Assembly (NCBI GenBank): GCA_030583745.1
Contig: CP129473.1
Location: forward strand, 616,211-680,210
Length of the DNA stretch: 64,000 nucleotides
Direction of reading: 5' to 3'
From: Minisyncoccota bacterium
GTDB lineage: Bacteria > Patescibacteriota > Minisyncoccia > Phycocordibacterales > BOKC01
Both the position numbers and the translations under genes were made by a program. The notes beneath the pieces are model-generated. The model saw only the letters and a list, made by a program, of their open reading frames with translations, searched no databases and was not told the DNA's origin. Positions within the stretch are counted from its first letter, which is position 1, and each line of letters begins with the position of its first letter. Below are positions 1 to 64,000 of the stretch, one piece after another.

Positions 1-1
1 G

Positions 2-91
2 ACGGCATTGCCGGCCGGTGTCGGTACGATTATCGGCGGTTCGTACCTGCTTGCCTTGCGCTTGCAGGGCCGGAGGACAACAACCGCTTGA
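2..91 (+). CDS. Partial 3' end of a GC-rich upstream gene; the C-terminal ~29 aa (TALPAGVGTIIGGSYLLALRLQGRRTTTA*) look membrane-protein-like
   Basis: Frame 2 is open from the window edge to TGA at 89-91. The segment is ~65% GC, in sharp contrast to the rest of the window, and is followed by a strong terminator. Confidence 0.3.
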   Translation, partial: TALPAGVGTIIGGSYLLALRLQGRRTTTA

Positions 92-100
92 TGAGCCATA

Positions 101-129
101 CCCCCGCGTCCATGTGACGCGGGGTTTTT
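101..129 (+). terminator. Rho-independent terminator
   Basis: Hairpin 'cccccgcgtc catgtga cgcggggg' followed by a TTTTT run. Confidence 0.7.
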
Positions 130-149
130 CTATTCTATTTCTGTCCCCA

Positions 150-317
150 CATTTTCAAACCATCTAAACCCTATACCCCAGCAGACCCTATACCCTAATT
201 TGACATAAATCTCCTTTCTGCTATTCTTTTACAAGCTCACCAAGAGCTATTTTAATTAGGGTTAGGAGTTTTGAATTTCCCTAAACCCTAAACCCTAGTC
301 GCTAAACCCTAGTTCTC
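150..317. repeat. Telomere-like ACCCTA/CCCTAAA repeat tract upstream of rpsZ
   Basis: Several 'accctata', 'ccctaaaccctaaaccctag' and 'gctaaaccctag' units. The same family recurs at 39480-39515, 39860-39915 and, in degenerate form, 18490-18560. Confidence 0.6.
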
Positions 318-503
318 ATGGCCACTAAAGCCCAAATTGCAAAATCAAAGAAAAAACCAAAGTTTCAAACCCGAACTGTTCGGCGTTGTTTTAAGTGTGG
401 TCGTTGCAGGGGTTATATGAGAGATTTTGACCTCTGCCGAATTTGTTTTAGGGAGTTTGCGAACGAAGGGGTTTTGCCGGGGATTAAGAAATCAAGCTGG
501 TAA
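318..503 (+). CDS. rpsZ: 30S ribosomal protein S14 type Z (zinc-binding)
   Basis: 61 aa with a CxxC...CxxC zinc ribbon (CFKCGRCRGY...CRICFRE), in the canonical position before S8. Confidence 0.93.
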   Translation: MATKAQIAKSKKKPKFQTRTVRRCFKCGRCRGYMRDFDLCRICFREFANEGVLPGIKKSSW

Positions 504-536
504 TTTTTTAATTTATCCTTCACTAGATTTGGAAAA

Positions 537-929
537 ATGACTGATCCAATATCCGATTTATTAATAAGAATTAAAAACGCGGCGCAAACTGGGAAAAAGC
601 ACGCTTCTGTTTCTTATTCCAAACTAATGCTTAATTTGTTGGAAGTTCTTGAAAAAGAAGGTTTTGTAGAAAAGATTTCGCAGAAAGGTAAAAAACCCGG
701 AGATCGATCTATTGAATTTGAAATTTCTTACGATGGCTCAAAACCGAAAGTCAAAGGTACGGAAAGGGTTTCCAGGTTTTCAAGAAGGGTGTATTTGAAA
801 AATAAGGACATTGCGGCAGTCAGAAAAGGTTTCGGACGCGTTATTTTAACGACCCCCAAGGGAGTTATGGCAGACAGAGAAGCTATTAAAGAAAATATCG
901 GCGGCGAGGCCTTGTTTCGAATTTGGTAA
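537..929 (+). CDS. rpsH: 30S ribosomal protein S8
   Basis: MTDPISDLLIRIKNA... is a typical S8 N-terminus, and the operon order fits. Confidence 0.95.
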   Translation: MTDPISDLLIRIKNAAQTGKKHASVSYSKLMLNLLEVLEKEGFVEKISQKGKKPGDRSIEFEISYDGSKPKVKGTERVSRFSRRVYLKNKDIAAVRKGFGRVILTTPKGVMADREAIKENIGGEALFRIW

Positions 930-937
930 TAAAAAAT

Positions 938-1471
938 ATGAGCAGAATAGGAAAAAAACCAATTTCTATACCGGAGAATACCACTGTCAGCTTAAACGAC
1001 GGCCTTTTGCTGGTAAAGGGCCCAAAAGGTGAGATTTCCAGAAAGTTTAACGACAATATCAAAATTTCTGTTGAGGATAATTCGGTAAAGTTAACACCTG
1101 CAAAGAAAGATAATTTCAGCCAAGTTCTCTGGGGAACCTACGCTTCTCATGTTGCCAATATGGTAAGTGGGGTAAACACCGGTTTTGAGAAAAAACTCGT
1201 AATAGAGGGTATTGGATTTAAAGCGGAGGTTAAGGGCGATAGCATTGTCTTAAACGTCGGTTTCTCTCATCCCGTAGAGTTAAAAATCCCTGGAGGGATA
1301 AATGTTGTGACCGAAAAAGATTCAATAAAAATTTCCGGGATTGATAAAGAAATGGTCGGGCAGTTTGCCGCTAAAGTAAGAGATGTTAAGAAACCAGAAC
1401 CTTACAAAGGAAAAGGTATTCATTACGAAGGAGAACAGATTAGAAGAAAACAAGGCAAGAAGTCTGCGTAA
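938..1471 (+). CDS. rplF: 50S ribosomal protein L6
   Basis: MSRIGKKPISIPENTTV... is a typical L6 start. The ORF could begin at 923, but 938 gives the canonical N-terminus. Confidence 0.93.
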   Translation: MSRIGKKPISIPENTTVSLNDGLLLVKGPKGEISRKFNDNIKISVEDNSVKLTPAKKDNFSQVLWGTYASHVANMVSGVNTGFEKKLVIEGIGFKAEVKGDSIVLNVGFSHPVELKIPGGINVVTEKDSIKISGIDKEMVGQFAAKVRDVKKPEPYKGKGIHYEGEQIRRKQGKKSA

Positions 1472-1489
1472 AAATTTTTAAACAAAGCT

Positions 1490-1828
1490 ATGAAAGTCTT
1501 AACAAAGATAGAAAGAAGGAGAAAGAGAATAAGGTCAAAAATTTTTGGCACGGTAGAGCGACCACGGGTTAGTGTGTTTCGATCCAACACTTCTATCTAC
1601 GCTCAAGTCATTGATGATAAAACCGGAGAGACATTGGTAGCTATTCATACTAAGAATGTTGAAGGTAAGAATCCTACCGAAAGAGCCAAACAAGCCGGCA
1701 AATTGTTGGCCGAGAAAGCTAAAGAAAAGAAAATTACAAAGATAGTTTTTGATAGAGGGGGTTATTTGTTTGGTGGTAAAATCAAGGCTTTAGCAGAAGG
1801 GTTGAGAGAGGGTGGTCTAGAATTTTAA
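1490..1828 (+). CDS. rplR: 50S ribosomal protein L18
   Basis: [20 protein letters not shown] motif. Confidence 0.93.
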
Positions 1829-1845
1829 TTTGTTTTTTAAAGATT

Positions 1846-2409
1846 ATGAAATCAGAAGAAAAAAAAGAGGAAAAAGCAGGGGCTGAAGTTGCAGACAACA
1901 AACAGCGTTCCGACAAGCCGGTCTTTGCAAAAAATAGAAGGCGCCGTTCGGACAAATTCGAAAAAGCCGGCCGACCTAAGCCGGAATTTGAACAGAAGAT
2001 CATAGAGATCCGCAGGGTTGCCAGAGTTGTTTCTGGTGGAAGACGCTTTAGTTTTAGTGTGGCCTTAGTTGCCGGCAATAGAAAAGGATCAGTCGGTGTC
2101 GGGCTTGGCAAGTCAAATGATACTCCGGTTGCGATTGAAAAAGCTTACAGAGACGCAAAGAAAAATTTGATAAATATATCTTTAACCAAAGACTCCTCTA
2201 TCCCACATTTGGTAAAAGGTAAATTTTCTAGCTCAAAAGTAATAATGATGCCGGCTCCTGGTAGAGGAATATTAGCCGGAAGCTCCGTTCGAGACGTGGT
2301 GGAATTGGCAGGAATAAAGAATATAAATTCTAAGGTTGTCTCCGGTAGCAAAAATAAGCTAAATAATGCCAAAGCGGCAATAGAAGCATTAGTTCAGTTT
2401 CAAGGTTAG
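1846..2409 (+). CDS. rpsE: 30S ribosomal protein S5
   Basis: IEIRRVARVVSGGRRFSFSVALVAGNRKGSVGVGLGKS is the S5 dsRBD/core. Confidence 0.95.
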   Translation: MKSEEKKEEKAGAEVADNKQRSDKPVFAKNRRRRSDKFEKAGRPKPEFEQKIIEIRRVARVVSGGRRFSFSVALVAGNRKGSVGVGLGKSNDTPVAIEKAYRDAKKNLINISLTKDSSIPHLVKGKFSSSKVIMMPAPGRGILAGSSVRDVVELAGIKNINSKVVSGSKNKLNNAKAAIEALVQFQG

Positions 2410-2430
2410 ATTTGAAATAAATTAAACACT

Positions 2431-2859
2431 ATGCAGTTACACAACTTAAAACCAAAAACCAAAAACAAAAAATCCCGCCAGGTTGGACGTGGAGGTAAGA
2501 GAGGAAAAACCTCCGGTCGTGGTATGAAGGGGCAAAAAGCTCGAGCCGGTCGCAAATTAAGACCGGAAGTTAGAGATTTGATAAAGCGTTTGCCTAAAAA
2601 AAGAGGTTATAGATTCAAGAGTTTTCAGATCAAGCCCGTAATTATTTCTCTACAAGATATAGAAGACAATTTTTCATCTGGCGAAGAGGTTAGTCCTGAT
2701 TCTTTATCTAAGAAAAATTTGATTACCAGAAAAGATTTGGAGATTGGAGTAAAAGTCTTGTCTGATGGTAAACTAACTAAAAAGATTGTTCTGTCCGGAT
2801 GTTTGTTTTCCAGTTCTGCAAAGTCTGCAATTGAGAAAGCCGGAGGCGAGGTAAAATAA
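2431..2859 (+). CDS. rplO: 50S ribosomal protein L15
   Basis: MQLHNLKPKTKNKKSRQVGRGGKRGKTSGRG. It follows rpsE directly, so there is no rpmD (L30) between them. Confidence 0.93.
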   Translation: MQLHNLKPKTKNKKSRQVGRGGKRGKTSGRGMKGQKARAGRKLRPEVRDLIKRLPKKRGYRFKSFQIKPVIISLQDIEDNFSSGEEVSPDSLSKKNLITRKDLEIGVKVLSDGKLTKKIVLSGCLFSSSAKSAIEKAGGEVK

Positions 2860-2863
2860 AAAT

Positions 2864-4135
2864 ATGAGCGGATTTAGCACAAAGTTAAAACTCATCTTCC
2901 AAGATAGGATTTTGAGAAAAAGAATATTTTTTGTCCTTGGGGCTTTAGTAGTCTTCAGGATGCTGGCATCCATCCCCATCCCCGGAGTTGACGCTTTTCA
3001 GTTAGAGAGGTTTTTTTCTGACAATCAATTTCTGGGTCTTTTGAACATTTTTTCCGGTGGTGGTTTGGCCAATCTTTCGATTGTGATGCTTGGTGTTGCG
3101 CCTTATATTACCGCTTCTATTATTATGCAGCTTCTGACCATTATGTCGCCCAAACTTAAAGCCATGTATCAGGAGGAGGGGGACGCGGGCAGGAAAAAAT
3201 TTAATCAGTATTCAAGATTTTTGACCGTGCCTCTTGCTTTTATTCAAGGTTTTGGTTTTTTGGCTTTTCTTCGCTCACAGGGCGTGCTTGCGGAAATGAC
3301 TTTAACTGATCAGTTGGTGAACGTTTTGATTATTGCCGCCGGTTCAATTTTGCTTATGTGGATTGGTGAATTAATTTCGGAGTTTGGTATTGGTAACGGA
3401 GTTTCAATATTAATTTTTGCCGGTATTGTCGCCGTCCTACCTTCAACTATTACCCAGCTCTTGTTTACTTTCGAAATATCGCAATTACCAATTTATCTTG
3501 CCGCCTTTGTTGCCGCTCTAGCGATAACTTACGGTGTGGTCTTTATTACTGAAGCCGAGAGGCCAATCCCAATTACTTATAGCAAGAGAATCAGGGGCTC
3601 TCGAGTCTTCGGTGGAGTTTCAACTTATTTACCGCTACGTTTGAATCAAGCTGGAGTAATTCCGATTATCTTTGCGCTCTCTATTCTTCTTTTCCCGCAA
3701 ATGGTCTTAAATTTTCTAGGTAGTATTGATAATTTGACAGTTCAAAATATTTCTCAAATTCTTTTGAGAATTGTTGAACAGCCGTGGATTTACGCGACAG
3801 TCTATTTTGGTCTGGTTTTCCTCTTCACCTATTTTTATACTGCTGTAACTTTTGACCCGAATACGACCGCGACTCATTTGCAGAAGAGTGGAGCTTTTAT
3901 CCCCGGAGTTCGTCCCGGAGAAAACACTTCTTCTTATGTCGGAAAGATTTTAACTCGCCTGACTTTGGTTGGCGCCTCGTTTTTGGGTATTATCGCTGTT
4001 CTACCCCTTGTTATGGTGGCTTTAACCGACATCACCGCTTTTGCTATCGGTGGCACAGGCCTTCTGATTGTTGTTTCGGTTGTGATTGATTTGATAAAGA
4101 AAATCGAAGCCCAGATAACAGCAAGAGAATATTAA
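2864..4135 (+). CDS. secY: Preprotein translocase subunit SecY
   Basis: 423-aa polytopic membrane protein in the conserved position after rplO; SecY-like TM pattern. Confidence 0.92.
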   Translation: MSGFSTKLKLIFQDRILRKRIFFVLGALVVFRMLASIPIPGVDAFQLERFFSDNQFLGLLNIFSGGGLANLSIVMLGVAPYITASIIMQLLTIMSPKLKAMYQEEGDAGRKKFNQYSRFLTVPLAFIQGFGFLAFLRSQGVLAEMTLTDQLVNVLIIAAGSILLMWIGELISEFGIGNGVSILIFAGIVAVLPSTITQLLFTFEISQLPIYLAAFVAALAITYGVVFITEAERPIPITYSKRIRGSRVFGGVSTYLPLRLNQAGVIPIIFALSILLFPQMVLNFLGSIDNLTVQNISQILLRIVEQPWIYATVYFGLVFLFTYFYTAVTFDPNTTATHLQKSGAFIPGVRPGENTSSYVGKILTRLTLVGASFLGIIAVLPLVMVALTDITAFAIGGTGLLIVVSVVIDLIKKIEAQITAREY

Positions 4136-4138
4136 AAG

Positions 4139-4732
4139 ATGCAAATGCGAACACGAACTTTCATGTTTTTTGGCCCGTCTGGCTCTGGCAAAGGCACACA
4201 AGCCAAGCTCTTGATAGATTTTTTGGAAAATAAACAGGGACGGAAAGTTATTTACATAGAAACCGGCCAAAAAATAAGGGAATTTATAATTAATGGCGGT
4301 TATACCAGTCGCCTGACCAAAGAAATCATAGACAAAGGTGGACTTCTACCGGCTTTTTTGCCGGTTTGGCTTTGGACGAGTCATTTGAATGAAAATTTTA
4401 CCGGTGAAGAAGATTTAGTGCTTGACGGTTTGTGTCGTCGACCATATGAAGCGCCGGTTTTGGATTCGGCTTTGAAATTCTACAAATTAGACAAGCCGTT
4501 TGTGGTTTCTTTAAATGTTTCTCGCGACTGGTCTATGGAAAGACTTAAATCAAGGGGCCGGAAAGATGACACCGAAGAATACATAAACAGCCGTCTTGAT
4601 TGGTATGAAAAAGAGGTGGCGCCCTCGGTTGATTTCTTTAGGAATAATCCCGATTATAATCTTTTGGAGATTAACGGCGAACAACCCATAGAGAAAGTTT
4701 ACGAAGAAATAATTCAAAAATCCGGAATCTAA
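4139..4732 (+). CDS. adk: Adenylate kinase
   Basis: P-loop FFGPSGSGKGTQAKLL and a position after secY. The true start may be an internal ATG near 4163. Confidence 0.88.
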   Translation: MQMRTRTFMFFGPSGSGKGTQAKLLIDFLENKQGRKVIYIETGQKIREFIINGGYTSRLTKEIIDKGGLLPAFLPVWLWTSHLNENFTGEEDLVLDGLCRRPYEAPVLDSALKFYKLDKPFVVSLNVSRDWSMERLKSRGRKDDTEEYINSRLDWYEKEVAPSVDFFRNNPDYNLLEINGEQPIEKVYEEIIQKSGI

Positions 4733-4741
4733 TTTTTCCAA

Positions 4742-5506
4742 TTGTCTATTTTAAAAAACAAAGAGGAAATAGAAATTTTGCGGGAGGGCGGACGACGTTT
4801 GGCTCGGATTCTTGCCAAGATAAAAAGTGCCTCAAAACCCGGAATTAGCACCAAAGATCTTGATGATTTAGCTTTTCGGTTGGCAGATGAAGGTGGCGAC
4901 AAACCGGCGTTTTTAAATTATTGTCCGGAAGAAAATGGCCGGCCATATCCAGCAACCCTTTGCGTTTCAGTAAATGAGGAATTGGTCCACGGCCTGCCTT
5001 CTCCCGAAAAAATTTTAAAAGACGGGGATATTATTTCTGTTGATATGGGTCTTAATCATCTGGGTCTTATAACAGATTCAGCAATAACTTTTCCGATAGG
5101 CAAGATTCAAAAAGAAACTCAGCTCTTACTTAAGGCGACAAGGGAATGTCTTGAAACTGGAATTAAGGAAGCTAAATCAGGAAACTTTGTTGGTGATATC
5201 GGTTTTGCTATAGAGAAAACAGCCAAAAAATACGGTTTTGATTTGGCAAAAGGACTGGCCGGACACGGTGTTGGTCACAAGGTCCATGAGGATCCGCTTA
5301 TTCCGAATACTGGAAGGAGGGGGAATGGCATGAAGCTAAAAATTGGTATGGTTTTAGCGATTGAGCCAATGCTTTGTCTTGGCAGTGGTGAGATTTCTCT
5401 GGAAAAAGATGGATTTACTATTAGCACCAAAGACAAATCCCTTTGCGCTCATTTTGAACATACAATTGCGATTACCGAAAAAGGCCCGGAGGTGTTGACT
5501 TGTTGA
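4742..5506 (+). CDS. map: Methionine aminopeptidase type I
   Basis: The pita-bread metalloprotease motifs (D..D..H..E..E pattern) are consistent, and the gene follows adk. Confidence 0.88.
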   Translation: MSILKNKEEIEILREGGRRLARILAKIKSASKPGISTKDLDDLAFRLADEGGDKPAFLNYCPEENGRPYPATLCVSVNEELVHGLPSPEKILKDGDIISVDMGLNHLGLITDSAITFPIGKIQKETQLLLKATRECLETGIKEAKSGNFVGDIGFAIEKTAKKYGFDLAKGLAGHGVGHKVHEDPLIPNTGRRGNGMKLKIGMVLAIEPMLCLGSGEISLEKDGFTISTKDKSLCAHFEHTIAITEKGPEVLTC

Positions 5507-5591
5507 AGTTCGCGATTTTGCTATTTTTAGTAAATTCTTCTATACTTTTTGCATTATCAACTACAGACTGTTAGCTACAAATTAATTTACT

Positions 5592-6194
5592 ATGCACCCA
5601 AGCAAAGAAAAAACACTAGTTATCATTAAGCCCGATGGAATTCAGAGGACTTTGATCGGCGAGATTATTGGACGATATGAAAGAATCGGCTTAAAGCTCG
5701 TTGGGCTCAAAATTGTGGTGCCGAAAGAAGATCAAGTTCACGCTCACTACACAGTTGATCCGGAATGGATTCAAAAAACTGGTGAAAAGGCGATTTCGGC
5801 TTATGAGAAGAAAGGGCAAACTCCTCCCTCAACAGATCCGATGGAAGTCGGCAACAAAGTTTTGGAAAATTTGAAAAAATATTTAACATCCGGCCCGGTT
5901 GTGGCAATGGTTTGGCAAGGCGCTCATGCGGTTGAGGTTGTTCGAAAAATTACTGGAGGCACGGAACCCCGTTCAAGCGATGTCGGCACCATCCGAGGCG
6001 ATTTTGTATTGGATTCATATCAAATGGCTGACACTGACGGCCGAGCTATCAGAAATCTTATTCACGCTTCCGGCTCAACTGATGAAGCTCAAAAAGAAAT
6101 TTCTCTTTGGTTTGACGGAAATGAAATCGTAAATTATCGATTAGTTCAGGAACAAATCACATACGATGTAAATCTAGACGGGATTTTGGAGTAA
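5592..6194 (+). CDS. ndk: Nucleoside diphosphate kinase with a ~50-aa C-terminal extension
   Basis: LVIIKPDGIQRTLIGEIIGRYERIGLKLVGLK..HASGS core; 200 aa compared with ~140 typical. Confidence 0.88.
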   Translation: MHPSKEKTLVIIKPDGIQRTLIGEIIGRYERIGLKLVGLKIVVPKEDQVHAHYTVDPEWIQKTGEKAISAYEKKGQTPPSTDPMEVGNKVLENLKKYLTSGPVVAMVWQGAHAVEVVRKITGGTEPRSSDVGTIRGDFVLDSYQMADTDGRAIRNLIHASGSTDEAQKEISLWFDGNEIVNYRLVQEQITYDVNLDGILE

Positions 6195-6346
6195 TTCTCT
6201 TGTTTTTGGTATAATCTATAAGGGGTTGTTTGAAACATTCTCTATGACATTTGTCAGGGAGTTCAAATTGCTCTACTCCTCGGAGTAGAGTTGAGAGCAC
6301 CCACCTATGATTTTATAGGGCAAATGTTTTCAAATGACCCCCACTA

Positions 6347-6390
6347 AAATTCCTCCGCCCGAAGCGGGGGAATTTTAGTTTTGGCACTGT
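6347..6390 (+). terminator. Strong rho-independent terminator, possibly the 3' end of a small RNA
   Basis: 15-bp stem 'ctaaaattcctccgc ccgaa gcgggggaattttag' followed by TTTT. An extended -10 'TGGTATAAT' lies upstream at about 6212-6221. Confidence 0.6.
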
Positions 6391-6423
6391 GATATCATTA
6401 AGGCGTGCAAAACTAGTTAAAAA

Positions 6424-6831
6424 ATGGAAAATAAAATTCTAAAAATTATCCTAGGACTCATTGTCGCTATTGCTATTTTACACACGGTAGCCATCTATTT
6501 CTATTTGTATTACGAACTTTGGTGGTTTGATATTTTGATGCACTTTGTTGGCGGTTTTTGGACAGTCTTGTTTTTTCTCTGGCTTTTGGTTTTTTCTGGA
6601 GCGTTTTTGCTTGATGTTGAACGTAAAAATCCGGCGATTCTGTCTTTCTTGGCAACGTCTTTTCTTGTGATCGTTGCTGTTTTTTGGGAAATTTTTGAAC
6701 TAAAATTTGGTCTGACTTCTCTTAACGACTTTGATTATATTCAAGACACAGTTTCTGATATCTTTTCGGCTTTTGCCGGCGGACTTTTGGCTTCTCTATT
6801 TTTCTTCCGGAAAGTTTTTAAAAACTTCTAA
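6424..6831 (+). CDS. Hypothetical small membrane protein (4 TM)
   Basis: Hydrophobic 135-aa ORF. Confidence 0.6.
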   Translation: MENKILKIILGLIVAIAILHTVAIYFYLYYELWWFDILMHFVGGFWTVLFFLWLLVFSGAFLLDVERKNPAILSFLATSFLVIVAVFWEIFELKFGLTSLNDFDYIQDTVSDIFSAFAGGLLASLFFFRKVFKNF

Positions 6832-6877
6832 AAGAAAAAGGCGCCCCATACAGATAGCGCCCACGAAACCGTCTTCA

Positions 6878-7045
6878 TCAGCTGCTGACTCTTTCCGCCT
6901 TACTCAGGTAGAGTTTCCGGCAGAGTTGACTCGGCTGGGGTTTGGTTTCCCCCCTTTCTTCTTTTTCTCCTTCTTTCCGGCACACTTCCTGTTCCTCTGC
7001 CGGATGCGTTGTTGATTGAGGTTTTTCCACACGCTCTTTTTCCAT
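6878..7045 (-). CDS. Hypothetical small charged protein (55 aa, 2 Cys)
   Basis: Good SD AAGGAGA 7 nt before the ATG; a terminator hairpin plus T-run lies downstream on the minus strand at about 6840-6868. Confidence 0.4.
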   Translation of the reverse strand: MEKERVEKPQSTTHPAEEQEVCRKEGEKEERGETKPQPSQLCRKLYLSKAERVSS

Positions 7046-7136
7046 GGATTTCTCCTTCTTGGTGTGCGAGTCCAAAATATATGATAGCAAAATATCCACC
7101 TCGCGCAATGCAAGGTGTGGATTTTGACTGTTGGAG

Positions 7137-7481
7137 TTAGGAGATTTTTTTAATTACCCTCTTGAAAGTTTCCGGATGATTTTGTGCCAAGCCGGAGAGG
7201 ATTTTTCTGTCTAAAGCGATATTGGCTTTTTTCAGAGCACCAATCAGTTTACTGTAAGAAACTCCCTGCTCTTTTGAAGCGGCTCCTATCCGCACGTTCC
7301 AAAGTTTTCGGAAGTCATTTTTCTTATCTCTTCGGTGCGCAAAAGCGTGAGCGCCAGCATGAACTAGCGCTTCATATGCTTGTCTTTCTTTTTTTGACCT
7401 GCCATGTCTGTAACCCTTGGCTCTCTTTAAAACATTCTTTCTTGTTTTAAGGGCGTGAACCCCCTTCTTTACTCTTGTCAT
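7137..7481 (-). CDS. rplT: 50S ribosomal protein L20
   Basis: MTRVKKGVHALKTRKNVLKRAKGYRHGRSK... Confidence 0.95.
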   Translation of the reverse strand: MTRVKKGVHALKTRKNVLKRAKGYRHGRSKKERQAYEALVHAGAHAFAHRRDKKNDFRKLWNVRIGAASKEQGVSYSKLIGALKKANIALDRKILSGLAQNHPETFKRVIKKIS

Positions 7482-7505
7482 GGTTCTTTCGGCTTAGATA
7501 ATATT

Positions 7506-7688
7506 TTATTTTGATAAAAATCTTCTACTGATTCTCTTGTTAAATTTCAGAGATGAGGATCTCCTTTTTGCAATCCCTTTCCGACCGCTGTCTTTGGAAT
7601 TGAAATGATTTTGACCAGTTTTTCTTGCAATAACTTTTCCTTTTCTGGTTACTTTCAACCTTTTTGTATACGATTTGTTTGTTTTCAT
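7506..7688 (-). CDS. rpmI: 50S ribosomal protein L35
   Basis: MKTNKSYTKRLKVTRKGKVIARKTGQNH... Confidence 0.92.
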   Translation of the reverse strand: MKTNKSYTKRLKVTRKGKVIARKTGQNHFNSKDSGRKGIAKRRSSSLKFNKRISRRFLSK

Positions 7689-7765
7689 AATCTTAAGTTA
7701 TTAAACGCTTAGTTTTTGACTCTAGTTTTTTATTGTATCCTGAAGCTAATTTATAGAACTTATTT

Positions 7766-8278
7766 TTATTTTTTCTCTATTATTATTGTCATTCCCTTCG
7801 GACTTTTTTTGGGCGGTTCAGCGATTTTATACTCAACCGGCAATAATTTCAAGATTCTATCCATTCTGTCCTTCAAGAAGTTTTGTTCAAGATATTTTGT
7901 TCGGCCTGGTAGGAACAAATCAATTTTTACTCTGTGTTTTTCGCTTAACCACTCGCCGGCTTTTTTAGCTTTTAAGCCAAGGTCATGCTCTCCGGTACCG
8001 ATTTTTATTTGTATATTTTTTACTTCTACTGACCGGGATTTTGACTTCGCTTGTTTTTGCTTCTTGTTTTCTTCGTACTGATATTTTCCAAAATCAGAGA
8101 TTCTGGCTATGGGCGGATTGGCGTTTGGTGAAATTTCTATTAAATCAAGACCCAGCTCCTCGCTTTTTTTGAGAGCTTCACTTAAGGTCAAAATTCCGAG
8201 ATTTTCGCCTTGGGATCCAATAACCCTTAATTCAGAGGCCCTAATTTGGTGGTTTATCCTTGCTTTCCAGTTATTCAA
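7766..8278 (-). CDS. infC: Translation initiation factor IF-3
   Basis: INHQIRASELRVIGSQGENLGIL and an IF3 C-domain; part of the classical infC-rpmI-rplT operon. The start may be non-AUG and lie further upstream. Confidence 0.92.
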   Translation of the reverse strand: MNNWKARINHQIRASELRVIGSQGENLGILTLSEALKKSEELGLDLIEISPNANPPIARISDFGKYQYEENKKQKQAKSKSRSVEVKNIQIKIGTGEHDLGLKAKKAGEWLSEKHRVKIDLFLPGRTKYLEQNFLKDRMDRILKLLPVEYKIAEPPKKSPKGMTIIIEKK

Positions 8279-8354
8279 TTATTTTAGGCGACAAGTTATT
8301 AACTTCTAAAGTATAGCACGACTTGTTTTTTACTGCAAATTTTTTCCTAGCGCT

Positions 8355-9500
8355 CTAGTGGTGATGGTGGTGATGGTGGTGTTCTATTTTTGGTTTTTGA
8401 CCCTTATATTTTTCCAGCACAAAGACGGCAATCAATGTTGTTATTGGTATTGTCAGCACAAGGCCGATGCTTCCGACTATTGTTCGTAAGATTTCTAAGG
8501 CAAAAACTTCTTGATTCACAATCATTCCAATACTGGATTCGGAAATAGAAAAGAGCATGAGAAGTGGCAGGGCGGCACCGGTATAAGCTAAGGCCAGTGT
8601 GTTGACCAAAGCGCCGGCATGCTCGCGCCCGACTCGCAGGGCTTTGCCATAGACTTCTTTTTTGGAAAGGTTTGGATTTGTGCCATAAAGTTCGCTAACC
8701 ACGGCCGATTGGGTTATGGCAATATCGTCGAGTACTCCAAGAACGCCGATTATTATTCCCGCCAAAAGTAATCCGGAAAGATCAAGTTGGCCGAAGGTGC
8801 TGAAGTTTAGATATATGGCTTCGTCGCTTGCGAAACCGGACAGTCGGCCGATTTTAACTGAAAGAAAAGCTAAGACGCTTGTGATAGAAACTGCCAGAAT
8901 TGTTCCAGTGAACGCCACGGTTGATTCGCGATTGAATCCGTGGGTGAAATAGATTGCCAAAAAGAGAACAATTGTTGCAATTAAAGTGCTTGTTAGAACC
9001 GGCGGATACCCATTTAAAAGTAACGGCAGAAGTATATAAATAATGACCAAAAAAGTTCCAAATAATCCCAACAGCGCCCTAAGCCCTTGCCATCCTCCGA
9101 AAATTAGAATCGTAAACGCAAAAAGCAAAGAAAATATTATCAATGTGGGTCGTCGGTCCACGTCTCTGACAGAGAATATTTCTCTTCCGTCTATTGTTAT
9201 TAGAAAATTGAGAAAAAAGGTGTCTCCGATTTTCAGGGGGATGTAATCGTTTTGCAAAGATATTATTTCACCACTTCTTTCTCCTTCCATAATTCTGGCT
9301 TCCAAAACCTGAACCACCGTTTCTGTATCGGTGCCGGGAATTAGGACCTTTTCTTCAGAAACCACTTTCTCAACCTTTGCTTTCCATGCCCCCTGAAAAT
9401 CTTGATGAATTTCTTGACCAAGAGCGATTTGGTTTGCGGTCGGCAGGAGAAAAAAGAGCAATATTAAAAAAAATGTTTTTAATCTTGGCATTTTCTGCAC
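8355..9500 (-). CDS. YibE/F-family membrane protein with a natural C-terminal His8 tail
   Basis: Polytopic, YibE/F-like TM core. The C-terminus is ...KPKIEHHHHHHHH*, encoded by mixed CAC/CAT codons, and the gene lies next to Fur/Zur and a ZIP transporter. Confidence 0.7.
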   Translation of the reverse strand: MQKMPRLKTFFLILLFFLLPTANQIALGQEIHQDFQGAWKAKVEKVVSEEKVLIPGTDTETVVQVLEARIMEGERSGEIISLQNDYIPLKIGDTFFLNFLITIDGREIFSVRDVDRRPTLIIFSLLFAFTILIFGGWQGLRALLGLFGTFLVIIYILLPLLLNGYPPVLTSTLIATIVLFLAIYFTHGFNRESTVAFTGTILAVSITSVLAFLSVKIGRLSGFASDEAIYLNFSTFGQLDLSGLLLAGIIIGVLGVLDDIAITQSAVVSELYGTNPNLSKKEVYGKALRVGREHAGALVNTLALAYTGAALPLLMLFSISESSIGMIVNQEVFALEILRTIVGSIGLVLTIPITTLIAVFVLEKYKGQKPKIEHHHHHHHH

Positions 9501-9910
9501 ACCCCGAATAGTTCAAAAGAGTGTTCCATTATTCTATCAAAATAAGATGACGAACGCAGGATTTTTTTGCTGATACGGTCAATGACACATTTGTTCGGGT
9601 AGAGGTTAAAATCTTCGACTAAACCACATTTTTTACAGACGATGTGGTGATGGTGGTTTTCGCTTAATTCGTACGACGTAAAATTTCCGCCCAGATCTAC
9701 TTTGCGGATAAGGTTTTTCTCCAGAAAAGTTTCAAGATTTCTGTAAATGGTGGCCAAATCCGCACCTCTGCCAGCCATTTTTTTATGGAGCTTCTCGGCA
9801 TTTAAAGGGGCGCGAGAGTCTTTGAATAATTTTAGCATCCAAACTCGGGTCGATGTAACTTTCAAACCATTTTGTTTCAGGATGTCTTGTTTTGTTTTGT
9901 TGTTTGACAT
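9479..9910 (-). CDS. zur: Fur-family metalloregulator, probably Zur
   Basis: Winged HTH followed by HHHH and CxxC...CxxC at the C-terminus. Divergent from a ZIP transporter. Start placed at MSNNKTK. Confidence 0.85.
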   Translation of the reverse strand: MSNNKTKQDILKQNGLKVTSTRVWMLKLFKDSRAPLNAEKLHKKMAGRGADLATIYRNLETFLEKNLIRKVDLGGNFTSYELSENHHHHIVCKKCGLVEDFNLYPNKCVIDRISKKILRSSSYFDRIMEHSFELFGVCRKCQD

Positions 9911-9914
9911 GTTT

Positions 9915-9960
9915 TTAGGGTCTGATAATATAATGCTATTACAAATGCGAATAATTTGCA
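9915..9960. promoter_or_regulatory. Candidate Fur/Zur box in the divergent zur-zupT promoter
   Basis: AT-rich imperfect dyad 'ATTACAAAT gcgaata ATTTGCAAT' between the two start codons. Confidence 0.45.
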
Positions 9961-9966
9961 ATTAAA

Positions 9967-10812
9967 ATGTTAACTTTTTATATTTTATTAAGTGTTTTTG
10001 CTGTCAGCTTGATCTCTTTGATCGGAGCTTTGACTCTGTCTTTTCAAAAAGAATTTTTGCAAAAAATTCTTTTTGTGCTGGTCGGCTTAGCCGCTGGCGC
10101 TCTTTTCGGCGATGCTTTTCTCCATCTTATTCCGGAAGCGTTTGAACACGTTGAAAATTGGGTAATCATCTCTCTTATGGTTTTGGCCGGGATTTTAACT
10201 TTTTTTGTTTTAGAAAAATTTCTCCATTGGCACCACCATCACGGTGTTGAAAGCGTGGAAGAGTGCCATACGTTAGAGCAGATGGAAAATCACAAAGGCA
10301 AAATCAAGCCGCTTGGGGTTTTAGTTTTGACTTCCGACTCCGTTCACAATTTGGTTGACGGCGTTATAATTGCCGCAAGTTTCTTTATAAGCATTGAAGT
10401 TGGAATTGCTACCGCCATCGCCGTGGCTTTGCACGAAATTCCCCAAGAGATTGCCGATTTCGGGCTTTTAGTCCACTCCGGAATGTCGCGACTCAAGGCT
10501 TTGACTTGGAATTTTGCTACCGCCCTGTTCGCTGTTTTAGGAGCTAGTTTGACTATCCTTTTTGGTGTTTTTTTGGAGCCTTACATTTTTCACATCGGCG
10601 CTTTCGCCGCCGGCGCCTTTATCTATATCGCTGGTTCAGACTTGGTGCCGGAAATTCACAAAACTCGCAACCTAAAAAAATCCGCCATTCAATTCGCTTC
10701 TATAATTGTTGGAATTCTAATAATGCTTTCTCTCGTTGCTTTGGAGGAAGGACATCACGATGAGGAGGAACATAACAATTTTGGTGAAATAGTGGAAATC
10801 CAAACTATCTGA
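9967..10812 (+). CDS. zupT: ZIP-family zinc/iron permease (ZupT-like)
   Basis: His-rich loop HWHHHHGVE..ECH; HEIPQEIADFG signature. Confidence 0.88.
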   Translation: MLTFYILLSVFAVSLISLIGALTLSFQKEFLQKILFVLVGLAAGALFGDAFLHLIPEAFEHVENWVIISLMVLAGILTFFVLEKFLHWHHHHGVESVEECHTLEQMENHKGKIKPLGVLVLTSDSVHNLVDGVIIAASFFISIEVGIATAIAVALHEIPQEIADFGLLVHSGMSRLKALTWNFATALFAVLGASLTILFGVFLEPYIFHIGAFAAGAFIYIAGSDLVPEIHKTRNLKKSAIQFASIIVGILIMLSLVALEEGHHDEEEHNNFGEIVEIQTI

Positions 10813-10837
10813 TTTTTAAAAAATCTTTACAAAAAAC

Positions 10838-10880
10838 ATTCTAACATTCTATAGAATGTTAGAATGTTTTTTTATGATTA
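10838..10880 (+). terminator. Rho-independent terminator (perfect 17-bp palindrome plus T-run)
   Basis: 'aacattctaacattcta tagaatgttagaatgtt ttttttt'. Confidence 0.75.
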
Positions 10881-11086
10881 GAATTTAAGAATCCTGATTC
10901 CTGGTTATTTTTTTGTAATCTGCTGCCAGAGCCAGATGCCGAGAAGTATCGCGTCTACAAATATCACAATCCAAAAGATTGTGAATAAGAGACCGGCTCC
11001 TCCCATCATGCCCCAGCCGCTAAAGTTCATCATATGAGGTTATTATAGCATTTCTAATCCTCCATTCTTTTTCTCATTTGCATAAA

Positions 11087-11103
11087 ATACCCCTAGGGGG
11101 TAT
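11087..11103. promoter_or_regulatory. CsoR-type operator overlapping the -10 element
   Basis: GC-rich palindrome ATACCCCTAGGGGGTAT immediately followed by TATAAT, about 35 bp before csoR. Confidence 0.65.
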
Positions 11104-11137
11104 AATTGGGAAACAATAACTAATAATCAATAACGAT

Positions 11138-11407
11138 ATGAAAGCTGAATATAAAAACAAAGCCAAAAGACGACTTAAGATAATTGAAGGGCAGATCAGA
11201 GGTCTACAGAAGATGGTCGAGAATGATAAATACTGCGTTGATATTATTGTTCAAGCAGAGGCAGTAAAGGAGGCGCTTTCTGGGATTGAGGATTTGATTT
11301 TGGAGAATCATTTGTCTACTCATGTTATGGAGCAGATGAAATCTGGAAAAGAGAGTAAAGCAACTAAAGAGATTTTGTTGTTATATAAATTATCAAGAAA
11401 GAAATAA
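11138..11407 (+). CDS. csoR: CsoR/RcnR-family metal-sensing repressor
   Basis: 89-aa all-helical protein; Cys in YCVD and His in ENHLSTH match the CsoR W-X-Y-Z Cu(I) ligand positions. Confidence 0.85.
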   Translation: MKAEYKNKAKRRLKIIEGQIRGLQKMVENDKYCVDIIVQAEAVKEALSGIEDLILENHLSTHVMEQMKSGKESKATKEILLLYKLSRKK

Positions 11408-11440
11408 TTTGTTTTACTATTTTTAATTTTAGAAAAATCT

Positions 11441-12052
11441 ATGAATTCAAAAATTTCGTTTATTTTAATAGGAGTTGTCGGAATATTTATCGGCATTTTA
11501 ATTGCACCAATTTTCTCCGGTAACCTGATGATGGGATTTACTCCCGGCAAAAAATTAGCACCCACTACTTCTCTAGGAAATATAGATAGACACTTTATTG
11601 AGGAGATGATTCCTCATCATAATGGTGCTATTGCTATGGCAGAGCTCGCTCTTGAACGTTCAGGGCGGGAAGAGATTAGATCCTTATCTGAAGATATTAT
11701 TAAAGCCCAGACTTTGGAAAATAATCAGATGAAAGAGTGGTATCAAGCTTGGTTTGGCGGAGAAGTTCCGGAAAGTTTTTCGGGAATGTCCGGTATGATG
11801 CATGGCCAAATGCCTATGCATATGGAGGGAATGGAGGGAGACATTGAAGCTCTACTAAGAGCAGAAAATTTCGACCTTGAGTTTTTAAGGCAAATGATTT
11901 TACACCATGAAATGGCTATTATGATGGCCAGAATGCTATCTACCGGAAGTGTCCGGTCAGAAATGCAAATTTTGGCTGACCAGATTATAACTTCTCAATC
12001 TGAAGAGATTGAAATTATGAGAAACTGGCAAAAAGAATGGTCTAAAAAATAA
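11441..12052 (+). CDS. DUF305 protein with a Met/His-rich copper-binding motif
   Basis: Two HH...A.MA ferritin-like repeats (PHHNGAIAMAE / LHHEMAIMMAR) and MSGMMHGQMPMHMEGMEG; N-terminal TM/signal. Confidence 0.8.
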   Translation: MNSKISFILIGVVGIFIGILIAPIFSGNLMMGFTPGKKLAPTTSLGNIDRHFIEEMIPHHNGAIAMAELALERSGREEIRSLSEDIIKAQTLENNQMKEWYQAWFGGEVPESFSGMSGMMHGQMPMHMEGMEGDIEALLRAENFDLEFLRQMILHHEMAIMMARMLSTGSVRSEMQILADQIITSQSEEIEIMRNWQKEWSKK

Positions 12053-12074
12053 TTAGAAAGATTAAAAATTAGAT

Positions 12075-14240
12075 ATGAGTGAAACTATAAAAAATTTTTA
12101 TACTTGTCCTATGCACCCGGAAATTCAAAAAGATGGTCCGGGAATGTGTCCGGAATGTGGGATGAATTTAGTAAAAAGTAGAAAGTCAAAAGTAGAAAGT
12201 AAAGATGCTGCAAGCCACGATAAACATCAAGGACACAAAACGGAAAGTTTTTTGCGGAAATTTTGGGTGGCTTTAATTTTGACAATACCGCTTGTAGCTT
12301 ATTCAGAACTTCCAGAATTGTTTTTCGGCAAAGGATTACCGTATTTCCCCGGACTTGAATATTTGATTCTGGTTTTAGGTTCAATCGTCTTTTTCTACGG
12401 CGGTTGGGTTTTTCTGACAGGGGCATTTAGAGAACTTCGAGCTCGGTTGCCGGGAATGATGACTTTGATTGCTTTGGCGATTTCAGCAGCTTATCTTTGG
12501 AGTATTTATGCCATTTTTGCCGGCGAACACCCTCTTTTCTGGGAGCTTGGAACTTTAGTGACAATTATGCTTTTAGGCCACTGGCTTGAAATGAAGGCGG
12601 TTAAAAAAGCCCGCGGTGCTCTAAAAGAATTAGCAAAATTAATTCCCGACACTGCCGAATTAATATTAAGGACATCAGATGTCAATATATCGACATCGCA
12701 AGTCCTTAATTTGAATAAAGGAGGGTTTAAAACAAAAATTATTTCGATTCTAGAGCTTAGAGTCGGAGATGTGGTTTTGGTAAAACCGGGGGCGAGAGTG
12801 CCGGCTGATGGAAAAGTTATTCGGGGTCAATCTGAACTGGACGAGTCAATTGTAACCGGTGAATCAAAGTTGGTTTCCAAAAAAGCCGGAGATGAAGTAA
12901 TTGCCGGTACCATAAACAGCGACGGAAGTTTAGAAGTTGAGGTAACAAAAATCGGTGAAGAAACTTTTTTAGCCGGAATAATGCGTTTGGTTGCTGAAGC
13001 CGAAAGCTCTAAGTCACGCCTTCAAATTCTCTCCGACAAAGCGGCGCTCGTTTTAACAATTATTGCCGTTTCAGCTGGAGCTATTACTTTAACTGCTTGG
13101 CTTTTGGCTGGCCGGGAAGTTGCTTTCGCGGTAGCTCGGCTAGTGGCAGTTTTGGTTATTGCCTGTCCTCACGCTTTGGGCCTAGCTGTGCCATTAGTTG
13201 CATCAATTTCTACCAATATGGCGGCTTCAAACGGTTTTATCGTAAAGAGGCGTCTGGCTCTTGAAGAAGCTCGCCGAATCCAAGTTGTGCTTTTTGACAA
13301 AACCGGGACTTTAACGGAAGGAAGGTTTGGTGTGGATGTAATTTTGTCTGCCGATGGAGTTGAAGAGAATAAAGTTTTGCAAATGGCTGCTTCTGTAAAT
13401 AAACATTCCGAACACTCAATTGCCAAAGCAATAGTTGAAGAAGCAAAAAAAAGAAATATTGGTCTTGAAGACATAAAAAATTTTGAGCGCCTAGCTGGTA
13501 AAGGCGCAAAAGGATTTATCCTCGGAAAAGAAATTTTAGTGGGAAGCGAGGTTTTGGTAAAGGAGAAAAATATTCAAATTAGCGAAGATGTTTATTCAAA
13601 AGTTAAAGGGTTAGAAGGGCAAGGTAAAACGGTAATTTTTGCTTTGTCTGGAGATAAACTTTTAGGCGGCATTGCCTTATCGGATGTTATTCGTCCAGAG
13701 TCCAAAAAAGCGGTTGAGATGCTCCATAATCAGGGTATTAAGGTTGCAATGGTTACGGGGGACTCGGAAGATGTGGCCTCTTATGTTGCTAAAGAATTGG
13801 GGATTGATGAATATTTTGCTCGGGTCTTGCCAGAGCAAAAGGTTGAGAAAGTCAAAGAATTGCAAAATCGTGGTTTGAAAGTGGCGTTTGTGGGCGATGG
13901 TGTGAACGACGCTCCGGCTTTAACTCAAGCCGACTTGGGAATTGCGGTCGGTGCAGGCACTAATGTGGCCATTGAATCGGCTGGCATAATTTTAGCTAAA
14001 AATGATCCACAAGACATTTCGAAAATAATCAGGCTTTCAAAGCTAACTTACAATAAAATGATTCAGAATCTTTTCTGGGCAACGGGTTACAACATTATCG
14101 CTTTGCCTTTGGCAGCCGGAGCGCTGATGTTTTACGGGGTGCCGCCGGTGGAGCCGGCAGTGGCCGCAATTTTTATGTCGGCCTCAACTGTTATCGTGGC
14201 AGTAAATGCAATGTTTTTAAGAAGTAGGTCATTGAATTAA
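12075..14240 (+). CDS. copB: P1B-type copper-transporting ATPase (CPH-type, CopB-like) with an N-terminal YTCPMHPE heavy-metal-binding domain
   Basis: DKTGTLT, GDGVNDAPAL, a TM6 'CPH' motif, and N-terminal YTCPMHPEIQKDGPGMCPECGM. Confidence 0.92.
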   Translation: MSETIKNFYTCPMHPEIQKDGPGMCPECGMNLVKSRKSKVESKDAASHDKHQGHKTESFLRKFWVALILTIPLVAYSELPELFFGKGLPYFPGLEYLILVLGSIVFFYGGWVFLTGAFRELRARLPGMMTLIALAISAAYLWSIYAIFAGEHPLFWELGTLVTIMLLGHWLEMKAVKKARGALKELAKLIPDTAELILRTSDVNISTSQVLNLNKGGFKTKIISILELRVGDVVLVKPGARVPADGKVIRGQSELDESIVTGESKLVSKKAGDEVIAGTINSDGSLEVEVTKIGEETFLAGIMRLVAEAESSKSRLQILSDKAALVLTIIAVSAGAITLTAWLLAGREVAFAVARLVAVLVIACPHALGLAVPLVASISTNMAASNGFIVKRRLALEEARRIQVVLFDKTGTLTEGRFGVDVILSADGVEENKVLQMAASVNKHSEHSIAKAIVEEAKKRNIGLEDIKNFERLAGKGAKGFILGKEILVGSEVLVKEKNIQISEDVYSKVKGLEGQGKTVIFALSGDKLLGGIALSDVIRPESKKAVEMLHNQGIKVAMVTGDSEDVASYVAKELGIDEYFARVLPEQKVEKVKELQNRGLKVAFVGDGVNDAPALTQADLGIAVGAGTNVAIESAGIILAKNDPQDISKIIRLSKLTYNKMIQNLFWATGYNIIALPLAAGALMFYGVPPVEPAVAAIFMSASTVIVAVNAMFLRSRSLN

Positions 14241-14260
14241 AAATTAAAATAAACTAATTT

Positions 14261-14734
14261 ATGAAAAAAATATTTTTTATTTTTACTACCCTTGTTGTGT
14301 TTGCCGGAATATTATTTTTTTGGCAAAGTTCCCCAGATGTTGTTCAAATAAGTTTAGCCGGAGAAAAGGTAGAAGTTTTTAAAACACCCGAGTGTGGTTG
14401 TTGCGGAGTCTATGTCAACTATCTTTCCAGAAGCGGAGTAGAAGTGGAAGCAAAAAATGTTTCTAATTTTGAGTTGGGAAAAATGAAAGAGGAATACGGA
14501 ATTCCGCAAAGTTTATCAAGTTGCCACACTTCATTTGTGGCCGGCTATGCGATTGAAGGTCATATTCCGCTTGAAGTGATTGAGAAACTACTGACAGAGA
14601 AGCCGGATATAAAAGGTATTGCGTTACCAGGGATGCCTTCTGGAACACCCGGAATGCCGGGGCCAAAGACCGAAGACTGGGTTATTTATGCTACTTCAAA
14701 TGATGGAGAAATTTATGAATTTATAAAAATATGA
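14261..14734 (+). CDS. DUF411 (CopG-like) periplasmic metal-binding protein
   Basis: TPECGCCGVY (CxCC motif) and the SCHTSF..GH thioredoxin-like fold of CopG. Confidence 0.8.
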   Translation: MKKIFFIFTTLVVFAGILFFWQSSPDVVQISLAGEKVEVFKTPECGCCGVYVNYLSRSGVEVEAKNVSNFELGKMKEEYGIPQSLSSCHTSFVAGYAIEGHIPLEVIEKLLTEKPDIKGIALPGMPSGTPGMPGPKTEDWVIYATSNDGEIYEFIKI

Positions 14735-15255
14735 AAAAAGAATTATTAACTTTGCTAGGTTTGTTTGCGCTTGCACCTAAATTTGTTTCGGCTCATTGTC
14801 CGCTTTGCACCGCTGGCGCCGGAGTACTCGCGGTTTTTGCCGCCTCAATTGGTGTTAAAACGCCGGTAGTCGGAGTTTTTATCGGTGCTTTTGCATTAGC
14901 TTTAGGTCTCTGGATGGCGCGGCTTATAAAAAAGAAGCACATGAAATATCAGGACACCCTCGTTGCGGTCGGTGTTTATTTATTAACAATCGTTCCCATA
15001 ATGCCTTTTATCATAGAATACCGTCCTCTTTACATTTCTTTTTTCGGCGAATACGGAACTTTATTCCATAACACTTATCTTATAAACCCCTATGTTTTCG
15101 GATCGGTTTTAGGAGGCATTCTGTTATTTTTGGCACCTTATTTAAGCAGATTTATTGCCCGTTTAAGAAATGGTCAAATCCTACCTTATCAGGGTTTGGG
15201 AATCACCTTCATTCTTCTTATTGTGGCAGGGGTAATTTTACAACTGACAATTTAA
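14731..15255 (+). CDS. Hypothetical membrane protein with an N-terminal HCPLC motif
   Basis: Signal/TM plus CxxC and 4-5 TM segments, inside the copper cluster. Confidence 0.55.
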   Translation: MKKELLTLLGLFALAPKFVSAHCPLCTAGAGVLAVFAASIGVKTPVVGVFIGAFALALGLWMARLIKKKHMKYQDTLVAVGVYLLTIVPIMPFIIEYRPLYISFFGEYGTLFHNTYLINPYVFGSVLGGILLFLAPYLSRFIARLRNGQILPYQGLGITFILLIVAGVILQLTI

Positions 15256-15256
15256 T

Positions 15257-15688
15257 ATGCTCTGGGCTTTAATTTCAATAGCCGTTTTATTTTTTCTCTC
15301 GCTCGGATTAAAAAAGCTGTTTCCAAGCTTGTGCGCCATTTGCTTTTCGGTATTCGCCACTTGGCTTTTTGGACTTCTTTTATATTTTTCGGGGCAAATT
15401 TTTATTGAAATTGACCCGCTGGTTTTGGCTCTTCTTATGGGCGGAAGTGCTGTCGGATTTTTATATTATTTAAACCGTCATCTGCCGAAAAGATTTCTGG
15501 TGTTTCGGTTGCCGTATCTTTTAACCGTTTTCATTGTTTTTTATTTTTTCCTTAAATTTGAGATTGATTTGCCGGTGTTGGTTTTTGTCTTTGTTATTTG
15601 GGTAATTTTCGGATTGGTTTTTCTTCTTAGAAATAAAACAGCCGACGGTTGGTTTAAAAAAATAATAGATTGTTGTAGAAGTTGGTGA
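15257..15688 (+). CDS. Hypothetical membrane protein
   Basis: Hydrophobic 143-aa ORF in the same operon. Confidence 0.5.
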   Translation: MLWALISIAVLFFLSLGLKKLFPSLCAICFSVFATWLFGLLLYFSGQIFIEIDPLVLALLMGGSAVGFLYYLNRHLPKRFLVFRLPYLLTVFIVFYFFLKFEIDLPVLVFVFVIWVIFGLVFLLRNKTADGWFKKIIDCCRSW

Positions 15689-15787
15689 TTTATGGTTTTG
15701 TTGGGCTGAAGGCGGTTTGATAGCAATAATGCTGATATAATAATATTGTTATGTTTTATTGGTTCTAATTTTTAATCTATATTAATT

Positions 15788-16264
15788 ATGAAAAAATTAC
15801 TTAAATTTTCATCAGGTTTGGCGATTGTAGCCGGCATAGCAATGGTTGTCGCCGGTATTTGGGGAATTTGTTTTACTTATAAAAATATTTCGGCAGAAAA
15901 TATTATTACGCCGTCCGACGCTAGGATTCCGGAAGTAGTAGTGCGAGGACCGCTGACCTTAAAAGCTCAAGCCGATATTATACGTGAGCATACTTTGCGG
16001 ATGACAGACGGAAAAACTTATGCGGAGATGCCAAGACTTGTGCCAAGACTTGATACTAAAGGCCGTCCGGTTTTAAACGAAGAAGGTGAGCCGGTTATGG
16101 TCCCTAACGAAGCTCGAAACATTTGGATTACCGCCACAGCTCTCATCACTGCTCTTCATTTGGGAATTTTAACCTATGTTTTTTCCGGACTGATTTTACT
16201 ACTCGGACTGATTTCAATTTGGACTGGAATTATTTTTTGTCTGCTTTCTAGGAGGGGTTTTTAA
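15788..16264 (+). CDS. Hypothetical membrane protein
   Basis: N- and C-terminal TM segments. Confidence 0.5.
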   Translation: MKKLLKFSSGLAIVAGIAMVVAGIWGICFTYKNISAENIITPSDARIPEVVVRGPLTLKAQADIIREHTLRMTDGKTYAEMPRLVPRLDTKGRPVLNEEGEPVMVPNEARNIWITATALITALHLGILTYVFSGLILLLGLISIWTGIIFCLLSRRGF

Positions 16265-16274
16265 TTTTCTTTAA

Positions 16275-16847
16275 ATGGATTCAAAAAATAAAAAAATTAT
16301 AAAGGCTCCTCAGGGCAAAGCCACAGGGTATTGTCAGAACTCGCTTTACTCGTTCATTCGCGCGACAGAGCTGCGCAGTATTGAACCTATATTAGCTCCT
16401 CGGCCGTTGGCACGATGGAGTCGGCCTTTGGCCAGACGAAGTCGGCCGTCGGCACGATGGAGTCGGCCTTTGGCCAGACGAAGTCGGCTCGGAAATGTGA
16501 AAGCTTTGCTTTCCCATTTCTCTCGCTCTACGTCGCTAATAAAATTTTTAACTATTGCAATCGTCGCTTTTCTTTTTGCGCGTCTGGCTTTAAACCTGCC
16601 TCTTGTTTATTTGCCTCTAAATTTGTTTTTTGTTTCAAGCTATCTTTTGTTGTTTGCCTTGCTTCAGAAAAATTCCGCATGGTTTTTGTTTCTTCTGGCT
16701 ATCTTCTTGTCGGTTGATTCAATGTTTGGCACTTATTTTTTTGCCGGCGGTCGCATTGGTCAGATTGAATATTTTGGTACAATGGCTGTTAATTTATTAT
16801 TTACCACCTTTGGTATTTGGCGAGACAGGTTAAAATATTCCAGTTAA
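16275..16847 (+). CDS. Hypothetical membrane protein. Its N-terminal region carries a GC-rich tandem repeat (RPLARWSRPLARRSR...), so the start is uncertain.
   Basis: The C-terminal half is clearly polytopic, but the N-terminus crosses a 2x42-bp tandem repeat. Confidence 0.4.
   Translation: MDSKNKKIIKAPQGKATGYCQNSLYSFIRATELRSIEPILAPRPLARWSRPLARRSRPSARWSRPLARRSRLGNVKALLSHFSRSTSLIKFLTIAIVAFLFARLALNLPLVYLPLNLFFVSSYLLLFALLQKNSAWFLFLLAIFLSVDSMFGTYFFAGGRIGQIEYFGTMAVNLLFTTFGIWRDRLKYSS
16398..16490. repeat. GC-rich 42-bp tandem repeat (about 2.2 copies)
   Basis: 'ggccgt(t/c)ggcacgatggagtcggcctttggccagacgaagtc' x2. All three forward frames are open across it. Confidence 0.8.
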
Positions 16848-16902
16848 TCAGCTAAAAAGTCGAGATTACTCGCTTTCTTTTAGTTATGTTAAAATTAAAA
16901 AT

Positions 16903-17553
16903 ATGAAAAAAAATAACGCGTTTTTGTGGGTTGGTTTTGGAGTTTTTATTATTGCTTCAGTGTTTGGAATTATTTTTTTGGGTGCTAAGACGGACAAATC
17001 CTCCGGCTTGGTTTCTCGTGAGCCACAGCCGATTAGCGCATCTGATTGGATAAATGGTGAGATGTCGGCCGAGGTTGTGATTATAGAATATTCTGATTTT
17101 GAGTGCCCTGCCTGTGCTTCTTATTTCCCAATCCTAAAAGATTTGAAAGAGAAGTTCGGTTCGCAAATCGCAGTTGTTTATAGACATTTTCCTCTTACAC
17201 AAATTCACAGAAATGCGGAGCTCGCCTCGTTGGCATCAGAAGCGGCTGGCCGTCAGGGGAAGTTTTGGGAAATGCATGATTTATTGTTTGAAAACCAGAG
17301 AAATTGGTCTGCCAATTTCGGGGCTAAAGAAATTTTCATCGGTTATGCACAGCAATTACAACTTGATGAAGAACAATTCATAAATGACCTTGACGCGAAA
17401 GACTTGCAAGATAAAGTTTCTGCTAGTTATAGAGAGGGGGTTTCAATTGGTATTGCCGGCACCCCAACTTTTTTCTTGAACGGAGAAAAAATTTCCAACC
17501 CGCGCGGTTATGAAGAATTTGAAAGAGTTATTTCTGAAAAATTAAATCAATGA
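16903..17553 (+). CDS. DsbA-family thiol:disulfide oxidoreductase
   Basis: Thioredoxin CPAC active site (EYSDFECPACASY) and an N-terminal TM anchor. Confidence 0.85.
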   Translation: MKKNNAFLWVGFGVFIIASVFGIIFLGAKTDKSSGLVSREPQPISASDWINGEMSAEVVIIEYSDFECPACASYFPILKDLKEKFGSQIAVVYRHFPLTQIHRNAELASLASEAAGRQGKFWEMHDLLFENQRNWSANFGAKEIFIGYAQQLQLDEEQFINDLDAKDLQDKVSASYREGVSIGIAGTPTFFLNGEKISNPRGYEEFERVISEKLNQ

Positions 17554-17993
17554 CAAAAAGTATAAAGATTGCTGTTGTTATATTTTTAGTGGTAGGTGTT
17601 ATTGGTTTTCTTGACGCGACTTATCTTACGGTTGAGCATTATCGTGGCAATATTCCGCCGTGCACGATTCAGGGCTGTGAAGTTGTTTTGACGAGTGAAC
17701 AAAGCAAAATTTTTGGCGTTCCGGTCGCTCTTCTGGGCGCTTTGTATTACTTGGTCATTTTGATCTTGTCTGTCAGTTTTCTTGATGGTAAGAAAGAGGG
17801 GGTTATTAGATTTGCTTCTCGGCTTACTTTTTTAGGGTTTATTGCTTCGGTATATTTTGTTTATCTTCAGTTTTTTGTTATTGGAGAGATTTGTCAGTAT
17901 TGCATGATTTCGGCCGGCACCTCAACCCTTCTTTTTGTTTTAGGAATTTATATTTTAATTAAAACTCGCCAGAGCAAGGTGGTGCAATATTAG
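17550..17993 (+). CDS. Vitamin K epoxide reductase (VKOR) family protein, the DsbB-equivalent partner of DsbA
   Basis: Loop Cys pair PPCTIQGCE, active site CQYC and 4-5 TM segments; translationally coupled to the dsbA-like gene. Confidence 0.85.
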   Translation: MTKSIKIAVVIFLVVGVIGFLDATYLTVEHYRGNIPPCTIQGCEVVLTSEQSKIFGVPVALLGALYYLVILILSVSFLDGKKEGVIRFASRLTFLGFIASVYFVYLQFFVIGEICQYCMISAGTSTLLFVLGIYILIKTRQSKVVQY

Positions 17994-18007
17994 TTATACC
18001 AATTAAC

Positions 18008-18040
18008 AAAAATCAGCTCTGTTAAAACAGGGCTGATTTT
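18008..18040. terminator. Bidirectional terminator between the VKOR gene and ssrA
   Basis: 'aaaaatcagctctg ttaaaa cagggctgattttt', with T-runs on both sides. Confidence 0.7.
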
Positions 18041-18047
18041 TGTACAA

Positions 18048-18489
18048 ATGGAGATGGCGAGAATCGAACTCGCGTGCAAAAGGTGATTAAATGTACTTCT
18101 ACAAGGCATAGTTCGTTTTTTCCGCTTACAGCGGATTTAAATGAACAAGCTTTAAAACAAACAAAACACTTATTCACCGAGCCCCATAAGTTTCGAAAAT
18201 TGAATGAGACAATTCAATCTCTATCCCGACCCGCGCTACGCCGAAAGCTTCGGCGAGGCGAGAAATATTACACCTCTAACTCTTTATCGGAAGTCGAAAG
18301 AAGAGATGTCGCTCGAGCTTTATTAAGCGTGAGCGAAAGCAAATTGGTTGGCCCCGAAATACGGAGATACAACTGATTTTGCTTTTGCAACTAAGTTGTT
18401 TGCACTTAGAAGTTTCCAAGCTTTTTGAGAGTTCTTGGAGCTCTACCTTGCGCGCAGACAATCAGTCTTTTGTCTAGACCGATCATCCC
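18048..18489 (-). ncRNA. ssrA: tmRNA (SsrA)
   Basis: The 5' GGGGAUG pairs with 3' CAUCUCC-A, including a G3:U70 alanine identity pair. The 3' end has T-arm GAGUUCGAUUCUC. An internal in-frame tag ...GCC AAC CAA UUU GCU UUC GCU CAC GCU UAA UAA (ANQFAFAHA**) is present, and the gene is adjacent to smpB. Confidence 0.85.
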
Positions 18490-18594
18490 CAAATATGAGG
18501 CTCTAGGGCATTAGACCCTAGGCTCTAGGAAAATTCTGTTTTCTCCTAAGGCCTAGCGCCTAATCCGCCAGCTGGCGGACCTAATGCCTATCTG

Positions 18595-19038
18595 TCAAAG
18601 ATCTTTCAATTCGCGTTGGGTGTCGCGCAGAGTATCGCGCTTTTTTATATCCTCACGCTTGTCGTATTTCTTCTTTCCTTTTGCGACAGCCAACTCAAGC
18701 TTGATTTTGTTGCCTTTAGTATATACTGAAATTGGCACTATTGTCAACCCTTTTTGCTTTTCAAGGCCGGCAAACCTAGCAATCTCTTTTTTGGTTAAGA
18801 GTAGCTTTCTCTCTCGTCTCGATTCATATTCTTTTGGCGTATTACCAGCTTGGTATGGAGGGATTTCCAAATTTAAAACAAAAGCTTCTCCATCTTTTGT
18901 AGTAGCATATCCGCCTTCAAGCGAACCCCTCTTACTTTTCAGAGATTTAACCTCAAACCCGAAAAGTTTAATTCCGGCTTCAAATTTTTCTATGAATTCG
19001 TAATTGAGACCGGCTTTTTTGTTTTTTAATAAAATCAT
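18595..19038 (-). CDS. smpB: SsrA-binding protein SmpB
   Basis: GIKLFGFEVKSLKSKRGSLEGGYATTKDGEAFVLNLEIPPY and a basic C-terminal tail. Start placed at MILLKNKK. Confidence 0.92.
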   Translation of the reverse strand: MILLKNKKAGLNYEFIEKFEAGIKLFGFEVKSLKSKRGSLEGGYATTKDGEAFVLNLEIPPYQAGNTPKEYESRRERKLLLTKKEIARFAGLEKQKGLTIVPISVYTKGNKIKLELAVAKGKKKYDKREDIKKRDTLRDTQRELKDL

Positions 19039-19139
19039 CTTTCTGAAATGTACAAAATTGTTTATCAATCTCAAATAGATTATACTGGACAGACGATTTA
19101 ATCCACAAGGTTAATTTAACCGTTATATAAAAATTCAAA

Positions 19140-21083
19140 ATGCCCCAACAAAAAAATCAAAAGAAAGGAGAACAAAAGAAAAAGGTCTTTTTAGTTAGAA
19201 AACCAGTAAAAAAGGGAAAAACGCCGGATAAAAAGCAGTTCTGGATGAATCTGTTGACGGCTTTTTTGTTTTTCTTCATCCTTATCACTTTCTATTCTTT
19301 TATTGTAGAACAGAGGCAGAAAGCAGAGATTATCGCTATTTCGCAGTTAGCTCAAGATGTTAGATCAGGAATTGTTTCAGAGATTGTAATTCGTGGCGAC
19401 AAGTTGGAAATTTTGTATCAAGACGAAGCTGTGAAGGAATCAAAAAAAGAAGTAGGGGTTTCGTTGACCGAAGTTTTGGTCTATCACGGCGCGTCACCGG
19501 AAGATCTGGCTGGTGTTTCAATTGAAGTTAAAAACCAGTCTGGTTTTGGTTTTTGGCTTTTGAATCTGGCGCCGTTTTTAATTCCCCTAATTTTTATCAT
19601 TTTTATCATCTGGTTTTTATCAAGGCAGGTTCGTGGCGCCGGAATGCAAGCTTTTTCTTTTGGCCAATCGAAAGCCCGAATGATTTTGCCTCATGATAGT
19701 AAACAGAGAGTAACCTTCAAGGATGTTGCCGGTGTCAAAGAAGCCAAGGAAGAATTGAAAGAAGTTGTTGATTTTCTCCGTAATCCTAAAAAGTTTATAG
19801 AAATTGGCGCGCGGATTCCAAAAGGGGCACTCTTGATCGGCCCTAGCGGTACCGGCAAAACTCTTCTTGCCAGAGCAGTCGCTGGTGAAGCCGGAGTCGC
19901 TTTCTTTTCAATTTCTGGTTCAGAATTTGTTGAAATGTTTGTAGGTGTGGGCGCTTCAAGAGTCAGAGACCTTTTCAAGATGGCTAAGCAGGCGGCGCCA
20001 GCTATAATTTTTATTGATGAGATTGACGCCGTTGGCCGAGTTCGCGGGACTGGTGTGGGCGGAGGTAACGACGAGCGTGAGCAGACACTGAACCAAATCT
20101 TGGTAGAAATGGACGGTTTTGAGCCAAATGAAAAAATAATAATTTTGGCGGCAACAAATCGCCCGGATGTTTTGGATCCAGCTCTTGTCCGACCCGGACG
20201 TTTTGATAGACGTGTTGTGATAGACATGCCGGACAGAGACGACAGGGAAGAAATTCTGAAAATTCATGCCGGTGGTAAAAAACTCGCTGAAGATGTAAAT
20301 TTGCGGGTTATTGCCGAACGAACTCCGGGTTTTTCCGGCGCTGATTTATATTCATTAATGAATGAGGCGGCGATTTTGGCGGCTCGAGAAGAGCGTCAGA
20401 AAATTTCCCAATACGATCTTGTCCGTTCAATTGAAAAAGTTATGCTTGGCCCTGAACGTCGAAGTCATATTCTTTCCAAAAAAGAAAAGGAAATAACCGC
20501 TTATCACGAAGCCGGCCATGCTCTTGTGGCTAGCGTCTTGCCTTATGCTGATCCGGTCCATAAAATTTCAATTATTTCTCGCGGGCGAGCGGCTGGCTAT
20601 ACTCTGAAATTGCCGTTTGAAGACAAACGGCTCCAATCGCGTAAAGAATTTTTAGACGATATTGCTGTTTCGCTTGGTGGCTATGCGGCCGAGACGATGA
20701 TGTTTGATGATCTAACCACTGGTTCCTCAAATGATTTACAGGTTTCAACTGCTCTGGCGCGTGATATGGTGACTAAATACGGCATGTCAGAAAAGCTCGG
20801 CGCCATGGCTTTTGAGGGTCAAGCAGGCAGAACAATGTTTGGCCATGGGCTGGACGAAAAAGAGTATTCGGAAGAAGTTAGCGCTTTGATTGACGAGGAA
20901 GTCAGCAAGATTATGAAAGAGGGTTTAGTAAAAGCCCAACAGATTTTGACTGAAAAGAAAAATGTTTTAGACGCTATTGCTTTGCGTTTGATTGAGGTTG
21001 AGACGATTGAACGTGAAGAATTTGACCAAATTCTAGTTGCCAACGGCATTCAGCTAAAGAAAAAAGAACAAGAAAATTCCTAA
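19140..21083 (+). CDS. ftsH: ATP-dependent zinc metalloprotease FtsH
   Basis: N-terminal TM, AAA+ module ([18 protein letters not shown]), SRH motif, and HEAGHA zinc site. Confidence 0.95.
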
Positions 21084-21141
21084 ATCTGCCCCAGCTTTCT
21101 TGTGGATAAACTATCGGTCTTTTGTGGTATAATCTTTAGAT

Positions 21142-21303
21142 ATGATTACGGACAATGTTAATGAAGTAAGCTCGGCTAAGAGAAAATTTCTGGAAAAGGT
21201 TGGGCGTTTGACAGCCGATTATCGACGCGAGGTCCAATCTGTCGCGGCTGTTCTGGAAAAAGAGCACCTGTCTCGTTTAAGTGAAGAATTAAAAAATTCT
21301 TAA
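21142..21303 (+). CDS. Hypothetical small protein (53 aa) whose stop overlaps the start of the next gene (TAATG)
   Basis: Preceded by an extended -10 'TGGTATAAT' at about 21126-21134. Confidence 0.35.
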   Translation: MITDNVNEVSSAKRKFLEKVGRLTADYRREVQSVAAVLEKEHLSRLSEELKNS

Positions 21304-22976
21304 TGTCTTCTGAATCAATAAAACCTAGTGCCGGAGAGGAGAAATTGGGACAGCCAATTTCGGAAGAGGGATTGGAAACTCCGGAAACTTTGAAAACTCC
21401 GGAAAAGCCAAGCGATGTCATCGCGACTATTGAAGGTGTTAATGGTGAGGTTGTGGCAGTTATGAATAGCGCTTACAAGAGGGTTGAAGGTTTGGGCGGC
21501 GATCCGAATCTTTTGCGAGATGCTGACCAAAAATTATCAGCCGGAATGGAAGCCGCCAAGAATGATTTTTTAAGAGAATTTGTTGACGCCGCGCCTGATG
21601 TCTTGCGAGCAAGGGTAAACGAAGTGGCTTCACTTTTAGCGACGATTAACGAACCTTCCGCTAAAGACTTAGAGCGAGAATTTGCATTGGATCCAGAAAC
21701 TGCCAAAGTCTATTTTACTTTAGCTAGTGCATTCAATAGTGTTTCGGAAAAGACTAGAGCAGAAAATATTGAAAATTCTAAAGAAGAAATCACACCCGGT
21801 TCATTAGTTACACGCCAGGGTTGGTCTGAACCCGGAAAAGTTTGGAAAATAGAAAACGGTCAGGCCTTTATTGAGGGTGTGGCTAATAGTGTTCCCCTAG
21901 ACGATCTTTCTTTATTTGAAGAAAAGATAGCAGAGCCAGAGACGCAACCTGTGAATGATTCAACACCTCTAGAAACGGTAGAAGTTAAAAATCCAACTGA
22001 ACAAGAATTTCAAAATAGAGAGGTTACGATTGAATCAGAGACACCGCCTGTAGTAGAGACAAAAAACGCGGAGATTCCAAAATCTGTGTTGAAGCAATTG
22101 AGTCCGGACAATCGGAATCTGATTCAAAAATTACCCGAGAAGACCTGGAATTTTTTGAGAGATAAAATTTTAACTCCGCCGATTTTTGCCACCAAACTTA
22201 TTGCCAGCCGAATTTCGCATAAAGCTCTGAGAGATGCCGGTGAAGTTCATCTCCGCTACGGATTTATCGGTTCCAGAGTCGGCACTCTTTTCAACAGTGT
22301 TTTGATTGATAGAGAAAAAACCGGATGGATTAGGTACGGCACAACCTTGGAGGGGATCCAGCAAAAATTTGATAAAACTGACGAGATTGCCAAAGAATAT
22401 GAAAGCCAGATCGCCGAGCTTGATAGACAGGAAAGAGAATTGTCGGCACAAGGGACACTTTCGTCTTCAGAAAGGTTAAAGATTGAGCATGTCAGAGAAC
22501 GTATAAACAGGAAATTGGAGCAAGTCAGAAACAAAAGAAATGCCTTGAGTCATCGGTCAGAAGAAGTCGGTGCCAGAATTAGTCGTTATGAAAATCGCCG
22601 TCAAGTTATTTCTGAAAACTTGATAAAGCGGGTTGAGTCGCGCCTTAAACCGCTCGAGTCCAGGATGGAGAAGATAAAATCCGCCAAGCAAAAATTGGAA
22701 GCCGAAACTCAAGAATTGAAGCGGGCGGTTGAAGAGAGACAAGCTCGGCTAGAAGATTTGAAGGCAAGGATGTCGGCAAATCCAAATCTAAAATCGGTCT
22801 TAAAACCCCGAAGCAAAGAAATTTCAGCGATTATGAAAAAAGCCGAAAAATTGATTGAATATAGGCAGACCAAAATAAGAGATTTTGACCGACAGATTTC
22901 GTTCTTGGTAGAAAGACTTAATCCCTATGACGAGATGAGGTCAAAGTTTCAAGGATTTATGAAATCACCAGTCTAA
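21303..22976 (+). CDS. Hypothetical protein (557 aa) with an acidic N-terminal region and a long C-terminal coiled-coil
   Basis: No recognisable catalytic motifs; the C-terminal 200 aa show a heptad-rich R/E/K pattern. Confidence 0.6.
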   Translation: MSSESIKPSAGEEKLGQPISEEGLETPETLKTPEKPSDVIATIEGVNGEVVAVMNSAYKRVEGLGGDPNLLRDADQKLSAGMEAAKNDFLREFVDAAPDVLRARVNEVASLLATINEPSAKDLEREFALDPETAKVYFTLASAFNSVSEKTRAENIENSKEEITPGSLVTRQGWSEPGKVWKIENGQAFIEGVANSVPLDDLSLFEEKIAEPETQPVNDSTPLETVEVKNPTEQEFQNREVTIESETPPVVETKNAEIPKSVLKQLSPDNRNLIQKLPEKTWNFLRDKILTPPIFATKLIASRISHKALRDAGEVHLRYGFIGSRVGTLFNSVLIDREKTGWIRYGTTLEGIQQKFDKTDEIAKEYESQIAELDRQERELSAQGTLSSSERLKIEHVRERINRKLEQVRNKRNALSHRSEEVGARISRYENRRQVISENLIKRVESRLKPLESRMEKIKSAKQKLEAETQELKRAVEERQARLEDLKARMSANPNLKSVLKPRSKEISAIMKKAEKLIEYRQTKIRDFDRQISFLVERLNPYDEMRSKFQGFMKSPV

Positions 22977-22977
22977 A

Positions 22978-23226
22978 ATGACAAATGTAAAAATGACAAA
23001 AGAAGAGAAAGAGCTTTTGAGAGATTTTGAAAAAGAACTCGCCGAGTTTGGGGTTTTTGTTCGAGACTTTGAAAAAAAGACTGAAAAACAGTTTGTTGAA
23101 ATTGAAAAAGATTTTGAGAAGCAAAAATTAGATTTTGAGAAATTAGAGGCAGAGATAATTGCTTTTGAAGAGAGACATGCAGAAGAGATTGATTCTTTGG
23201 CGATCAAATCTTTAATTAAAGAATAA
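22978..23226 (+). CDS. Hypothetical 82-aa coiled-coil protein with four DFEK repeats
   Basis: RDFEKELAEF / RDFEKKTEKQ / KDFEKQKLDFEKLEAE; translationally coupled to the upstream gene. Confidence 0.5.
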   Translation: MTNVKMTKEEKELLRDFEKELAEFGVFVRDFEKKTEKQFVEIEKDFEKQKLDFEKLEAEIIAFEERHAEEIDSLAIKSLIKE

Positions 23227-23229
23227 AAA

Positions 23230-23262
23230 AAAGAGCCCCGACGCGGTGTCGGGGTCTTAGGT
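23230..23262. terminator. Bidirectional rho-independent terminator
   Basis: 'aaaaaaaagagccccgaca ccgcg tcggggtctt'. Confidence 0.7.
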
Positions 23263-23267
23263 GCTGT

Positions 23268-23489
23268 TCAGGCGGCCGTGGCAAGAGAGAGGTGTCTCGT
23301 CTTGGTGCCTTCTGCGGTAATTGTGATTACCGCTCCGTCGTTCATGGCTTGGAGGAAGTCGGTTACCAAAATTGACACCGCACGTCGCCGATCTCCGTCA
23401 TTCAAAAAAGGGTATTGCCTTTTTGTGGCAATAACCAATTTTTCCAACAGAGGGCGAAGCTCTTTTCCCCAGTCAAATTCTCCCCGCAT
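23268..23489 (-). CDS. Hypothetical small protein (73 aa)
   Basis: Stand-alone minus-strand ORF between two terminators; no recognisable motif. Confidence 0.35.
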   Translation of the reverse strand: MRGEFDWGKELRPLLEKLVIATKRQYPFLNDGDRRRAVSILVTDFLQAMNDGAVITITAEGTKTRHLSLATAA

Positions 23490-23584
23490 CGCTTTTCTCC
23501 TTCTGTGTTTTGCCTGTGTTTTGCCCGGACTCTCTATCTTTCATACCAAAAAAACAAAAAATAGTCAAATATTGACATAATTAT

Positions 23585-23730
23585 TAAACAGGAAACTGGA
23601 GGCAGAGAAAATCTGGCCCCGCTCCAGATCTCGCGAGAACCATGACTGGTGAACCAGTCTTTCTTCCGGCCTGCCGGAAAGAATCAACACAGCCCGCCCA
23701 AGTTGCGAAAGCAACTCGGGCGGTTTTTTT
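23585..23730 (+). promoter_or_regulatory. Structured 5' leader with an intrinsic terminator (candidate attenuator or riboswitch-like element) upstream of the 916-aa ATPase gene
   Basis: Three perfect hairpins (ctgg..ccag; gactgg-tgaa-ccagtc; ttccgg-cctg-ccggaa), then a GNRA-looped terminator 'gcccgcccaagttgc gaaa gcaactcgggcgg' followed by TTTTTTT, about 27 nt before the ATG. Confidence 0.55.
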
Positions 23731-23757
23731 ATGATACAATTATCAAAATAAAACACC

Positions 23758-26508
23758 ATGCCTGAAAGTTTCGGAAAAAATTTTGGCAAATTTGATTCAG
23801 TTGAAGCAGAATTGGAATATTTACGGGAGAAAGTTCGGGAAAAGGAGGCGGCTTTTGAGGGCGCCAAAGAGCGGCCGGAAACGGAAAAAATAATTTCCGA
23901 AGAAATAGAAAGCTATCGCCGAGAGCCGACAGCTGGCCCGAAAGTTGAAATTCAACCCTCTGAAACAAAGGGCATTATTGAAGGCCTTAAGCCCGAGCCA
24001 CACGACAAGCAAATGAGTGAGTTGGCCGCTCTCATTCAAGAGAAGGGAATTAAAAACGCTTTTGCCATTTTGGACAAAGTCGGCGACTCGCATTTGGAAG
24101 ATGACCTTCATCGCTTTTTGGTCCAATATGTCAAAGCCGGCTATAAGCTCGGGCTTAAAGAAAAAGAGCCGCTTTACCGCGCGCTTAATATGACGCTTTT
24201 TGAAATTCTTTTGCCGGAAGAATACCGAGATAAAAATGAGCAGCAAAAGCCACTGAAAGAATTGATTTCTTCAATGGAGCAATTTTATGCAGGTATGCTC
24301 TCAATTCATGATCCGAAAAAGTGGCCAAGCCACTTTTCCATAGAGTTGGCGATGCCGGCAGTTGGCGAGGAATTCAGTTTTTATGTTTCGGTGCCAACAG
24401 AAAAAAGTGAGTTGTTTGAAAAGCAGATCTTATCAGTTTTTCCGAATGCTAAAGTTATTGAACAAAAAGACGATTACAACATTTTTAATGAAGATGGCGC
24501 GTCAGTTGGCTCAATCCTTGGTTTATCTAATAAACCGATTTTTCCAATAAAAACTTATGAAGAATTTGATTATGACCCAATCAACTCACTACTCAACGCT
24601 TTTTCAAAGGTAGACAAGGTTGGTGAGGGTGCATCGATTCAGATTATTTTTAGCCCTTCTGGTGGCGGAGAGATTTTGCGGAAATTCAAATATGCTTTGG
24701 AAGAAATAAAAAAAGGTAAATCGGTTAAAGAAGCCGCCAAGGTGCCGATGAGTTTCGGTGGCGAAGTTGTCGGAACTTTAAGAGAGGTATTTAGTTCAAA
24801 CAAGAAAAAGACAACAGACAAAGACGGTATTCCGGTTCAGAGAAATGAAGAAGTTAATCAGCAGGCATTAGAAAACATCCAGAAAAAAATTTCTTCGCCG
24901 ATTATCAAGACTAATATCCGACTAGTTGCTTCTTCTCGAACCGAAGATGAAGCTAGCTCAATTTTGTCTGATTTGGAGTCGGCTTTTAACCAATTTGAAA
25001 ATACAGATGGCAATAAATTCAAATTCTTACGACTTTCAGGTAATAAATTATTTCAAATGCAAAAAGATTTTTCATTTCGGATGTTTCGTGACGACTATGC
25101 CCTGCCATTAAATTTAAAAGAGTTGACAAGTATTATGCACTTGAACACCGAAGCGGTGAAAAGCGCGCCGCAGTTGAAACGCGCCAAATCCGGATCGGCG
25201 CCGACGCCAAGCGGCTTGCCGGCAGATGGAGTTTTGCTCGGGGTAAACCGGCATCGCAATTTGGCAACCGAGGTTAAAATTACTGACGAAGACCGGCTCC
25301 GACATTTTTACATCATCGGTCAGACCGGCACCGGTAAATCCTCGCTTTTGAAAAATTTGATTATTCAGGATATTGAAAAAGGTAATGGTGTCTGCTTTAT
25401 TGATCCGCACGGCGTTGATATTTTGGATGTTTTGGCAAATGTGCCGAAAGAGAGGTATGAAGATGTTATCTATTTTGATCCGAGCTACACTGCCCGGCCG
25501 ATGGGACTAAATATGCTGGAGTTTGACCAGAATTTTCCGGAGCAAAAAACCTTTGTGGTCAACGAGCTTTTCAGTATTTTCCAAAAGCTTTATGGTGGGG
25601 TTCCGGAATCAATGGGTCCGATGTTTGAACAATATTTCAGAAACGCGACAATGCTGGTCATTGAAGACCCGTCATCTGGCTCAACGCTTCTGGATGTTTC
25701 TCGTGTTATGGCCAATAAGTCCTACCGCGACCTCAAACTTTCCAAATGCAAAAATCCGATTGTTGTTCAGTTTTGGCGGGAAGTCGCCGAGAAAGCCGGC
25801 GGTGAAGCGGCTTTGGCAAATATCGTGCCTTATATCACCAGCAAATTTGACGTCTTTTTGGCCAACGACATTATGCGGCCGATTGTCGCTCAAGAAAAAT
25901 CAGCTTTGAATTTCCGAGAGATTATGGATAGTCGCAAAATTCTTCTGGTCAATTTGGCAAAAGGACGTTTGGGTGACATTAACAGCAATCTCTTGGGACT
26001 CATAATTGTTGGCAAAATTTTAATGGCCGCACTGTCGCGAGTGGATTCTTTTGGTAAAGAAATTCACCCTTTTTATCTTTATATCGACGAGTTTCAAAAT
26101 GTTACGACCGATTCAATCTCAACTATTTTATCCGAAGCCAGAAAATACAAATTGTCTCTGACCATCGCCCATCAATTCATCGCCCAGCTTGAAGAGGGAA
26201 TTCGTGACTCGGTTTTCGGCAATGTCGGCTCTCTTTCGTCTTTTAGAATCGGCTCGGATGATGCCGAATACTTGGAAAAACAATTCTCGCCGGTTTTCTC
26301 CGCCAAAGATTTGATGAATATAGACAATTATAATTGCTACTTGAAACTTTTGGTTCACGGCCGGCCGGTTACGCCGTTTAATATTGAAATTCCGCCGCCC
26401 AAACCCGGCCGGCCGGAAGTTGCCGACAAATTAAAAGAACTCTCTTACTTAAAATTCGGCCGCGACCGTGAGGAGATTGAGCAGGAGATAATGAGAAAAC
26501 ATCAGTAA
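23758..26508 (+). CDS. Large P-loop ATPase with a C-terminal TraD/VirD4 (T4CP)/FtsK-HerA-like motor domain and a ~470-aa N-terminal region of unknown function
   Basis: Walker A YIIGQTGTGKSS, Walker B FYLYIDEFQN, and EARKYKLSLTIAHQFIAQL, which resembles the T4CP 'RKYG..L.QS.sQL' motif. Confidence 0.7.
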   Translation: MPESFGKNFGKFDSVEAELEYLREKVREKEAAFEGAKERPETEKIISEEIESYRREPTAGPKVEIQPSETKGIIEGLKPEPHDKQMSELAALIQEKGIKNAFAILDKVGDSHLEDDLHRFLVQYVKAGYKLGLKEKEPLYRALNMTLFEILLPEEYRDKNEQQKPLKELISSMEQFYAGMLSIHDPKKWPSHFSIELAMPAVGEEFSFYVSVPTEKSELFEKQILSVFPNAKVIEQKDDYNIFNEDGASVGSILGLSNKPIFPIKTYEEFDYDPINSLLNAFSKVDKVGEGASIQIIFSPSGGGEILRKFKYALEEIKKGKSVKEAAKVPMSFGGEVVGTLREVFSSNKKKTTDKDGIPVQRNEEVNQQALENIQKKISSPIIKTNIRLVASSRTEDEASSILSDLESAFNQFENTDGNKFKFLRLSGNKLFQMQKDFSFRMFRDDYALPLNLKELTSIMHLNTEAVKSAPQLKRAKSGSAPTPSGLPADGVLLGVNRHRNLATEVKITDEDRLRHFYIIGQTGTGKSSLLKNLIIQDIEKGNGVCFIDPHGVDILDVLANVPKERYEDVIYFDPSYTARPMGLNMLEFDQNFPEQKTFVVNELFSIFQKLYGGVPESMGPMFEQYFRNATMLVIEDPSSGSTLLDVSRVMANKSYRDLKLSKCKNPIVVQFWREVAEKAGGEAALANIVPYITSKFDVFLANDIMRPIVAQEKSALNFREIMDSRKILLVNLAKGRLGDINSNLLGLIIVGKILMAALSRVDSFGKEIHPFYLYIDEFQNVTTDSISTILSEARKYKLSLTIAHQFIAQLEEGIRDSVFGNVGSLSSFRIGSDDAEYLEKQFSPVFSAKDLMNIDNYNCYLKLLVHGRPVTPFNIEIPPPKPGRPEVADKLKELSYLKFGRDREEIEQEIMRKHQ

Positions 26509-26596
26509 CTGTCCCTTCCTTTATCAGATTCTCACATACAATATAAATACGAACCTGATATAATATAGAAGTTATTTATAACTTAAAGGTTCGTGT

Positions 26597-27262
26597 ATGG
26601 CTAGAAGAAAAGATAAAGAAAAAGCTATTCAACTCCGACTTAAAGGAATGAGTTATAGCCAAATTAAGCAACAGCTCGGACTAAGTAAAAGTACATTAAG
26701 CGGTTGGCTTTCTGATTATCCTTTGTCTCCTGAAAGGATTAAAGAGCTAAGAGATATCAATCCTAGAAGAATTGAGAATTTTCGGAATACGATGAGGAAG
26801 AAAAGAGAGGAAAGATTGTCAAAAGTTTATGAAAGAGTAAAAAAAGATATTAGCAAACTTAATAAAAGAGAGATATTTTTATGTGGCCTGTTTTTGTATT
26901 GGGGTGAAGGATATAAGACGGCTGTTACAACAACGGCTGTAGCCAACACAGATCCTGCCGTACTCAAATTCTTTATTAAATGGCTCAAAACTATTCACGC
27001 TCCCTTTGATAAAATAAAGGTAAAAATTCATTTATATAAGGATATGGATAAAGATGAAATTGTAAGATATTGGAGTAAAGAACTAAAATTACCCACAAAG
27101 TGTTTTACTCAAATATATATAAAAAAATCCAAATTATCTGGTTTGAATTATAAAAATGGTTTTGGTAAGGGAACTTGCAACGTCATGATACACAACAGAG
27201 ACCTGAACGAGTATGTGATAATGGCAATGAAGTATCTTCAAGAAGAAGTTTCTAAAAACTAG
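26597..27262 (+). CDS. HTH-domain protein with a possible LAGLIDADG-like nuclease fold
   Basis: N-terminal resolvase-type HTH (GMSYSQIKQQLGLSKSTL). The downstream motif LFLYWGEGYK resembles a single LAGLIDADG motif. Confidence 0.4.
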   Translation: MARRKDKEKAIQLRLKGMSYSQIKQQLGLSKSTLSGWLSDYPLSPERIKELRDINPRRIENFRNTMRKKREERLSKVYERVKKDISKLNKREIFLCGLFLYWGEGYKTAVTTTAVANTDPAVLKFFIKWLKTIHAPFDKIKVKIHLYKDMDKDEIVRYWSKELKLPTKCFTQIYIKKSKLSGLNYKNGFGKGTCNVMIHNRDLNEYVIMAMKYLQEEVSKN

Positions 27263-27289
27263 AAATTATTGTAATATACTTTCAGATTT

Positions 27290-27363
27290 GCGCCTATAGC
27301 TCAATTGGTAGAGCGTCCGTCTTATACACGGAAGGTTTCTTGGTTCGAGTCCAAGTGGGCGCA
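27290..27363 (+). tRNA. tRNA with anticodon UAU, formally tRNA-Ile reading AUA
   Basis: Cloverleaf: acceptor gcgccta/tgggcgc; D-arm gctc-aattggta-gagc; anticodon stem tccgt/acgga with loop cTTATAc; T-arm cttgg-ttcgagt-ccaag; 6-nt variable region. Confidence 0.75.
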
Positions 27364-27423
27364 TTATCAGCTTTTATTATCCGCGTATATCAGCGGGTAT
27401 TTTACATCTGCGTTAATCCGCGT

Positions 27424-29589
27424 TTACTCAAAATGATACTTTCCTTTCTGGTTTTCCAGAATCTCTCTTAAGTGTTGGTGTTTTAGTTCTTTTAATTCCG
27501 GATCGGACTCAACAATTTCTCGGGCTTCGTTTCTGGCCGCCTCAACCATTTTAATATTTTTGATGGCTTCCATGCCGAGGTCCGTTATGCCCCATTGTTT
27601 TTGGCCATAAAGTTCGCCAGCACCCCTTTGCGCAAGATCCAATTCTGCCAATTCAAAGCCGTTCTTGGCTGTAATCATGGCTTTGAGTCGCTCTATTGAT
27701 TTTCCTGATTTTGAATCGGAGAAAACAAAACAATATGCTTGATGTCGGCTTCGTAAAACTCGGCCACGGAGCTGATGCAGTTGCGCCAAGCCGAATCTTT
27801 CTGCACCTTCTATAATAATTGTGGTGGCGTTTGGCACGTTGACACCGACTTCCACGACGGAAGTCGCGCAAAGAATTTGGATTTCATTTTTGGTAAATTT
27901 ATCCATAACTTTTTCTTTCTCGTCTTTTTTGAGTTTGCTATGAAGAATGCCAATTTCATATTCCGGAAAAATTTCTTTTTTGAGGCGCCTTGCTTCTTCT
28001 GTGACTGATTTAACATTTAGAGCCATTTCTTTTTCCGGATCTGGTTCGTTGATGCGGGGGCAAACAACATAAAGTTGTCGACCCGCCACAAGTTCGTGTC
28101 GGATTTTTTCATAAGTTTCTTTTCTTTTTTGAGGCGTGACAATTTCCGTAATGACCGGTTTTCGGCCACTTGGCATTTGGTCCAAAATAGTTAAATCTAA
28201 ATCGCCGTAAATTGTTAGAGCCAGTGTTCGGGGAATCGGCGTGGCGGTCATTGAAAGCAGATGCGGCAAAATATCGTCTTTTTTTCTAAGCCGGCTTCTT
28301 TGGGCGGTGCCGAAGCGGTGCTGTTCGTCAATTATGACAAAAGCCAGATTTTTAAAGTTCACTTTTTTTTCAATTAAAGAATGAGTGCCGATGAGAATTG
28401 GAATTTCCCCTTGAGCGACCCATTTTAGAAGCTGCGATTTAGAAATTGTTGTTGCTTCATTTGGGTTAATTTTTGACGGAAATTTTTTACAACCTGATCC
28501 GGTGATTAATCCGACTTTTATGTTAAGGCCGGCAAAGGTTTCAACAAAAGTTTTAAAATGCTGATTGGCGAGAATTTCTGTCGGCGCCATATAAGCCACC
28601 TGCAGTCCGCCGAATTTATTATCCGGTGGAGGAGTGGAAATAGTCGCGTAAGAAGTAATGGCGGCGACTGCCGTTTTTCCGCTTCCGACATCTCCCTCTA
28701 AAAGACGCGACATCGGAAATTCTCTTTTAAAATCTTTTAAGATTTCTGAAACCGCTCTATCTTGCGCATCAGTCAATCTGAACGGCAGTTTCTTCAAAAA
28801 TCCCTCCAAATCTTTTTTTGTTTTTTCAATTCTGAATGATTTTTTTTCTTGGCTCGCTTTTCTTTCTTTTTGTTTTTCAAGCTGAATGAAAAATATTTCT
28901 TGAAAAGCGAACCTTTTTCTGGCGGCTAAATAATCGCCTTCTTTTTTTGGTATATGAATCCAGACGAAAGAAGATTTTAATGTCGGTAAATTGTATTTCT
29001 TCAAAATTTCTGACGGAATCGGATCTTTCTGTTCTTCTAAAATTCCACTACGCAAGATTTTTTGGACAGCGAAATAAAACCAGCGCGAGCTTAATCCGGT
29101 CGTTTCTTTATAAATTGGCTCAAAAGGATTTTTGTCTTGATTTTCGGAATCTTGATTTAAGATTGGTAGTGGAATTTCTGTTATTTTATCAATTGTCGGA
29201 TTAACAAAACAAAGCGTGTTTTTTCTTTCAGATACTTTTCCGGAAATTTTAACCAACGGATTACCGGCAAACATTTTTGCCAGATAGGGCTGATTAAGCC
29301 AGAGAATTTTAATTTTACCGGTCGGATCAACCAGCGTTCCTCGAGAAAACGGCCTTTTGCCACTCCATGTTTTTCCGGTTTCCAGATTCGAAAGCCGTCC
29401 GTAGACAGACACCTCGTCTTCTTTTTGGAGACCGTTTATTGGCTTTTGAGTAAGCGTTTTTTCGTAGCGGATTGGAAAAAAATTCAAAATGTCACCATAG
29501 GTGTTAAGACCAAATTTTTTTAAGCCAGATTTTTGTTTGGGGTTTAGACGAAAATTTTCTTCAAGTGGTTTTTGGAGTATGTCTGTCAT
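27424..29589 (-). CDS. recG: ATP-dependent DNA helicase RecG
   Basis: N-terminal wedge/OB domain and SF2 helicase motifs (GDVGSGKT, DEQHRFG, ATPIPRT). Confidence 0.9.
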   Translation of the reverse strand: MTDILQKPLEENFRLNPKQKSGLKKFGLNTYGDILNFFPIRYEKTLTQKPINGLQKEDEVSVYGRLSNLETGKTWSGKRPFSRGTLVDPTGKIKILWLNQPYLAKMFAGNPLVKISGKVSERKNTLCFVNPTIDKITEIPLPILNQDSENQDKNPFEPIYKETTGLSSRWFYFAVQKILRSGILEEQKDPIPSEILKKYNLPTLKSSFVWIHIPKKEGDYLAARKRFAFQEIFFIQLEKQKERKASQEKKSFRIEKTKKDLEGFLKKLPFRLTDAQDRAVSEILKDFKREFPMSRLLEGDVGSGKTAVAAITSYATISTPPPDNKFGGLQVAYMAPTEILANQHFKTFVETFAGLNIKVGLITGSGCKKFPSKINPNEATTISKSQLLKWVAQGEIPILIGTHSLIEKKVNFKNLAFVIIDEQHRFGTAQRSRLRKKDDILPHLLSMTATPIPRTLALTIYGDLDLTILDQMPSGRKPVITEIVTPQKRKETYEKIRHELVAGRQLYVVCPRINEPDPEKEMALNVKSVTEEARRLKKEIFPEYEIGILHSKLKKDEKEKVMDKFTKNEIQILCATSVVEVGVNVPNATTIIIEGAERFGLAQLHQLRGRVLRSRHQAYCFVFSDSKSGKSIERLKAMITAKNGFELAELDLAQRGAGELYGQKQWGITDLGMEAIKNIKMVEAARNEAREIVESDPELKELKHQHLREILENQKGKYHFE

Positions 29590-29861
29590 TCTTCATATTC
29601 TATGCTCTCTTCTTGGAAAAGAAAATCATCAATTTCTTCCAGTCCTTTGGTTTTTCCTAAATTCTGAACTTCCGGACATTCTGGCAAGTCGCAGGCCGGC
29701 GGAATTCTTTTCACAACTGAACCATCAGGGCAGGTTAACGTTTCTATCGGGCAGGTCTCGGACTCAAAATTGATTTTGCTTTTGTTTAGAATATGAAAAA
29801 TTCCGCCGGTTATAAAAATAGCAATAATTAAGATAAAAGATATGTTTTCTTTATTCAGCAT
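29586..29861 (-). CDS. Hypothetical small secreted or membrane Cys-rich protein
   Basis: N-terminal TM, then ETCPIETLTCPDGS...PACDLPECP. Confidence 0.4.
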   Translation of the reverse strand: MLNKENISFILIIAIFITGGIFHILNKSKINFESETCPIETLTCPDGSVVKRIPPACDLPECPEVQNLGKTKGLEEIDDFLFQEESIEYEE

Positions 29862-29865
29862 ATAC

Positions 29866-30204
29866 TTACGGCAGTATCCGGGCTAATCTACCAACAATTG
29901 GCAGTGCCCGTTTTTTGCCGAGTAAGACATTCACGGCACCGAAGCACCAAAGTATAAAAATTGAAGAGAAAATTAAAAATCTTAAGAAAAGCCAGTCTGT
30001 TAATCCGGCTAAAAAATACGCCACGACTGACAATATAAATAAAACAAATGCTTGTTTTAGATGATACCAGACAAATTTACTTTTTCTGTGTTTAGATAAA
30101 AGTGGCAAGAAAAAAAATAAATAAGCAACAAATGCCCAGAAGACTTCAACCTCGCTTGGTTCGTCTTGGCTTTCAATTGTCTTTTGGTTAGGATTTTCCG
30201 ACAT
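29866..30204 (-). CDS. Hypothetical membrane protein
   Basis: Two or three TM segments and an acidic N-terminus. Confidence 0.5.
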   Translation of the reverse strand: MSENPNQKTIESQDEPSEVEVFWAFVAYLFFFLPLLSKHRKSKFVWYHLKQAFVLFILSVVAYFLAGLTDWLFLRFLIFSSIFILWCFGAVNVLLGKKRALPIVGRLARILP

Positions 30205-30280
30205 CTCCTAATTCTAACCCCACTTGGTATTTTTGAATAGTTTTTATGAAGACAAAAAATGCCGTGGTGGGTAAAGATTT

Positions 30281-30607
30281 CTACTTAACCAAACTTCCTT
30301 CCGAAACGGATTGGTCAACCGAAAGCAGAGAAAAGGTGTTGGCTTCGCCGGCGGCCAAAATCATGCCCTGACTTTGGAGCCCCATAAGACTTCTTGGTTC
30401 TAAGTTATAGACGAAAGCGTATTTATTGCCAATCAAAACTGAAACATCTTCAAAATAAAGACCAATGCCGGCGATAATCTGTTTCTCACCTTCATGTCCA
30501 AAAGAGACTATGAGTTTTACAAGTTTTAGGGAACCATCAACTCTCTCGGCGCTTAAAATTTTGCCAACTCGAATCTCAATCTTTTTTAAATCTTCTATTG
30601 TAGCCAT
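30281..30607 (-). CDS. tRNA-binding protein (CsaA/Trbp111 family, EMAP-like OB fold)
   Basis: MATIEDLKKIEIRVGKILSAERVDGS..LKLVKL..G. The longer ORF to 30904 would extend across a tandem repeat and overlap tRNA-Ser, so the start is placed at the internal ATG. Confidence 0.75.
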   Translation of the reverse strand: MATIEDLKKIEIRVGKILSAERVDGSLKLVKLIVSFGHEGEKQIIAGIGLYFEDVSVLIGNKYAFVYNLEPRSLMGLQSQGMILAAGEANTFSLLSVDQSVSEGSLVK

Positions 30608-30626
30608 GTTTTTATGATTTGCGAAC

Positions 30627-30878
30627 GTCGCCTTCGCAAACCCACTGGCGGACTTCGTCACGCCGTAGGTTCGCTTCGGCGAATCGAATGTTGCCTTCGC
30701 AAACCCACTGGCGGACTTCGTCACGCCGTAGGTTCGCTTCGGCGAACCGAATGTTGCCTTCGCAAACCCACTGGCGGACTTCGTCACGCCGTAGGTTCGC
30801 TTCGGCGAACCGAATGTTGCCTTCGCAAACCCACTGGCGGACTTCGTCACGCCGTAGGTTCGCTTCGGCGAACCGAAG
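30627..30878. repeat. 63-bp tandem repeat x4 that directly abuts the tRNA-Ser 3' end
   Basis: Unit 'gttgccttcgcaaacccactggcggacttcgtcacgccgtaggttcgcttcggcgaaccgaat'. It is GC-rich and open in three frames; in the longer ORF it would encode a 4x 21-aa repeat FGSPKRTYGVTKSASGFAKAT. Confidence 0.85.
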
Positions 30879-30879
30879 G

Positions 30880-30965
30880 CGGAGGAGGTGGGATTTGAAC
30901 CCACGAGGGGATTTCTCCCCTACGGATTAGCAATCCGCTCCGTTAGACCACTCCGGCACTCCTCC
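30880..30965 (-). tRNA. tRNA-Ser(GCU)
   Basis: Acceptor ggaggag/ctcctcc, 3-bp D-stem, anticodon loop tTGCTAa, long variable arm aggggagaaatcccct, and T-arm gtggg-ttcaaat-cccac. Confidence 0.9.
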
Positions 30966-31011
30966 AGACCACCTTACTTTAAGCTTTTAATCTAAAACTT
31001 TCAACTTTTTG

Positions 31012-31662
31012 TTAGTGTGCTACCACCACTGCTTTTATCTTTTTAGCCCCAGCTTTTCTCAAAACTTTTTTAATCTCATTCAATGTGGCGCCTGTGGTTA
31101 TGACATCATCAACAATAATCAGATTCCGTCCTTTGATTTTCTCCACACTAGAAACCTTGAAACAACCATTTAAATTTTTACTTCTTTCGGTCTTGCTTTT
31201 CAAAGAGCTCTGGTCTTTTGTTTCTCTGGATTTTGTTAAAACTTTAAGTTCCGCTTCAAAATTTTCTCCTTTATCTGTTTTCAAAATTTCTTTAACTAGA
31301 ATTTCTGTTTGATTGTACCCGCGTTTTGCCAACTTTTTCTTTGATAGGGGAACGGGCAACAATATCGGTTTTTGAAAATTTTCAAAAATCGCCCAATCAT
31401 TCATTTGACCAATAAGTTCTTCACGCATGGCTTTTGCCAAGACTTCCGCTGCTTTAAAATTATTTTTGTATTTTAGTTCCCAGATTAGTTTTTTTGCCAA
31501 AGTATCACCATAGTCAAAAATAACGATTGTGTTGTCGTCGTGCCAATCGAGGGGTTTTTTAATTTCTCTAATTCTGTCTTCTGTAACTGATTCTGGTAAT
31601 TGTGAGCTTGGAAAAACCAGTCCCAACAAAGTCTCTTTTATATTTTTTATAAAAATATCCAC
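31012..31662 (-). CDS. ComF-family phosphoribosyltransferase-domain protein (ComFC-like, without the zinc finger)
   Basis: PRTase motif LIIVDDVITTGATL; divergent from the pilM operon. Confidence 0.7.
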   Translation of the reverse strand: MDIFIKNIKETLLGLVFPSSQLPESVTEDRIREIKKPLDWHDDNTIVIFDYGDTLAKKLIWELKYKNNFKAAEVLAKAMREELIGQMNDWAIFENFQKPILLPVPLSKKKLAKRGYNQTEILVKEILKTDKGENFEAELKVLTKSRETKDQSSLKSKTERSKNLNGCFKVSSVEKIKGRNLIIVDDVITTGATLNEIKKVLRKAGAKKIKAVVVAH

Positions 31663-31721
31663 TTTCTTTGCTTTTTTGTATGATATTATGTAATGAATTA
31701 ATTATCGCATTTTTGTAAAAA

Positions 31722-32870
31722 ATGTTTACTGGTTTATTCAAGAAAAAAGGAAGTAATACGGTTGTCGGCATTGATATTGGTAGCTCGGCCATAAAAGTTG
31801 TCCAGCTTTCGGAGAAAAGAGGTAAGGCGGTTTTGGACACTTATGGCGCTTTAGCGCTCGGACCTTATGCGGGTGTTGAAATAGGACAGGCCACGAATTT
31901 GCCAGCCGATAAAATAATTTCCGCTCTAACGGAAATATTAAAAGAGTCAAAAGTTTCGACAAACGCCTCATCGATCGCCATTCCCTTCAACTCAACTCTT
32001 ATGACGGTTATAGAATTGCCATCTGCAAGTGAAAGACATCTAAAAAATATTATCCCGATTGAAGCCAAGAAGTATGTGCCCGTGCCAATAAGTGAAGTGT
32101 CTTTGGATTGGTCAATTTTACCGAAAGATCAGGTTGAGTCGGAAAGTCAGACGACAAGAAATGAATCAGAAAAAGAAAACAAAGAAGGTGGTGCTGGCAA
32201 CGACAAGACAGAAGAAAAGGCGGTTGGTGAAAAAATTAAAGTTTTAATAGTTGCTATTCATAATGATGTTTTTGGTAAATTCAAACAGATTATTGCTGGT
32301 GCCGGTTTGGAATCCGATATTTTTGAAGTTGAAATTTTTAGCACGCTACGAGCGGTTTTGGAGCCAACCGCAGAGCCAATTATGATTATGGATGTCGGTG
32401 CCGCTTCAACAAAGCTCTATGTTGTGGAGAGGGGTAATATTGAAAATTCACATACCATCAACCGTGGTTCGCAGGATATAACTTCTACTATTTCGCGCTC
32501 TTTACGTATTCCGATAAAAGAAGCCGAAATTGTGAAGCGGACCAAAGGTCTTGCTTTTCGCGAGGACAAAGAACTTGGCGGGGCGATTTTTTTAACTCTT
32601 GACCACATTTTTGCCGAGACCGCTAAAGTGATTAGGAATTACAATGCTAAAAACAATCAGGCCTTGAATAAGATTATTTTGGTCGGCGGTGGCTCTAGTA
32701 TGAAAGGTTTTGCCGAAGCGGCGAGCGCCAATTTGCAGGTTGAAGTTTTGTCGAGCGACCCCTTTTCTAAAGTCGAAGCGCCGGTTTTTGTTTCCGATGT
32801 ATTGAAAAATACCGGTCCGGAATTTGCCACAGCAGTTGGTGTTGCCTTGAGATATTTGTCAGAACAATAA
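31722..32870 (+). CDS. pilM: Type IV pilus assembly protein PilM (actin-like ATPase)
   Basis: VVGIDIGSSAIKVVQL start and an ASKHA fold. Confidence 0.85.
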   Translation: MFTGLFKKKGSNTVVGIDIGSSAIKVVQLSEKRGKAVLDTYGALALGPYAGVEIGQATNLPADKIISALTEILKESKVSTNASSIAIPFNSTLMTVIELPSASERHLKNIIPIEAKKYVPVPISEVSLDWSILPKDQVESESQTTRNESEKENKEGGAGNDKTEEKAVGEKIKVLIVAIHNDVFGKFKQIIAGAGLESDIFEVEIFSTLRAVLEPTAEPIMIMDVGAASTKLYVVERGNIENSHTINRGSQDITSTISRSLRIPIKEAEIVKRTKGLAFREDKELGGAIFLTLDHIFAETAKVIRNYNAKNNQALNKIILVGGGSSMKGFAEAASANLQVEVLSSDPFSKVEAPVFVSDVLKNTGPEFATAVGVALRYLSEQ

Positions 32871-32987
32871 TAGTGGAATACTCGCTTTGCCAGTTGTTCT
32901 TTATGTTCTATAATTAATAAATCCAAGGACAAAAACACAACAACCTTTTCTGAAGTTTTTGTTTTTGGTCGCACCACAAACCCAAAA

Positions 32988-33650
32988 GTGGAACAAAAAT
33001 CATCTTCATCTTTTATTCCTAAAAGCGTCGGTCCGAAAACTTTGAGGGCCAGGAAGCCTTTCAGCTTGTTTATTTGGCTGGTTTCTTTCTTGTTTATCGC
33101 CTCAGTATCTTCGTCGGTTATTATGTTCTTTTATGAAAGATTTTTGTTAAGCCAGCACGAAGCTAAAAAAGAGGCGATCCAAAACGAAATTCGAGCTTTT
33201 GAACCGGAACTGACTAGAGAATTGACCGCGGTCAAAAACCGTGTGGATTCTGGACAAAAACTTCTTCAAAGCCACATTTCAGCATCATCTTTCTTCTTGC
33301 TTCTTGAGAGTCTGACAGTGCGGAATGTCTTTTTTAGCGAACTTTCTTTGAACACTTCTTCTGACAGTTGGCCAACGATTCAAGCAAAAGGTGAAGCGCC
33401 AAGCTATGCTGTTCTGGCTTTTCAGTCAAATTCTTTGAAAGGGTCAGACGTTATTCGGAATGTGAAATTTGGTGATGTTAATTTAAATGAAAAGGGCACA
33501 GTAGGTTTTTCTCTAGAAATGGAGGTTGATCCGCGCTTAGTTCTTTACTCCGCTTTATTTCCTCGGCTTGAAGATTCTTCTTCCGAAACACAATCAGAGG
33601 TTGAATCTGAAGAACTTATACCAGAAACAGAATCAGAGCCAGCAGAATAA
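32988..33650 (+). CDS. pilN: PilN-like inner-membrane pilus assembly protein
   Basis: Single N-terminal TM followed by a coiled region; positioned after pilM. Confidence 0.55.
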   Translation: MEQKSSSSFIPKSVGPKTLRARKPFSLFIWLVSFLFIASVSSSVIMFFYERFLLSQHEAKKEAIQNEIRAFEPELTRELTAVKNRVDSGQKLLQSHISASSFFLLLESLTVRNVFFSELSLNTSSDSWPTIQAKGEAPSYAVLAFQSNSLKGSDVIRNVKFGDVNLNEKGTVGFSLEMEVDPRLVLYSALFPRLEDSSSETQSEVESEELIPETESEPAE

Positions 33651-33664
33651 TAATTTTATAAATT

Positions 33665-34219
33665 ATGCGAAATTTTTTTCCAATAATAATAATAGTTGCC
33701 ACCGCCGGCTTGGTTTATATGTACGTCTGGCCGCAGTTTAACAATGTCCAGGAGCTTTGGGCGGACGGCAGAAATTATGATGATGTATTAGCCAAGTCTG
33801 CCGAATTGAGGCAGGTTAGAGAAGGGTTAAGGGAGGTTTTGAGAGATTTACCGACACCTGAGCTGGAAAAACTTTCCAAAATGATTCCAAGTGGCAGTGA
33901 CAACGTTCAATTGATTTTGGATATTGATAATCTTGCCAGACGCCGTGGGATCTTGATGGAAAACATAAAAACCTCGTTCTCCGAAGACGAAACAGTAAAT
34001 TCTCGTAGTAGTAAAGCCACGCAGTCTTCGGGTGTTTACAATACAATGGTTGTAAATTTTCAGTTCAGCGCTTCGTATGAGAACTTGATTCTTTTTCTTA
34101 GAGACATAGAAGACAGCTTGCGAATAATGGATGTCTTGTCAATAAAGATCAAGGGCGATGAAGAGCGACCGAAAATTCAAAATTACGAACTATCAATAAG
34201 AACTTATTGGTTGAAATAA
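33665..34219 (+). CDS. pilO: PilO-like pilus assembly protein
   Basis: N-terminal TM, coiled-coil, and position in the operon. Confidence 0.55.
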   Translation: MRNFFPIIIIVATAGLVYMYVWPQFNNVQELWADGRNYDDVLAKSAELRQVREGLREVLRDLPTPELEKLSKMIPSGSDNVQLILDIDNLARRRGILMENIKTSFSEDETVNSRSSKATQSSGVYNTMVVNFQFSASYENLILFLRDIEDSLRIMDVLSIKIKGDEERPKIQNYELSIRTYWLK

Positions 34220-34225
34220 AATAAA

Positions 34226-34540
34226 ATGGATTTAGCAAAAAAATTAAGAGAAAATAAAAATACGATTATTCTGGTGGTTATTATCGGCGGGATTTTTTTG
34301 GGGTTTTGGTCTCTGAATAGGGGTAAAGAACCGTTATTGTCGGTTACAGTCCGAACCCCAAATCAAGAAATCATCGGCCGAGAACTTGTAGTTGAGCTTG
34401 AAAGGTTGAGAACCCTAAGTCGGATAAACACTTCGCTTTTCAATGACCCAGTTTTTAGAAGGTTGCAAGACACCGAAGTACGTCCAGCAGTTCAGTCAAT
34501 AGGCAGGAGAAATCCTTTTGTGCCGCAAGCTTTAGAATAA
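34226..34540 (+). CDS. Hypothetical single-TM protein, possibly PilP-like
   Basis: Position in the pilMNO(P) operon. Confidence 0.4.
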   Translation: MDLAKKLRENKNTIILVVIIGGIFLGFWSLNRGKEPLLSVTVRTPNQEIIGRELVVELERLRTLSRINTSLFNDPVFRRLQDTEVRPAVQSIGRRNPFVPQALE

Positions 34541-34603
34541 TTGCCGACGTGTGAATTTTAAAATATCTGTCTATTCCAGAATTTTCTTGTCGGCAATTAT
34601 TCT

Positions 34604-36202
34604 ATGGCAAACGGTTTCAATATTCAAAAGATAAAAATTGGCAACCAAAAAATTCCGAGCGAAATTCTAAGCATTGTTCCGGAAGAATCAGCCAAGCACT
34701 ATAAATTTGCCCCACTTGGTATAAGGGACAGTGTTTTGGAATTAGGCATAGTTGATCCAGATAATATTGAGGCAAGAGATGCTCTAAATTTCATTTCGGC
34801 CAAAACCAGGTTGCCTTACAAACTTTTTTTGATTTCGGAAGAAGATTTTGAAAAGGTTTTGTCTATGTATCGCGGATTGTCAGAAGAGGTGACAAAAGCC
34901 CTTTCCCAACTTGAGGGTAACTCTGAAGCCGTCACCGGCGTGTCTTTCAGTCAGGAGGAAGAAGATTCAATAAAAGAAAAAAAACTCAAAGACACAAGTG
35001 AGAAGCAAGAGACAAAAATAGTTGAAACGGCTCCAATCACAAAAATCGTTGCCACAATTTTGCGTTATGCCGCTGAAGGTAATGCTTCTGATGTCCACAT
35101 TGAAAAAATGACGGAGAATATAAGGGTTCGTTTTCGGGTGGACGGTGTTTTAAATACAAGTCTAGTTTTACCTGCCAAGGTTCATTCTGCGATTGTCGCA
35201 AGAATAAAACTTTTATCAAACATGAAGTTGGATGAAAAGCGTAAGCCACAAGACGGAAGGTTTAGCGCTAAAATCGATGGTCGGAAGATTGATTTTCGTG
35301 TTTCAACCTTTCCAACTTATCATGGCGAGAAGGTGGTGATGAGAATTTTGGATTCCGGAAAAGGTATGAAGAAGCTCGAAGAGCTTGGATTTTCGGAAGA
35401 CAGCTTGGTGATGGTTAGAAAAGCCATAAAAAAACCTTACGGCTTGATTTTGATTTCTGGTCCGACCGGTAGCGGAAAGACAACTACTCTATATTCAATC
35501 CTCAATGAATTTGATAGGGAAAAAAACAACGTGCTTTCTTTGGAGGATCCGATTGAATACAACATTGAGGGCGTTAACCAGTCGCAAGTCCGCTCAGATA
35601 TTGGCTATACTTTCGCTAACGGTTTGAGAACTACTTTGCGCCAAGATCCAGACATTATAATGGTCGGTGAAATCAGAGATGCGGAAACTGCCGGTCTTGC
35701 GATTCAGGCCGCTTTGACTGGACATTTAGTTCTGGCAACAATCCACACCAATAATGCTGCGGGTGTCATTCCGCGTCTTATAGACATGAAGGTTGACCCG
35801 TATCTCATTGCCCCTACTTTGATTTTGGCAATGGCGCAAAGACTTGTAAGCTTGCTGTGTCCGGGGGCCGGCACGCCGACTCCGATTGAAGGTTCAATCA
35901 AAATGATGATAGACAAGCAGTTTAGTGATCTACCCGAAGAATTTCGCAAGAAACTGCCGATTGGGAATGAGGTTTACCGCTTGTCGCCCGGGCCCGAATG
36001 CCCGTCTGGTACTAGGGGCAGGATAGTCGTTTCCGAAATGTTTGAGATGGATAAAGATGTTGAGAGCGCGATTCTGAAGGGCTCGTCTGAACTTGAAATA
36101 GACAAAATCTTGAGAAATAAAGGCATGCTTAAAATGAAAGAAGATGCGATTTTGAAGTCATTTAAACGACTCATACCTTTTGAAGAGATATTGGGTTTGT
36201 AG
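34604..36202 (+). CDS. pilB: Type IV pilus assembly ATPase PilB (GspE family)
   Basis: Walker A LISGPTGSGKTTTL, Asp and His boxes, and a tetracysteine CPGAG...CPSG. Confidence 0.92.
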   Translation: MANGFNIQKIKIGNQKIPSEILSIVPEESAKHYKFAPLGIRDSVLELGIVDPDNIEARDALNFISAKTRLPYKLFLISEEDFEKVLSMYRGLSEEVTKALSQLEGNSEAVTGVSFSQEEEDSIKEKKLKDTSEKQETKIVETAPITKIVATILRYAAEGNASDVHIEKMTENIRVRFRVDGVLNTSLVLPAKVHSAIVARIKLLSNMKLDEKRKPQDGRFSAKIDGRKIDFRVSTFPTYHGEKVVMRILDSGKGMKKLEELGFSEDSLVMVRKAIKKPYGLILISGPTGSGKTTTLYSILNEFDREKNNVLSLEDPIEYNIEGVNQSQVRSDIGYTFANGLRTTLRQDPDIIMVGEIRDAETAGLAIQAALTGHLVLATIHTNNAAGVIPRLIDMKVDPYLIAPTLILAMAQRLVSLLCPGAGTPTPIEGSIKMMIDKQFSDLPEEFRKKLPIGNEVYRLSPGPECPSGTRGRIVVSEMFEMDKDVESAILKGSSELEIDKILRNKGMLKMKEDAILKSFKRLIPFEEILGL

Positions 36203-36253
36203 TCTAAAAGCTGTAGATTTGAAATTTATATTCTGAAACTGTATATTACTACT

Positions 36254-36649
36254 ATGCCTGATAAAAAAAATTATAAAATTTTATTGTTAGACGATGACCG
36301 ACTACTTCTGAATATGTACGAGAAGAAGTTTAGCGCTTATGGTCATGAAGTCTTAGCAACACTAAGCAGTGCCGAAGCTCTTTCAAAACTTCGCGAAGGA
36401 TATAACCCCGACATTTTAATACTTGATGTTGTTATGCCTCATCCGGACGGAGTCGAGGTCTTAAAGATTATTAGGGAAGAAAAACTTGCTGACTCTGCCA
36501 CCGTGGTAATGCTTACCAATCAAGGTGCATCTCAAGACATCGAAAAGGCAAAGCAGTATGGTATAGATGGCTACATTATCAAAGCCGCTCTTATCCCCTC
36601 CGAAGTTGCCATTGAAGTTTTAAAAATCGCCGAAAGCAAGAAAAGATAA
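36254..36649 (+). CDS. CheY-like response regulator receiver (PilH/PilG-like)
   Basis: DD..D..K receiver residues (LLLDDDRLL, ILDVVMP). Confidence 0.85.
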   Translation: MPDKKNYKILLLDDDRLLLNMYEKKFSAYGHEVLATLSSAEALSKLREGYNPDILILDVVMPHPDGVEVLKIIREEKLADSATVVMLTNQGASQDIEKAKQYGIDGYIIKAALIPSEVAIEVLKIAESKKR

Positions 36650-36776
36650 TTTTTTTCTATTTCTTCATTTCCCCAGTCTTTATCTGGCGTATATTTAAAT
36701 CACGGGTTAAAATAGATTTAGGAAACTAGACAAAATTATTTTTAAATTTTGTCCGGATTCAAATTTCCTAGATAAA

Positions 36777-37838
36777 ATGAATTATAAACAAGAATTGGAC
36801 GAGCTCGTAAAAATTGTTTTGGCCGAAGGCGGGTCCGATTTGCATTTAGGCGAGGGTAGGAAGCCGACAATTAGAGTCAACGGCTCACTTATCCCAATTT
36901 CTAACAAAGAATCCATCAACCGTGAGTATATATACGGCATGATTGACGAGCTTTTGACCACTGAAAACAAAAAAAGGTTTTTGGCCTTGAAAAATGTTGA
37001 TTTCGCTTATAGTCATGTCAACAAAGAGAGATTTAGAGGTAACTCATATTTTCAACAAGGTCTTATAGCCATTTCTCTAAGATATATTCCGGAAAAAATC
37101 AGAACTTTTGAGGAGCTAAATTTGCCTCCGATTTTGGAGAATTTTACTGAAAAGAAGCAAGGTTTTTTCTTGGTTGTCGGACCGGTTGGTCAAGGTAAGA
37201 GCACGACATTGGCGGCCATGATTGAATTGATAAACCAAAGGCGTGCCGAGCACATAATCACTATCGAAGACCCGATTGAGTATGTTTTCAAGGAAAACAA
37301 ATCAATAATCGACCAGCGGGAAATCAGGACTGATAGTCCAGATTTTTACAGTGCTTTGAAAAATGTTTTCAGGCAGGATGTTAATGTAGTGATGGTCGGC
37401 GAAATGCGCGAGACCGAGACGATTGCAACGGCCGTTACCGCCGCCGAAACTGGACATTACATTCTTTCAACTCTACACACAAATGACGCGGCGCAAACTG
37501 TTGAGAGAGTAATTGATGCTTTTCCGGCTGCCCAACAAAACCAAATTCGTCTTCAGCTCGCTGGCAGTTTAACCGGAATATTTTCACAAAGATTGGTGCC
37601 GACAATTGCCGGTGGTTTGGTGCCAGCTTATGAGCTTTTGATAAATAATACCGCCGTCTCAAACGTCATTAGAGAAAACAGAGTTTATGAAATTTCGACC
37701 ATTATTGAAACCGGCTTAGGCGAAGGTATGATAAGTCTAAACCGCTCGCTTGTTGAATTGGTCCGGTCTGGACAGATTACCGCTGAAAATGCTTTTAGGT
37801 ATTCAAACGACGTGAAGAGTCTGGAAAAACTCCTGTAA
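36777..37838 (+). CDS. pilT: Twitching-motility retraction ATPase PilT
   Basis: Walker A VVGPVGQGKSTTLAAMI, HTNDAAQTVERV, GMISLN. Confidence 0.92.
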   Translation: MNYKQELDELVKIVLAEGGSDLHLGEGRKPTIRVNGSLIPISNKESINREYIYGMIDELLTTENKKRFLALKNVDFAYSHVNKERFRGNSYFQQGLIAISLRYIPEKIRTFEELNLPPILENFTEKKQGFFLVVGPVGQGKSTTLAAMIELINQRRAEHIITIEDPIEYVFKENKSIIDQREIRTDSPDFYSALKNVFRQDVNVVMVGEMRETETIATAVTAAETGHYILSTLHTNDAAQTVERVIDAFPAAQQNQIRLQLAGSLTGIFSQRLVPTIAGGLVPAYELLINNTAVSNVIRENRVYEISTIIETGLGEGMISLNRSLVELVRSGQITAENAFRYSNDVKSLEKLL

Positions 37839-37888
37839 TAGTTTTGTAGTTTGTAGTTGTTAGTTTATAGTTTGATATTAATAGACAG

Positions 37889-38242
37889 ATGGGCAGAGGA
37901 TATAAAGATTTAATTGTTTGGCAGAAGGCAAAAAATTTTTGTGTAAAAATATACAGAGTGACTGAGGAGTTTCCTAAATCAGAAACTTTTGGATTAGTAA
38001 GTCAATTAAGAAGGTCGTGTGTATCTATCCCGTCAAATATAGCAGAGGGCTCCAAAAGAAACAGTAAAAAAGACCAAAATCAATTTTACTCTATTGCCTA
38101 CGGTTCGGGAGCCGAGGTTGAAACCCAGTTGGATATTTCAAAAGAATTATTTCCAACATTAAAAGATAAAATTACCGCTATTGAAAATGAGCTGACTGAG
38201 ATTATGAAGATGTTAAATAAGTTAAGAAGTTATAAACTATAG
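37889..38242 (+). CDS. Four-helix-bundle protein (TIGR02436, the '23S rRNA intervening-sequence protein' family)
   Basis: LIVWQKA..F...Y.....FPK.E.FGL.SQLRR...SI..NIAEG; flanked by inverted 'tagttt' hexamer repeats. Confidence 0.85.
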   Translation: MGRGYKDLIVWQKAKNFCVKIYRVTEEFPKSETFGLVSQLRRSCVSIPSNIAEGSKRNSKKDQNQFYSIAYGSGAEVETQLDISKELFPTLKDKITAIENELTEIMKMLNKLRSYKL

Positions 38243-38276
38243 TCTATCAACCATAAACTAAAAACTATAAACTGAT

Positions 38277-39479
38277 ATGTTATTCAAATACCACGCCATA
38301 GATAATAGTGGAGCTGAAAAAGAGGGAATAATTGATGCTTTGAACAAAGATGTGGCTATCAGCTCTTTGCAAAACAGAGGTCTTGTAGTTTCGTCTGTTG
38401 AGCTTCTTGAGAAACCATCAATCTTAAGAAAAATTCCGTTTCTAAATAGGGTTGCTTCAAAAGATATTGTGATCGTGACCCGTCAGATGGCGACCTTGTT
38501 TGAGGCGCAAGTTTCAGCTTTAAGAGTTTTTCGTCTGCTGTCTTCGGAAACTGATCACCCGGTCTTGAAGAGGTCTTTGGGTCAAGTCGCTGATGATTTG
38601 CAGGAAGGAAGTTCAATTTCCGCCGCCTTGGAAAAGCATCCGCATATTTTTTCAGACTTCTATGTCAGCATGGTCAAAGTCGGTGAAGAGTCCGGAAGAT
38701 TGAGTCAGGTTTTTGTTTACCTCGCTGATTATTTGGACCGGACTTATGCCGTAACAACCAAAGCCAAGCACGCCCTAATTTATCCGACTTTTGTTATTAT
38801 CGCTTTTATAGGCGTGATGGTTCTTTTGTTTACTGTGGTTATTCCGAGAATTACCCCGATTTTGCTTGAGACAGGAGTTGATTTGCCGGTTTACACTAAA
38901 GCTGTTTTGTGGATGAGCTCTTTTCTTTTGAACTACGGAATTTATCTTTTGGTGGCACTTATTATCATGACTTTTGTCTTTTTTAAATATTTCCGGACAC
39001 AAAGCGGGCGTTTGACCTTGGATAATTTAAAACTTAGCGTGCCCTATGTCAGCAATTTGTACCAGAAACTTTATTTGACCAGAATTGCCGACAATATGAA
39101 TACTATGACTTCAAGCGGTGTTTCGATGATTCAAGCCATTGAATCAACTGCCGAAGTTGTTGACAATGAGATTTTCAAAGAGATTCTGCAGGACGCCGCT
39201 CTGAAAGTGAAAGCCGGCAAGTCGCTTTCTTCGGCTTTGGCCGAATATCGTGAAGTGCCGAGCATTATGACCCAGATGATAAAAGTTGGCGAAGAGACCG
39301 GCGAGCTTGCGCATATTTTGGATACTTTGGCGAAATTTTACCAACGTGAAGTTATCACCGCGGTTGACACCTTGACCGATATGATCCAGCCGGCAATCAT
39401 TGTCGTCTTGGGTCTTGGTGTCGGTTTTCTTCTCGCCGCTGTGCTTATGCCAATCTACAACATCGCCGGTGCATTTTAA
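38277..39479 (+). CDS. pilC: Type IV pilus inner-membrane platform protein PilC (GspF family)
   Basis: Duplicated T2SS-F domains and 3 TM segments. Confidence 0.9.
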   Translation: MLFKYHAIDNSGAEKEGIIDALNKDVAISSLQNRGLVVSSVELLEKPSILRKIPFLNRVASKDIVIVTRQMATLFEAQVSALRVFRLLSSETDHPVLKRSLGQVADDLQEGSSISAALEKHPHIFSDFYVSMVKVGEESGRLSQVFVYLADYLDRTYAVTTKAKHALIYPTFVIIAFIGVMVLLFTVVIPRITPILLETGVDLPVYTKAVLWMSSFLLNYGIYLLVALIIMTFVFFKYFRTQSGRLTLDNLKLSVPYVSNLYQKLYLTRIADNMNTMTSSGVSMIQAIESTAEVVDNEIFKEILQDAALKVKAGKSLSSALAEYREVPSIMTQMIKVGEETGELAHILDTLAKFYQREVITAVDTLTDMIQPAIIVVLGLGVGFLLAAVLMPIYNIAGAF

Positions 39480-39518
39480 GTAGGGTATAGGGTCTAGGGT
39501 ATATAGCCAATAGGGAAA

Positions 39519-39878
39519 ATGCAATCTTACAAAAATCTGATTGTTTGGCAAAAAAATTTCGAACTTGTTAAATCTGTCTATAACCTGACCAAACAATTTC
39601 CAAGAGAGGAATTATACGGACTGGTTTCACAGATGCGCCGGTCGGCAGTTTCCATTCCGTCTAACCTTGCAGAAGGTTATAGTAGGAAATCAAGACAAGA
39701 ATATATTCAGTTTGTAAGAATTGCTTTTGGTTCTGGGGCGGAATTAGAAACTCAACTTTTATTAGTTATAGACCTGAAACTGGCTAACCAAAACGAAACC
39801 GAAAAAGTGTATAATCAATTAGTGGAGGTAATGAAAATGCTGAACAAATTAATTTCTTCCCTAACCCCTAAACCCTAG
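39519..39878 (+). CDS. Second four-helix-bundle protein (TIGR02436), about 45-50% identical to the first copy
   Basis: Same LIVWQK...GLVSQMRRSAVSIPSNLAEG motif; flanked by inverted 'tagggt' hexamer repeats. Confidence 0.85.
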   Translation: MQSYKNLIVWQKNFELVKSVYNLTKQFPREELYGLVSQMRRSAVSIPSNLAEGYSRKSRQEYIQFVRIAFGSGAELETQLLLVIDLKLANQNETEKVYNQLVEVMKMLNKLISSLTPKP

Positions 39879-40103
39879 TGGCTAGTCGCTATACCCTAGT
39901 CTCTAAACCCTATCTCACTTATCCACACCCTCTTTGTAGTACCTTACCTCTTTGTTATAATTAAATTCGTCGTAAAGACAAATATTATTGGGATTTTGGT
40001 CGAATCAAGCCCAATTTTAAAAAAATTATTAGTAGAGTTAAAAGTTAAGAATTGTTCGCGCGAGCAATTTTAAAGTCTTAACAAGACTTAATAAAAATAA
40101 ATT

Positions 40104-40472
40104 ATGAACATTTTCAGAAAAAGTCAAAAAGGTTTTACCTTAATTGAACTTTTGGTTGTTATCGCTATTATCGGTATCTTGTCTTCAGTTGTATTGGCTT
40201 CGCTTAATACTGCTAGAACAAAAGCAGCTATTTCAGCATATCAAGCTGAACTAAGAGGCGCTGTTCCATCACTTCTTGTTGATTGTGATGGCGCTGCTTC
40301 AGGTGCGAATGCTACAGTTGCGGCTACTGAGAGACATGCTGCAATCACAGTCACTTGTGATGGACTCGGCGGATTTGCTGATGTACAAGTTCCACCAATT
40401 CCGGCTACATTAGCAGAATGTGGAACGGTCACTGATGAGGGTGTAACCTTTACAGGTGCAGTTTGCGCATAA
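40104..40472 (+). CDS. pilA: Type IV major pilin (PilA-like)
   Basis: Prepilin leader plus GFTLIELLVVIAIIGIL, and a C-terminal Cys pair. Confidence 0.9.
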   Translation: MNIFRKSQKGFTLIELLVVIAIIGILSSVVLASLNTARTKAAISAYQAELRGAVPSLLVDCDGAASGANATVAATERHAAITVTCDGLGGFADVQVPPIPATLAECGTVTDEGVTFTGAVCA

Positions 40473-40497
40473 GCTTTCATTCTAAATGAGACCTACA

Positions 40498-40616
40498 GCA
40501 AGGAATTTGCTTGATAATTCCTTGATAAGAAAAACCCCCGCAAAACGGGGGTTTTTCTTTAAACTTCTAAAGTTTCCCACAACATCCTTACCTTATCAAG
40601 GAATTTCCTTGATAGA
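40498..40616. repeat. REP-like palindromic repeats (two copies) flanking the pilA terminator, upstream of the RAYT gene
   Basis: Perfect palindrome 'tatcaaggaatttccttgata' at 40593-40616 and a degenerate copy at 40498-40530. Confidence 0.8.
40535..40557 (+). terminator. Rho-independent terminator after pilA
   Basis: 'aaaaaccccc gcaaaac gggggttttt'. Confidence 0.8.
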
Positions 40617-40626
40617 ATAAAGGTAT

Positions 40627-41286
40627 ATGGGAATAAGAAACATAACTTTTTCCGAGGGTGAATTTTATCACGTATTCAACCGAGGTGTAGATAAAAGGGT
40701 TATTTTTATTGATAATGGCGATCGCGAACGTTTTGTCCGCCTTTTGTACGCGACAAACAGTACTATGGAAGCGCATATCAGCAATTATCAAGGAATTTCC
40801 TTGATAGAAATCCCGCGAGGGGAGACTATTGTAGACATTGGCGCGTGGTGCATTATGCCTAACCATTTTCATCTTCTGTTGAGGGAAAAAATTGAAAAAG
40901 GGATAAGTATTTTTATGAAAAAGCTATTAACGGGATATTCAATGTATTTTAATACTAAATATCAAAGGAAGGGTAAACTTTTTGAAGGGAAGTTTTCAGC
41001 AAAACATTTAAATACTGATAATTATTTAAAATACCAATACGCTTATATCCATTTGAACCCAATCGGCATTATTGAAAATGGTTGGAAACAAAAAAAGATT
41101 AATGACAAAGAAGGAGCCAAAAAATTTCTTTCTTCTTACGATTATTCAAGTTATTTAGACTATGCAAAATCAGACGACAGAGTAGAATCAGCCATTTTAG
41201 AAAAACCGGCATTTCCGGAATACTTTCAAACTTTCACTGAATTTAATTCAATGATTGATGAATGGATAAATTTTGAAGAATTATAA
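40627..41286 (+). mobile_element. REP-associated tyrosine transposase (RAYT, IS200/IS605-like HuH Y1 transposase)
   Basis: HuH motif CIMPNHFHLLL, the RAYT C-terminal motif YAYIHLNPIGIIENGW, and catalytic-Tyr region GYSMYFNTKYQ. It is flanked by cognate REP palindromes and contains one copy at 40785-40805. Confidence 0.8.
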
Positions 41287-41320
41287 TTTTTGCTTTTTTT
41301 GGTTTATAATTATTCTCATA

Positions 41321-41761
41321 ATGCATAGAAAAAATAAAGGCTTCACCTTGATAGAGCTCTTGGTGGTAATTTCTATTATTGGTGTTTTGGCTTCTATCGT
41401 TCTGGTCTCTCTTCAAAGCGCCAGGGAAAGAGCGCGACTAGCTGATGTTCAGAGTTCTTTAAGGTCAATTGTTCCTGCGGTAGTTTTATGCGTTGATTCT
41501 AATTCAGACCTTACTTGCGGACAATCGGGCCAGACCTTTCCTTGCACAGGTCAAGATGGCGGGGGGGACCAACCTTCAGCCGGCGTGCCAATATGTGGCA
41601 ATCTAAGCGCTACAGATGTTGCCTGGCCCAATTTACCAGCTGGCTGGAGTTATGGAAACAACGCAAGGACTAACCAAATAGAATCGACTTTTGAATATTC
41701 CGCAACTGGTAATGGTAATACCGTAACCTGCACTGAAACTGGCTGCCAAACAGAAAATTAA
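41321..41761 (+). CDS. Second type IV pilin or pseudopilin
   Basis: Prepilin motif KGFTLIELLVVISIIGVLASI. Start placed at MHRKNKG. Confidence 0.85.
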   Translation: MHRKNKGFTLIELLVVISIIGVLASIVLVSLQSARERARLADVQSSLRSIVPAVVLCVDSNSDLTCGQSGQTFPCTGQDGGGDQPSAGVPICGNLSATDVAWPNLPAGWSYGNNARTNQIESTFEYSATGNGNTVTCTETGCQTEN

Positions 41762-42628
41762 ATGACCATCTTTTTTTCTATTTCAATTTTTATTCTAGGA
41801 ACTTTAGTCGGTAGTTTTTTGAATGTGGTGACTCTGCGCTATGGCACGGATAGAGGTGTTGTTCGCAAGCGTTCTTCTTGCCCGTCGTGTAAAAAGGTCT
41901 TAGGTCCTGCCGAGCTCGTTCCAATCCTAAGTTTTATTTTGCAAAAGGGCAGATGCCGAAAGTGTAAGGCCAAAATTTCTTGGCAGTATCCGCTGGTGGA
42001 ATTTTTGACCGGCCTTGTTTTTCTCCTAGTTTTTTTAAAAGTTATCCTTTATCAAGGAAATTCCTTGATATCAAGGAATTTCCTTGATATGGGGACTATT
42101 GGAGAATTGTTTTTCTACTGGACAATCTTTTCTGTTCTAATTGCCATTTCAGTTTACGATTTCCATCATAAAATTATTCCGGATGAATTTGTTTTCACCT
42201 TTATCGCGCTTTCTTTTCTTGTCGGTTTTCTGGAATTTTTGAATTCCGGATTTTTAGCTTGGCTTTTGGCCGGACCCTTGATTGTCGCACCATTTTTTCT
42301 AATTTGGCTTTTTTCCGGCGGGCGTTGGATGGGCTTTGGCGATGTTAAGCTCGCGCTTGGTATCGGCTGGTTTCTCGGAATTGTCGGGGGAATTTACGCG
42401 ATCCTTTGGTCTTTTTGGATTGGAGGAGCAGTGGCGATTGTTCTTTTACTTTCAAAAAATTTTCTATCAACATTACCGTCCAAAGGCGCGTTGTTTTCAG
42501 AGCTTAAAGGGCTTACAATTAAGAGTGAAATCCCATTCGGTCCGTTTCTGGTCTTGGGCACGATGATTTATTTTTTTGCGGAACATGACTTTTTGGGGCT
42601 CGACATGTTTTTCAGACTAATTTTCTAG
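41762..42628 (+). CDS. pilD: Prepilin peptidase PilD (A24 family) with an in-frame tandem REP insertion
   Basis: Zn-finger CPSC...CRKC and peptidase A24 TM core. At 42051-42088 there are two head-to-tail 19-21-bp REP palindromes encoding ...YQGNSLISRNFLD... Confidence 0.88.
   Translation: MTIFFSISIFILGTLVGSFLNVVTLRYGTDRGVVRKRSSCPSCKKVLGPAELVPILSFILQKGRCRKCKAKISWQYPLVEFLTGLVFLLVFLKVILYQGNSLISRNFLDMGTIGELFFYWTIFSVLIAISVYDFHHKIIPDEFVFTFIALSFLVGFLEFLNSGFLAWLLAGPLIVAPFFLIWLFSGGRWMGFGDVKLALGIGWFLGIVGGIYAILWSFWIGGAVAIVLLLSKNFLSTLPSKGALFSELKGLTIKSEIPFGPFLVLGTMIYFFAEHDFLGLDMFFRLIF
42051..42088. repeat. Tandem pair of REP palindromes in opposite orientation inside pilD
   Basis: 'atcaaggaaattccttgat' plus 'atcaaggaatttccttgat'. 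Confidence 0.85.
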
Positions 42629-42644
42629 CCCCAACCTTTGTCTT

Positions 42645-43421
42645 ATGAAGAAAAATCAGAATCTTGAATCCGGCATCACACTGATTGAACTATTAGTCTC
42701 GATTTTTATTATTATCCTTATAACCTCTGTTGTTGTCTTTAACCATCGCGCCTTTACCGACAAACTGGAAATTACCAATCTGGCTTTTGATATTGCTCTC
42801 ACTATCAGGGAAGCGCAGGTTTCGGGCATTGCCGTAGAGCAGGCGCCTGATGTCGGGGGATTTGAAAACGCTTTCGGAGTCTCTTTTTTCATAAGGACAC
42901 AGCCGAGCGAGGGCGGAGATGTTAATAATGATAAAATTTTTATAAGATTCATAGATTTTGATTCGGAAGGTGATACTGATTTTTTAATGTATAACGGCAC
43001 TTACGATTGCACCGATTCAGAATGTTTGGAAAAAGTTGAAATAGGTCGTGGAAATAAAATAAGTCATATTTGCTACAGGAACGGAGGGGCTTTGAAGTGC
43101 GGTAGTCCGATAAGAAGTGAGCCGAGAGGGGTTGATATCGCCTTTTTAAGACCCAAGCCGGACGCTTCCATAAAATTCAGAGATGCGGGAGGGGAATATC
43201 TTTCAAGCGATGAAGGGGTATCTCTTGATAATTTGGAAGCGGTAATTTGTCTTGAGTCGCCCTTGGGTAGAAAAAAGAGCGTTCATGTTTTACCGACTGG
43301 TCAGATTTCGGTTCGAGACGGTGAAGGATGTCTTACACCTGGTGGCGGGCCGGGCGGAGGTGCTCCAGGAGGAGGTGGTCCAGGAGGAGGTGCTCCAGGA
43401 GGAGGTGGTCCACCCGGCTAA
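42645..43421 (+). CDS. Minor pilin or pseudopilin with a Gly/Pro-rich C-terminal tail
   Basis: Prepilin N-terminus GITLIELLVSIFII. The C-terminus GGGPGGGAPGGGGPGGGAPGGGGPPG comes from tandem ~21-bp repeats. Confidence 0.75.
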   Translation: MKKNQNLESGITLIELLVSIFIIILITSVVVFNHRAFTDKLEITNLAFDIALTIREAQVSGIAVEQAPDVGGFENAFGVSFFIRTQPSEGGDVNNDKIFIRFIDFDSEGDTDFLMYNGTYDCTDSECLEKVEIGRGNKISHICYRNGGALKCGSPIRSEPRGVDIAFLRPKPDASIKFRDAGGEYLSSDEGVSLDNLEAVICLESPLGRKKSVHVLPTGQISVRDGEGCLTPGGGPGGGAPGGGGPGGGAPGGGGPPG

Positions 43422-43460
43422 TAACTTGATATTCAAATTTTCTTAAATTTATAGCAAATT

Positions 43461-44093
43461 ATGTTAGTTAAAAAACACAAGAACAAAAAAGATAGAGGTC
43501 TAATTCTCTTGGAGTTGGTTGTGGCTTTGGGAATTTTCTTGGCGGTTATGACGATTGGTATGGGAGCAGTCTTGGAGATGTATGGGCTAAATAAAAAAAG
43601 TCAGTCGTTGAAACTCGTTATGACCAATTTAAATTTTGCAGTTGAAAGTATGGCGCGGGAAATTGTGGTGGGAACGGATTATAGATGTGACGACTCTGGC
43701 ACCGAACCCTTTGATTGTCCGATGGGCGGGGAGGGCGGAAAAGCGATCACTTTTTGTTCAAGTGAAAATCAGAAGGTTTTTTACAGGTTTTCAGAAGATT
43801 TAAAGTCTATCCAGCGGTATGTGGAAAAAGATGAGGATGAAGATACGTGTGATGAACATAGTCCAGACGGAGACAAGTTCCAGGATATTACCGCGCCGGA
43901 AGTTGAGATAGAGAAATTACATTTTTTTGTTGAGGGGACCGGGACCGGGACTGGAGATTGCGAAAAGCAACCAAGGGTTGTGATTTTGATAGAGGGAGTT
44001 GCTGGGGTTCGTGAAGAAGAAAAGTCGGAATTTTCAATACAGACCACGGTGTCCCAAAGAGTGCCTAAAATAAACGCATCATGTACTTATTAA
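43461..44093 (+). CDS. Minor pilin-like protein
   Basis: N-terminal RGLILLELVVALGIFLAV pilin-like helix. Confidence 0.65.
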   Translation: MLVKKHKNKKDRGLILLELVVALGIFLAVMTIGMGAVLEMYGLNKKSQSLKLVMTNLNFAVESMAREIVVGTDYRCDDSGTEPFDCPMGGEGGKAITFCSSENQKVFYRFSEDLKSIQRYVEKDEDEDTCDEHSPDGDKFQDITAPEVEIEKLHFFVEGTGTGTGDCEKQPRVVILIEGVAGVREEEKSEFSIQTTVSQRVPKINASCTY

Positions 44094-44662
44094 ATAAAAA
44101 AATCAAAAAATCTAAGAGCGGGTTTTCTCTGGTGGAGACATTAGTTGCGATTTTTATTTTGGCGATGGCGATTGCGGCGGCGATGACTGTTGCCAATAGC
44201 AGTTTGCAGGCCAGCTTTTACGCACGAGACAGAATCGCCGCTTTCTTTTTGGCACAAGAAGCCATAGAACTTATAAAAAATAAAAGGGATGTGAATGGAT
44301 TGTCTGGTAACCGATGGCTTGGCGGTATTGCCAATTGGGATTCATATGGCGGTTGGTGTGGAGAGAATAGTGATTGCGGGATTGATATCGATGGAAATAA
44401 TTTAGAACAATGTCTAATTCAAGGATGTGAGTTGTGTAAAGACGAAAGTGGTTTATTGTTACATCGGGGAAACAATGCTTCCACCCCTTGCGATGGATTA
44501 GAACGCACCGGGATTTTTAGGACCATAAATATGAAAAAAATAAACGCAAACGAGGCAAAAATAACTGTAAAAGTGTCTTGGACACGGGGGCTTGGCACAA
44601 AAGAGCTTGTAGTCTCGGAGCACATTCTTAACTGGCATCCGTTTAGCGATATTGAAGAATAA
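44081..44662 (+). CDS. Minor pilin (PilV/PilW-like)
   Basis: KSGFSLVETLVAIFILAMAIAA prepilin motif. Confidence 0.75.
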   Translation: MYLLNKKIKKSKSGFSLVETLVAIFILAMAIAAAMTVANSSLQASFYARDRIAAFFLAQEAIELIKNKRDVNGLSGNRWLGGIANWDSYGGWCGENSDCGIDIDGNNLEQCLIQGCELCKDESGLLLHRGNNASTPCDGLERTGIFRTINMKKINANEAKITVKVSWTRGLGTKELVVSEHILNWHPFSDIEE

Positions 44663-44664
44663 AT

Positions 44665-45174
44665 ATGAAATCTGACAAAAAACAAAAAGGAATTTCTCTT
44701 TTCATTGCGGTTCTGGTGGCTTCTGTAGCAGCGCTTTTTAGTTTTGCGATTTCAAATATTGCTTTGCGGGAAGTTATTTTGGCGCAGACTGGCAGGGACT
44801 CGCAGTTGTCTTTTTATGCCGCAAATTCCGGCATTGAATGTGCCCTTTTTTGGGATTTGAAAAAAGGTTCATTTGAACCTGGGAAAATCAGCCAGATAAA
44901 TTGCAATAATCAGACCAAGACTGTAGATATGAGACTAAGTACGGATGATGGAACTACTTATGTCTTTAACTTACCCATAAACAATGCGATTTCTTTGGGA
45001 GATTCCTCAAACGACTCTTGTTTTGTTTTTACTATGACGAAAAAAATAAATTTTGACGACGGCAATGAAGGTGAAATTGAAAGTATTGATACCACCCTTG
45101 TTTCCCGTGGTTATAATACTTGCGATTTTAACAGCGCGCGGGTTTTGGAAAGAGCGATACGGGTAACGTATTAG
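44665..45174 (+). CDS. Minor pilin-like protein (PilX-like)
   Basis: QKGISLFIAVLVASVAALFS N-terminal hydrophobic helix. Confidence 0.6.
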   Translation: MKSDKKQKGISLFIAVLVASVAALFSFAISNIALREVILAQTGRDSQLSFYAANSGIECALFWDLKKGSFEPGKISQINCNNQTKTVDMRLSTDDGTTYVFNLPINNAISLGDSSNDSCFVFTMTKKINFDDGNEGEIESIDTTLVSRGYNTCDFNSARVLERAIRVTY

Positions 45175-45204
45175 TGAGTAGAGAGGAGGTAAGCGGTAGT
45201 GTAA

Positions 45205-47259
<2,055 letters not shown>

Positions 47260-47266
47260 CTTAACT

Positions 47267-47566
47267 ATGGCGGAAATAAGCACAGAAGACTTAAATAAGC
47301 TGGCTGAACTAGCCAGATTGAGATTTGACTCGGCTGAACTAGAGTCTTTTTCAAAAGATATCGACTCAATTTTGTCTTATGTAAAACAGGTACAAGAGGT
47401 AGCAATCGGAGAGATTTCTAACCGGCCGGCCGGAGTTTACGCACTCTTGGAAAACCAAATGAGGCGGGACGAAAACCCTCATCCGGCCGGAGAATTTACG
47501 GAAAAGATTCTCGGTCAAGCACCACAAAGAGAGGGAAATTACTTTAAGGTTAAGAAAATACTTTAG
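47267..47566 (+). CDS. gatC: Glu-tRNA(Gln)/Asp-tRNA(Asn) amidotransferase subunit C
   Basis: LAELARLRFDSAELESFSKDIDSILSYV. Confidence 0.85.
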   Translation: MAEISTEDLNKLAELARLRFDSAELESFSKDIDSILSYVKQVQEVAIGEISNRPAGVYALLENQMRRDENPHPAGEFTEKILGQAPQREGNYFKVKKIL

Positions 47567-47599
47567 CAAATTGCTCTAATTAAACTAATTTTTAATTTC

Positions 47600-47760
47600 T
47601 AAACAATGACCAATTATTATTTTGAAATTCTAAACTCTAAGTTCTAATCAAACTTAAAACTCAAAGATTAAAACTCTAAAATGAAATTTGGAACTTTGAT
47701 CTTAGAACTTAAAACTTGATTAGAGTTTAGAACTTAGAGTTTAAAATGTTGTAGAATAAT
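47600..47760. repeat. AT-rich imperfect inverted repeat (MITE-like or a large hairpin) between gatC and gatA
   Basis: 'aaactctaagttctaa' and 'cttaaaactc' motifs on the left arm, mirrored as 'ttagaacttagagttt' and 'gagtttagaac' on the right arm. Confidence 0.6.
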
Positions 47761-47781
47761 TAGGCCAATTCTTTTGAAGAA

Positions 47782-49221
47782 GTGTTACTAAAAACTATGT
47801 CAATCGATCTAAAATCATTAACCATACGCAATACTCACGACCATCTCAAGGCGGGTGATTTTTCTGTTATGGAATTGGTCGAATCATGCGTCAAAAACAT
47901 TGAAAAAGAAAATCCGGAATTAAATGCCTTCCTGGAAATTTTTGACGATTGGAAAAACCAAACTGAAGAAGCGCAGGAGTTTTTTCGTTCCGGCCAAGCC
48001 GATTTTTTAACCGGCATACCAATTGCCGTAAAAGATAACATCTTGATAGAAGGTAAAATCTGTTCGGCTGGTTCAAAGATTTTAGAAAATTATCGCGCGG
48101 TTTATGATTCCACCGTTGCTTCAAAATTAAAGAAAAGAAAAAGTATTTTGCTCGGTCGGACAAACATGGATGAGTTTGCTATGGGTTCGTCAACGGAAAA
48201 CTCGGCTTACGGCCTGTCTAGGAATCCTCTCGATAAAGAGAGAGTGCCGGGTGGTTCAAGTGGCGGCTCGGCGGTGGCGGTTGCTATGGGTGGCTCGCTT
48301 GGCGCTTTGGGCTCTGAAACTGCCGGCTCTGTTCGCCAGCCAGCAAGTTTTTGCGGACTTGTCGGTCTTAAGCCGACATACGGGAGTGTATCAAGGTATG
48401 GGCTTATCGCTCTTGGTTCTTCTCTTGACCAAATCGGACCTTTTGCAAAAACCGTCGGAGACATTGAAATATTGTTTGATGCTATAAAAGGCCACGATCC
48501 GCTTGACGCAACAACTGCTAAAGTTTTGGGAAGTGATAGTTTGCCTAAAGACTTGGTGATTGGTGTGCCAAGGGATATTTTGTCCCAGCCCGGGATAGAT
48601 AAAGAAGTTTTGAAAAATTTTGAAGATTCAATCGCGCGGCTTTCTAAGCTCGGATTTCATATAAAAGACATTTCTTTACCTCACACTTCATATTCTTTGG
48701 CTGTTTATTACATAATCATGCCGGCTGAAGTTTCTTCCAATCTGGCGCGGTTTGATGGAGTTAAATACGGCTTGAGAAAAGAAGGAGAAAATCTGCTTGA
48801 TGAGTATGTAAAAACCAGAACAAGCGGTTTTGGAAAAGAACCGCGTCGCAGAATTATTTTGGGAACATACGTTTTGTCTACCGGATATTACGACGCCTTT
48901 TATAACAAAGCTAATTTGGTGCGCAATCTTATCATCGATGATTTTGAAAAGGTCTTTGCCGACGGCGTTCATTTGGTCGCTACGCCGACAACTCCAACTG
49001 AAGCGTTTAAGATTGGAGAGAAAGCGAACAACCCTCTTTCAATGTATATGTCTGATCTGTTGACCGCGCCGGCAAATATCGCTGGTTTGCCAGCAATTTC
49101 TTTGCCAAGCGGTTTTACCGAAAAAAACAAAATGCCGCTCGGATTGCAGTTTATCGCACCAAATTTTAGAGAGGACATGCTATTTGAAGCTGGTAAGCGT
49201 TTTTTGGGAGAGAATGATTGA
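47782..49221 (+). CDS. gatA: Glu-tRNA(Gln) amidotransferase subunit A (amidase signature family)
   Basis: GGSSGGSAVAVA and the Ser-cisSer-Lys amidase signature. gatB is not adjacent. Confidence 0.92.
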   Translation: MLLKTMSIDLKSLTIRNTHDHLKAGDFSVMELVESCVKNIEKENPELNAFLEIFDDWKNQTEEAQEFFRSGQADFLTGIPIAVKDNILIEGKICSAGSKILENYRAVYDSTVASKLKKRKSILLGRTNMDEFAMGSSTENSAYGLSRNPLDKERVPGGSSGGSAVAVAMGGSLGALGSETAGSVRQPASFCGLVGLKPTYGSVSRYGLIALGSSLDQIGPFAKTVGDIEILFDAIKGHDPLDATTAKVLGSDSLPKDLVIGVPRDILSQPGIDKEVLKNFEDSIARLSKLGFHIKDISLPHTSYSLAVYYIIMPAEVSSNLARFDGVKYGLRKEGENLLDEYVKTRTSGFGKEPRRRIILGTYVLSTGYYDAFYNKANLVRNLIIDDFEKVFADGVHLVATPTTPTEAFKIGEKANNPLSMYMSDLLTAPANIAGLPAISLPSGFTEKNKMPLGLQFIAPNFREDMLFEAGKRFLGEND

Positions 49222-49270
49222 TTGTTATAAGAGCTTGGGTGATAATTTAAAAGAAATTTTTAATTTTTGA

Positions 49271-49930
49271 TTGATTAAAACAATGGCCGATTACAAACCA
49301 AAGACACCAAGTTCCTCAAGTTCTGACCCGATTGAGATTTTGCTCATTCTTGGTTTTCTAACTCTTATTGGAGGTTTTTTACTTGAGAGAATCATCTCTT
49401 TTTCAAGAGCAGAGGGTCCATTTTTGGAGGTCGCATACTCTTATTTCATCAATGTTTTTTATGTGATAATGCCACTTTCTTTTGTAATTTCATCTGTTTT
49501 CTTGTTTGGGATAATTTATAGTTTACGGAAACTTAGTCGATTGAATAGGGAGCTCAAGCTTAAATTTCATTCTCAAAAATCTGATTTTGGTTCGAGCGAA
49601 ACCGTCTTTAAAAAGGCAGAAGAAAGATGGGGAAAGATTTTAGAGCATTTGGAGTCTTTTAATATGAGTGATTGGAAAATGGCGATTCTTGAAGCAGACA
49701 TAATGCTTGAGGAAATGGTTGACAAGATGGGTTATCCTGGCGTAGGTTTAGGCGAAAAATTGAAAAATATTGAGCGGAGCGATTTTAATACTTTGGACAA
49801 GGCGTGGGAAGCGCATAAAATAAGAAATACCATAGCGCACGAAGGGACCAGCTTTTATATTACGCAAAGCGAGGCCAGAAGAGTCATCGGGCTTTTTGAA
49901 GAAGTATTCAAAGAGTTTAAATATATTTAA
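49271..49930 (+). CDS. Membrane-anchored HEPN-domain protein (DUF4145/Swt1-like), candidate RNase, toxin or defense protein
   Basis: Two N-terminal TM segments. The C-terminal all-helical domain carries an Rx4H motif (RNTIAHEG). Confidence 0.5.
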   Translation: MIKTMADYKPKTPSSSSSDPIEILLILGFLTLIGGFLLERIISFSRAEGPFLEVAYSYFINVFYVIMPLSFVISSVFLFGIIYSLRKLSRLNRELKLKFHSQKSDFGSSETVFKKAEERWGKILEHLESFNMSDWKMAILEADIMLEEMVDKMGYPGVGLGEKLKNIERSDFNTLDKAWEAHKIRNTIAHEGTSFYITQSEARRVIGLFEEVFKEFKYI

Positions 49931-49936
49931 ATTCAC

Positions 49937-49960
49937 AAAAACCCGCTTAAGCGGGTTTTT
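49937..49960 (+). terminator. Rho-independent terminator
   Basis: 'aaaaacccgc ttaa gcgggttttt'. Confidence 0.8.
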
Positions 49961-49970
49961 GTGAACCTTG

Positions 49971-50041
49971 TTGCGGGGGCCCGAATTGCACGGACGTCTC
50001 CAGGTTATGAGCCTGACGAGATACTACTTCTCCACCCCGCG
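49971..50041 (-). tRNA. tRNA-Met(CAU)-like with an initiator-type C1:A72 mismatch and an atypical T-loop; possibly a pseudo-tRNA
   Basis: Acceptor cgcgggg/ccccgca (C1xA72); D-arm gaga-agtagta-tctc; anticodon stem tcagg/cctgg with loop cTCATAa; T-stem gtccg/cgggc with loop 'tgcaatt' (G at position 55). Confidence 0.55.
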
Positions 50042-50131
50042 AGAATTTGTTTGTTAATTATACAGAAATTTTTTAAAAATGCAACGCTTATTGAATTATT
50101 TCTCTTAAAATGTTATTTTCTTGTAACAATT

Positions 50132-50205
50132 GTCGGGGTAGCTCAGTTGGTTAGAGCGCGGGACTCATAAGCCCGAGGTCGTGGGTTCGACCCCCACCCC
50201 CGACA
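50132..50205 (+). tRNA. tRNA-Met(CAU) elongator (or tRNA-Ile2 if lysidinylated)
   Basis: Acceptor gtcgggg/ccccgac; D-arm gctc-agttggtta-gagc; anticodon loop cTCATAa; T-arm gtggg-ttcgacc-cccac. Confidence 0.85.
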
Positions 50206-50250
50206 CACGACACAGAAAATTTTTTTTGTTAGAATCACTGTGTTAGTTTT

Positions 50251-50325
50251 GCGGGTGTAGCTCAATTTGGTTAGAGCACTCCCCTGTCACGGGAGAGGTT
50301 GCGGGTTCAAGTCCCGTCGCTCGCG
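50251..50325 (+). tRNA. tRNA-Asp(GUC)
   Basis: Acceptor gcgggtg/cgctcgc with two G-U pairs; anticodon stem ctccc/gggag with loop cTGTCAc; T-arm gcggg-ttcaagt-cccgt. Confidence 0.8.
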
Positions 50326-50429
50326 CATTTCGGGATTAAAGGCGGCAAATTCGTCTTTTTTCGTAAGTTGAAGATCTAGCCAATTATAAGCTATCTTTGT
50401 CGCTGATTTGTCTGTGTTAAAATTTAGTT

Positions 50430-50978
50430 ATGTCTTTTGAATCTCCAATTTCAAGAAAAGAGCCAATCAGGAAAGTTAATATTGAGGGGGGTGTGAGTAA
50501 GGAAGAGCACGATCTTGTGGTTGGCATTTGCATTACTCGCTTGGCAAAAAACAAAGAAGGAGAAGGAGAGGAGGTGACGGAATATCTCTTGGTGCAAAGA
50601 GATCCACCTGATGGTCCATGGTATTTTCCTGGCGGAAAAGTGCATCAAGGAGAAACTATGAAAGACGCGCTTAAAAGAGAGCTTGAAGAAGAGGTGGGTT
50701 TAAAGTATGAGGAAGATTACTCCGGACCATTTAGAGATTTAACTTCAGGTTCTTACAATATAGAAGGCAAAAATTTTGCGATTGTTAATGTTTCTATTCC
50801 CCGAGATTCCATTAAAAAAGAACCGAAATTACAAAGCGATGACAAAGTCCAAAAAATGATCTGGACCAAAGACCCTTTAAGTCTAGATTTAATACCGCAG
50901 ACGAGAGAAATTTTAGAGGCAAAGATGAAGGGGGAAACAAATTTACCAAAAAGTAAGATGAAGAATGTGAAAAACTAA
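50430..50978 (+). CDS. NUDIX hydrolase
   Basis: Nudix box GGKVHQGETMKDALKRELEEEVGL. Confidence 0.85.
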   Translation: MSFESPISRKEPIRKVNIEGGVSKEEHDLVVGICITRLAKNKEGEGEEVTEYLLVQRDPPDGPWYFPGGKVHQGETMKDALKRELEEEVGLKYEEDYSGPFRDLTSGSYNIEGKNFAIVNVSIPRDSIKKEPKLQSDDKVQKMIWTKDPLSLDLIPQTREILEAKMKGETNLPKSKMKNVKN

Positions 50979-51174
50979 TTATACATATTTTCAATTCTAG
51001 AGTTTTCGTATATAACAAATTTACAAATATAGTCCCTCGGGACTCTGCCCTCAACAATTCGGGCAGGCGGCGGGGCAACTTATTTTCGCTCGGGCGGATC
51101 AGCAGGAGGAGGTGAGGGGGAGGAATGCCGAGCCGCCCACCAAATGGTTGGTCAAAAACCGAGAGGTCTAATTC

Positions 51175-51250
51175 TGGAGCCGACCCGGGGACTTGAACCC
51201 CGCACCTACGGTTTACGATACCGTTGCTCTACCAGATGAGCTAGGTCGGC
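51175..51250 (-). tRNA. tRNA-Thr(CGU) with an encoded CCA
   Basis: Acceptor gccgacc/ggtcggc; D-arm gctc-atctggta-gagc; anticodon stem acggt/accgt with loop aTCGTAa; T-arm cgggg-ttcaagt-ccccg; discriminator U plus CCA. Confidence 0.9.
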
Positions 51251-51298
51251 AGTGTTTCTACTATAAACTAAAAACTACCGACCACAAACCATTTCGGA

Positions 51299-51545
51299 GT
51301 CCCTATTGTACTCCGCTCGAACCTATTTTAGCAAAAATACCGAATGACCTGCCACGCGCCGCGCGCGTGGCGATGCGATACCAAATCGTACGCATTGGAG
51401 TTCGTGATGACTCTCAAACGCCGCCCAGCGCCTCCGCATCCGCTCCGGCGCTCCGCCCTCGCCCCGTTTCCGCTCTCATACTTTTCTTTTTTCGCGGGGG
51501 GATTTTTCAAAAATTGAATGGGCGGAAAACGGGGCTCGGTCGGCC
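51299..51545. repeat. IR1-L: a 247-bp GC-rich repeat that is identical, in inverted orientation, to 61304-61552
   Basis: The overlapping frame-translations are identical (82 aa SPYCTPLEPILAKIPNDLPRAARV...KTGLGR on opposite strands, and the 60-aa MKNPPAKKEK... ORF duplicated at 51328-51510 and 61343-61525). Confidence 0.9.
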
Positions 51546-52120
51546 TTCACCTAGGAAGGTGAAGGTGGGACGGCTTCCCATGCGGTGCCTCGTGACTTAT
51601 TCCTGTTTATATTGGCGTTCATGGTTAAAGGGATGGCACCCTCGGCATCCGCCTCGGGCTATTTCCGCTAGGGCTACGAGCGCCTAAATGCCTATGTGCG
51701 CTGCTTTTCCTCGCACTCCCGCTCTGCGGAGCGGGCGCTCGGGCAGCGCCTCTGTTTGGGGGAGAAAACGATTTTCTCCCCCAGCTTCAGGCTCCTCCTC
51801 GCAGTGGTTCACCAGAGTCTTCAGTGCTTAATTGTGTTTGTCTTTTGCACGCGCTTTGTGGCTTCGTTTAACGTGCCTTCGGAGTCCGCCTTCGCACAAC
51901 CCCCTCTTTTAGTTTTCATCCTTTCGTTTAGAGTGTCGCTTCCGCTACTAAACTTCTGTGACTTCGGTGTTCGTCGGCGCTCGTCCTTTAGCCCTGGACG
52001 CTCCTAGTGGAAATAGCCCGAGGCGCTGCCTTATGTGCTTGCCTGGCCGTGTTCACGGCTCCCACCCGTGCGCGCACAAACCCCGCCCGCTGACGCGGGC
52101 GGGGTTGCCTTATACTTTTT
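51546..52120. other. GC-rich, apparently non-coding structured region (candidate large ncRNA or a remnant of the element adjacent to IR1-L)
   Basis: No convincing ORF. Long-range complementarity 'gcctcgggctatttccgctagg' (51651-51672) against 'cctagtggaaatagcccgaggc' (52003-52025). An 11-bp perfect hairpin gggggagaaaa-cga-ttttctccccc at 51759-51783 and a terminal 10-bp hairpin ccccgcccgc-tgac-gcgggcgggg at 52081-52104. Confidence 0.5.
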
Positions 52121-52123
52121 AAG

Positions 52124-53923
52124 TTAAATCTCTTCTACTATCGGGACGCCTAAAATAGAAAGTCCGTTTTTTATTACTATTCCAACAGATTTTGTTAGTG
52201 CAAGCTTGTAATTTTCTCTCGGAGAACCGTCAAGGATCGGTTCTTTGGCATACCATGAATTAAAAGCAGAGCATATTTCTAGCAAGTATTGAGCAATGCC
52301 ATGCACAGATAAATCTGATCTGGCCATCTTAATGACGTCTGGTAAAAACAGAAGGAGCCACAGGAGCCTTTTTTCATCTTTCTGGTCATTGAAAATAAAT
52401 TTGGAAAAATCATGGGTATCTTTCGCCACTTCTTTTTTGCGTAAAATTGACTGAGTTCGAACGTATGTATACAAAATATAGATTCCAGAGTCACCTGATG
52501 TCTCTATTGATTTCTCGGTATCAAATGTAATGTCCTGTGTTCGATCCGGCTTAAGTAGAGCAAACTTTACTGAAGCAATTGCCAGACGTTCGGAAAGTTC
52601 TTCCATTATTTCTGAATCCACCTTACCTTCATTAAGAAAACGTTGATGGATCTTTTCTTTGACCTGATCAATCACATCATCAATAAGCACAACCGTGCCT
52701 TCTCTTGAAGACATTTTCTTAAACCCACCTGATTCTCCCTTCAGACCGACATACCCATAAGGAATATGTGTGAAATCATGAATGTCCCCGATACCCAACT
52801 GTTCACACACTGCAAAAAGCTGCTTCATGGCCAGAGATTGTTCTGGACCAATTACCCATACCAATTTATCGGCGCCATAACGGTTCTTTTTAAGAACAGT
52901 GAGAGCAATGTCCTGAGTGATATATAGAGATGTTCCGTCTCTCTTTAGTAATATCGTGTCTGAGATGTTATAAGCGGATAAATCGGTCAATATCGCACCA
53001 TCCTCTAATTGCTTAAAAATACCTTCCTTGAGACCGCGTTCAACATACTCTTTACCAGATTGATAATGCTCATGTTCATGCCATATAACATCCCAGTGAT
53101 TTTCTAACCGTGAAAGCGTTCTATTCATTCCTTCATATGCGTAGTTAAGAACATGAGACCAGAGATTCCATATTTGCTCATTATGATTTTCCCATTCGAC
53201 AACAAAGTTACGGACTTTATTCTCCACTTCAGAAGATTGTTTGAAATCGCTCTCTCCCAACACATAGCATTTGGTGACGAATAAATCAGGCTTTATCCCA
53301 ATTTCTGACGGAGCAAGCCATTCATCCTTATGAGAAATCCAGTAAGTAACATCGATTGGTAAATCATCTTTCTTTCTCATATGCGCAAGAAATCCCCACA
53401 TTAATTTTGCGATAGCTATACCGCGATTGTTATCCACCGCATCAGACACAACAGATGCTCCGTTCCATTTCAATAACCGAACAAGTCCCATGCCGACCAA
53501 ATTATTACGCAAGTGACCCAAATGCATTGCTTTGTTTGGGTTTGGGGATGTGTGTTCAACCACCCACTTTTCTCCAGATAAGTCAGTATTACTTCCAAAG
53601 CCTGATCCTTGATTTAAAATATCCTTAAGAAGACTGCTAAAAAAATCTTCGGAAAAAGTTATATTAATAAACCCTGGTTTTATTACTTCAATCGTTTTAA
53701 CATCTTTTATTTTTCTTGATAAAAGATGTCCGGCTATCTTATTCGCTAAAGCAAACGGGCTGATCTTTGCATTTTTTGAATATTTAAGAGCAATATTGCA
53801 CGTAACATCTCCCATTTCTTGACTCGGTGTCCTATCCAAACTCACCGCCGAAGTACTGATTTCAAAATCAGTAATACATTTTGCTATTTCAGATCGAATT
53901 GTTGCTAATGTCTTCGAATACAT
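52124..53923 (-). CDS. argS: Arginine--tRNA ligase
   Basis: HIGH motif HLGHLRNNLVGMG, class I Rossmann fold and a DALR anticodon-binding C-terminus. Confidence 0.92.
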   Translation of the reverse strand: MYSKTLATIRSEIAKCITDFEISTSAVSLDRTPSQEMGDVTCNIALKYSKNAKISPFALANKIAGHLLSRKIKDVKTIEVIKPGFINITFSEDFFSSLLKDILNQGSGFGSNTDLSGEKWVVEHTSPNPNKAMHLGHLRNNLVGMGLVRLLKWNGASVVSDAVDNNRGIAIAKLMWGFLAHMRKKDDLPIDVTYWISHKDEWLAPSEIGIKPDLFVTKCYVLGESDFKQSSEVENKVRNFVVEWENHNEQIWNLWSHVLNYAYEGMNRTLSRLENHWDVIWHEHEHYQSGKEYVERGLKEGIFKQLEDGAILTDLSAYNISDTILLKRDGTSLYITQDIALTVLKKNRYGADKLVWVIGPEQSLAMKQLFAVCEQLGIGDIHDFTHIPYGYVGLKGESGGFKKMSSREGTVVLIDDVIDQVKEKIHQRFLNEGKVDSEIMEELSERLAIASVKFALLKPDRTQDITFDTEKSIETSGDSGIYILYTYVRTQSILRKKEVAKDTHDFSKFIFNDQKDEKRLLWLLLFLPDVIKMARSDLSVHGIAQYLLEICSAFNSWYAKEPILDGSPRENYKLALTKSVGIVIKNGLSILGVPIVEEI

Positions 53924-54006
53924 ATTTGTGTTAATTAACCCATCTTAACAGAAAAATAGCTAATAATAAATGGAATAATCTGGTTTTATCAAGTATTATT
54001 AAAATA

Positions 54007-55407
54007 ATGAAAACCCACAATTTTCTTATCGCTACAACAAGACCAGAACTGATCGTTCGACAAGTCAATGCCTTTATAAAAGTGAGAAATGGAAGGCAGA
54101 TAAATTTTTATATATTTGATGATAGTTATGACAAGAAAGAATACTTTTTAAGAGAAATTTCTAAGCTACCTAAGGACGAGGCGTGGGTGAAAGTCTTTTA
54201 TTTTAGCCTTGACCAACAGAAGGCAATGCTTCTGGACACTGCACGCAAATACTCCTTAAAACTTCATGTATCAGGAGAAGAAATACTGAAGTGTTTTGAG
54301 GAGAAAAATGAATTGCGGGGTATTAGAAGTATTCAAAACAAATCTATCCTGATCTTCTATTTAAAAAACAATCAAAACAACAGTATTATCCATAAAATTG
54401 ATGACGATATTCTACCATACGAAGCTGACAGACGAAATGGTCGCGTAGAAATAATTCCTAAATACGACTTCTTTCAACATAAGGAAAATGTCATAGGTCA
54501 TGACAAAAAAGTAATCTGCGGAAGTAACTATACTATTGATTCACCGAGTCCATTGGTGCACTATGCGGATTTTGCAGAGTTTGTATATAAGTTTCTTACT
54601 ATAGCTAAAACAAAAACGGAATCCGAATTGGTTGGAGAAAATACAGTCACCATCTCACCTTCTCAGGCGGAAGAGGTATTAGATATCCACAACATTGTTA
54701 AGCTATTACCAATAGGCAAAAATCATACTTTTGGAAGCGCTCTCAGGGAACTTGAAAATCATATAAATTTTTTTAATAAAGGAATCTCAAGAGTTGTTAT
54801 AAATGATAATCGTCTACAGGAAAAAGGGACTAATAAATTCTTTCCGGGTGGTTGCGTTTCTTTTCTCTACAATAATGTCCCTACACTCACACCACTCTTC
54901 GGGAATCAAGACCTTCTATGGGAACTTTTTGAGGCGCTTGATGGAAAAACAATTTTCACCGATGGTTGTATTGGGCACGTAAAATCAGAATCAAATCGAT
55001 CATCTATACTTGAAGATTTAAAAGACTCTTCTTACAAGCACCAAACATCTGTAACCTATGCGGTGTTCAGCCATTTAGTTAGTAAAAATAGAGACGGTTC
55101 TCTGCATGATTTTGAAAAGAATTTTGTACATTTAATGAATAAGTGGTTAGAGGAAGCACGAGATTACACAAAAGATATACTACGTATATTAAACCATGAA
55201 GATGGTCTTTGGTTTCGTTCCGTTCAATACAGAAATGTTCTAAATAACTTAAAAGTTATTCTGAATGAATTTGAAAAATCTTATGAAGAAATAAAATCAA
55301 ATTTCTCTTATTCAAATATAGATGCTGATCGAATCGTTACAGATTATTTTCAAAAGAAGGGCATTTTCGATAAGTTGTTAAAACAAATCATCTCCGAACA
55401 TGTTTAG
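54007..55407 (+). CDS. Hypothetical protein (466 aa), possibly a glycosyltransferase accessory or nucleotide-sugar transferase-like
   Basis: Lies in the glycosyltransferase cluster; no clear motif. Confidence 0.5.
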   Translation: MKTHNFLIATTRPELIVRQVNAFIKVRNGRQINFYIFDDSYDKKEYFLREISKLPKDEAWVKVFYFSLDQQKAMLLDTARKYSLKLHVSGEEILKCFEEKNELRGIRSIQNKSILIFYLKNNQNNSIIHKIDDDILPYEADRRNGRVEIIPKYDFFQHKENVIGHDKKVICGSNYTIDSPSPLVHYADFAEFVYKFLTIAKTKTESELVGENTVTISPSQAEEVLDIHNIVKLLPIGKNHTFGSALRELENHINFFNKGISRVVINDNRLQEKGTNKFFPGGCVSFLYNNVPTLTPLFGNQDLLWELFEALDGKTIFTDGCIGHVKSESNRSSILEDLKDSSYKHQTSVTYAVFSHLVSKNRDGSLHDFEKNFVHLMNKWLEEARDYTKDILRILNHEDGLWFRSVQYRNVLNNLKVILNEFEKSYEEIKSNFSYSNIDADRIVTDYFQKKGIFDKLLKQIISEHV

Positions 55408-56080
55408 CATCATCATACCAGTACATAACTCATTAAAAATTCTCTCAGAGAATCTGAAAAATATTTGCTCCCAGATTGAGGCGTCTGATGAGATTATTGT
55501 AGTTGACGATAAGAGTGATAATGCGATTGAAATCAAAGAATTGGCCTATAGCTATAATGCAAAATATTATTACATCAATCCACATTCAACATATAATCGA
55601 TGTCTGGCAATAAATACGGGAGTTAAAAATGCCAGTAATAAATGGATCGTGGAATTAGATCAGGATAAAATACCAAATAGTAACGATTATTTTAAAGCTA
55701 TACGCGAGGAAATATCAAAGAATGATGACTATAAAATCGTCAGGTTTGGACACACCACAAACCACTTTCCAATCGAAATCAAATTGAAATACATAGATAA
55801 AAACAATAAGGCGACCTTCAATGCAATAGTAGGAGGCAATACTTGCTATTCCAAGCAACTTTTTAATGAAGTTGGTGGATACGACACTAAATTTGATGGC
55901 AACAAAGGATTCCAAGATTTCGATCTTTTCTATCGTTTTCAAAAACATGGCGCCAAACTATGTTATATAAAATCAATGCTCGCAGATCATGTGGATTCTC
56001 ACCAAAAAACAAACCAGATGTACAAGAAAAATATGTCTAGATTTTTTAATAAACATGGGTTTTATCCAGAGGTCGACTGA
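55400..56080 (+). CDS. Glycosyltransferase family 2
   Basis: FSIIIPVHNS...IIVVDDKSDN (GT-A DxD). Confidence 0.85.
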   Translation: MFSIIIPVHNSLKILSENLKNICSQIEASDEIIVVDDKSDNAIEIKELAYSYNAKYYYINPHSTYNRCLAINTGVKNASNKWIVELDQDKIPNSNDYFKAIREEISKNDDYKIVRFGHTTNHFPIEIKLKYIDKNNKATFNAIVGGNTCYSKQLFNEVGGYDTKFDGNKGFQDFDLFYRFQKHGAKLCYIKSMLADHVDSHQKTNQMYKKNMSRFFNKHGFYPEVD

Positions 56081-56092
56081 ATGAAATAAACT

Positions 56093-57268
56093 ATGAAGCG
56101 TAAATCACTACTTATCCTCGCACCGCCTGTGCCGCCACACCACATAGGGGGCGATGGAAAATTTGCGCTTGATATCGCTACTGAATTAAGCAGGAGGGGT
56201 CAGAAAGTCACTATCTTAACCCCGTTTTATAATGGCAGTTTTATAGATGAGCGACCTAACGATTTTTTAAGAATAATCAGAGTCCCGATCAGTGATCCGC
56301 TCAGTAAAGACCCATGGGACGTGCCTATTTGGGATCCAGAATTTACAATAGGAAGAGACAAGGTTCTTTTGGAGCATATAAGAAACCTTAATCTAATAAA
56401 TAAAGATGTGTGGGTTCATGAGATAGGCGGGTCTATTTACAATCGGTTACTACTTACTTTAAAAAACCAGGAAGAACTGTTTTACAGTTGTCACATACAG
56501 ATTGTCTTAGAAAATTACGATAAACTCATACCAAATAACAGGGATTTGAAAAAGCTTACTCTTGAGTCGCAACGATTGCTTATTAAAAATGCTTCGATGG
56601 TGTTCTTTTTATCAAAATTTGATTTCATACCATTTCAATACGATGTTAAAGACTACCGAATAGTTCCTAATGGAGTTGAGCTATCCAAATTTGTTTTTAA
56701 AAAGCAAGTTGAAAGAGATGCGTGGTATCGCATCTTTATCGGAGGAAGGTTGCATGACAAAATGAAAGGAGCGACAGAAATGTTCCCGATCCTTAATATG
56801 ATTTTAGAAAAAGAAAAAATGGTTGAATTGCATGTCTGTGCTCCCGATAAAACGTACTTCGAGCACTTCAGCGCTGAAGCAATGAAGCATGTTCATTACC
56901 ATGGATGGATTTCAGTCCAAAAAACTCAAGAGATTATAGGACGCTGTGATTTAAGCCTCGTACCATCTCTTTATGAGCCGTTTGGATTACTTGCCCTTGA
57001 GTCTCTAGCAAACGGCATACCAGTACTTGGTACAAAGACCGGAGGATTATCGGAGATGATAATACCAAATACCAATGGGGACTTTATAGATACGCAATAT
57101 CCAAATAAAGTGAAAACTATACTCGAGTATTACATATCACGCAAAAATAATTTACAACAACGAGATATTCAAGACAGTATCAGGAGGACGGTCGAAAAAT
57201 ATGATATCAAAAATATTGCTAATCTCTATATTAATAATCTCGGAGAATTTCAAGCGTCTGAATGTTAG
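56093..57268 (+). CDS. Glycosyltransferase family 4 (GT-B)
   Basis: EPFGLLALESLANGIPVLGTKTGG (the E-x7-E region). Confidence 0.85.
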   Translation: MKRKSLLILAPPVPPHHIGGDGKFALDIATELSRRGQKVTILTPFYNGSFIDERPNDFLRIIRVPISDPLSKDPWDVPIWDPEFTIGRDKVLLEHIRNLNLINKDVWVHEIGGSIYNRLLLTLKNQEELFYSCHIQIVLENYDKLIPNNRDLKKLTLESQRLLIKNASMVFFLSKFDFIPFQYDVKDYRIVPNGVELSKFVFKKQVERDAWYRIFIGGRLHDKMKGATEMFPILNMILEKEKMVELHVCAPDKTYFEHFSAEAMKHVHYHGWISVQKTQEIIGRCDLSLVPSLYEPFGLLALESLANGIPVLGTKTGGLSEMIIPNTNGDFIDTQYPNKVKTILEYYISRKNNLQQRDIQDSIRRTVEKYDIKNIANLYINNLGEFQASEC

Positions 57269-58179
57269 ACATCTGCTACAAACTTCTTACGGAATCTATT
57301 TCTTAGCTTTATTAGCGATGGAAACAAAAATTCAGGACGCACAATGGCACGTTTTACATACATCCAGAGACTTTCCATGCGGCCAAAATGCCTTATTAAA
57401 ACTTTATGTTCTTCAGTTTTTCTAGTTCCTTGTTCTCTAATTTCCGCTAAAGAATTTTGGTGTATTCGATATCCAGCAGTGACTTCTGGTATATAGCCTA
57501 TCTTTGTGTTAACAATTTTTGCATATTCAAACGAAGAAAGCGCGATGTCCACATCCTCAGCGCACCCAATATTAGGATCAAATGGTCCATCAAAACCATA
57601 ACGTCTTTTAACCCACAAGGTTAATCCTTCCAAAAAGTCTTTCCTCCAACACATGGTCGGATATGGCATCTTGCCAAAAATCCAAAAATTCTTGTATGCC
57701 CTTTGAGGGTTAAGAGCTTTCCAAACAAGGCGACCAGGGATATCATTATCGAAAAAAATAAAAGCATCAGAATAGCCAAAAGAAAATTGATTTTTCTCCA
57801 TAAAAGATAATCTCAAACCGAGATTGGTAACGAGATCATCAGAATCAGTGAATGAAATATATTTATGGTTGGAAATATCAATACCTGCTATATTTTTATG
57901 CTTGAGGCATAACTCTATTGCATAGTTTCTTGCATTTGTCGAACTTAGTGGTTCTGCATGAGACTTTTCTCTTCTGATCACTCTTCGCGTTGGATGGTCG
58001 GCATATTTTTTGCTTAATACCGAGTACATATCATCAGTGCTTCCATCGTCGACGATTAAATGGAAAAGATTGTCGAGATTTTGCGAATCAACTGATTGTA
58101 TTGTTTGTTCAAGATATTGGCGTCTATTTAGAAACCTCTGATCTCCAGACCGAGAATAATATGTGGTAATTAGAATCAT
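57265..58179 (-). CDS. Glycosyltransferase family 2
   Basis: ILITTYYS...HLIVDDGSTDD. Confidence 0.85.
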   Translation of the reverse strand: MILITTYYSRSGDQRFLNRRQYLEQTIQSVDSQNLDNLFHLIVDDGSTDDMYSVLSKKYADHPTRRVIRREKSHAEPLSSTNARNYAIELCLKHKNIAGIDISNHKYISFTDSDDLVTNLGLRLSFMEKNQFSFGYSDAFIFFDNDIPGRLVWKALNPQRAYKNFWIFGKMPYPTMCWRKDFLEGLTLWVKRRYGFDGPFDPNIGCAEDVDIALSSFEYAKIVNTKIGYIPEVTAGYRIHQNSLAEIREQGTRKTEEHKVLIRHFGRMESLWMYVKRAIVRPEFLFPSLIKLRNRFRKKFVADV

Positions 58180-60449
58180 AAAGAATTGATAATTTTCTCA
58201 AGCAACTTTTCTAGATATTCAAGGTGCCCAGAAAAATCAGAGTCAGATGTGTGAGGATTTCCTATTGTAACCCCCAGAACACGCAATTTTTGCTTACTAG
58301 GAATAATTTTCTCCGTGACATCGATAATGTCAAAAGTGTGTATGCACATGTAGCCCTCCGTATACGTCAGATTGTGAAGTGATTGGTTGATTTGGTTTAT
58401 TAATGAAGAGTCGAAAGTGATGTCTGGATAGTGTGATTGAAGTTTTTCTGGTGAAATAGAGAAAACTACACTATTTAGCTCAACATTATTAAGAGCGATG
58501 AAGTACTTCGATTCATTCATTGTTATAGACCACTTTTTTGCTAGGCTGAAGCGGTAATCCACCAACTCTCCCACACCATCAACACCAAGATGCTTCATGA
58601 AGAACCATAATTTTAAACTATCGAATGGTCTGCTCCCTAAAAATGGTGTTATCTGCCCCAAATCAAATGAACCCTTTTGAATAGTAATATCTGTGGATTT
58701 ACTAATCAGCTGAAGGTCGGCTAGATCTCTAAAGAGTATTGCGCTTGAGGAATATGGTATACCCAACCCCTTGTGTGGATCGATACTGATTGAATCAGCC
58801 ATTTCAATTCCTTGCATTTTCGCCTTTAAATTTTTTGAAAACAAGGCCACACCGCCATGACACGCATCGACATGTAGCCATACACTATGTTTTCTTGTAA
58901 TCAGTGCTATTTTCTCAAAATTTTCGATGGTAGTTGTTCTCGAATCACCAGCTTGTGCTACCACCGCAACTACTTTTGATGTTTTACTATTGTTGTATGT
59001 AACGAGCTTTGTTTCCAAATCATCATAATCAAGACGGTAATCATTAAGCATATTTATCTTCACAATATTCTCTTCCCCCAAACCGAGCCACCAGAATGCG
59101 GCTATATGAGAATAATGATAAATGGTATCGCCGGTAATGAGTAAGATCGGCTTTATATTTGATTCTGTTAAACCTTGCTTTCGTGATTCTGGAAAAACCT
59201 TACAACGAGCAACTAAAAGTCCGATGGTATTTGCAAGAGTACCACCAGTAACCATCACTCCTCCCACATCCAAAGCATTTCCAGGGATTTCTTTTGGATT
59301 CGCAAAACCAATAAGCTGGCGAAGCCAGTGAATAACCTGCACTTCGACAAAAGTCCCGGTTGGTGCGCTCTTAGCAGTTGCTATAAGATTCTGATTTGTA
59401 AAACACTCTAAAATACTTGCCGCCAATGCGGATGTGGCATTTCCAGAATCAGGAAAAGCTAAATAATTTGGAGATGATTGTCTTATTGAACCATCAAGTA
59501 TTTTTGTTTGATATTCTGATATAACTTGCTCCAAAGCCTGACCTTTCTCAGGGATATTCTCTAACAGATTTGCTTGAACTTTTTGTTCCGGATAAAAATT
59601 TAAAACTTTATGGTGATTATTGGTAATAAAATCAACACCGATATCTAAGCACTTTCTAAAAACCTTTTCCCCATATTCCTTGCCAATATCGCCAAGAAAC
59701 TTACTCTTTAAATCAAACTCAGATTTATCTGTTAATCTATTTAATGAGTTGATAGCATTGGATCTTCGCACGGTATATTTGTTTTCTGAAATAAGCACTA
59801 AGCCCTGCTGTTCGAGTTTCGATAGTATCAGCGGTAGATGCCTATCCAGATATTGTCTCGTGTAATTTGTATTGCAGAAACCCAAATATTCTTTGCCCTC
59901 ATCTAATAATCGGGTTATTATTTCTTGCTGATCAAAAGTATCTTTGCTACCGGATAACAACAGTAACAGTATGATAGATTGAAGACATCTGGTTTTTAAT
60001 TCCTCAAAACTTGCCGGGTCGCCTATAATCAACTGACTGGGACCAGCGCAAGCACTCAACCATTGTCTATACTCGTTGAATGTTGTCCACTCATTCGCGG
60101 CAAGAGGTAAAATCTCTACATGTTTTTGATCGTAAGTAAATCCGTATCCAGCTATTGCTTTTTCCAACTCAGAACGAGTAATAAACTCACCCGGGTAATG
60201 TTCATCAGGAATAAGTGCATAATCAACGTGAAACTGGATAAAGAATTCCTTAAACTCGTCAACCTTAGATTGAATTAAACTTCCGTCTTTGAAGATAAGT
60301 AATAAATCAATATCACTCGCTGGTTTGTTCTCAAGGCGAGCTCGGGAACCAAAAATAACTGCATATTCAACCTCAGTCGGAAACTGTTCCATTATCTTAT
60401 TCGAAAGAGTATGGATTAATTCGTCTTGATTTTCTATGTTGAACATCAT
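58176..60449 (-). CDS. Fusion protein: N-terminal Pol-beta-type nucleotidyltransferase domain plus C-terminal PLP-dependent group II decarboxylase-like domain
   Basis: NTase motif VIFGSRARLENKPASDIDLLLIF. The PLP-binding Lys sits in SISIDPHKGLGIPYSSSAILF, in a fold-type I decarboxylase (DDC/GAD-like) region. Confidence 0.75.
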   Translation of the reverse strand: MMFNIENQDELIHTLSNKIMEQFPTEVEYAVIFGSRARLENKPASDIDLLLIFKDGSLIQSKVDEFKEFFIQFHVDYALIPDEHYPGEFITRSELEKAIAGYGFTYDQKHVEILPLAANEWTTFNEYRQWLSACAGPSQLIIGDPASFEELKTRCLQSIILLLLLSGSKDTFDQQEIITRLLDEGKEYLGFCNTNYTRQYLDRHLPLILSKLEQQGLVLISENKYTVRRSNAINSLNRLTDKSEFDLKSKFLGDIGKEYGEKVFRKCLDIGVDFITNNHHKVLNFYPEQKVQANLLENIPEKGQALEQVISEYQTKILDGSIRQSSPNYLAFPDSGNATSALAASILECFTNQNLIATAKSAPTGTFVEVQVIHWLRQLIGFANPKEIPGNALDVGGVMVTGGTLANTIGLLVARCKVFPESRKQGLTESNIKPILLITGDTIYHYSHIAAFWWLGLGEENIVKINMLNDYRLDYDDLETKLVTYNNSKTSKVVAVVAQAGDSRTTTIENFEKIALITRKHSVWLHVDACHGGVALFSKNLKAKMQGIEMADSISIDPHKGLGIPYSSSAILFRDLADLQLISKSTDITIQKGSFDLGQITPFLGSRPFDSLKLWFFMKHLGVDGVGELVDYRFSLAKKWSITMNESKYFIALNNVELNSVVFSISPEKLQSHYPDITFDSSLINQINQSLHNLTYTEGYMCIHTFDIIDVTEKIIPSKQKLRVLGVTIGNPHTSDSDFSGHLEYLEKLLEKIINSL

Positions 60450-60454
60450 AGTAT

Positions 60455-61261
60455 TTATTTATGCAATTCACTATTTAACTTCTCGACGAGAAACCCATGT
60501 AGATGGCCGTTACTTAAAATAGCTCCTTTTATTGGACAATCATAACGTTGATCTTCACCAAATAAGTCCGTTACCTTACCACCAGCCTCTTCAATAATAA
60601 TCTTTAGTGGAGCAATATCGTACAAAGTATCCCACCAAAATATCACCGCATCCGCTTTCCCCATAGCCAGATAAGAGCAGTGTTCTGAAAAAGAATAGAA
60701 ATCAAGATAATACTTCGCGTCTTTTATAATATCTTTAATGAATGCACTGGGGGCATATAGTGCATTTTTATCATACAGACCAAAAATCTTTGCATCGCTA
60801 ATGGATCTAGTATCTGATATAAATATTTGATCGCATTTTTGATAGTTAGTGATTTTAGTCTTAAACGCACCACCACCCTTAAACGCAAAAAGTATTCGGT
60901 TTAAAATAGGATTTGCAACCACACCAAGCACTGGGGCGCCATCATCCAGTAGGCCTACTGATATTGTCCAGTTCGCTGAACCCATTACGAATGCGTCTGT
61001 TCCATCTATCGGATCAATAACCCATTGGAAATTAGAATTTTTCTTGAGAGAGATTTCTTCTCCCAAAACACCTTCTCCGGGATATTTTATGCTTATTTCG
61101 CTAATAAATTTTTTATTTAGGAAAACATCCAATTCTGTCACTAATGAGCCATCATTCTTTGAGTGATTATCATTATTACCATTATTAAAATGCTCCAGAG
61201 CCTTGTTTGCATTTGACGAAATAAACTTGAGCAGAAAATCAAGTCTATTATTTAGTTCCAT
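60455..61261 (-). CDS. Inositol monophosphatase / 3'(2'),5'-bisphosphate nucleotidase family protein
   Basis: Motifs WVIDPIDGT and WDxxA (FWWDTLYDIAP). Confidence 0.85.
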   Translation of the reverse strand: MELNNRLDFLLKFISSNANKALEHFNNGNNDNHSKNDGSLVTELDVFLNKKFISEISIKYPGEGVLGEEISLKKNSNFQWVIDPIDGTDAFVMGSANWTISVGLLDDGAPVLGVVANPILNRILFAFKGGGAFKTKITNYQKCDQIFISDTRSISDAKIFGLYDKNALYAPSAFIKDIIKDAKYYLDFYSFSEHCSYLAMGKADAVIFWWDTLYDIAPLKIIIEEAGGKVTDLFGEDQRYDCPIKGAILSNGHLHGFLVEKLNSELHK

Positions 61262-61303
61262 GGAATGTAATCTAGCGTAAAATTACTTTATTTTCAAGAA
61301 ATT

Positions 61304-61552
61304 TTAGGCCCGACCGAGCCCCGTTTTCCGCCCATTCAATTTTTGAAAAATCCCCCCGCGAAAAAAGAAAAGTATGAGAGCGGAAACGGGGCGAGGGCGG
61401 AGCGCCGGAGCGGATGCGGAGGCGCTGGGCGGCGTTTGAGAGTCATCACGAACTCCAATGCGTACGATTTGGTATCGCATCGCCACGCGCGCGGCGCGTG
61501 GCAGGTCATTCGGTATTTTTGCTAAAATAGGTTCGAGCGGAGTACAATAGGG
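61304..61552. repeat. IR1-R: inverted copy of the 247-bp repeat
   Basis: See IR1-L; identity ends at the same 'ctcggtcgg' boundary. Confidence 0.9.
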
Positions 61553-61554
61553 AC

Positions 61555-61655
61555 TCAAGAATCAAACTCAACTGCTTTTTAGGGGCAGAAGTTTTGGCGG
61601 CGCGAAGCGCCGCATAAGGGGGGATGGGATTTCCGCGCGCTTCGCGCGCGTGAAG
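61555..61655. repeat. IR2-a: a ~100-bp GC-rich repeat, inverted relative to 63307-63410
   Basis: Identical 33-aa translation HAREARGNPIPPYAALRAAKTSAPKKQLSLILE on opposite strands. It contains the palindromic core 'cgcgcgcgaagcgcgcg'. Confidence 0.9.
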
Positions 61656-61920
61656 GAGGTTCAGAAAATTCTGATCCGAAAATTTTGGAGGGAGGATCAA
61701 AAGGCAGCTCTGCAAGTTTATGTGTGTTTACCCCACCCGCCCGTGCGCACACACCAATCATCGCCGTTTTTGCGGAGACATTATAAAACGGCGATGATTG
61801 CTCCCATGGAAAGTGCTATACTTTAAGTGCAATCAATCCGACAGGTCGTCTTTCCTAATGGCCGTCCCAGACAGTTCAAGGCGACTTGGATTGATTGCAC
61901 CGGGGCGGCCATTTAAGTTT

Positions 61921-63468
61921 ATGAAATATTTTCTATACGCTAGAAAATCTACTGATGTCGAGGACAAGCAAGTGCTTTCTATTGAAGCACAGCTTTCAGA
62001 GTTGAGAATTATTGCCAGAAATCAGGAGTTGGAAATTTTAGAAGAGTTTATTGAAAAACGAAGTGCAAAATCTCCAGGCCGCCCCACGTTCGGCGACATG
62101 ATGGCGCGGATTCAAAAGGGCGAAGCGAATGGCATTATTTGTTGGAAGGTAGACCGCCTCGCGAGAAATCCCGTGGATGGCGGACAAGTGCAGTGGCTTT
62201 TGCAGCAAGGTGTCATTCGCCACATTCAAACACACGACCGCTCGCACTATCCGAACGACAATGTGTTGATGATGTCCGTCGAGCTCGGGATGGCGAACGA
62301 GTACATACGCCAACTCTCCGCAAACACAGCACGGGGATTGCGGCAAAAAGCGAGGCAAGGAATTTATCCCGGACTCGCCCCTATCGGTTACATAAATGAT
62401 CCGCGCACCAAAACCATCCGCGTTCACAAGAAAAATGCCGCGCTGGTGCGCGAAATGTTTGAAAAGTACGCAAGCGGAAGCGCAACGCTCGACGGCCTCG
62501 CGACTTTTCTTGAAAACGCAGGCGTAATATCAAAAGGAAATCGTCGCGTCCATATCTCGCGCATCTCGTTCATTTTGCAAAATCCATTTTATTACGGACA
62601 CTTCCGCTACGCGGGCGAAGTGTACGAGGGAAATCACATGTCTCTCATTTCAAAAGCACTGTACGACAAGGCGAACGCAGTGCTTCGCGGACGTGGCCGG
62701 ACACTCGCCGTCAAAACCGATCCTGCGCCATACTGCGGACTCCTGCGTTGCGGCTTCTGCGGCATGGCAATCACGGCCGAGATGAAAGAGAAGCATCAGA
62801 AGAACGGGAATGTTCATCGCTACACATATTACCGATGTACACGCAAGAACAAGGCCGTGAGATGCAAAGAAGCGCCGATGCGAAGCGAGCTTTTGGACTC
62901 GCAACTTTCGGCGCTTCTTTCCGAATACACCATGTCGCAGGAGTGGGTATCTCCACTTTCGGAGATGCTGAATACAGAAGCCGCTAACGCTTCCAAAACG
63001 GCGGCGGAGGCCGTTCAAGAACTGCGAGACAAGTGCGAAAACATTTCTCGGCAAATAACGCGCTTGACGGACTTGTATGTTGCCGAGGACATCGAGCGCG
63101 AAGATTACTTGTCTCGCAGGCGTTCTCTTATGTCGGAACGCCGGACGATAGAAGAAAATATCGTCCGTCTTGAACGAGCCCCCGCTTTATGGGTTGAACC
63201 TGTCCGAAATTGGATAACGGACGCTTCAACACTGGACAAAATCGCGCAAGCGGAAGACCTCCTTTTGAAAAAATCATCCCTCCAAAAAATTTTCGGATTG
63301 AACCTCTCAATTCACGCGCGCGAAGCGCGCGGAAATCCCATCCCCCCTTATGCGGCGCTTCGCGCCGCCAAAACTTCTGCCCCTAAAAAGCAGTTGAGTT
63401 TGATTCTTGAGCCAACGGTCGGAATTGAACCGACGACCTCGCCCTTCGCTTTTACCCCTGTTTCCTAG
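61921..63468 (+). CDS. Large serine recombinase (resolvase/invertase catalytic domain, recombinase domain, zinc ribbon and coiled-coil)
   Basis: YARKSTDVEDKQVLSIEAQ holds the catalytic Ser; zinc ribbon CGLLRCGFCG...YYRC. The gene is GC-rich, about 55%. The ORF's last ~55 codons run through IR2-b and the antisense tRNA 3' exon, so the real stop is uncertain. Confidence 0.85.
   Translation: MKYFLYARKSTDVEDKQVLSIEAQLSELRIIARNQELEILEEFIEKRSAKSPGRPTFGDMMARIQKGEANGIICWKVDRLARNPVDGGQVQWLLQQGVIRHIQTHDRSHYPNDNVLMMSVELGMANEYIRQLSANTARGLRQKARQGIYPGLAPIGYINDPRTKTIRVHKKNAALVREMFEKYASGSATLDGLATFLENAGVISKGNRRVHISRISFILQNPFYYGHFRYAGEVYEGNHMSLISKALYDKANAVLRGRGRTLAVKTDPAPYCGLLRCGFCGMAITAEMKEKHQKNGNVHRYTYYRCTRKNKAVRCKEAPMRSELLDSQLSALLSEYTMSQEWVSPLSEMLNTEAANASKTAAEAVQELRDKCENISRQITRLTDLYVAEDIEREDYLSRRRSLMSERRTIEENIVRLERAPALWVEPVRNWITDASTLDKIAQAEDLLLKKSSLQKIFGLNLSIHAREARGNPIPPYAALRAAKTSAPKKQLSLILEPTVGIEPTTSPFAFTPVS
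63307..63410. repeat. IR2-b: copy of the 100-bp repeat that ends exactly at the tRNA-Thr(GGU) 3' end
   Basis: Identity with 61555-61655 (inverted) stops at 63410, which is the discriminator position of the minus-strand tRNA. Confidence 0.9.
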
Positions 63469-63691
63469 AAGCTTATCAGGGGGCTAGACTGTATCTTAGA
63501 CTTATTCGTAATTGTGAACTTAGTCTCCCTTGTCAGTCGTTCGGGCCTCCCAATTAAATTAACTGAGATGCCACGGTCTTAACCAAGCTCTGGTCTTTAA
63601 CCGTTATTCAGGATTCTCTAAAAGATTTCTCTTTTAGAGGGCAGAAATGCTTTCTACCATGGGCGTGCTCTACCAACTGAGCTACGTTGGC
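63410..63691 (-). tRNA. Intron-containing tRNA, most consistent with tRNA-Thr(GGU)
   Basis: The 5' exon reads gccaacg-ta-gctc-agttggta-gagc-a-cgccc-auggu. The 3' exon reads aa-gggcg-aggtc-gtcgg-ttcaatt-ccgac-cgttggc-u. The acceptor and anticodon stems are perfectly complementary across a 209-nt insertion in the anticodon loop. Confidence 0.75.
63447..63655 (-). ncRNA. Candidate group I intron (~209 nt) in the tRNA anticodon loop between positions 36 and 37
   Basis: The 5' splice site follows a U that forms a U-G pair within a P1 hairpin (GGU|AGAAA gca UUUCUGCC). P2 is a 9-bp hairpin (CUCUAAAAG...CUUUUAGAG). A P7-like pair AGACUA / AGUCUAG is present. The intron ends in G (..AAAAGCG|AA). An A-rich bulged P4-P6-like hairpin is also present. 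Confidence 0.55.
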
Positions 63692-63789
63692 GCATTAAAT
63701 TAATGCGTGGCTAAATCCTATTATATAAAATCACTTTTTTCAACACTTTTTCATGTTAAAATCAAAACTACGATCAGGAAATTGAGGCG

Positions 63790-63995
63790 CTCCTGCTTAT
63801 GCTCCCATGCCTCCCGCCAAAGAAGGCTTCGGCCTGAAAGATGGAAACAGGGTAAAGCGGATTAGATACCCGCTGTGGGTGGGTTGAATTCCCACCGTTA
63901 ACACTTTGTACCCCTGTATCTCCCGCCCGAAAGGGAAACCGGCGGCCCCGTTTAGCGGGGAGCCCTCACGCACGAAAAAGTGCGAGAGGGTTTTT
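63790..63995 (+). ncRNA. Candidate GC-rich structured RNA ending in a strong terminator
   Basis: Nested helices (acagggta...tacccctgt; gcgg-attagatac-ccgc; ggtggg-ttgaatt-cccacc) and a terminator 'ccctcacgcac gaaaaa gtgcgagaggg' plus TTTTTT. It contains only a 12-codon ORF. Confidence 0.35.
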
Positions 63996-64000
63996 TATTT

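What the first reader, a model, noticed from the sequence alone, without database searches (positions are those of the whole stretch)
51175..63691. tRNA-Thr-bounded composite island: nested perfect inverted repeats, a GC-rich large serine recombinase, and AT-rich glycosylation cargo
Two tRNA-Thr genes, CGU at 51175-51250 and intron-containing GGU at 63410-63691, both on the minus strand, bracket a ~12-kb region. GC-rich modules sit at both ends of that region, so their base composition is foreign to the host. At the left end is a 247-bp repeat, IR1-L, plus a 570-bp non-coding structured segment. At the right end are the inverted, 100%-identical IR1-R and a second perfect inverted-repeat pair of ~100 bp, IR2. 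The IR2 pair flanks a large serine recombinase gene. IR2-b ends at precisely the tRNA 3' discriminator base. That is the classic signature of tRNA-targeted integration. Between the IR1 copies lies 9.8 kb of host-like AT-rich DNA: argS, four glycosyltransferases, a nucleotidyltransferase-decarboxylase fusion and an IMPase. The exact identity of both repeat pairs argues for recent or ongoing recombination. That could be programmed inversion of the surface-glycan locus and/or of the recombinase gene itself. Alternatively, two copies of an element may have inserted in inverted orientation.
Basis: partly seen in the sequence, partly recalled or inferred. Interest (0 to 1): 0.85.

Follow-up and report, generated by a model that had tools for sequence, protein, structure and literature searches.

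The report
Recombinase island splitting tandem tRNA genes
The region is a 12-kb genomic island inserted between two threonine tRNA genes by a serine recombinase; it belongs to a large, apparently undescribed family in the tiny 'candidate phyla radiation' bacteria whose repeat layout makes its segments invertible and which often carries a conserved structured non-coding element of unknown function.

Summary
The repeats, both tRNA-Thr genes and an intact large serine recombinase (LSR) are real. The repeats are not nested. IR1-R and IR2-a abut, sharing 3 nt (CTC), and form one 345-bp X|Y unit.

The three junctions are b'|X' (51297), X|Y (61555) and Y'|tRNA (63410). They share one core and alternate in orientation. 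They read as attR, an intact inverted attP and attL. The implied attB is a tandem tRNA-Thr(GGU)-tRNA-Thr(CGU) pair, which relatives still have intact.

This is a family trait of Patescibacteria. 501 relatives were found among species genomes. The LSR gene nearly always reads into a convergent tRNA 3' end, and an inverted copy of its own 3' end lies upstream. A second repeat pair abutting that copy was seen in 13 of 29 loci with enough upstream sequence. Cargo varies between genomes.

Near-identical strains of two relatives carry such segments in opposite orientations. It is unresolved whether the LSR or homologous recombination flips them.

The 570-bp GC-rich stretch contains a conserved structured element with strong covariation and no Rfam match.

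The cargo is compositionally atypical, not host-like. Inversion or excision in this genome is untested.

The parts
51175..51250 (-). tRNA-Thr(CGU). In the inferred ancestral state it was the downstream partner of a tandem tRNA-Thr pair.
   Evidence: ARAGORN and Rfam. Tandem GGU->CGU pairs are intact in L032, L035, L051, L055, L058 and L140.
51251..51296 (-). b' arm: the 46-nt spacer upstream of tRNA-Thr(CGU). Inferred to be the right half of attB.
   Evidence: Sequence; att reconstruction.
51297..51299 (.). Junction S_A core (GAG on the + strand), between b' and X'. attR-type.
   Evidence: The junction is present in independent Logan contigs L011 and L013.
51297..51543 (+). X' (IR1-L), a 247-nt arm. 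It carries a promoter-like TTGCTA-18-TACAAT on the minus strand (51334-51305) that faces the core and tRNA-Thr(CGU).
   Evidence: The core-proximal ~70 nt are conserved across loci.
51544..52110 (+). G: GC-rich non-coding block. Its core (about 51638-52025) is a conserved structured element closed by a long-range helix. A GCTTGCCC.ACCC...GCGCAC-type motif and a hairpin follow it.
   Evidence: Fold z-score -7.8. Homologues at 75-94% identity in 16 LSR loci and 58 metagenome loci. Covariation: 96% of cells paired against 40-52% when slid; 0 of 500 shuffles reach the observed score. No Rfam match.
52124..61261 (.). Cargo (segment 2): argS (52124-53923, -), 466-aa unknown protein (54007-55407, +), GT2 (55400-56080, +), GT4 (56093-57268, +), GT2 (57265-58179, -), nucleotidyltransferase-PLP decarboxylase fusion (58176-60449, -), IMPase (60455-61261, -).
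   Evidence: Pfam and NCBIfam. Atypical composition. Not shared with any related locus.
61310..61556 (+). X (IR1-R). The same promoter-like site (61519-61548, +) here points across the core towards Yc and the LSR gene.
61554..61556 (.). Junction S_B core (CTC): an intact X|Y, attP-type site, inverted relative to S_A and S_C.
   Evidence: The same abutment (3-7 nt overlap) occurs in L017, L020, L031, L032, L037, L046, L058, L073, L091 and L148.
61554..61654 (+). Yc (IR2-a): non-coding inverted copy of the LSR 3' end. A degenerate continuation runs to about 61710.
   Evidence: It is closer to the Yc copies of other loci than to their coding copies.
61655..61920 (+). LSR upstream region, with a CCCACCC...GCGCAC motif (about 61733-61760) and a conserved 74-nt leader hairpin (61827-61900).
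   Evidence: 95% identity to L081; z-score -3.2.
61921..63468 (+). Large serine recombinase, 515 aa, intact, with Ser10 in the RKST motif. The last 19 codons are antisense to the tRNA.
63311..63411 (+). Yr' (IR2-b): the coding 3' end of the LSR gene, equal to the P'-type arm.
63409..63411 (.). Junction S_C core (GAG), between Yr' and the tRNA. attL-type. It covers tRNA positions 72-74.
63410..63691 (-). tRNA-Thr(GGU). Exons 63691-63656 and 63446-63410. A 209-nt group I-like intron (63655-63447) sits in the anticodon loop after U36 and ends in G.
   Evidence: Homologous split tRNAs occur in L015, L030, L031 and L043.

Best explanation
The 12.1 kb from 51297 to 63411 is an integrated genomic island of a Patescibacteria-wide family built around a large serine recombinase (LSR).

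SHOWN
- The island lies between two tRNA-Thr genes that are adjacent in tandem in other species.
- Its three junctions share one 3-nt core and alternate in orientation. They are b'|X' (attR-type), X|Yc (an intact attP-type site, inverted) and Yr'|tRNA (attL-type).
- The two 'inverted repeat pairs' are therefore the two arms (X and Y) of one att-type site that is present twice.
- Y is the 3' end of the LSR gene itself, so the ORF crosses the crossover point.
- This layout, and its placement at tRNA 3' ends, recur across hundreds of species with unrelated cargo. The cargo includes defence systems, metal resistance and restriction-modification genes; here it is argS plus glycosylation genes.
- In relatives, X-flanked and Y-flanked segments occur in both orientations in near-identical strains.
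- LSR genes occur either fused to a tRNA or fused to X'.

INFERRED
- The free form is a circle with two inverted attP copies that separate an LSR segment from a cargo segment. Topologically this resembles the yeast 2-micron plasmid.
- The LSR integrated the circle by attP x attB recombination at nucleotides 72-74 of tRNA-Thr(GGU).
- The remaining intact attP, together with the identical arms, lets the 1.66-kb LSR segment and the 9.8-kb cargo segment flip. In relatives it also lets the LSR module recombine with other tRNA-Thr genes and so invert chromosome segments.
- An outward-facing promoter-like site in the X arm would restore transcription of the displaced tRNA-Thr(CGU). At the internal site the same element would read towards the LSR gene.
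- G is a conserved structured RNA that lies downstream of the LSR in the attP configuration. Its role is unknown.
For: ANATOMY AND ATT LOGIC
-.
- attL = ..CCGACCGTTGG|CTC|AAGAATC..
- attP = ..AATAGGGA|CTC|AAGAATC..
- attR = ..AATAGGGA|CTC|CGAAATGG..
- Intact tandem tRNA-Thr(GGU) genes in relatives end ..GGCTC.

INDEPENDENT SUPPORT FOR THE REPEATS
- Logan contigs from several independent runs.

THE LSR
- Intact, with all three LSR domains.
- Distant from SPbeta SprA, CcrB and XisF.

FAMILY EVIDENCE
- More than 3,700 homologues, and 501 relatives among GTDB species genomes.
- In the 22-sequence alignment A1, 21 C-termini translate the antisense of a tRNA T-arm; P0019 ends earlier.
- 53 of 63 loci have a convergent tRNA at the LSR 3' end. 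59 of 74 have the upstream inverted copy Yc. 13 of 29 loci with enough sequence have an X/X' pair abutting Yc.
- prfB or tRNA-Thr(CGU) lies just outside X' in 7 loci, which marks a break in synteny.
- L024, L028 and L148 have the same layout as the window.
- Cargo is unrelated between loci and is typical island cargo.
- The cargo here is compositionally atypical.

BOTH CONFIGURATIONS EXIST IN NATURE
- 8 of 109 full-length homologues end in the X'-encoded tail SLL..ARTYF..N. That matches the tail predicted for this locus after flipping.
- G sits next to a Y'|X' junction in L131, L133, L140 and L166.

INVERSION POLYMORPHISMS
- L094 against L097.
- L168 against L170.
- In L094/L097 the LSR2 3' end is joined to tRNA-Thr(CGU) in one strain and to tRNA-Thr(UGU) in the other, at the same core.

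G AND THE PROMOTER-LIKE SITE
- G covariation.
- Promoter-like site in X.
Against: - No empty site, circular form or alternative orientation was found for this species. Short k-mer contigs cannot show orientation, because the arms are perfectly identical.
- An apparently essential argS lies inside the island, so precise excision should be lethal unless a second copy exists.
- No recombination directionality factor is recognisable here.
- The function of the internal attP copy is unknown. Canonical LSRs do not recombine attP with attL or attR.
- In both natural inversions the arms are identical for the first ~113 nt from the core. In L094/L097 the two informative SNPs (39 and 64 nt from the core) stay with the outside flank. 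This favours a crossover inside the arms, meaning homologous recombination or conversion, over one at the core.
- G is absent from some family members, for example L032.
- The X/X' pair was seen in fewer than half of the loci with 3-10 kb of upstream sequence.
- The promoter match is only 9 of 12 positions.
Confidence: 0.68

Rival explanations
1. A domesticated phase-variation switch. On this view the LSR is an invertase whose job is to flip the surface-glycan locus (and its own gene) to vary the cell surface. The element would no longer be mobile.
For: - Invertible layout with alternating cores.
- Inversions seen in relatives.
- The cargo here is glycosylation genes.
- argS inside the segment argues against excision.
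- The LSR GC content roughly tracks host GC across genomes, which suggests long residence.
Against: - Cargo is unrelated from genome to genome: defence systems, copper resistance, restriction-modification genes.
- Flipping a segment that has identical, outward-facing arms does not obviously change which genes see a promoter.
- Multiple copies occur per genome at different tRNAs (L046, L057 and L068 come from one contig).
- The tRNA target changes across the family.
- All of this is typical of a mobile element.
Confidence: 0.12
2. Two copies of a small LSR element inserted in opposite orientation, one at each tRNA-Thr. One copy later decayed, leaving X' and G on the left and X, Y and the LSR on the right. 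The DNA between them would be ordinary chromosome.
For: - GC-rich modules sit next to both tRNA-Thr genes.
- argS lies between them.
- Relatives do insert at either tRNA-Thr.
Against: - X' lies at the 5' side of tRNA-Thr(CGU), not at its 3' end where this family integrates.
- There is no LSR remnant on the left.
- X and Yc abut with a shared core, exactly as in at least 13 other genomes.
- The intervening DNA is compositionally atypical.
- The tandem tRNA pair is intact in relatives.
Confidence: 0.06
3. An assembly artefact. On this view the perfect inverted repeats, or the order of segments, were created by the metagenome assembler.
For: - The source is a metagenome-assembled genome.
- Perfect 247-nt arms exceed the read length, so the orientation of the 9.8-kb segment may have been chosen arbitrarily.
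Against: - Independent Logan assemblies break at exactly the repeat boundaries, and they contain the b'|X' junction.
- The same architecture occurs in many independently assembled genomes, including ones with diverged, resolvable arms.
Confidence: 0.03
4. A canonical LSR island in which the internal X|Yc site is an inert relic of a past intramolecular event, or merely an operator or promoter copy. All inversions would then be incidental RecA-mediated recombination between repeats.
For: - The SNP pattern in L094/L097 places the crossover more than 64 nt from the core.
- The core-proximal ~100-113 nt of the arms are homogenised, as expected from gene conversion.
- Canonical LSRs act only on attP x attB.
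- A promoter-like site in X faces the LSR gene.
Against: - Yc and its abutment to X are conserved across distant species.
- The non-coding copy forms its own lineage. That is hard to reconcile with an inert relic.
- In many loci Yc lies 1-9 kb from the LSR gene with opposite-strand genes in between, which weakens a simple operator role.
Confidence: 0.3

Closest known systems
Large serine recombinases / serine integrases of phages and integrative elements (SPbeta SprA, phiC31, Bxb1, A118, CcrAB, XisF, TnpX)
   Same: - Same three-domain protein (Resolvase, Recombinase, zinc ribbon).
- Junctions share only a 2-3-nt core, with no long direct repeats, as in attP x attB recombination.
- The gene sits at the edge of the element.
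   Different: - Only distantly related: SprA E=3e-10; CcrB and XisF models fall far below their cut-offs.
- Not found on viral contigs.
- The ORF runs through the crossover into the target tRNA.
- The element keeps a second, inverted attP-type site.
- No RDF was identified.
Tycheposons and other tRNA-targeting cargo islands (Prochlorococcus; bioRxiv 10.1101/2020.12.28.424599)
   Same: - Small cargo-carrying islands in streamlined genomes.
- Integrated at specific tRNA genes, including tRNA-Thr(GGU).
- The recombinase lineage tracks the tRNA target.
- Cargo is variable.
   Different: - Tycheposons mostly use tyrosine recombinases and leave partial tRNA copies as direct repeats.
- Here there is an LSR, a 3-nt core, inverted arm pairs and no partial tRNA.
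pTN3-type integrase-driven chromosome flipping in Thermococcales (PMC5495485) and tripartite ICEs (PMC5882170)
   Same: - An element-encoded site-specific recombinase whose att-type sites, located at tRNA genes within one chromosome, produce inversions. These inversions rearrange the genome or split the element.
   Different: - Those systems use tyrosine recombinases.
- Here the enzyme is an LSR.
- Chromosomal retargeting is inferred only from a comparison of two strains.
SSV-type archaeal integrases with attP inside the integrase ORF (PMC7253208)
   Same: - The recombination site lies within the recombinase's own reading frame, so integration changes the protein.
   Different: - SSV integrases are tyrosine recombinases, and integration splits the gene in two.
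- Here only the last ~19 codons are exchanged, and the protein stays full length in both states.
Yeast 2-micron plasmid FLP/FRT inverted repeats, and multiple-inversion systems of small serine invertases (Gin/Hin/Min)
   Same: - Two inverted copies of a recombination site divide the element into two segments that can flip.
- Adjacent invertible segments share crossover sites.
   Different: - The comparison rests on my own knowledge of those systems, not on a test here.
- The recombinase classes differ (tyrosine FLP; small serine invertases with an enhancer and Fis).
- No amplification function or shuffling of coding ends is evident here, apart from the LSR tail.

Membership tests
Large serine recombinase (serine integrase) | N-terminal resolvase catalytic domain with a serine nucleophile | tested here: met
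   PF00239, E=4.7e-21, residues 4-147. Ser10 in the RKST motif is invariant in the 22-sequence alignment.
Large serine recombinase (serine integrase) | C-terminal recombinase domain plus zinc-ribbon domain | tested here: met
   PF07508, E=8e-13. PF13408, E=1e-7. The cysteines are conserved.
Large serine recombinase (serine integrase) | att junctions share only a short central core, with no long target duplication | tested here: met
   The three junctions share GAG/CTC only; the flanks are unrelated.
Large serine recombinase (serine integrase) | Catalyses attP x attB recombination, with excision dependent on an RDF | not testable with these tools
   Needs biochemistry. No RDF-like gene is present in this island. 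Relatives carry a MerR/HTH_17 gene upstream.
tRNA-targeting integrative genomic island | Recombinase gene adjacent to a tRNA gene at one island boundary | tested here: met
   The LSR ORF overlaps tRNA-Thr(GGU) by ~58 nt. 53 of 63 related loci show the same arrangement.
tRNA-targeting integrative genomic island | Interrupts a gene order that is continuous in related genomes | tested here: met
   The tandem tRNA-Thr(GGU)-tRNA-Thr(CGU)(-prfB) order is intact, or split at the other tRNA, in other species. It was not tested within this species.
tRNA-targeting integrative genomic island | Empty site or excised circle observable in the same species | tested here: inconclusive
   The empty-site pattern is absent from JGI metagenomes. 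The exact LSR protein is on no other contig. These collections may simply not hold this organism.
tRNA-targeting integrative genomic island | Atypical composition and variable cargo | tested here: met
   composition; cargo.
Small serine invertase systems (Hin/Gin/Min) | Recombinase of ~190 aa with a C-terminal HTH, acting on short inverted sites with an enhancer | tested here: not met
   The protein is a 515-aa LSR. The layout of inverted sites is analogous only.
Group I intron (tRNA anticodon-loop type) | Match to the Rfam RF00028 covariance model at the gathering score | tested here: not met
   20.6 bits against 50, E=0.027.
Group I intron (tRNA anticodon-loop type) | Inserted in the anticodon loop; the 5' exon ends in U and the intron ends in G | tested here: met
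   Exon alignment to intact tRNA-Thr(GGU) genes..AUGGU|A...G|AAGGGC.
Any Rfam RNA family (for element G) | Covariance-model match | tested here: not met
   No family matched at E<=1 over 50900-52300 apart from spurious short hits.

The most novel reading that the evidence does not exclude
Every junction in these islands is a live LSR site. On this reading the enzyme is a combined integrase and invertase. It flips its own gene between an 'off' state (convergent with, and fused to, a tRNA) and an 'on' attP state. It also hops between tRNA genes and so drives much of the chromosome rearrangement and island turnover in Patescibacteria. The conserved structured RNA G would act as a cofactor or regulator of recombination, for example in directionality control in place of a protein RDF.
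Probability: 0.2. Interest if true: 0.85.

Novelty: new variant of a known kind. Interest (0 to 1): 0.62.

Why it matters
Patescibacteria (the candidate phyla radiation, CPR) have tiny genomes, and their mobile elements are poorly described. This work points to four things of wider interest.

1. **A very large, coherent family of integrative islands.** 501 relatives of the LSR were found among species-representative genomes. They appear to move defence, resistance and surface-glycan genes and to target tRNA 3' ends.
2. **An unusual, conserved site layout.** There are two inverted attP-type sites, and the recombinase ORF crosses the crossover point. This creates invertible segments and may rearrange chromosomes. 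I found no paper describing this family.
3. **A resource for genome engineering.** Large serine recombinases are prized tools, so a family with readable natural attP/attB pairs at conserved tRNA sequences is directly testable.
4. **A new structured non-coding element.** G is 300-400 nt long, has strong covariation and no Rfam match, and is physically linked to a recombinase.

Tried and rejected
- **Exact-protein look-up of the LSR.** Not on record, so there are no alternative assemblies of this locus.
- **Empty-site search.** The reconstructed attB pattern has no match in JGI metagenomes.
- **Phage origin.** No LSR relative and no G motif were found in 2.9 million viral contigs.
- **Known RNA for G.** Rfam at permissive thresholds found nothing. 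ORFs across X/G have no Pfam hit and look like GC-rich noise.
- **Cargo synteny.** argS and the glycosylation genes are not near the LSR in any of 79 related loci. I therefore rejected the idea of a conserved cargo or a fixed 'glycan switch'.
- **Single-cassette model.** I considered that each inverted-arm segment is an independently inserting cassette. I rejected it because integration of a circle gives cores in direct orientation, whereas adjacent cores here are inverted. Only a two-segment circle fits.
- **'Whole-arm' inversions as proof of core crossover.** I first read L094/L097 and L168/L170 this way. Closer alignment showed the arms are identical for ~113 nt from the core, and two SNPs stay with the flank. 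That claim was withdrawn.
- **Assigning P-type or B-type half-sites from motif spacing.** Too uncertain, so not used.
- **Circular free forms.** Short contigs that carry LSRs with the X'-encoded tail show no terminal overlaps.

Full report
**1. What is in the sequence**

The window comes from a bacterium: it has a tmRNA at 18046-18490. An identical LSR protein in NCBI names the source as a Candidatus Paceibacterota MAG on a 691,769-bp contig.

- ARAGORN and Rfam find tRNA-Thr(CGU) at 51175-51250 on the minus strand.
- The repeat finder gives two perfect inverted pairs. IR1 is 51297-51543 / 61310-61556, 247 nt. IR2 is 61554-61654 / 63311-63411, 101 nt.
- IR1-R and IR2-a overlap by 3 nt (CTC, 61554-61556). 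Together they form one continuous 345-bp unit, which I call X|Y. Its left part is repeated, inverted, 10 kb to the left (X'). Its right part is repeated, inverted, 1.66 kb to the right (Y'). The repeats are therefore in series, not nested.
- Between Y and Y' lies an intact 515-aa large serine recombinase (61921-63468) with Resolvase, Recombinase and Zn-ribbon domains.
- Y' is not a flank of that gene. It encodes residues ~464-497, and the ORF continues for 19 codons through the antisense of a tRNA.
- That tRNA is a split tRNA-Thr(GGU), which ARAGORN misses. Alignment with intact relatives gives exons 63691-63656 and 63446-63410 and a 209-nt intron. The intron is inserted after U36 and ends in G.
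- Rfam's group I intron model matches only weakly: 20.6 bits against a gathering score of 50.

**2. Are the repeats real?**

- Logan contigs that carry the identical argS come from several independent sequencing runs. They end exactly 30 nt (k-1) inside both IR1 arms, at window positions 51514 and 61339.
- Contigs that carry the neighbouring NUDIX gene run through the b'|X' junction and stop 30 nt into X'.
- The repeats and the left junction therefore exist in many samples.
- Because the arms are perfectly identical, no k-mer contig can tell the orientation of the enclosed segments. The orientation in the MAG is unverified.

**3. Junction logic**

Written in one orientation, the junctions are:

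| Junction | Left arm | Core | Right arm |
|---|---|---|---|
| S_A | b' ...catttcg | GAG | tccctatt... X' |
| rc(S_B) | Y' ...gattctt | GAG | tccctatt... X' |
| S_C | Y' ...gattctt | GAG | ccaacgg... tRNA |

- Identity across the three is limited to three bases. This is the pattern left by serine integrases.
- S_A and S_C have the same polarity. S_B is inverted.
- Recombining S_A with S_C on paper restores tRNA-Thr(GGU)-CTC-46 nt-tRNA-Thr(CGU), and releases a 12.1-kb circle.
- That circle carries two inverted X|Y sites, which separate an LSR segment (1.66 kb) from a G-plus-cargo segment (9.8 kb).
- Intact tandem GGU->CGU pairs exist in L032, L035, L051, L055, L058 and L140. In five of these six pairs the GGU gene ends ...GGCTC, exactly at the core; L140 ends ...CCGGCTCCA.

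**4. It is a family trait**

- The LSR has more than 3,700 homologues, essentially all from Patescibacteria. They are typically ~516 aa and 62-88% identical.
- In alignment A1, 21 of the 22 C-termini read ...LSLILEP.xGIEPxTS..., which is the antisense translation of a tRNA T-arm; P0019 ends earlier, at ..LILE-H.
- A scan of one genome per species found 501 relatives. I analysed 79 of these loci.

| Feature | Loci with it / loci with enough sequence |
|---|---|
| Convergent tRNA at the LSR 3' end | 53 / 63 |
| Inverted copy of the LSR 3' end upstream (Yc, 0.15-9 kb away, 80-100% identical) | 59 / 74 |
| Second inverted pair (X/X', 50-470 nt) whose inner arm abuts Yc | 13 / 29 |

- The tRNA is Thr for close relatives. 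For distant ones it is Asn, Gln, Glu, Leu, Ser, Phe, Gly, Arg, Ala, Val, Tyr or Ile.
- The X/Yc overlap is 3-7 nt in nine of those thirteen loci; the rest range from a 28-nt overlap (L030) to a 28-nt gap (L050, L088).
- L024, L028 and L148 have the same layout as the window. In L148 the island splits a tRNA-Leu/tRNA-Gly pair.
- The gene just outside X' is prfB in seven loci, so a conserved host order tRNA-Thr...prfB is interrupted.
- The window's non-coding Y copy is closer to other loci's non-coding copies than to their coding copies. The duplication is therefore old and maintained, not a recent accident.

**5. Cargo**

- None of the window's cargo genes occurs near the LSR in other genomes.
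- Elsewhere the segments carry AbiE, OLD-like ATPases, DUF3800, a copper-resistance set, an NgoPII restriction-modification system and helicases.
- The cargo here is argS, three Pfam-supported glycosyltransferases, a 466-aa soluble unknown protein, a nucleotidyltransferase-PLP decarboxylase fusion and an IMPase.
- Its GC is 36.5%, against a very even 40.3% for the host.
- Its tetranucleotide distance to the host is about 2.5-3.5 times that of host chunks of equal size. It is not host-like.
- No relative of the LSR or of G was found on viral contigs.

**6. Evidence that the segments flip and the module retargets**

(a) Alternative protein tails.
- Of 109 full-length homologues, about 95 have tRNA-antisense tails.
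- Eight end in SLL..ARTYF..N. This is the translation of X', and it matches the tail predicted here if the LSR segment flips (ESLLYSARTYFSKNTE).

(b) Position of G. In L131, L133, L140 and L166, G sits next to a Y'|X' junction instead of b'|X'.

(c) Strains sharing the identical LSR P0107.
- L094 reads X|Yc-DUF4238-LSR2-Yr'|tRNA-Thr(CGU).
- L097 reads tRNA-Thr(UGU)|Yr-LSR2-DUF4238-Yc'|tRNA-Thr(CGU).
- The two are 99.3-99.8% identical. The 2.8-kb segment is inverted, and the LSR2 end is joined to a different tRNA-Thr at the same core.

(d) Strains sharing P0045.
- L168 and L170 differ by inversion of a 2.6-kb X-flanked segment.
- L168/L169 show a chain of four sites and three invertible segments between two convergent tRNA-Thr genes. 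A second LSR sits in the last segment.

Caveat.
- In both natural inversions the arms are identical for ~113 nt from the core, and diverged beyond that.
- In L094/L097 the two informative SNPs stay with the flank.
- The flips may therefore be homologous recombination or gene conversion within the arms, rather than LSR crossover at the core.
- The tRNA junctions themselves are precise, and can only be site-specific.

**7. The GC-rich non-coding block (G)**

- It folds far better than shuffled sequence: z-score -7.8.
- Homologues at 75-94% identity lie just inside X' in 16 LSR loci. A motif search found 58 more metagenome loci. In total there are 66 complete copies of 300-400 nt, often at contig ends next to a repeat.
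- A 34-sequence alignment supports a 13-bp plus 9-bp closing helix and several inner hairpins.

| Measure | Observed | Control |
|---|---|---|
| Cells forming a standard pair | 96.2% | 40-52% with the 3' partner slid |
| Cells with changes on both sides | 100 | at most 33 when slid |
| Shuffles reaching the observed covariation score | 0 of 500 | - |

- Rfam has no match.
- G.U pairs slightly favour the strand that reads X'->G. In the attP configuration that is the strand downstream of the LSR. The strand is not settled.
- G is missing from some members, for example L032. Its function is unknown.

**8. Other regulatory hints**

- A promoter-like TTGCTA-18-TACAAT lies in the X arm, 5 nt from the core and facing outward.
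- At S_A it points into tRNA-Thr(CGU), 46 nt away. That tRNA was cut off from its upstream partner by the insertion.
- At S_B it points through Yc towards the LSR gene.
- This is a 9-of-12 match and is inference only.
- A 74-nt hairpin just upstream of the LSR start is conserved, at 95% identity in L081.

**9. Comparison with known systems**

- The protein is a bona fide LSR but is remote from characterised ones.
- In function, the island is closest to the following:
  - LSR integrative elements;
  - tRNA-targeting cargo islands such as tycheposons, which are mostly tyrosine-recombinase based and leave partial tRNA repeats;
  - pTN3-type integrase-driven chromosome flipping, which uses a tyrosine recombinase;
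  - SSV integrases, whose attP lies inside the ORF.
- The two inverted sites dividing a circle resemble the 2-micron plasmid topologically. That comparison is from my own knowledge.
- Six literature searches found no description of this Patescibacteria family.

**10. Verdict**

- The integration reading is well supported.
- The inversion reading is supported by relatives but untested here.
- The 'two inserted copies' and 'host-like cargo' readings are not supported.
- I rate it a new variant of a known kind: an LSR island with a conserved dual-attP invertible layout and an associated new structured element.
- Open questions are why the second attP-type site is kept, who catalyses the flips, whether this copy can still excise given argS inside it, and what G does.

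Noticed in passing
window 63775-64000 (+): A GC-rich, structured, terminator-ended element of ~200 nt lies just upstream of tRNA-Thr(GGU). It contains a hairpin GCGG-AUUAGAUAC-CCGC that mimics the 16S rRNA GGATTAGATACCC region, followed by a T-arm-like hairpin (GGGUGGG-UUGAAUU-CCCACC). Fold z-score -3.1. No Rfam hit. A similar GGATTAGATACCC hairpin sits in the tRNA-Thr spacer of L055.
   Followed up: partly
window 63447-63655 (-); also L015, L030, L031, L043: A 209-nt group I-like intron lies in the anticodon loop of tRNA-Thr(GGU). It scores below Rfam's gathering score but has the right splice-site features. The same split tRNA recurs in several other Patescibacteria next to their LSR.
   Followed up: partly
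window 61827-61900 (+): A 74-nt hairpin lies 20 nt upstream of the LSR start codon. It is 80-95% identical in distant loci (L081, L028, L042, L029, L019, L036). It could be a translational or transcriptional control element for the recombinase.
   Followed up: partly
window ~52040-52085 and ~61725-61760; L032 8233-8311 and 9887-9973; end of the Yc arm in L094: A motif of the type GCTTGCCCCACCC..CGTGCGCGCACA occurs just inside both kinds of segment, after X'/G and after Yc. It forms a direct repeat. Its function is unknown; it might be a promoter, terminator or protein-binding site.
   Followed up: no
alignment A3 columns 140-160 and ~243-254 (window ~51755-51785 and ~51905-51920): Inside G, the hairpin GGGGGAAGG/CCTTCCCCC is followed ~60 nt later by its mirror image, CCCCCTTCC. 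The mirror copy changes in step with the hairpin across loci. It is a purine/pyrimidine mirror repeat whose meaning is unclear.
   Followed up: no
L046, L057, L068 (all from contig JBAZVG010000001.1): One 813-kb Paceibacterota genome carries three family members, at tRNA-Thr(UGU), tRNA-Thr(GGU) and tRNA-Phe. Many contigs in the survey end within 2.4 kb upstream of the LSR or right at its 3' end. These islands therefore appear to be a major cause of assembly breaks in Patescibacteria MAGs.
   Followed up: partly
L030/L031 8060-9953; L046 8196-9731; L058 8142-9731; L073 9157-9966; L172 2683-4559; L104 1-7521: The space between Yc and the LSR gene, or just downstream, is a hotspot for defence and resistance genes in relatives: AbiEii/AbiEi, OLD-like AAA_15/21 ATPases, DUF3800, an NgoPII restriction-modification system and a copper-resistance cluster.
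   Followed up: partly
window 27289-27364 (+): A tRNA-Ile with a genomically encoded UAU anticodon, which is uncommon in bacteria.
   Followed up: no
window 54007-55407 (+): A 466-aa soluble protein with no Pfam or NCBIfam hit lies among the glycosyltransferases. Its N-terminus (..FYIFDDS..) looks like a GT-A fold DxD region, so it may be a divergent glycosyltransferase.
   Followed up: partly

What the first reader, a model, noticed from the sequence alone, without database searches (positions are those of the whole stretch)
51546..52120. 570-bp GC-rich non-coding segment with long-range helices next to IR1-L; a candidate novel large ncRNA
No credible ORF exists here, and the six-frame ORFs are low-complexity. 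The GC content is about 60%, against a ~38% genome. A 22-nt segment at 51651-51672 is exactly complementary to 52003-52025, which encloses ~330 nt. There is an 11-bp perfect hairpin with a 3-nt loop and a terminal 10-bp GC hairpin. It does not resemble rRNA, RNase P, tmRNA or group II domain V by eye. It might be an element-encoded regulatory or guide RNA, or an ORF-less ribozyme.
Basis: seen in the sequence. Interest (0 to 1): 0.65.

Follow-up and report, generated by a model that had tools for sequence, protein, structure and literature searches.

The report
Conserved structured element in CPR island
The GC-rich stretch is real and non-coding: it is a roughly 500-base, heavily base-paired element conserved in dozens of Patescibacteria genomes inside a recombinase-carrying genomic island at tRNA-Thr genes, it matches no known RNA family, and it is most likely a new large structured RNA, though its strand and function are not settled.

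Summary
Window 51546-52120 has 57% GC against 40% background. It has no coding signal. It contains a 23-nt long-range helix with one G·T and two perfect 12-bp hairpins.

The segment is the core ("U", about 51585-52110) of a conserved non-coding element. I recovered 47 full-length copies, with mean identity 65% and blocks at 100%. All come from Patescibacteria genomes or metagenomes. None come from phage or plasmid collections. Rfam 15 gives no hit even at E<=10.

Six helices show compensatory changes: 17 pairs change on both sides, and 0 of 500 shuffles reach that.

U always sits in one orientation just inside one end of an island (window 51297-63411). That island carries a large serine recombinase, two nested inverted repeats (IR1, IR2) and variable cargo. 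It lies between two tRNA-Thr genes. U's 3' module recurs upstream of the recombinase gene.

My best reading (about 0.4) is a plus-strand, leader-type structured RNA linked to control of the recombinase.

The strand is unresolved. G·U-type and A·C-type mismatches are nearly balanced, and fold z-scores are equal on both strands. A folded-DNA site and a minus-strand RNA therefore remain live rivals. Function is untested.

The parts
51175..51250 (-). tRNA-Thr(CGT). It flanks the island on the left. Its 5' side faces IR1-L.
   Evidence: ARAGORN; Rfam tRNA 59.9 bits. The same tRNA sits next to IR1(+)/U in L020, L024, L027, L030 and L068.
51297..51543 (+). IR1-L, a 247-nt copy of a perfect inverted repeat. 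Its outer end (51297) is the predicted island end. It carries an outward-facing promoter-like site on the - strand (TTGCTA-18-TACAAT, 51334-51305) that points at tRNA-Thr.
   Evidence: Inverted repeat I1, 100% over 247 nt. Promoter scan. The outer block is conserved in 61 IR1 copies. Independent Logan contigs all break 30 nt into IR1.
51544..51599 (+). Variable linker between IR1 and the conserved core. It contains a 10-bp hairpin (about 51544-51566) and the semi-conserved block GGTGCCTCGTG (51585-51595).
   Evidence: Fold. The region varies in length and sequence in alignment A1.
51600..52030 (+). U body, the conserved multi-helix domain closed by helix P1.
- P1: 51650-51674 / 52000-52025
- P2: 51678-51684 / 51976-51982
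- V1 stem: 51698-51704 / 51743-51749, with a variable insert
- hp3: 51757-51783
- V2 closing stem: 51789-51792 / 51888-51891
- P2a: 51983-51986 / 51996-51999
- Invariant blocks: CCTCGGCATCCGCCTCGG (51640-51657), CGCACAACCCCC (51893-51904), GTGTCGCTTCCGCTAC (51932-51947)
   Evidence: nhmmer hits in 15 genome loci. Profile hit on the window at 51603-52080, E = 9.6e-105. 46-sequence alignment A2. Pair counts. Hairpin covariation read directly from the sequences.
52032..52078 (+). P6 module. The stem is GTGC-T-TGC (52035-52042) paired with GCG-C-GCAC (52070-52077). It encloses the optional V6 hairpin (52045-52059) and the block CCCACCCGTGCGCGCAC (52061-52077).
   Evidence: Helix 6: 96.8% of cells paired, and 5 of 7 pairs change on both sides. 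Sequences listed. A module profile built without the window hits 52032-52091 at E = 2e-6.
52079..52115 (+). Terminal GC-rich hairpin (52079-52106) plus tail. In most homologues the hairpin is followed by the motif CTCCCT. The stop codon of the convergent ArgRS gene lies at 52124.
   Evidence: Inverted repeat I7. Hairpins vary in sequence but are retained. A convergent gene ends within about 40 nt of the element in most loci.
61310..61556 (-). IR1-R, the second, inverted copy of IR1. Here its outward promoter-like site (61519-61548, + strand) points towards the recombinase gene.
   Evidence: An inverted IR1 copy lies upstream of the recombinase in most related loci.
61554..61654 (+). IR2-L, an inverted copy of the last ~100 nt of the recombinase gene. 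It abuts IR1-R. Read on the opposite strand, the IR1-R/IR2-L junction equals the junction predicted for the excised circular island (an attP-like site).
   Evidence: Inverted repeat I2, 101 nt at 100%. The same arrangement occurs in about 45 related loci, with repeats of up to about 175 nt (typically 110-175 nt) at 80-100% identity. Junction sequences read.
61720..61805 (+). Paralogue of U's 3' module, upstream of the recombinase. It has a P6-like stem and CCCGCCCGTGCGCACAC (61720-61757), a hairpin (61756-61799), then GCTCCC (61800-61805).
   Evidence: Motif search. Sequences from 39 loci. The profile built without the window hits 61720-61757 at E = 3e-4; this and the U copy are the only two hits in the window.
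61921..63468 (+). Large serine recombinase, 515 aa. Its last ~100 nt form IR2-R (63311-63411). Its 3' end overlaps the 3' end of the neighbouring tRNA.
   Evidence: Pfam Resolvase + Recombinase + Zn_ribbon_recom. 77 related loci in Patescibacteria at 34-85% identity (mostly 52-85%).
63410..63695 (-). tRNA-Thr(GGT)-like gene interrupted by an insertion of about 210 nt that resembles a group I intron. It is the right-hand flank and presumed integration target of the island.
   Evidence: The tRNA halves were read from the sequence. Weak Rfam Intron_gpI hit at 63454-63689 (-), E = 0.006. In related loci an intact tRNA-Thr sits at this position.

Best explanation
SHOWN. Window ~51585-52110 is one copy of a conserved, non-coding element ('U') of 450-550 nt. 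It is multi-branched and base-paired. It belongs to a family of Patescibacteria genomic islands, here 51297-63411 (12.1 kb). These islands carry a large serine recombinase and sit between two tRNA-Thr genes. U always follows the inner end of repeat IR1 in one orientation. It ends in a module made of the P6 stem, a hairpin and the motif CUCCCU. That module is duplicated, in the same orientation as the recombinase gene, in the stretch between an outward promoter-like site and the recombinase.

INFERRED. U is made as a plus-strand RNA, the same sense as the recombinase. It is an elaborated form of the recombinase leader.
- In a minimal island (L068), U with its module directly precedes co-oriented genes and the recombinase.
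- In composite islands such as this window, cargo has been inserted between U and the recombinase. A short leader ('X') carrying the same module remains in front of the recombinase.
- The RNA probably acts as a conformational switch or protein-binding scaffold that couples recombinase expression or activity (excision, integration or inversion of the island) to some signal. One 3' strand (CCCGAGG / UAGCGGAA) has several alternative 5' partners: CCUCGG occurs three times and UUCCGCUA twice.

The strand, the existence of a transcript and the function are inferences, not observations.
For: Conservation and distribution:
- 15 hits in recombinase-linked genome loci, and 40 of 120 metagenome loci found with an invariant 18-mer.
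- 47 full-length copies, 46 of them distinct, with mean identity 65%.

Structure:
- 47 curated pairs are 91.9% paired against 86.7% in shuffles.
- 17 pairs change on both sides, and 104 cells against 24 in shuffles, all 0/500. With partners slid by 1-3 columns only 34-50% of cells pair.
- Hairpins V1, hp3, V2, V6 and the terminal hairpin keep their stems while the sequences change.
- All 15 homologues tested fold at z = -3 to -13.

Not coding.

Link to the recombinase:
- Fixed architecture across loci.
- Module duplicated upstream of the recombinase.
- Outward promoter-like site conserved at the IR1 end.
- In L068, U precedes the operon orf247-orf104-recombinase. The same ORFs follow the short X leader in L053.

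Hints for the plus strand:
- A U·G in P6 is invariant in 46 of 46 copies.
- hp3 is extended by U·G pairs that alternate with U-A or C-G.
- Stems are closed by c(UUCG)g and c(UGCG)g loops.
- A C/U polymorphism in the second UUCCGCUA copy keeps pairing only as G·U.
Against: - No transcript evidence of any kind.
- No canonical promoter was found in front of U on the + strand.
- Mismatches inside helices are strand-symmetric: 11 G·T-type against 8 A·C-type. tRNAs from the same loci show 22 against 6.
- Two positions carry A·C in 14-16 sequences, which would be G·U on the minus strand.
- The raw fold energy is lower for the minus strand in 38 of 46 copies, and z-scores are equal on the two strands.
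- The plus strand has more C than G, which is unusual for a structured RNA.
- In about 38 of 42 loci the gene next to U is convergent, so U is not acting there as a cis leader.
- The U body is missing in some islands (L026, L028, L069) that keep the module.
Confidence: 0.4

Rival explanations
1. U works as folded DNA, not RNA. It would be a cis-acting site of the island, formed as single-stranded DNA or as a cruciform. Possible roles are priming or replication of an excised or imported single strand, or acting as an accessory or cassette-boundary site for recombination. The two directly repeated P6 modules flanking the cargo would then mark the cassette boundaries.
For: - Mismatch types inside helices are strand-symmetric, 11 against 8. 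Real RNAs from the same genomes show 22 against 6.
- Fold z-scores are equal on both strands.
- The reverse complements of the frequent loops are C-GAA-G and C-GCA-G. The X hairpin reads GCGAAGC on the other strand. From my own knowledge, these are unusually stable DNA mini-hairpins.
- U lies next to the predicted attachment-site arm.
- The P6 modules are direct repeats bracketing the cargo plus an internal inverted attP-like junction.
- The cargo differs between islands, as cassettes would.
Against: - A domain of about 375 nt closed by a 25-bp long-range helix, with a multi-way junction and long invariant unpaired strands, is typical of RNA tertiary architecture. Known DNA origins and recombination sites are 60-250 nt with one to three hairpins (my own knowledge).
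- Large serine recombinases act on short double-stranded att sites.
- No replication or relaxase gene is conserved in the islands.
- The module occurs in the sense orientation between a promoter-like site and the recombinase ORF.
Confidence: 0.25
2. U is a minus-strand RNA. It would be the structured 3' extension of the cargo operon, which runs into it, or a separate RNA upstream of tRNA-Thr. Its role would be to stabilise or terminate cargo transcripts.
For: - In about 38 of 42 loci a minus-strand gene stops within about 40 nt of U, with no canonical terminator in between. Read-through would therefore produce this RNA without its own promoter.
- The minus strand is purine- and G-rich, like most structured RNAs.
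- Its raw MFE is lower in 38 of 46 copies.
- The A·C positions at the end of P1 and in P2a become G·U on this strand.
- Both internal mismatches in the terminal hairpin are A·C-type on the + strand.
Against: - Internal mismatches run 8 against 11 the wrong way for this strand, against 22:6 in the tRNA control.
- The invariant U·G in P6 and the U·G extension of hp3 become A·C on this strand.
- The homologous module upstream of the recombinase would be antisense to the leader.
- In L068 and L056 the flanking genes are co-oriented with the plus strand.
Confidence: 0.15
3. It is a diverged member of a known RNA family: RNase P RNA, a group I or II intron, ROOL, GOLLD, HEARO/omega RNA, OLE, raiA, 6S or SRP RNA.
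For: Its size, GC enrichment and position near tRNA genes on a mobile element recall ROOL and GOLLD (my own knowledge).
Against: - No Rfam 15 model matches U at E<=10 on either strand, while tRNA and tmRNA in the same window score well.
- There is no match in the phage or plasmid collections or in viral contigs.
- One contig carries two copies (L038, L047), and some close relatives have none (L069). This rules out a housekeeping RNA.
Confidence: 0.03
4. It is an assembly artefact, or decaying foreign DNA with no function. The GC richness would simply reflect foreign origin.
For: - The recombinase gene and flanks are also GC-rich (about 50%), so GC content alone does not prove structure.
- Perfect inverted repeats can arise from misassembly.
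Against: - Independent assemblies from several samples contain the same sequence and break exactly at IR1.
- The same architecture recurs in dozens of MAGs from different studies.
- Blocks of 18 invariant nucleotides and compensatory changes persist at 65% overall identity.
Confidence: 0.02

Closest known systems
ROOL and GOLLD large ornate RNAs (Rfam RF03087, RF01998)
   Same: They are large (about 500-800 nt), multi-helix, GC-enriched non-coding elements with very strong covariation. They are carried by mobile DNA, typically next to tRNA genes, and their function is unknown (my own knowledge of these families).
   Different: No covariance-model match at E<=10. U is found only in Patescibacteria loci, and 0 of 47 viral-contig matches are real. 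U is tied to a serine-recombinase island with nested inverted repeats rather than to prophages. Its strand is not established.
IS110/IS1111 bridge (seek) RNAs
   Same: A structured non-coding element encoded at the end of a mobile element, in or beside the recombinase leader, close to the junction formed on circularisation.
   Different: The recombinase here is a large serine recombinase (Resolvase + Recombinase + Zn ribbon), not a DEDD enzyme. U is about three times larger. I found no loops complementary to the attachment-site cores. Only a 10-nt identity between 51293-51302 and 51878-51887 exists, which is at chance level.
Folded single-stranded DNA recombination sites (integron attC, CTX-phage attP)
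   Same: Structure is conserved more than sequence. The constraint is strand-symmetric. The position is at the boundary of variable cargo.
   Different: Those sites are 60-150 nt, form single imperfect hairpins and serve tyrosine recombinases. U is a multi-branched element of about 500 nt with long invariant unpaired blocks, beside a serine recombinase.
Serine-integrase genomic islands and prophages integrated at tRNA 3' ends
   Same: The recombinase gene abuts, and here overlaps, a tRNA 3' end. The cargo is variable and includes restriction-modification, methylase and reverse-transcriptase genes. A shared 3-nt core (GAG) occurs at the three junctions.
   Different: The island carries an internal inverted copy of its own predicted attP junction. 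It has two nested perfect or near-perfect inverted repeats: IR1 flanks the cargo and IR2 flanks the recombinase. It also has a ~500-nt conserved structured element. I know of none of these features in described serine-integrase elements.

Membership tests
Any Rfam 15 family (incl. GOLLD, ROOL, HEARO, OLE, raiA, RNase P, tmRNA, 6S, SRP, group I/II introns, T-box) | The covariance model scores at or near the family's gathering threshold. | tested here: not met
   In 50900-52300 only the tRNA passes. The best other hit is istR at 20.6 bits against a gathering score of 45 (E = 0.2), and it lies on the terminal hairpin only.
Protein-coding gene or pseudogene | Conserved reading frame, codon-phase conservation, or a family match. 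| tested here: not met
   Gap runs by length mod 3 are 911 / 285 / 155 (mod 3 = 1, 2, 0). Column entropy by phase is 0.65 / 0.66 / 0.70. No Pfam hit for five ORFs at E<=1.
Structured RNA (generic) | Helices maintained by compensatory substitutions across diverged homologues. | tested here: met
   17 of 47 pairs change on both sides, 0/500 shuffles, and slid controls collapse. Hairpin covariation.
Structured RNA (generic) | Strand asymmetry: G·U tolerated and A·C avoided on the functional strand. | tested here: inconclusive
   11 G·T-type against 8 A·C-type internal mismatches, versus 22:6 in tRNAs from the same loci. z-scores are equal on both strands.
Structured RNA (generic) | A transcript with defined ends. 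| not testable with these tools
   No expression data are available. The promoter and terminator scans found nothing canonical for U on either strand.
IS110-type bridge RNA system | DEDD (RuvC-like) recombinase encoded next to the RNA. | tested here: not met
   The adjacent recombinase has Resolvase, Recombinase and Zn_ribbon_recom domains.
IscB/TnpB omega-RNA (HEARO-like) | An adjacent RuvC/HNH nuclease gene whose 3' end overlaps the RNA. | tested here: not met
   Neighbouring genes are ArgRS in the window and a varied cargo elsewhere. No nuclease family is shared between loci.
Large-serine-recombinase integrative island at a tRNA gene | A large serine recombinase with the three-domain architecture adjacent to a tRNA 3' end. 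| tested here: met
   for the domains; the recombinase 3' end overlaps a tRNA-Thr in the window and in most of the 77 related loci.
Large-serine-recombinase integrative island at a tRNA gene | Demonstrable attL/attR, with an empty attB in a relative or an excised attP. | tested here: inconclusive
   The three junctions share the core GAG, and the internal junction is the hybrid expected for attP.
MITE / IS remnant with terminal inverted repeats | Many dispersed copies per genome at unrelated sites. | tested here: not met
   There is one copy in the 64-kb window, always in the same context after IR1.

The most novel reading that the evidence does not exclude
U would be a new class of large structured RNA that works with a large serine recombinase. 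For example, it could set the direction or timing of excision or inversion of a Patescibacteria genomic island. Alternatively, it could be a ~500-nt folded single-stranded DNA site used by such an island. Either reading would add an RNA- or structure-dependent layer to a recombinase family thought to rely on protein-DNA recognition alone. The island architecture itself also appears to be undescribed: nested inverted repeats and an internal inverted copy of its own attP.
Probability: 0.15. Interest if true: 0.9.

Novelty: categorically new. Interest (0 to 1): 0.72.

Why it matters
Large, highly conserved structured non-coding elements are rare in bacteria. Each earlier class (RNase P, group II introns, OLE, GOLLD, ROOL, omega and bridge RNAs) turned out to be mechanistically informative.

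This one is specific to Patescibacteria (CPR), whose biology and mobile elements are poorly known.

It is tied to a recombinase island that shuffles defence, methylase and surface-glycosylation genes next to tRNA-Thr. If U controls or assists the recombinase, it would explain how these reduced genomes exchange cargo. It could also supply a new part for serine-integrase genome engineering.

Even if it proves to be a folded DNA site, it would be by far the largest of its kind.

Tried and rejected
- **Rfam.** Gathering and E<=10 searches gave nothing for U.
- **Literature.** Three full-text searches found no description of such an element. The only relevant paper concerns group I introns in Patescibacteria tRNA genes.
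- **Close strains.** Logan contigs carrying the identical ArgRS are the same strain (>=99.8% identity). They are useless for covariation but confirm the repeat boundaries.
- **Exact-protein look-up of the recombinase.** The first attempt was out of frame. After correction the protein was not on record.
- **Viral contigs.** All 47 matches to the 18-mer were chance hits lacking U.
- **Phage and plasmid BLAST.** No match.
- **RNAalifold on a plain MAFFT alignment.** It recovered only P1, hp3 and P6, because the variable hairpins are out of register. mafft-qinsi is not installed.
- **A naive helix finder.** It was swamped by G/T-rich false positives.
- **Strand tests.** All were inconclusive or contradictory: raw MFE, per-module G·U counts, strand-neutral mismatch typing and z-scores.
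- **Candidate helix GGATG/CATCC (51632-51649).** Not maintained in homologues, so dropped.
- **51030-51175 as a remnant recombinase 3' end.** Only a 26-aa tblastn match, largely over the tRNA part, and no DNA-level match. I treat this as unproven.
- **Synteny with ArgRS or the window's glycosyltransferase cargo.** Absent in other loci.
- **Conserved accessory ORFs between the second P6 module and the recombinase.** None were found apart from orf247/orf104 in L068 and L053.
Full report
**1. The observation**

The region 51546-52120 has 57.0% GC. The window outside its two GC-rich islands has 39.7%.

The long-range complement is 51650-51672 with 52003-52025. It is 23 nt with a single G·T, and it extends to 40 nt at 82.5% identity. 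No shuffle of the segment gives more than 14 nt (0 of 300).

Two hairpins are confirmed:
- 51757-51783: 12 bp with a 3-nt loop.
- 52079-52106: 12 bp with a 4-nt loop.

The segment folds far better than dinucleotide shuffles on both strands, with z = -7.1 and -8.3.

Rfam 15 finds only the neighbouring tRNA-Thr(CGT) at 51175-51250 (-). This holds at gathering thresholds and at E<=10.

The ORFs in the segment have no Pfam match.

**2. It is conserved, and it is not a gene**

The 515-aa protein encoded at 61921-63468 is a large serine recombinase with Resolvase, Recombinase and Zn_ribbon_recom domains. Seventy-seven related loci were fetched from Patescibacteria MAGs, at 34-85% protein identity (mostly 52-85%).

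A search of those loci with window 51000-52200 found homologues of 51290-52080 in 15 of them, full-length or nearly so.

An 18-mer that is invariant in these copies (CCTCGGCATCCGCCTCGG) was then scanned against two collections:
- In metagenome contigs, 40 of 120 matching loci carry the element.
- In viral contigs, 0 of 47 matches carry it.

In all I collected 47 full-length copies, 46 of them distinct. Mean pairwise identity is 65%, with a range of 51-96%.

Conservation is blocky. Stretches of up to 18 invariant nucleotides alternate with segments that vary in both length and sequence.

Gap runs are mostly not multiples of three (911 / 285 / 155 for length mod 3 = 1, 2, 0). Column variability shows no codon phase.

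Phage and plasmid collections hold nothing similar.

**3. Structure**

I placed 47 base pairs in six helices on the 46-sequence alignment A2: P1, P2, P2a, the V2 closing stem and P6.

| Measure | Observed | Shuffles |
|---|---|---|
| Cells forming standard pairs | 91.9% | 86.7% (0/500 reach observed) |
| Pairs changed on both sides | 17 | 11.1 (0/500) |
| Cells changed on both sides | 104 | 24 (0/500) |

Sliding the 3' partners by one to three columns drops pairing to 34-50%.

Examples that can be read directly from the sequences:
- In P1, GGGC/GCCC becomes GGAC/GTCC, GGGA/TCCC or GGGT/ACCC.
- In P1, CTAGG/CCTAG becomes CTATG/CATAG.
- In P2, GAGCGCC/GGCGCTC becomes GAGTGCC/GGCACTC, GAAGGCC/GGCCTTC or GAACTCC/GGAGTTC.
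- In P6, GTGC/GCAC becomes GCGC/GCGC, CACAC/GTGTG or GTGTGT/ACACAC.

The variable hairpins change sequence freely but keep their stems. These are V1, hp3, the V2 insert, V6 and the terminal hairpin. MAFFT puts some of them out of register, so I read them from the unaligned sequences.

All 15 homologues tested fold at z = -3 to -13.

The body, about 375 nt, is a multi-way domain closed by P1. It is followed by the P6 module, a hairpin and, in most copies, the motif CTCCCT.

One 3' strand has several possible 5' partners. CCTCGG occurs three times and TTCCGCTA twice, each against a single complement. This allows alternative folds. I did not test that idea further.

**4. Context**

U is one fixed part of a larger conserved architecture. 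In the window the order is:

1. tRNA-Thr(CGT) on the - strand.
2. A 46-nt spacer.
3. IR1-L (51297-51543).
4. U.
5. The convergent ArgRS gene and a low-GC glycosylation gene set.
6. IR1-R (61310-61556), a perfect inverted copy of IR1-L.
7. IR2-L (61554-61654), an inverted copy of the recombinase 3' end.
8. A conserved leader I call X.
9. The recombinase, whose end is IR2-R (63311-63411).
10. An intron-bearing tRNA-Thr(GGT)-like gene on the - strand.

Independent Logan assemblies of the same strain break exactly 30 nt into IR1. IR1 is therefore a true repeat and not a misassembly.

The outer end of IR1 carries a conserved promoter-like site that faces outward: TTGCTA-18-TACAAT in the window, with variants TTTAAT or TTTAAA elsewhere. 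The left copy points at tRNA-Thr. The right copy points at X and the recombinase.

IR2 is general. About 45 loci have an inverted repeat of up to about 175 nt (typically 110-175 nt) (80-100% identity) between the stretch just past IR1(-) and the recombinase 3' end.

The three junctions share the core GAG:
- Left end: CATTTCG-GAG-TCCCTATTG.
- Recombinase/tRNA junction: TTGATTCTT-GAG-CCAACGG.
- Internal IR1-R/IR2-L junction, read on the opposite strand: TTGATTCTT-GAG-TCCCTATTG.

The internal junction is thus the hybrid expected for the attP of the excised island, held inside the island in inverted orientation. This gives island limits of 51297-63411. That is an inference, because I could not retrieve an island-free relative.

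The cargo differs between loci. It includes a winged-helix-like protein (13 loci), type I restriction-modification genes, methylases, reverse transcriptases and membrane proteins.

L044 has the IR1-flanked segment in the opposite orientation, so the segment does invert on an evolutionary time scale.

**5. The 3' module is duplicated**

The block CCCACCCGTGCGCGCAC, with its P6 partner strand, a variable hairpin and CTCCC, occurs twice per island in the same orientation. One copy ends U. The other ends X, upstream of the recombinase.

A profile of the module built without the window sequence hits the window at only two places: 52032-52091 (E = 2e-6) and 61720-61757 (E = 3e-4).

Several loci show how the parts can be combined:
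- In L068, U with its module directly precedes two co-oriented ORFs and the recombinase, with no second IR1. In L053 the same two ORFs follow X instead.
- L026, L028 and L069 keep the module but lack most or all of the U body. L069 is the closest relative of the window.

U therefore looks like an optional, elaborate expansion of a leader-like scaffold.

**6. Which strand, and RNA or DNA?**

This is the weak point.

For the plus strand:
- The same module lies in the sense orientation between a promoter-like site and the recombinase.
- A U·G pair in P6 is invariant.
- hp3 is extended by U·G pairs that alternate with U-A or C-G.
- Stems are closed by c(UUCG)g and c(UGCG)g loops.
- A C/U polymorphism in the second UUCCGCUA copy keeps pairing only as G·U.

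For the minus strand:
- A minus-strand gene runs into U in about 38 of 42 loci, with no canonical terminator between them.
- That strand is G- and purine-rich.
- Its raw fold energy is lower in 38 of 46 copies.
- Two positions carry A·C in 14-16 sequences.

Neutral tests do not separate the strands:
- Single mismatches flanked by Watson-Crick pairs are 11 G·T-type against 8 A·C-type. In tRNAs from the same loci the counts are 22 against 6.
- Mean z-scores are -7.2 (+) and -7.8 (-).

This symmetry is what folding at the DNA level would give. In addition, the reverse complements of the common loops are C-GAA-G and C-GCA-G, which from my own knowledge are very stable DNA mini-hairpins.

Against DNA stand the size and multi-branched shape of the element, its long invariant unpaired strands, and the absence of any conserved replication or transfer gene.

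**7. Best explanation and rivals**

I commit to the following, at about 0.4. U is a plus-strand structured RNA derived from the recombinase leader. It acts as a switch or scaffold that links recombinase expression or activity to a signal.

| Rival | Confidence |
|---|---|
| Folded-DNA cis site | 0.25 |
| Minus-strand 3'-extension RNA | 0.15 |
| Diverged known RNA family | 0.03 |
| Artefact or junk | 0.02 |

What is shown: conservation, non-coding nature, covarying structure, fixed position in the island and the duplicated module. What is inferred: the existence of a transcript, its strand and its function.

**8. Comparison with known systems and novelty**

By size, ornateness and residence on mobile DNA beside tRNA genes, U resembles ROOL and GOLLD. 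It fails their covariance models.

By position beside a recombinase near the circularisation junction, it recalls IS110 bridge RNAs. However, the enzyme here is a serine recombinase, and I found no guide-like loops.

By strand symmetry and position at the cargo boundary, it recalls integron attC and CTX attP. It is several times larger than those sites and sits beside a different recombinase family.

No paper in the searchable library describes it.

I therefore rate it as a new class of element. The caveat is that its mode of action is unknown.

Noticed in passing
window 63410-63695 (-): A tRNA-Thr(GGT)-like gene is split by an insertion of about 210 nt. ARAGORN and Rfam tRNA both miss it. The insertion gives a weak group I intron hit (63454-63689, E = 0.006). 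This fits a 2026 report of group I introns in Patescibacteria tRNA genes (PMC13011429, title and abstract only).
   Followed up: partly
window 51297-51543 and 61310-61556: A 247-nt perfect inverted repeat (IR1) brackets 9.8 kb that includes ArgRS and glycosylation genes. Related genomes have the same arrangement, and L044 has the segment flipped, so it is an invertible segment.
   Followed up: partly
window 61554-61654 and 63311-63411: A 101-nt perfect inverted repeat (IR2) brackets the recombinase gene. The recombinase mRNA leader would therefore be complementary to its own 3' coding end. The same feature occurs in about 45 related loci.
   Followed up: partly
window 61550-61560, 51290-51305, 63404-63416: The three junctions share the core GAG. 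The internal junction is an inverted copy of the attP predicted for the excised island. I know of no described serine-integrase element that carries this.
   Followed up: partly
window 61655-61720 and homologous 'X' regions: The leader between IR2-L and the P6-like module is itself highly conserved. It has a CCGCGCGC-TTC-GCGCGCGG hairpin, GAGGTTCAG...ATCCGAAAA, and two TTTTGGAGGG repeats that could pair with the downstream CTCCCT.
   Followed up: no
window 63780-63998 (+): A GC-rich stretch of about 220 nt with several hairpins ends in a canonical terminator (CCCTCGCAC...GTGCGAGAGGG + T-run). It has no Rfam hit at E<=1 and no homologue in the fetched loci. It may be a small RNA or a leader cut off by the end of the window.
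   Followed up: partly
V1 of many U copies and the IR1-U linker of L016, L020, L024: A short hairpin cassette, GAACGGCTCA...TGAGCCGTTC, appears at different places in different copies, as if it were a small insertion module.
   Followed up: no
window 51030-51175: A GC-rich 145 nt lies on the 3' side of tRNA-Thr(CGT). It may be a remnant of an older recombinase 3' end. The only support is a 26-aa match at E = 1e-4, and part of that lies over the tRNA.
   Followed up: partly
window 30622-30873: A tandem repeat with a 63-nt period spans 30622-30873 (four units at 98% identity), immediately beside tRNA-Ser (30878-30965).
   Followed up: no
window 279-313 and 39866-39914: Short runs resembling the telomere-type repeat CCCTAAA occur at two distant sites.
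   Followed up: no
window 40593-42092: Four copies of a 25-nt palindromic motif, TTATCAAGGAATTTCCTTGATA. This may be an operator or repeat element.
   Followed up: no
L068 5700-6850; L053 218-1286: Two ORFs lie between the U or X leader and the recombinase. One is a 247-aa protein whose N-terminus I read by eye as a MerR-like helix-turn-helix. The other is a 104-aa protein I read by eye as STAS-like. Neither was run against Pfam. They may be island regulators.
   Followed up: no

What the first reader, a model, noticed from the sequence alone, without database searches (positions are those of the whole stretch)
58176..60449. Nucleotidyltransferase fused to a PLP-dependent decarboxylase in a glycosylation cluster
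A minimal Pol-beta NTase domain (GSxxxxxxxxxSDIDLLLIF) is fused N-terminal to a ~500-aa fold-type I decarboxylase-like domain that carries the DPHK lysine. The gene is translationally coupled to a GT2 gene and is next to an IMPase-family phosphatase. This combination could make a nucleotide-activated decarboxylated amino acid or amine, for example for decorating a surface glycan. To my knowledge the architecture is not a described one.
Basis: partly seen in the sequence, partly recalled or inferred. Interest (0 to 1): 0.55.

Follow-up and report, generated by a model that had tools for sequence, protein, structure and literature searches.

The report
Nucleotidyltransferase–PLP enzyme fusion, conserved operon
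A candidate-phyla (Saccharibacteria-like) bacterium encodes a real, conserved enzyme that joins an antibiotic-nucleotidyltransferase-like module to an unusual vitamin-B6 decarboxylase-like domain; it sits in a small operon with a sugar transferase and a phosphatase, so it probably makes a nucleotide-linked amine for a glycoconjugate, but its chemistry is untested.

Summary
Window 58176-60449(-) is one uninterrupted 757-aa ORF: a Pol-beta NTase core (G34-S35, D46-I-D48), a conserved 'mid' domain with no Pfam match (aa 101-256), and a group-II-type PLP domain (K560, D528, H445). Its stop overlaps the GT2 start (ATGA), and an IMPase gene ends 5 nt upstream.

The fusion recurs in about 35 protein clusters from Patescibacteria. 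In DPANN archaea the same parts are separate, overlapping genes (NTase-mid, GT2, DC), so this is a Rosetta-stone functional link and not an artefact.

A phosphoesterase accompanies the module in most loci, but from different folds: PHP in most relatives, IMPase here, an EndoIV-type TIM barrel in one archaeal operon.

NTase-mid is a rare family (131 representatives among 1.84 billion proteins). It is also fused to CobD/HisC-like, BioF/SPT-like and ALDH enzymes and to MetRS.

The PLP domain belongs to an uncharacterised clade with AGDSRT and DAC[HQ]G motifs and no catalytic-loop Tyr.

Best reading (confidence about 0.4): nucleotidyl transfer is coupled to PLP-dependent decarboxylation of a hydroxy- or phospho-amino acid, giving a nucleotide-linked amino alcohol used with the GT2.

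The recurrent linkage to argS and metS is unexplained.

The parts
58176..60449 (-). Whole fusion ORF, 757 aa (NTase core, mid domain, linker, PLP domain); the end coordinate range includes the stop codon
60150..60449 (-). Pol-beta-type NTase core, aa 1-100. G34-S35 lies at 60345-60350 and D46-I-D48 at 60306-60314. The third carboxylate is a candidate only: D82 (60204-60206) or the invariant E88 (60186-60188).
   Evidence: Pfam above GA; profile matches to MNT 9XBD (E=3.6e-11) and to KNTase; motif conservation; coordinates
59682..60149 (-). 'Mid' domain, aa 101-256: helical with a winged-helix-like hairpin. Invariant residues are G101/G103, R128, G143 and G253. It has no Pfam or PDB sequence match. 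It is retained even in relatives that lost the NTase active site.
59571..59681 (-). Helical linker, aa 257-293, with lower model confidence
58179..59570 (-). Group-II-type PLP domain, aa 294-757. Key residues: stacking H445 (59115-59117), D528 (58866-58868), PLP K560 (58770-58772). Clade-specific features: D502-S-R504 (58938-58946), C530-H531 (58857-58862), and the S585-T-D-I-T589 catalytic loop without Tyr (58683-58697).
57265..58179 (-). GT2 glycosyltransferase, 304 aa, soluble. Its start overlaps the fusion stop (ATGA). It is a conserved partner: directly downstream of the fusion in CPR loci, and between NTase-mid and DC in archaea.
60455..61261 (-). IMPase-family phosphatase, 268 aa. Its closest curated families are HisN histidinol-phosphatase and IMPase, both below cut-off. 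It is the first gene of the operon and occupies the slot held by a PHP phosphoesterase in relatives.
54007..57268 (+). Variable glycosyltransferase island on the opposite strand: an unknown 466-aa protein, a 226-aa GT2 and a 391-aa GT4. Relatives carry a sulfotransferase plus a 216-aa unknown at the same place.
52124..53923 (-). argS (arginyl-tRNA synthetase). It is linked to the module in at least 10 loci. The meaning of this linkage is unexplained.

Best explanation
The ORF encodes a genuine bifunctional enzyme of a small, conserved pathway found in Patescibacteria (CPR) and DPANN archaea.

Its N-terminal 256 residues are a two-domain small-molecule nucleotidyltransferase. It has a Pol-beta core with an intact GS/DxD site, followed by a helical, winged-helix-like acceptor-binding domain. 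The overall architecture resembles aminoglycoside nucleotidyltransferases (ANT) and the CDP-DAG synthase Tam41. The C-terminal part is a divergent group-II-type PLP enzyme with the cofactor-binding residues intact.

Inferred mechanism: the NTase module transfers an NMP from an NTP onto a hydroxyl or phosphate of a hydroxy- or phospho-amino acid, or onto its decarboxylated product. The PLP domain removes the alpha-carboxylate. Together they give a nucleotide-linked amino alcohol or amine. The translationally coupled GT2 builds or modifies the sugar part of the same product, which could be a surface-glycan decoration or a soluble glycoside. The accompanying phosphoesterase (IMPase here, PHP or an EndoIV-type TIM barrel elsewhere) removes a phosphate or nucleotide handle.

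Shown here: the fusion is real and conserved; the parts are functionally linked; the catalytic motifs are present; the module is associated with a phosphoesterase and with enzymes that make amino alcohols.

Inferred, not shown: the identity of the substrate, which nucleotide is used, the order of the steps, and the final product.
For: 1. Rosetta stone. The module is fused in about 35 CPR clusters. It is split into overlapping genes in Woesearchaeota: NTase-mid(245 aa)-GT2(304)-DC(520) in L016 and L014, and DC-NTase-mid in L015. It is also split in L013, L088, L095 and L096.

2. GT2 partner. A GT2 of the same type lies directly downstream or between the parts in 11 loci, including after the standalone NTase-mid genes in L072/L073. 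No GT2 lies next to the fusion in the three unique loci where the NTase site is degenerate (L005, L006, and L086 on a 2.2-kb contig).

3. Non-orthologous displacement of the phosphoesterase. A PHP (HisJ-like) gene is upstream in 11 of 14 CPR loci. Here it is a HisN-like IMPase. In archaeal L016 it is an EndoIV/xylose-isomerase TIM barrel whose best hit is the CbiR phosphodiesterase.

4. Fold. The N-terminal model (pLDDT 87) matches ANT(4'), AAD(9), MNT, LinB and Tam41, with best TMq 0.37 for Tam41. The full-length model has pTM 0.81, which implies a fixed domain arrangement.

5. NTase-mid is an active-looking family. About 90 of 130 relatives keep GS...SD[ILV]D.

6. Other partners of the module make amino alcohols or their phosphates: CobD/HisC-like PLP enzymes (P0124: CobD 206 bits, HisC 166 bits), a BioF/SPT-like oxoamine synthase next to a ketosphinganine-reductase-like SDR, and an APH/choline-kinase-type kinase in L006 where the NTase site is lost.

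7. Precedents. NTases fused to biosynthetic enzymes for nucleotidyl activation, with later hydrolysis: Ppm-PntC and Fom1/FomD (PMC6697681). PLP decarboxylation of a nucleotide-linked aminocarboxypropyl group by MccE (PMC11350588). NMP transfer to a phosphomonoester by the NTase plus winged-helix enzyme Tam41 (PMC7018664).
Against: No substrate, nucleotide or product is identified, and nothing was tested biochemically.

A phosphomonoesterase next to an enzyme that would activate a phosphomonoester looks counterproductive unless it acts later in the pathway.

No dedicated phospho-alcohol transferase (LicD-like) is conserved in the operon.

The GT2 is absent from 7 loci (L003, L005, L006, L011, L015, L077, L158).

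The NTase site is degenerate (D46 to N, or lost) in several fused lineages while the mid domain persists. The mid domain therefore has a role beyond catalysis.

The PLP clade lacks the canonical catalytic-loop Tyr, with Ile/Leu/Asp at the position aligned to 4RIT Y333. The reaction may not be a simple decarboxylation.

The fold matches to ANT and Tam41 are weak (TM 0.30-0.37).

The model does not explain the recurrent aaRS linkage, including a direct NTase-mid::MetRS fusion.
Confidence: 0.4

Rival explanations
1. Regulatory module. The NTase-mid part is a protein AMPylase or uridylylase, like GlnE/GlnD or MntA. It covalently modifies the PLP enzyme it is attached to, or other partner enzymes, to control consumption of an amino acid. 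The phosphoesterase removes the modification.
For: The same module is attached to many different amino-acid-using enzymes: group II DC, CobD/HisC-like, BioF-like, ALDH and MetRS. It sits next to aaRS genes. The closest sequence relatives of the core are MNT AMPylases. GlnE appears among the fold matches. PHP and EndoIV-type enzymes can cleave phosphodiesters.
Against: The tight operon coupling with a GT2 has no role in this model. An IMPase is a monoesterase and an unlikely de-AMPylase. The two-domain architecture is closest to small-molecule NTases. There is no HEPN Rx4-6H motif. The enzyme persists in lineages with a dead NTase site.
Confidence: 0.15
2. Translation-linked metabolite. The NTase-mid and PLP enzymes make an aminoalkyl- or aminoacyl-like nucleotide, a stable mimic of an aminoacyl-adenylate. 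This compound targets or regulates the neighbouring aminoacyl-tRNA synthetase. The linked synthetase would be the co-inherited resistant or regulated target.
For: argS lies within 8 kb in at least 10 CPR loci. This holds even where the ArgRS is only 23-29% identical to the window's (L004, L005, L077), while the L077 fusion is still 57% identical. MetRS lies next to the split module in two unrelated archaeal contexts, and it is directly fused in P0106. An ALDH::LysRS fusion lies next to a standalone NTase-mid gene. P0144 carries a RimL-like GNAT. The RimL-related MccE C-terminal domain detoxifies processed microcin C, and the MccE N-terminal domain is a PLP decarboxylase acting on a nucleotide-linked amino acid (PMC11350588).
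Against: The linkage could be vertical synteny within small genomes, or co-regulation by the same amino acid. No second aaRS copy was shown. Decarboxylating arginine or methionine does not give a close adenylate mimic. The roles of the GT2 and the phosphoesterase are not obvious. There is no transporter or immunity gene in the operon.
Confidence: 0.12
3. An ordinary amino-acid decarboxylase (for example arginine to agmatine, or serine to ethanolamine) whose N-terminal extension is only structural, such as an oligomerisation or lid domain. The neighbouring GT2 and phosphatase would be unrelated cell-envelope genes.
For: The PLP site is intact. Some lineages lost the NTase motifs or the whole core but kept the mid domain. 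The best curated-family hits are PanP and DABA decarboxylases. argS and a VioC/GntD-like arginine-type hydroxylase are neighbours.
Against: The GS/DxD site is strictly kept in the clade that contains the window protein, and in most of the wider NTase-mid family including the split archaeal genes. Overlapping start and stop codons with the GT2 and the phosphoesterase recur across bacteria and archaea. The catalytic-loop Tyr of ordinary group II decarboxylases is missing.
Confidence: 0.1
4. A toxin-antitoxin or anti-phage defence component, that is an MNT-type antitoxin, or a Hailong HalB-like or CD-NTase-like enzyme.
For: There are weak matches of aa 6-78 to MntA, HalB and PADLOC PDC-S09/PDC-M05A models. 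The neighbouring GT4 has a secondary hit to PF20706 'GT4-conflict'.
Against: All of these matches are far below the family cut-offs and cover only the generic NTase core. There is no HEPN partner. The module is fused to a metabolic enzyme in a conserved chromosomal operon. None of the neighbours match PADLOC.
Confidence: 0.03

Closest known systems
Group II PLP-dependent decarboxylases (Pfam PF00282: GAD, CSAD/GADL1, DDC, DABA decarboxylase, DfoJ; closest structures 8ZPI and Sphaerobacter 4RIT/4RJ0)
   Same: The fold-type I architecture is the same, and the PLP Lys (K560), the Asp to the pyridine N (D528) and the stacking His (H445) are present. Pfam score is 160.6 bits. Foldseek gives TMt about 0.70 and E about 1e-26.
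   Different: Identity is only 20-24%, and no NCBIfam equivalog cut-off is approached. Clade-specific motifs are AGDSRT (canonical AGTTxTG) and HVDAC[HQ]G (canonical HVDAAYGG). The catalytic-loop Tyr is replaced: D587/I588 align with 4RIT Y333. There is a 293-residue N-terminal NTase-mid extension.
Aminoglycoside and lincosamide nucleotidyltransferases (ANT(4')/KNTase, AAD(9), LinB)
   Same: A Pol-beta core with GS...DxD is followed by a helical second domain. These are the best Foldseek E-values for the N-terminal model (1e-4, probability 1.0), and the profile finds KNTase at E=2e-5.
   Different: TM-scores are only about 0.30. The NCBIfam ANT(4')-I score is 17 bits against a cut-off of 350. 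The mid domain has no sequence match to any solved structure. The genomic context is biosynthetic, not resistance.
Tam41 mitochondrial and bacterial CDP-DAG synthase
   Same: An NTase domain plus a winged-helix domain form one pocket. It gives the best TM-score of all PDB matches (0.37). It shows that this fold can transfer NMP onto a phosphomonoester to give an NDP-activated product.
   Different: There is no detectable sequence similarity, no membrane-binding tail and no lipid context. The structural similarity is weak.
Nucleotidyl activation by NTases fused to biosynthetic enzymes (Ppm-PntC for CMP-2-aminoethylphosphonate; Fom1 CyTase with the FomD hydrolase)
   Same: The logic is the same: an NTase is fused to the enzyme that makes a small phospho- or amino compound, glycan genes lie nearby, and in fosfomycin biosynthesis the nucleotide is later removed by hydrolysis.
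   Different: Those NTases are of the LicC/MobA or cytidylyltransferase folds (PF12804, PF01467), not Pol-beta. Their partner is PEP mutase, not a PLP enzyme.
MccE of microcin C maturation
   Same: A PLP decarboxylase acts on a nucleotide-linked 3-amino-3-carboxypropyl group, in a two-domain protein with a RimL-like GNAT. The product is an aminoacyl-adenylate mimic that hits an aaRS.
   Different: The MccE decarboxylase belongs to group IV (fold type III). Adenylation is done by an E1-like MccB, not a Pol-beta NTase. There is no peptide precursor here.
MNT antitoxins of MNT-HEPN modules (MntA; 9XBD_E)
   Same: They are the closest sequence relatives of the NTase core, with E=3.6e-11 over profile positions 4-78.
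   Different: There is no HEPN toxin partner and no Rx4-6H motif. An additional conserved mid domain is present, and the module is fused to a metabolic enzyme. The NCBIfam MntA score is 23.5 bits against a cut-off of 60.

Membership tests
Group II PLP decarboxylase (PF00282) | Profile score above the Pfam gathering threshold | tested here: met
   160.6 bits against 27, aa 294-665
Group II PLP decarboxylase (PF00282) | Schiff-base lysine in the S-x-x-x-x-H-K motif, Asp to the pyridine N, stacking His | tested here: met
   K560 (DPHK), D528 and H445 are invariant in 28 family members and align with the corresponding residues of 8ZPI, 4RIT and GADL1
Group II PLP decarboxylase (PF00282) | Catalytic-loop tyrosine that protonates C-alpha after CO2 loss (Y333 in 4RIT; Y332 in DDC from my own knowledge) | tested here: not met
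   4RIT Y333 and the 8ZPI Tyr align to D587/I588. The whole clade has S-x-D-[IL] there. The only nearby aromatic position (595) varies between F, Y, S and T. Alignment in a flexible loop is uncertain by one or two residues.
Any curated decarboxylase equivalog (PanP, DABA-DC, MfnA, TyrDC, HDC) | NCBIfam score above the curated cut-off | tested here: not met
   PanP 163 against 606; DABA-DC 130 against 900; MfnA 81 against 299
Pol-beta superfamily nucleotidyltransferase (PF18765 / PF01909) | Profile above the gathering score; hG[GS] and [DE]h[DE]h motifs | tested here: met
   29.6 against 26.9 and 29.1 against 21 bits. G34-S35 and D46-I-D48 are conserved in the clade that contains the window protein.
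Pol-beta superfamily nucleotidyltransferase (PF18765 / PF01909) | Third metal-binding carboxylate on a neighbouring strand | tested here: inconclusive
   Candidates are D82 and the invariant E88, which lies at the start of strand 88-91 of the model. No coordinates were available to check the geometry.
MNT-HEPN toxin-antitoxin (MntA) | HEPN partner with an Rx4-6H RNase motif; equivalog score | tested here: not met
   MntA scores 23.5 against 60 bits. There is no HEPN gene nearby. The mid domain has no Pfam HEPN hit.
Aminoglycoside nucleotidyltransferase ANT(4')-I | Equivalog score; two-domain fold with the acceptor bound between domains | tested here: inconclusive
   The sequence test fails (17 against 350 bits). 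The fold is similar only at a low TM-score (0.30, E=1e-4).
LicC/PntC-type phospho-alcohol cytidylyltransferases | MobA/GlmU-like NTP_transferase fold (PF12804/PF00483) | tested here: not met
   No such Pfam hit; the core is of Pol-beta type. The analogy is functional only.
Inositol monophosphatase family (the neighbouring gene) | PF00459 above threshold; a specific equivalog (HisN, CysQ, SuhB) | tested here: inconclusive
   Pfam is met (143 against 27 bits). HisN scores 138 against 275 and CysQ 84 against 229, so both are not met. The family is certain; the substrate is unknown.
Glycosyltransferase family 2 (the neighbouring gene) | PF00535 above threshold; DxD motif | tested here: met
   39.5 against 23.3 bits. 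The sequence shows the VDDGS and DSDD motifs. No equivalog cut-off is reached.

The most novel reading that the evidence does not exclude
The NTase-mid module and its PLP partners form a biosynthetic system, specific to CPR bacteria and DPANN archaea, for aminoalkyl or aminoacyl-like nucleotides. These would be stable mimics of aminoacyl-adenylates that act on the aminoacyl-tRNA synthetase encoded next to, or fused to, the module (ArgRS in CPR; MetRS and LysRS elsewhere). They could serve either as a weapon of these episymbionts against their hosts, with a co-inherited insensitive synthetase, or as a regulator of tRNA charging.
Probability: 0.1. Interest if true: 0.85.

Novelty: new variant of a known kind. 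Interest (0 to 1): 0.6.

Why it matters
CPR bacteria and DPANN archaea have tiny genomes and almost no biosynthetic capacity. A multi-gene module that they conserve, exchange and repeatedly fuse is therefore likely to matter for their surface or for their interaction with hosts.

The locus defines three uncharacterised things at once:
- a rare two-domain Pol-beta NTase family with a 'mid' acceptor domain that has no Pfam or PDB sequence match;
- a distinct clade of group-II-like PLP enzymes without the canonical catalytic tyrosine, which also occurs in NRPS-like and radical-SAM contexts in cultured bacteria;
- a recurrent, unexplained linkage of both to aminoacyl-tRNA synthetase genes.

If the chemistry is nucleotidyl activation of an amino alcohol, it would add a Pol-beta-fold route to the LicC/PntC type of surface tailoring. 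If the aaRS link is functional, it could reveal a new class of adenylate-mimic metabolites.

Tried and rejected
Frameshift or assembly artefact: rejected. The identical ORF occurs in independent assemblies, and there are many fused homologs.

Defence or toxin-antitoxin role: PADLOC and NCBIfam gave only generic matches to the NTase core, and there is no HEPN.

Sequence search of the mid domain against PDB and Pfam: nothing.

Four literature searches for the fusion, for phosphoserine decarboxylases, and for aaRS/ALDH/NTase fusions in CPR found no description.

Membrane or lipid role (Tam41-like CDP-DAG synthesis): considered, but no hydrophobic segment is present (maximum Kyte-Doolittle 1.5), and the other partners of the module are amino-acid enzymes.

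PAP-phosphatase/sulfation idea (sulfotransferase in L001 plus CysQ-like or PHP phosphatases): dropped, because the sulfotransferase is limited to one sub-lineage (L001, L008/L079, L080/L091) and the phosphatases score better as HisJ/HisN-like.

Promoter and terminator scan of the operon: no signal above the shuffled expectation.

The unknown 466-aa island protein: no Pfam, NCBIfam or PDB match.

Full report
1. THE OBSERVATION

Window 58176..60449 on the minus strand is one uninterrupted 757-aa ATG ORF. Pfam places a Pol-beta NTase core at aa 19-84. PF18765 scores 29.6 bits and PF01909 scores 29.1 bits, both above their gathering scores. Pfam also places a pyridoxal-dependent decarboxylase domain at aa 294-665 (PF00282, E=5.9e-47).

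They are G34-S35, S45-D46-I47-D48 and the D-P-H-K560 lysine.

The stop codon of the fusion overlaps the ATG of a 304-aa GT2 gene (ATGA). A 268-aa IMPase-family gene ends 5 nt before the fusion start. None of the three proteins has a hydrophobic segment.

The rest of the window looks like an ordinary small chromosome of about 40% GC. It carries type IV pilus genes, ligA, gatA, tRNAs and a tmRNA.

The identical protein is NCBI WKZ26463.1, on a 691,769-bp contig of a 'Candidatus' MAG. An independent assembly from another run has the same gene order (L157). The fusion is therefore not an artefact.

2. THE FUSION RECURS, AND ELSEWHERE IT IS SPLIT

A search of 5.8 billion clusters found 53 relatives. 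About 35 of them have the fused length of 650-775 aa and reach down to 38% identity. None carries more than a generic name.

Genome and metagenome scans place the fused form in Saccharibacteria, Nomurabacteria, Roizmanbacteria and other Patescibacteria.

In Woesearchaeota (DPANN archaea) the same parts are separate, overlapping genes. L016 and L014 read NTase-mid (245 aa), then GT2 (304 aa, 40-44% identical to the window GT2), then DC (520 aa). L015 reads DC, then NTase-mid. Split versions also occur in L013, L088, L095 and L096. Standalone NTase-mid genes are followed by an overlapping GT2 of the same type in L072/L073.

Fusion in one lineage and adjacent genes in another, in different orders, is classical Rosetta-stone evidence. 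It indicates that the NTase-mid module, the PLP enzyme and the GT2 work together.

3. THE CONSERVED NEIGHBOURHOOD

I counted each distinct locus once.

- PHP phosphoesterase: directly upstream of the fusion, often overlapping it, in 11 of 14 CPR loci that have upstream flank.
- GT2: directly downstream in 8 CPR loci, plus the archaeal and standalone cases.
- argS: within 8 kb in at least 10 loci.

The window is unusual in carrying an IMPase where relatives have the PHP gene. L005 has a TauD-family oxygenase at that position. Its best curated matches are the arginine-type beta-hydroxylases GntD and VioC.

The PHP proteins are closest to HisJ-type histidinol-phosphate phosphatases. The IMPase is closest to HisN and to Thermotoga IMPase. 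All of these scores are below the curated cut-offs.

In archaeal L016 the gene after the DC is an EndoIV/xylose-isomerase TIM barrel. Its best match is the cobamide-remodelling phosphodiesterase CbiR.

Three unrelated phosphoesterase folds occupying one operon role argue that a phosphoester hydrolysis step belongs to the pathway.

The stretch between the GT2 and argS is variable. Here it holds a GT4, a GT2 and an unknown 466-aa protein. In the L001 lineage it holds a sulfotransferase and a 216-aa unknown. In L003 and L077 it holds a methyltransferase.

4. THE N-TERMINAL MODULE

The alignment of 28 family members (A1) shows that GS...SDxDL is kept throughout the clade that contains the window protein. 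In P0027 and P0029-31 the first Asp is replaced by Asn. In P0033, P0034 and P0037 the motif is lost. In P0035 and P0036 the core is absent.

Residues 101-256, the 'mid' domain, are conserved in all members. The invariant residues are G103, R128, G143 and G253.

The mid domain has no Pfam match and no sequence match in the PDB.

The AlphaFold model of aa 1-295 is confident (pLDDT 87). It shows the NTase sheet followed by a helical domain with a winged-helix-like hairpin. Foldseek against the PDB returns ANT(4')/KNTase, AAD(9), MNT antitoxins, LinB, HalB, GlnE and the CDP-DAG synthase Tam41. Tam41 gives the best TM-score (0.37), and all TM-scores are low.

The full-length model has pTM 0.81, which implies a defined arrangement of the two halves.

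A profile of the mid domain alone, searched against 1.84 billion representative proteins, found only 131 proteins. Most are standalone NTase-plus-mid proteins of 240-290 aa. About 90 of 130 keep GS...SD[ILV]D. NTase-mid is therefore a rare family that generally looks catalytically competent.

5. OTHER PARTNERS OF THE MODULE

The long proteins in that family are fusions to other enzymes.

- P0124 and P0168 are fused to a class I/II PLP enzyme whose best curated matches are CobD threonine-phosphate decarboxylase and HisC histidinol-phosphate transaminase.
- P0182 is fused to a BioF/Kbl/serine-palmitoyltransferase-like oxoamine synthase. It lies next to an SDR whose matches include 3-ketodihydrosphingosine reductase.
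- P0144 and P0195 are fused to an ALDH. P0144 also has a RimL-like GNAT.
- P0106 is fused to a complete MetRS.

In L006 the NTase site is lost, and an APH/choline-kinase-type kinase precedes the PHP gene.

CobD, HisC, the oxoamine-synthase/reductase pair, and choline-type kinases all make or handle amino alcohols or their phosphates. HisJ- and HisN-type phosphatases hydrolyse such a phosphate. This is the basis for proposing an amino-alcohol(-phosphate) intermediate.

In archaeal L158-L160, a DC of the same clade sits 4 nt upstream of the NTase-mid::CobD/HisC-like fusion. The two PLP enzymes are therefore partners in that system, not substitutes for each other.

6. THE PLP DOMAIN

The fold and the cofactor residues are those of group II decarboxylases. 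Foldseek gives TMt about 0.70 to CSAD, GADL1, DABA decarboxylase, TrpDC, DfoJ and the Sphaerobacter enzyme.

No curated equivalog is approached, and identity to solved structures is 20-24%.

Aligning all 53 relatives shows a distinct clade, P0001-P0049, that includes both fused and standalone members. It differs from canonical enzymes in three ways.

- It has AGDSRT where canonical enzymes have AGTTxTG.
- It has HVDAC[HQ]G where they have HVDAAYGG.
- It has S-x-D-[IL] in the catalytic loop at the position where 4RIT has Y333 and 8ZPI has its Tyr.

The closest PDB entries, 4RJ0 and 4RIZ, are themselves Y333N and Y333Q mutants, which points to depositor interest in that residue.

The clade therefore lacks the canonical proton donor. 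From my own knowledge, Tyr-to-Phe replacement turns plant aromatic decarboxylases into aldehyde synthases. Altered reaction specificity cannot be excluded here.

Family-specific invariant basic residues (K360, H448, R504) would suit an anionic side chain such as a phosphate ester. This is inference only.

Standalone members of the clade occur in several other contexts:
- next to other NTase-fold genes (L017, L023, and NTP_transf_5 in Laceyella L025);
- next to an NRPS-like A-T protein (L033, L034);
- next to a radical-SAM/SPASM gene (L018);
- in a flavin reductase, DC, GT2, aminotransferase row (L035).

7. HOW IT MOST LIKELY WORKS

The evidence establishes several things. The enzyme is real and bifunctional. 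It is linked to a GT2 and a phosphoesterase. It carries an ANT/Tam41-like small-molecule NTase module. It is associated with amino-alcohol chemistry.

From this I infer the following sequence, with confidence about 0.4. The NTase module puts an NMP on a hydroxyl (ANT-like) or a phosphate (Tam41-like) of a hydroxy- or phospho-amino acid or its amine. The PLP domain removes the alpha-carboxylate. The GT2 supplies or extends the sugar part. The phosphoesterase trims a phosphate or nucleotide handle.

Each step has a precedent.
- NTases fused to biosynthetic enzymes for nucleotidyl activation of a surface-tailoring amine (Ppm-PntC), and transient cytidylylation removed by FomD (PMC6697681).
- PLP decarboxylation of a nucleotide-linked aminocarboxypropyl group by MccE (PMC11350588).
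- NMP transfer to a phosphomonoester by an NTase plus winged-helix enzyme (PMC7018664).

The substrate, the nucleotide, the order of steps and the product remain unknown.

8. WHAT DOES NOT FIT

The aaRS linkage is recurrent.

- argS lies beside the CPR module even where that ArgRS is only 23-29% identical to the window's (L004, L005, L077).
- MetRS lies beside the split archaeal module in two different contexts, and is fused in P0106.
- An ALDH::class-I-LysRS fusion and a GTP-cyclohydrolase-II-like gene precede a standalone NTase-mid gene in L075.

This could be synteny in small genomes, co-regulation by the same amino acid, regulation of amino-acid enzymes by AMPylation, or a product aimed at the synthetase. 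The last is the most novel reading, and I give it about 0.1.

9. NOVELTY AND VERDICT

The domain families are known, and nucleotidyl activation fused to a biosynthetic enzyme is a known strategy. I therefore rate this 'new variant of a known kind'.

The particular architecture, the NTase-mid family, the Tyr-less PLP clade and the operon all appear to be undescribed. Four literature searches found nothing.

Interest is 0.6. This is a solid, conserved, cross-domain module in organisms with very little metabolism. It has clear experiments available and an intriguing unexplained link to translation enzymes, but no function has been demonstrated yet.

Noticed in passing
window 61554-61654 and 63311-63411 (recombinase ORF 61798-63468, + strand): A perfect 101-nt inverted repeat brackets a large serine recombinase gene (Resolvase, Recombinase and Zn-ribbon domains). 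The segment is about 50% GC against about 39% for the surroundings. Its left arm lies about 290 nt upstream of the IMPase-fusion-GT2 operon. It could be a mobile element or an invertible, phase-variation segment. The independent assembly L157 breaks exactly there. The ORF tail after the right arm reads like a translated tRNA T-arm, but no tRNA was called.
   Followed up: partly
window 54007-55407 (+): A 466-aa protein at the head of the opposite-strand glycosyltransferase island has no Pfam, NCBIfam, PADLOC or PDB match. Its start region contains an FYIFDDS stretch reminiscent of a GT-A DxD motif.
   Followed up: partly
window 27289-27364 (+): A tRNA-Ile with anticodon TAT (UAU). This suggests that AUA is decoded without lysidine in this organism.
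   Followed up: no
L075 2360-5293 (+), also L076: A 977-aa fusion of an ALDH-like domain to a genuine class I lysyl-tRNA synthetase (TIGR00467, 383 bits, above cut-off). It is followed by a GTP-cyclohydrolase-II-like gene and an overlapping standalone NTase-mid gene.
   Followed up: partly
P0106 (805 aa); L015 4009-5772 (-); L158 9858-11561 (-): The NTase-mid module is fused N-terminally to a complete MetRS. MetRS genes also lie convergent to split DC/NTase-mid modules in two DPANN contexts.
   Followed up: partly
L033 and L034 9256-12640; L018 6941-8098; L025 9642-12308: Standalone members of the same Tyr-less PLP clade in cultured or named bacteria sit next to an NRPS-like A-T protein (Streptococcus, Pasteurellaceae), a radical-SAM/SPASM enzyme (Roseobacter), or an unknown 428-aa protein plus an NTP_transf_5 nucleotidyltransferase and argS (Laceyella).
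   Followed up: partly
L005 6966-7958 (+): In one Saccharimonadales lineage, the gene upstream of the fusion (which has D46 replaced by N) is a TauD-family oxygenase closest to the arginine/enduracididine beta-hydroxylases GntD and VioC. argS lies immediately downstream.
   Followed up: partly
L029 333-3539; L079 218-1045; L084 2783-5054: Decayed or frameshifted copies. There are fragmented NTase-mid, DC and GT2 remnants on a contig binned as Acidobacteriaceae, which may be a mis-binned CPR contig. The PHP gene is split in L079, and the fusion is split in two frames in L084.
   Followed up: no
window 56093-57268 (+): The GT4 of the island has a secondary Pfam hit to PF20706 'GT4 in conflict systems' (E=5e-9). 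This hit is weaker than its hits to the general GT4/GT1 families, and there is no PADLOC match.
   Followed up: no
window 34604-43421 (+): A type IV pilus gene cluster: PilB-like and PilT-like ATPases, a PilC-like platform protein and a prepilin peptidase. This is typical of episymbiotic Saccharibacteria.
   Followed up: no
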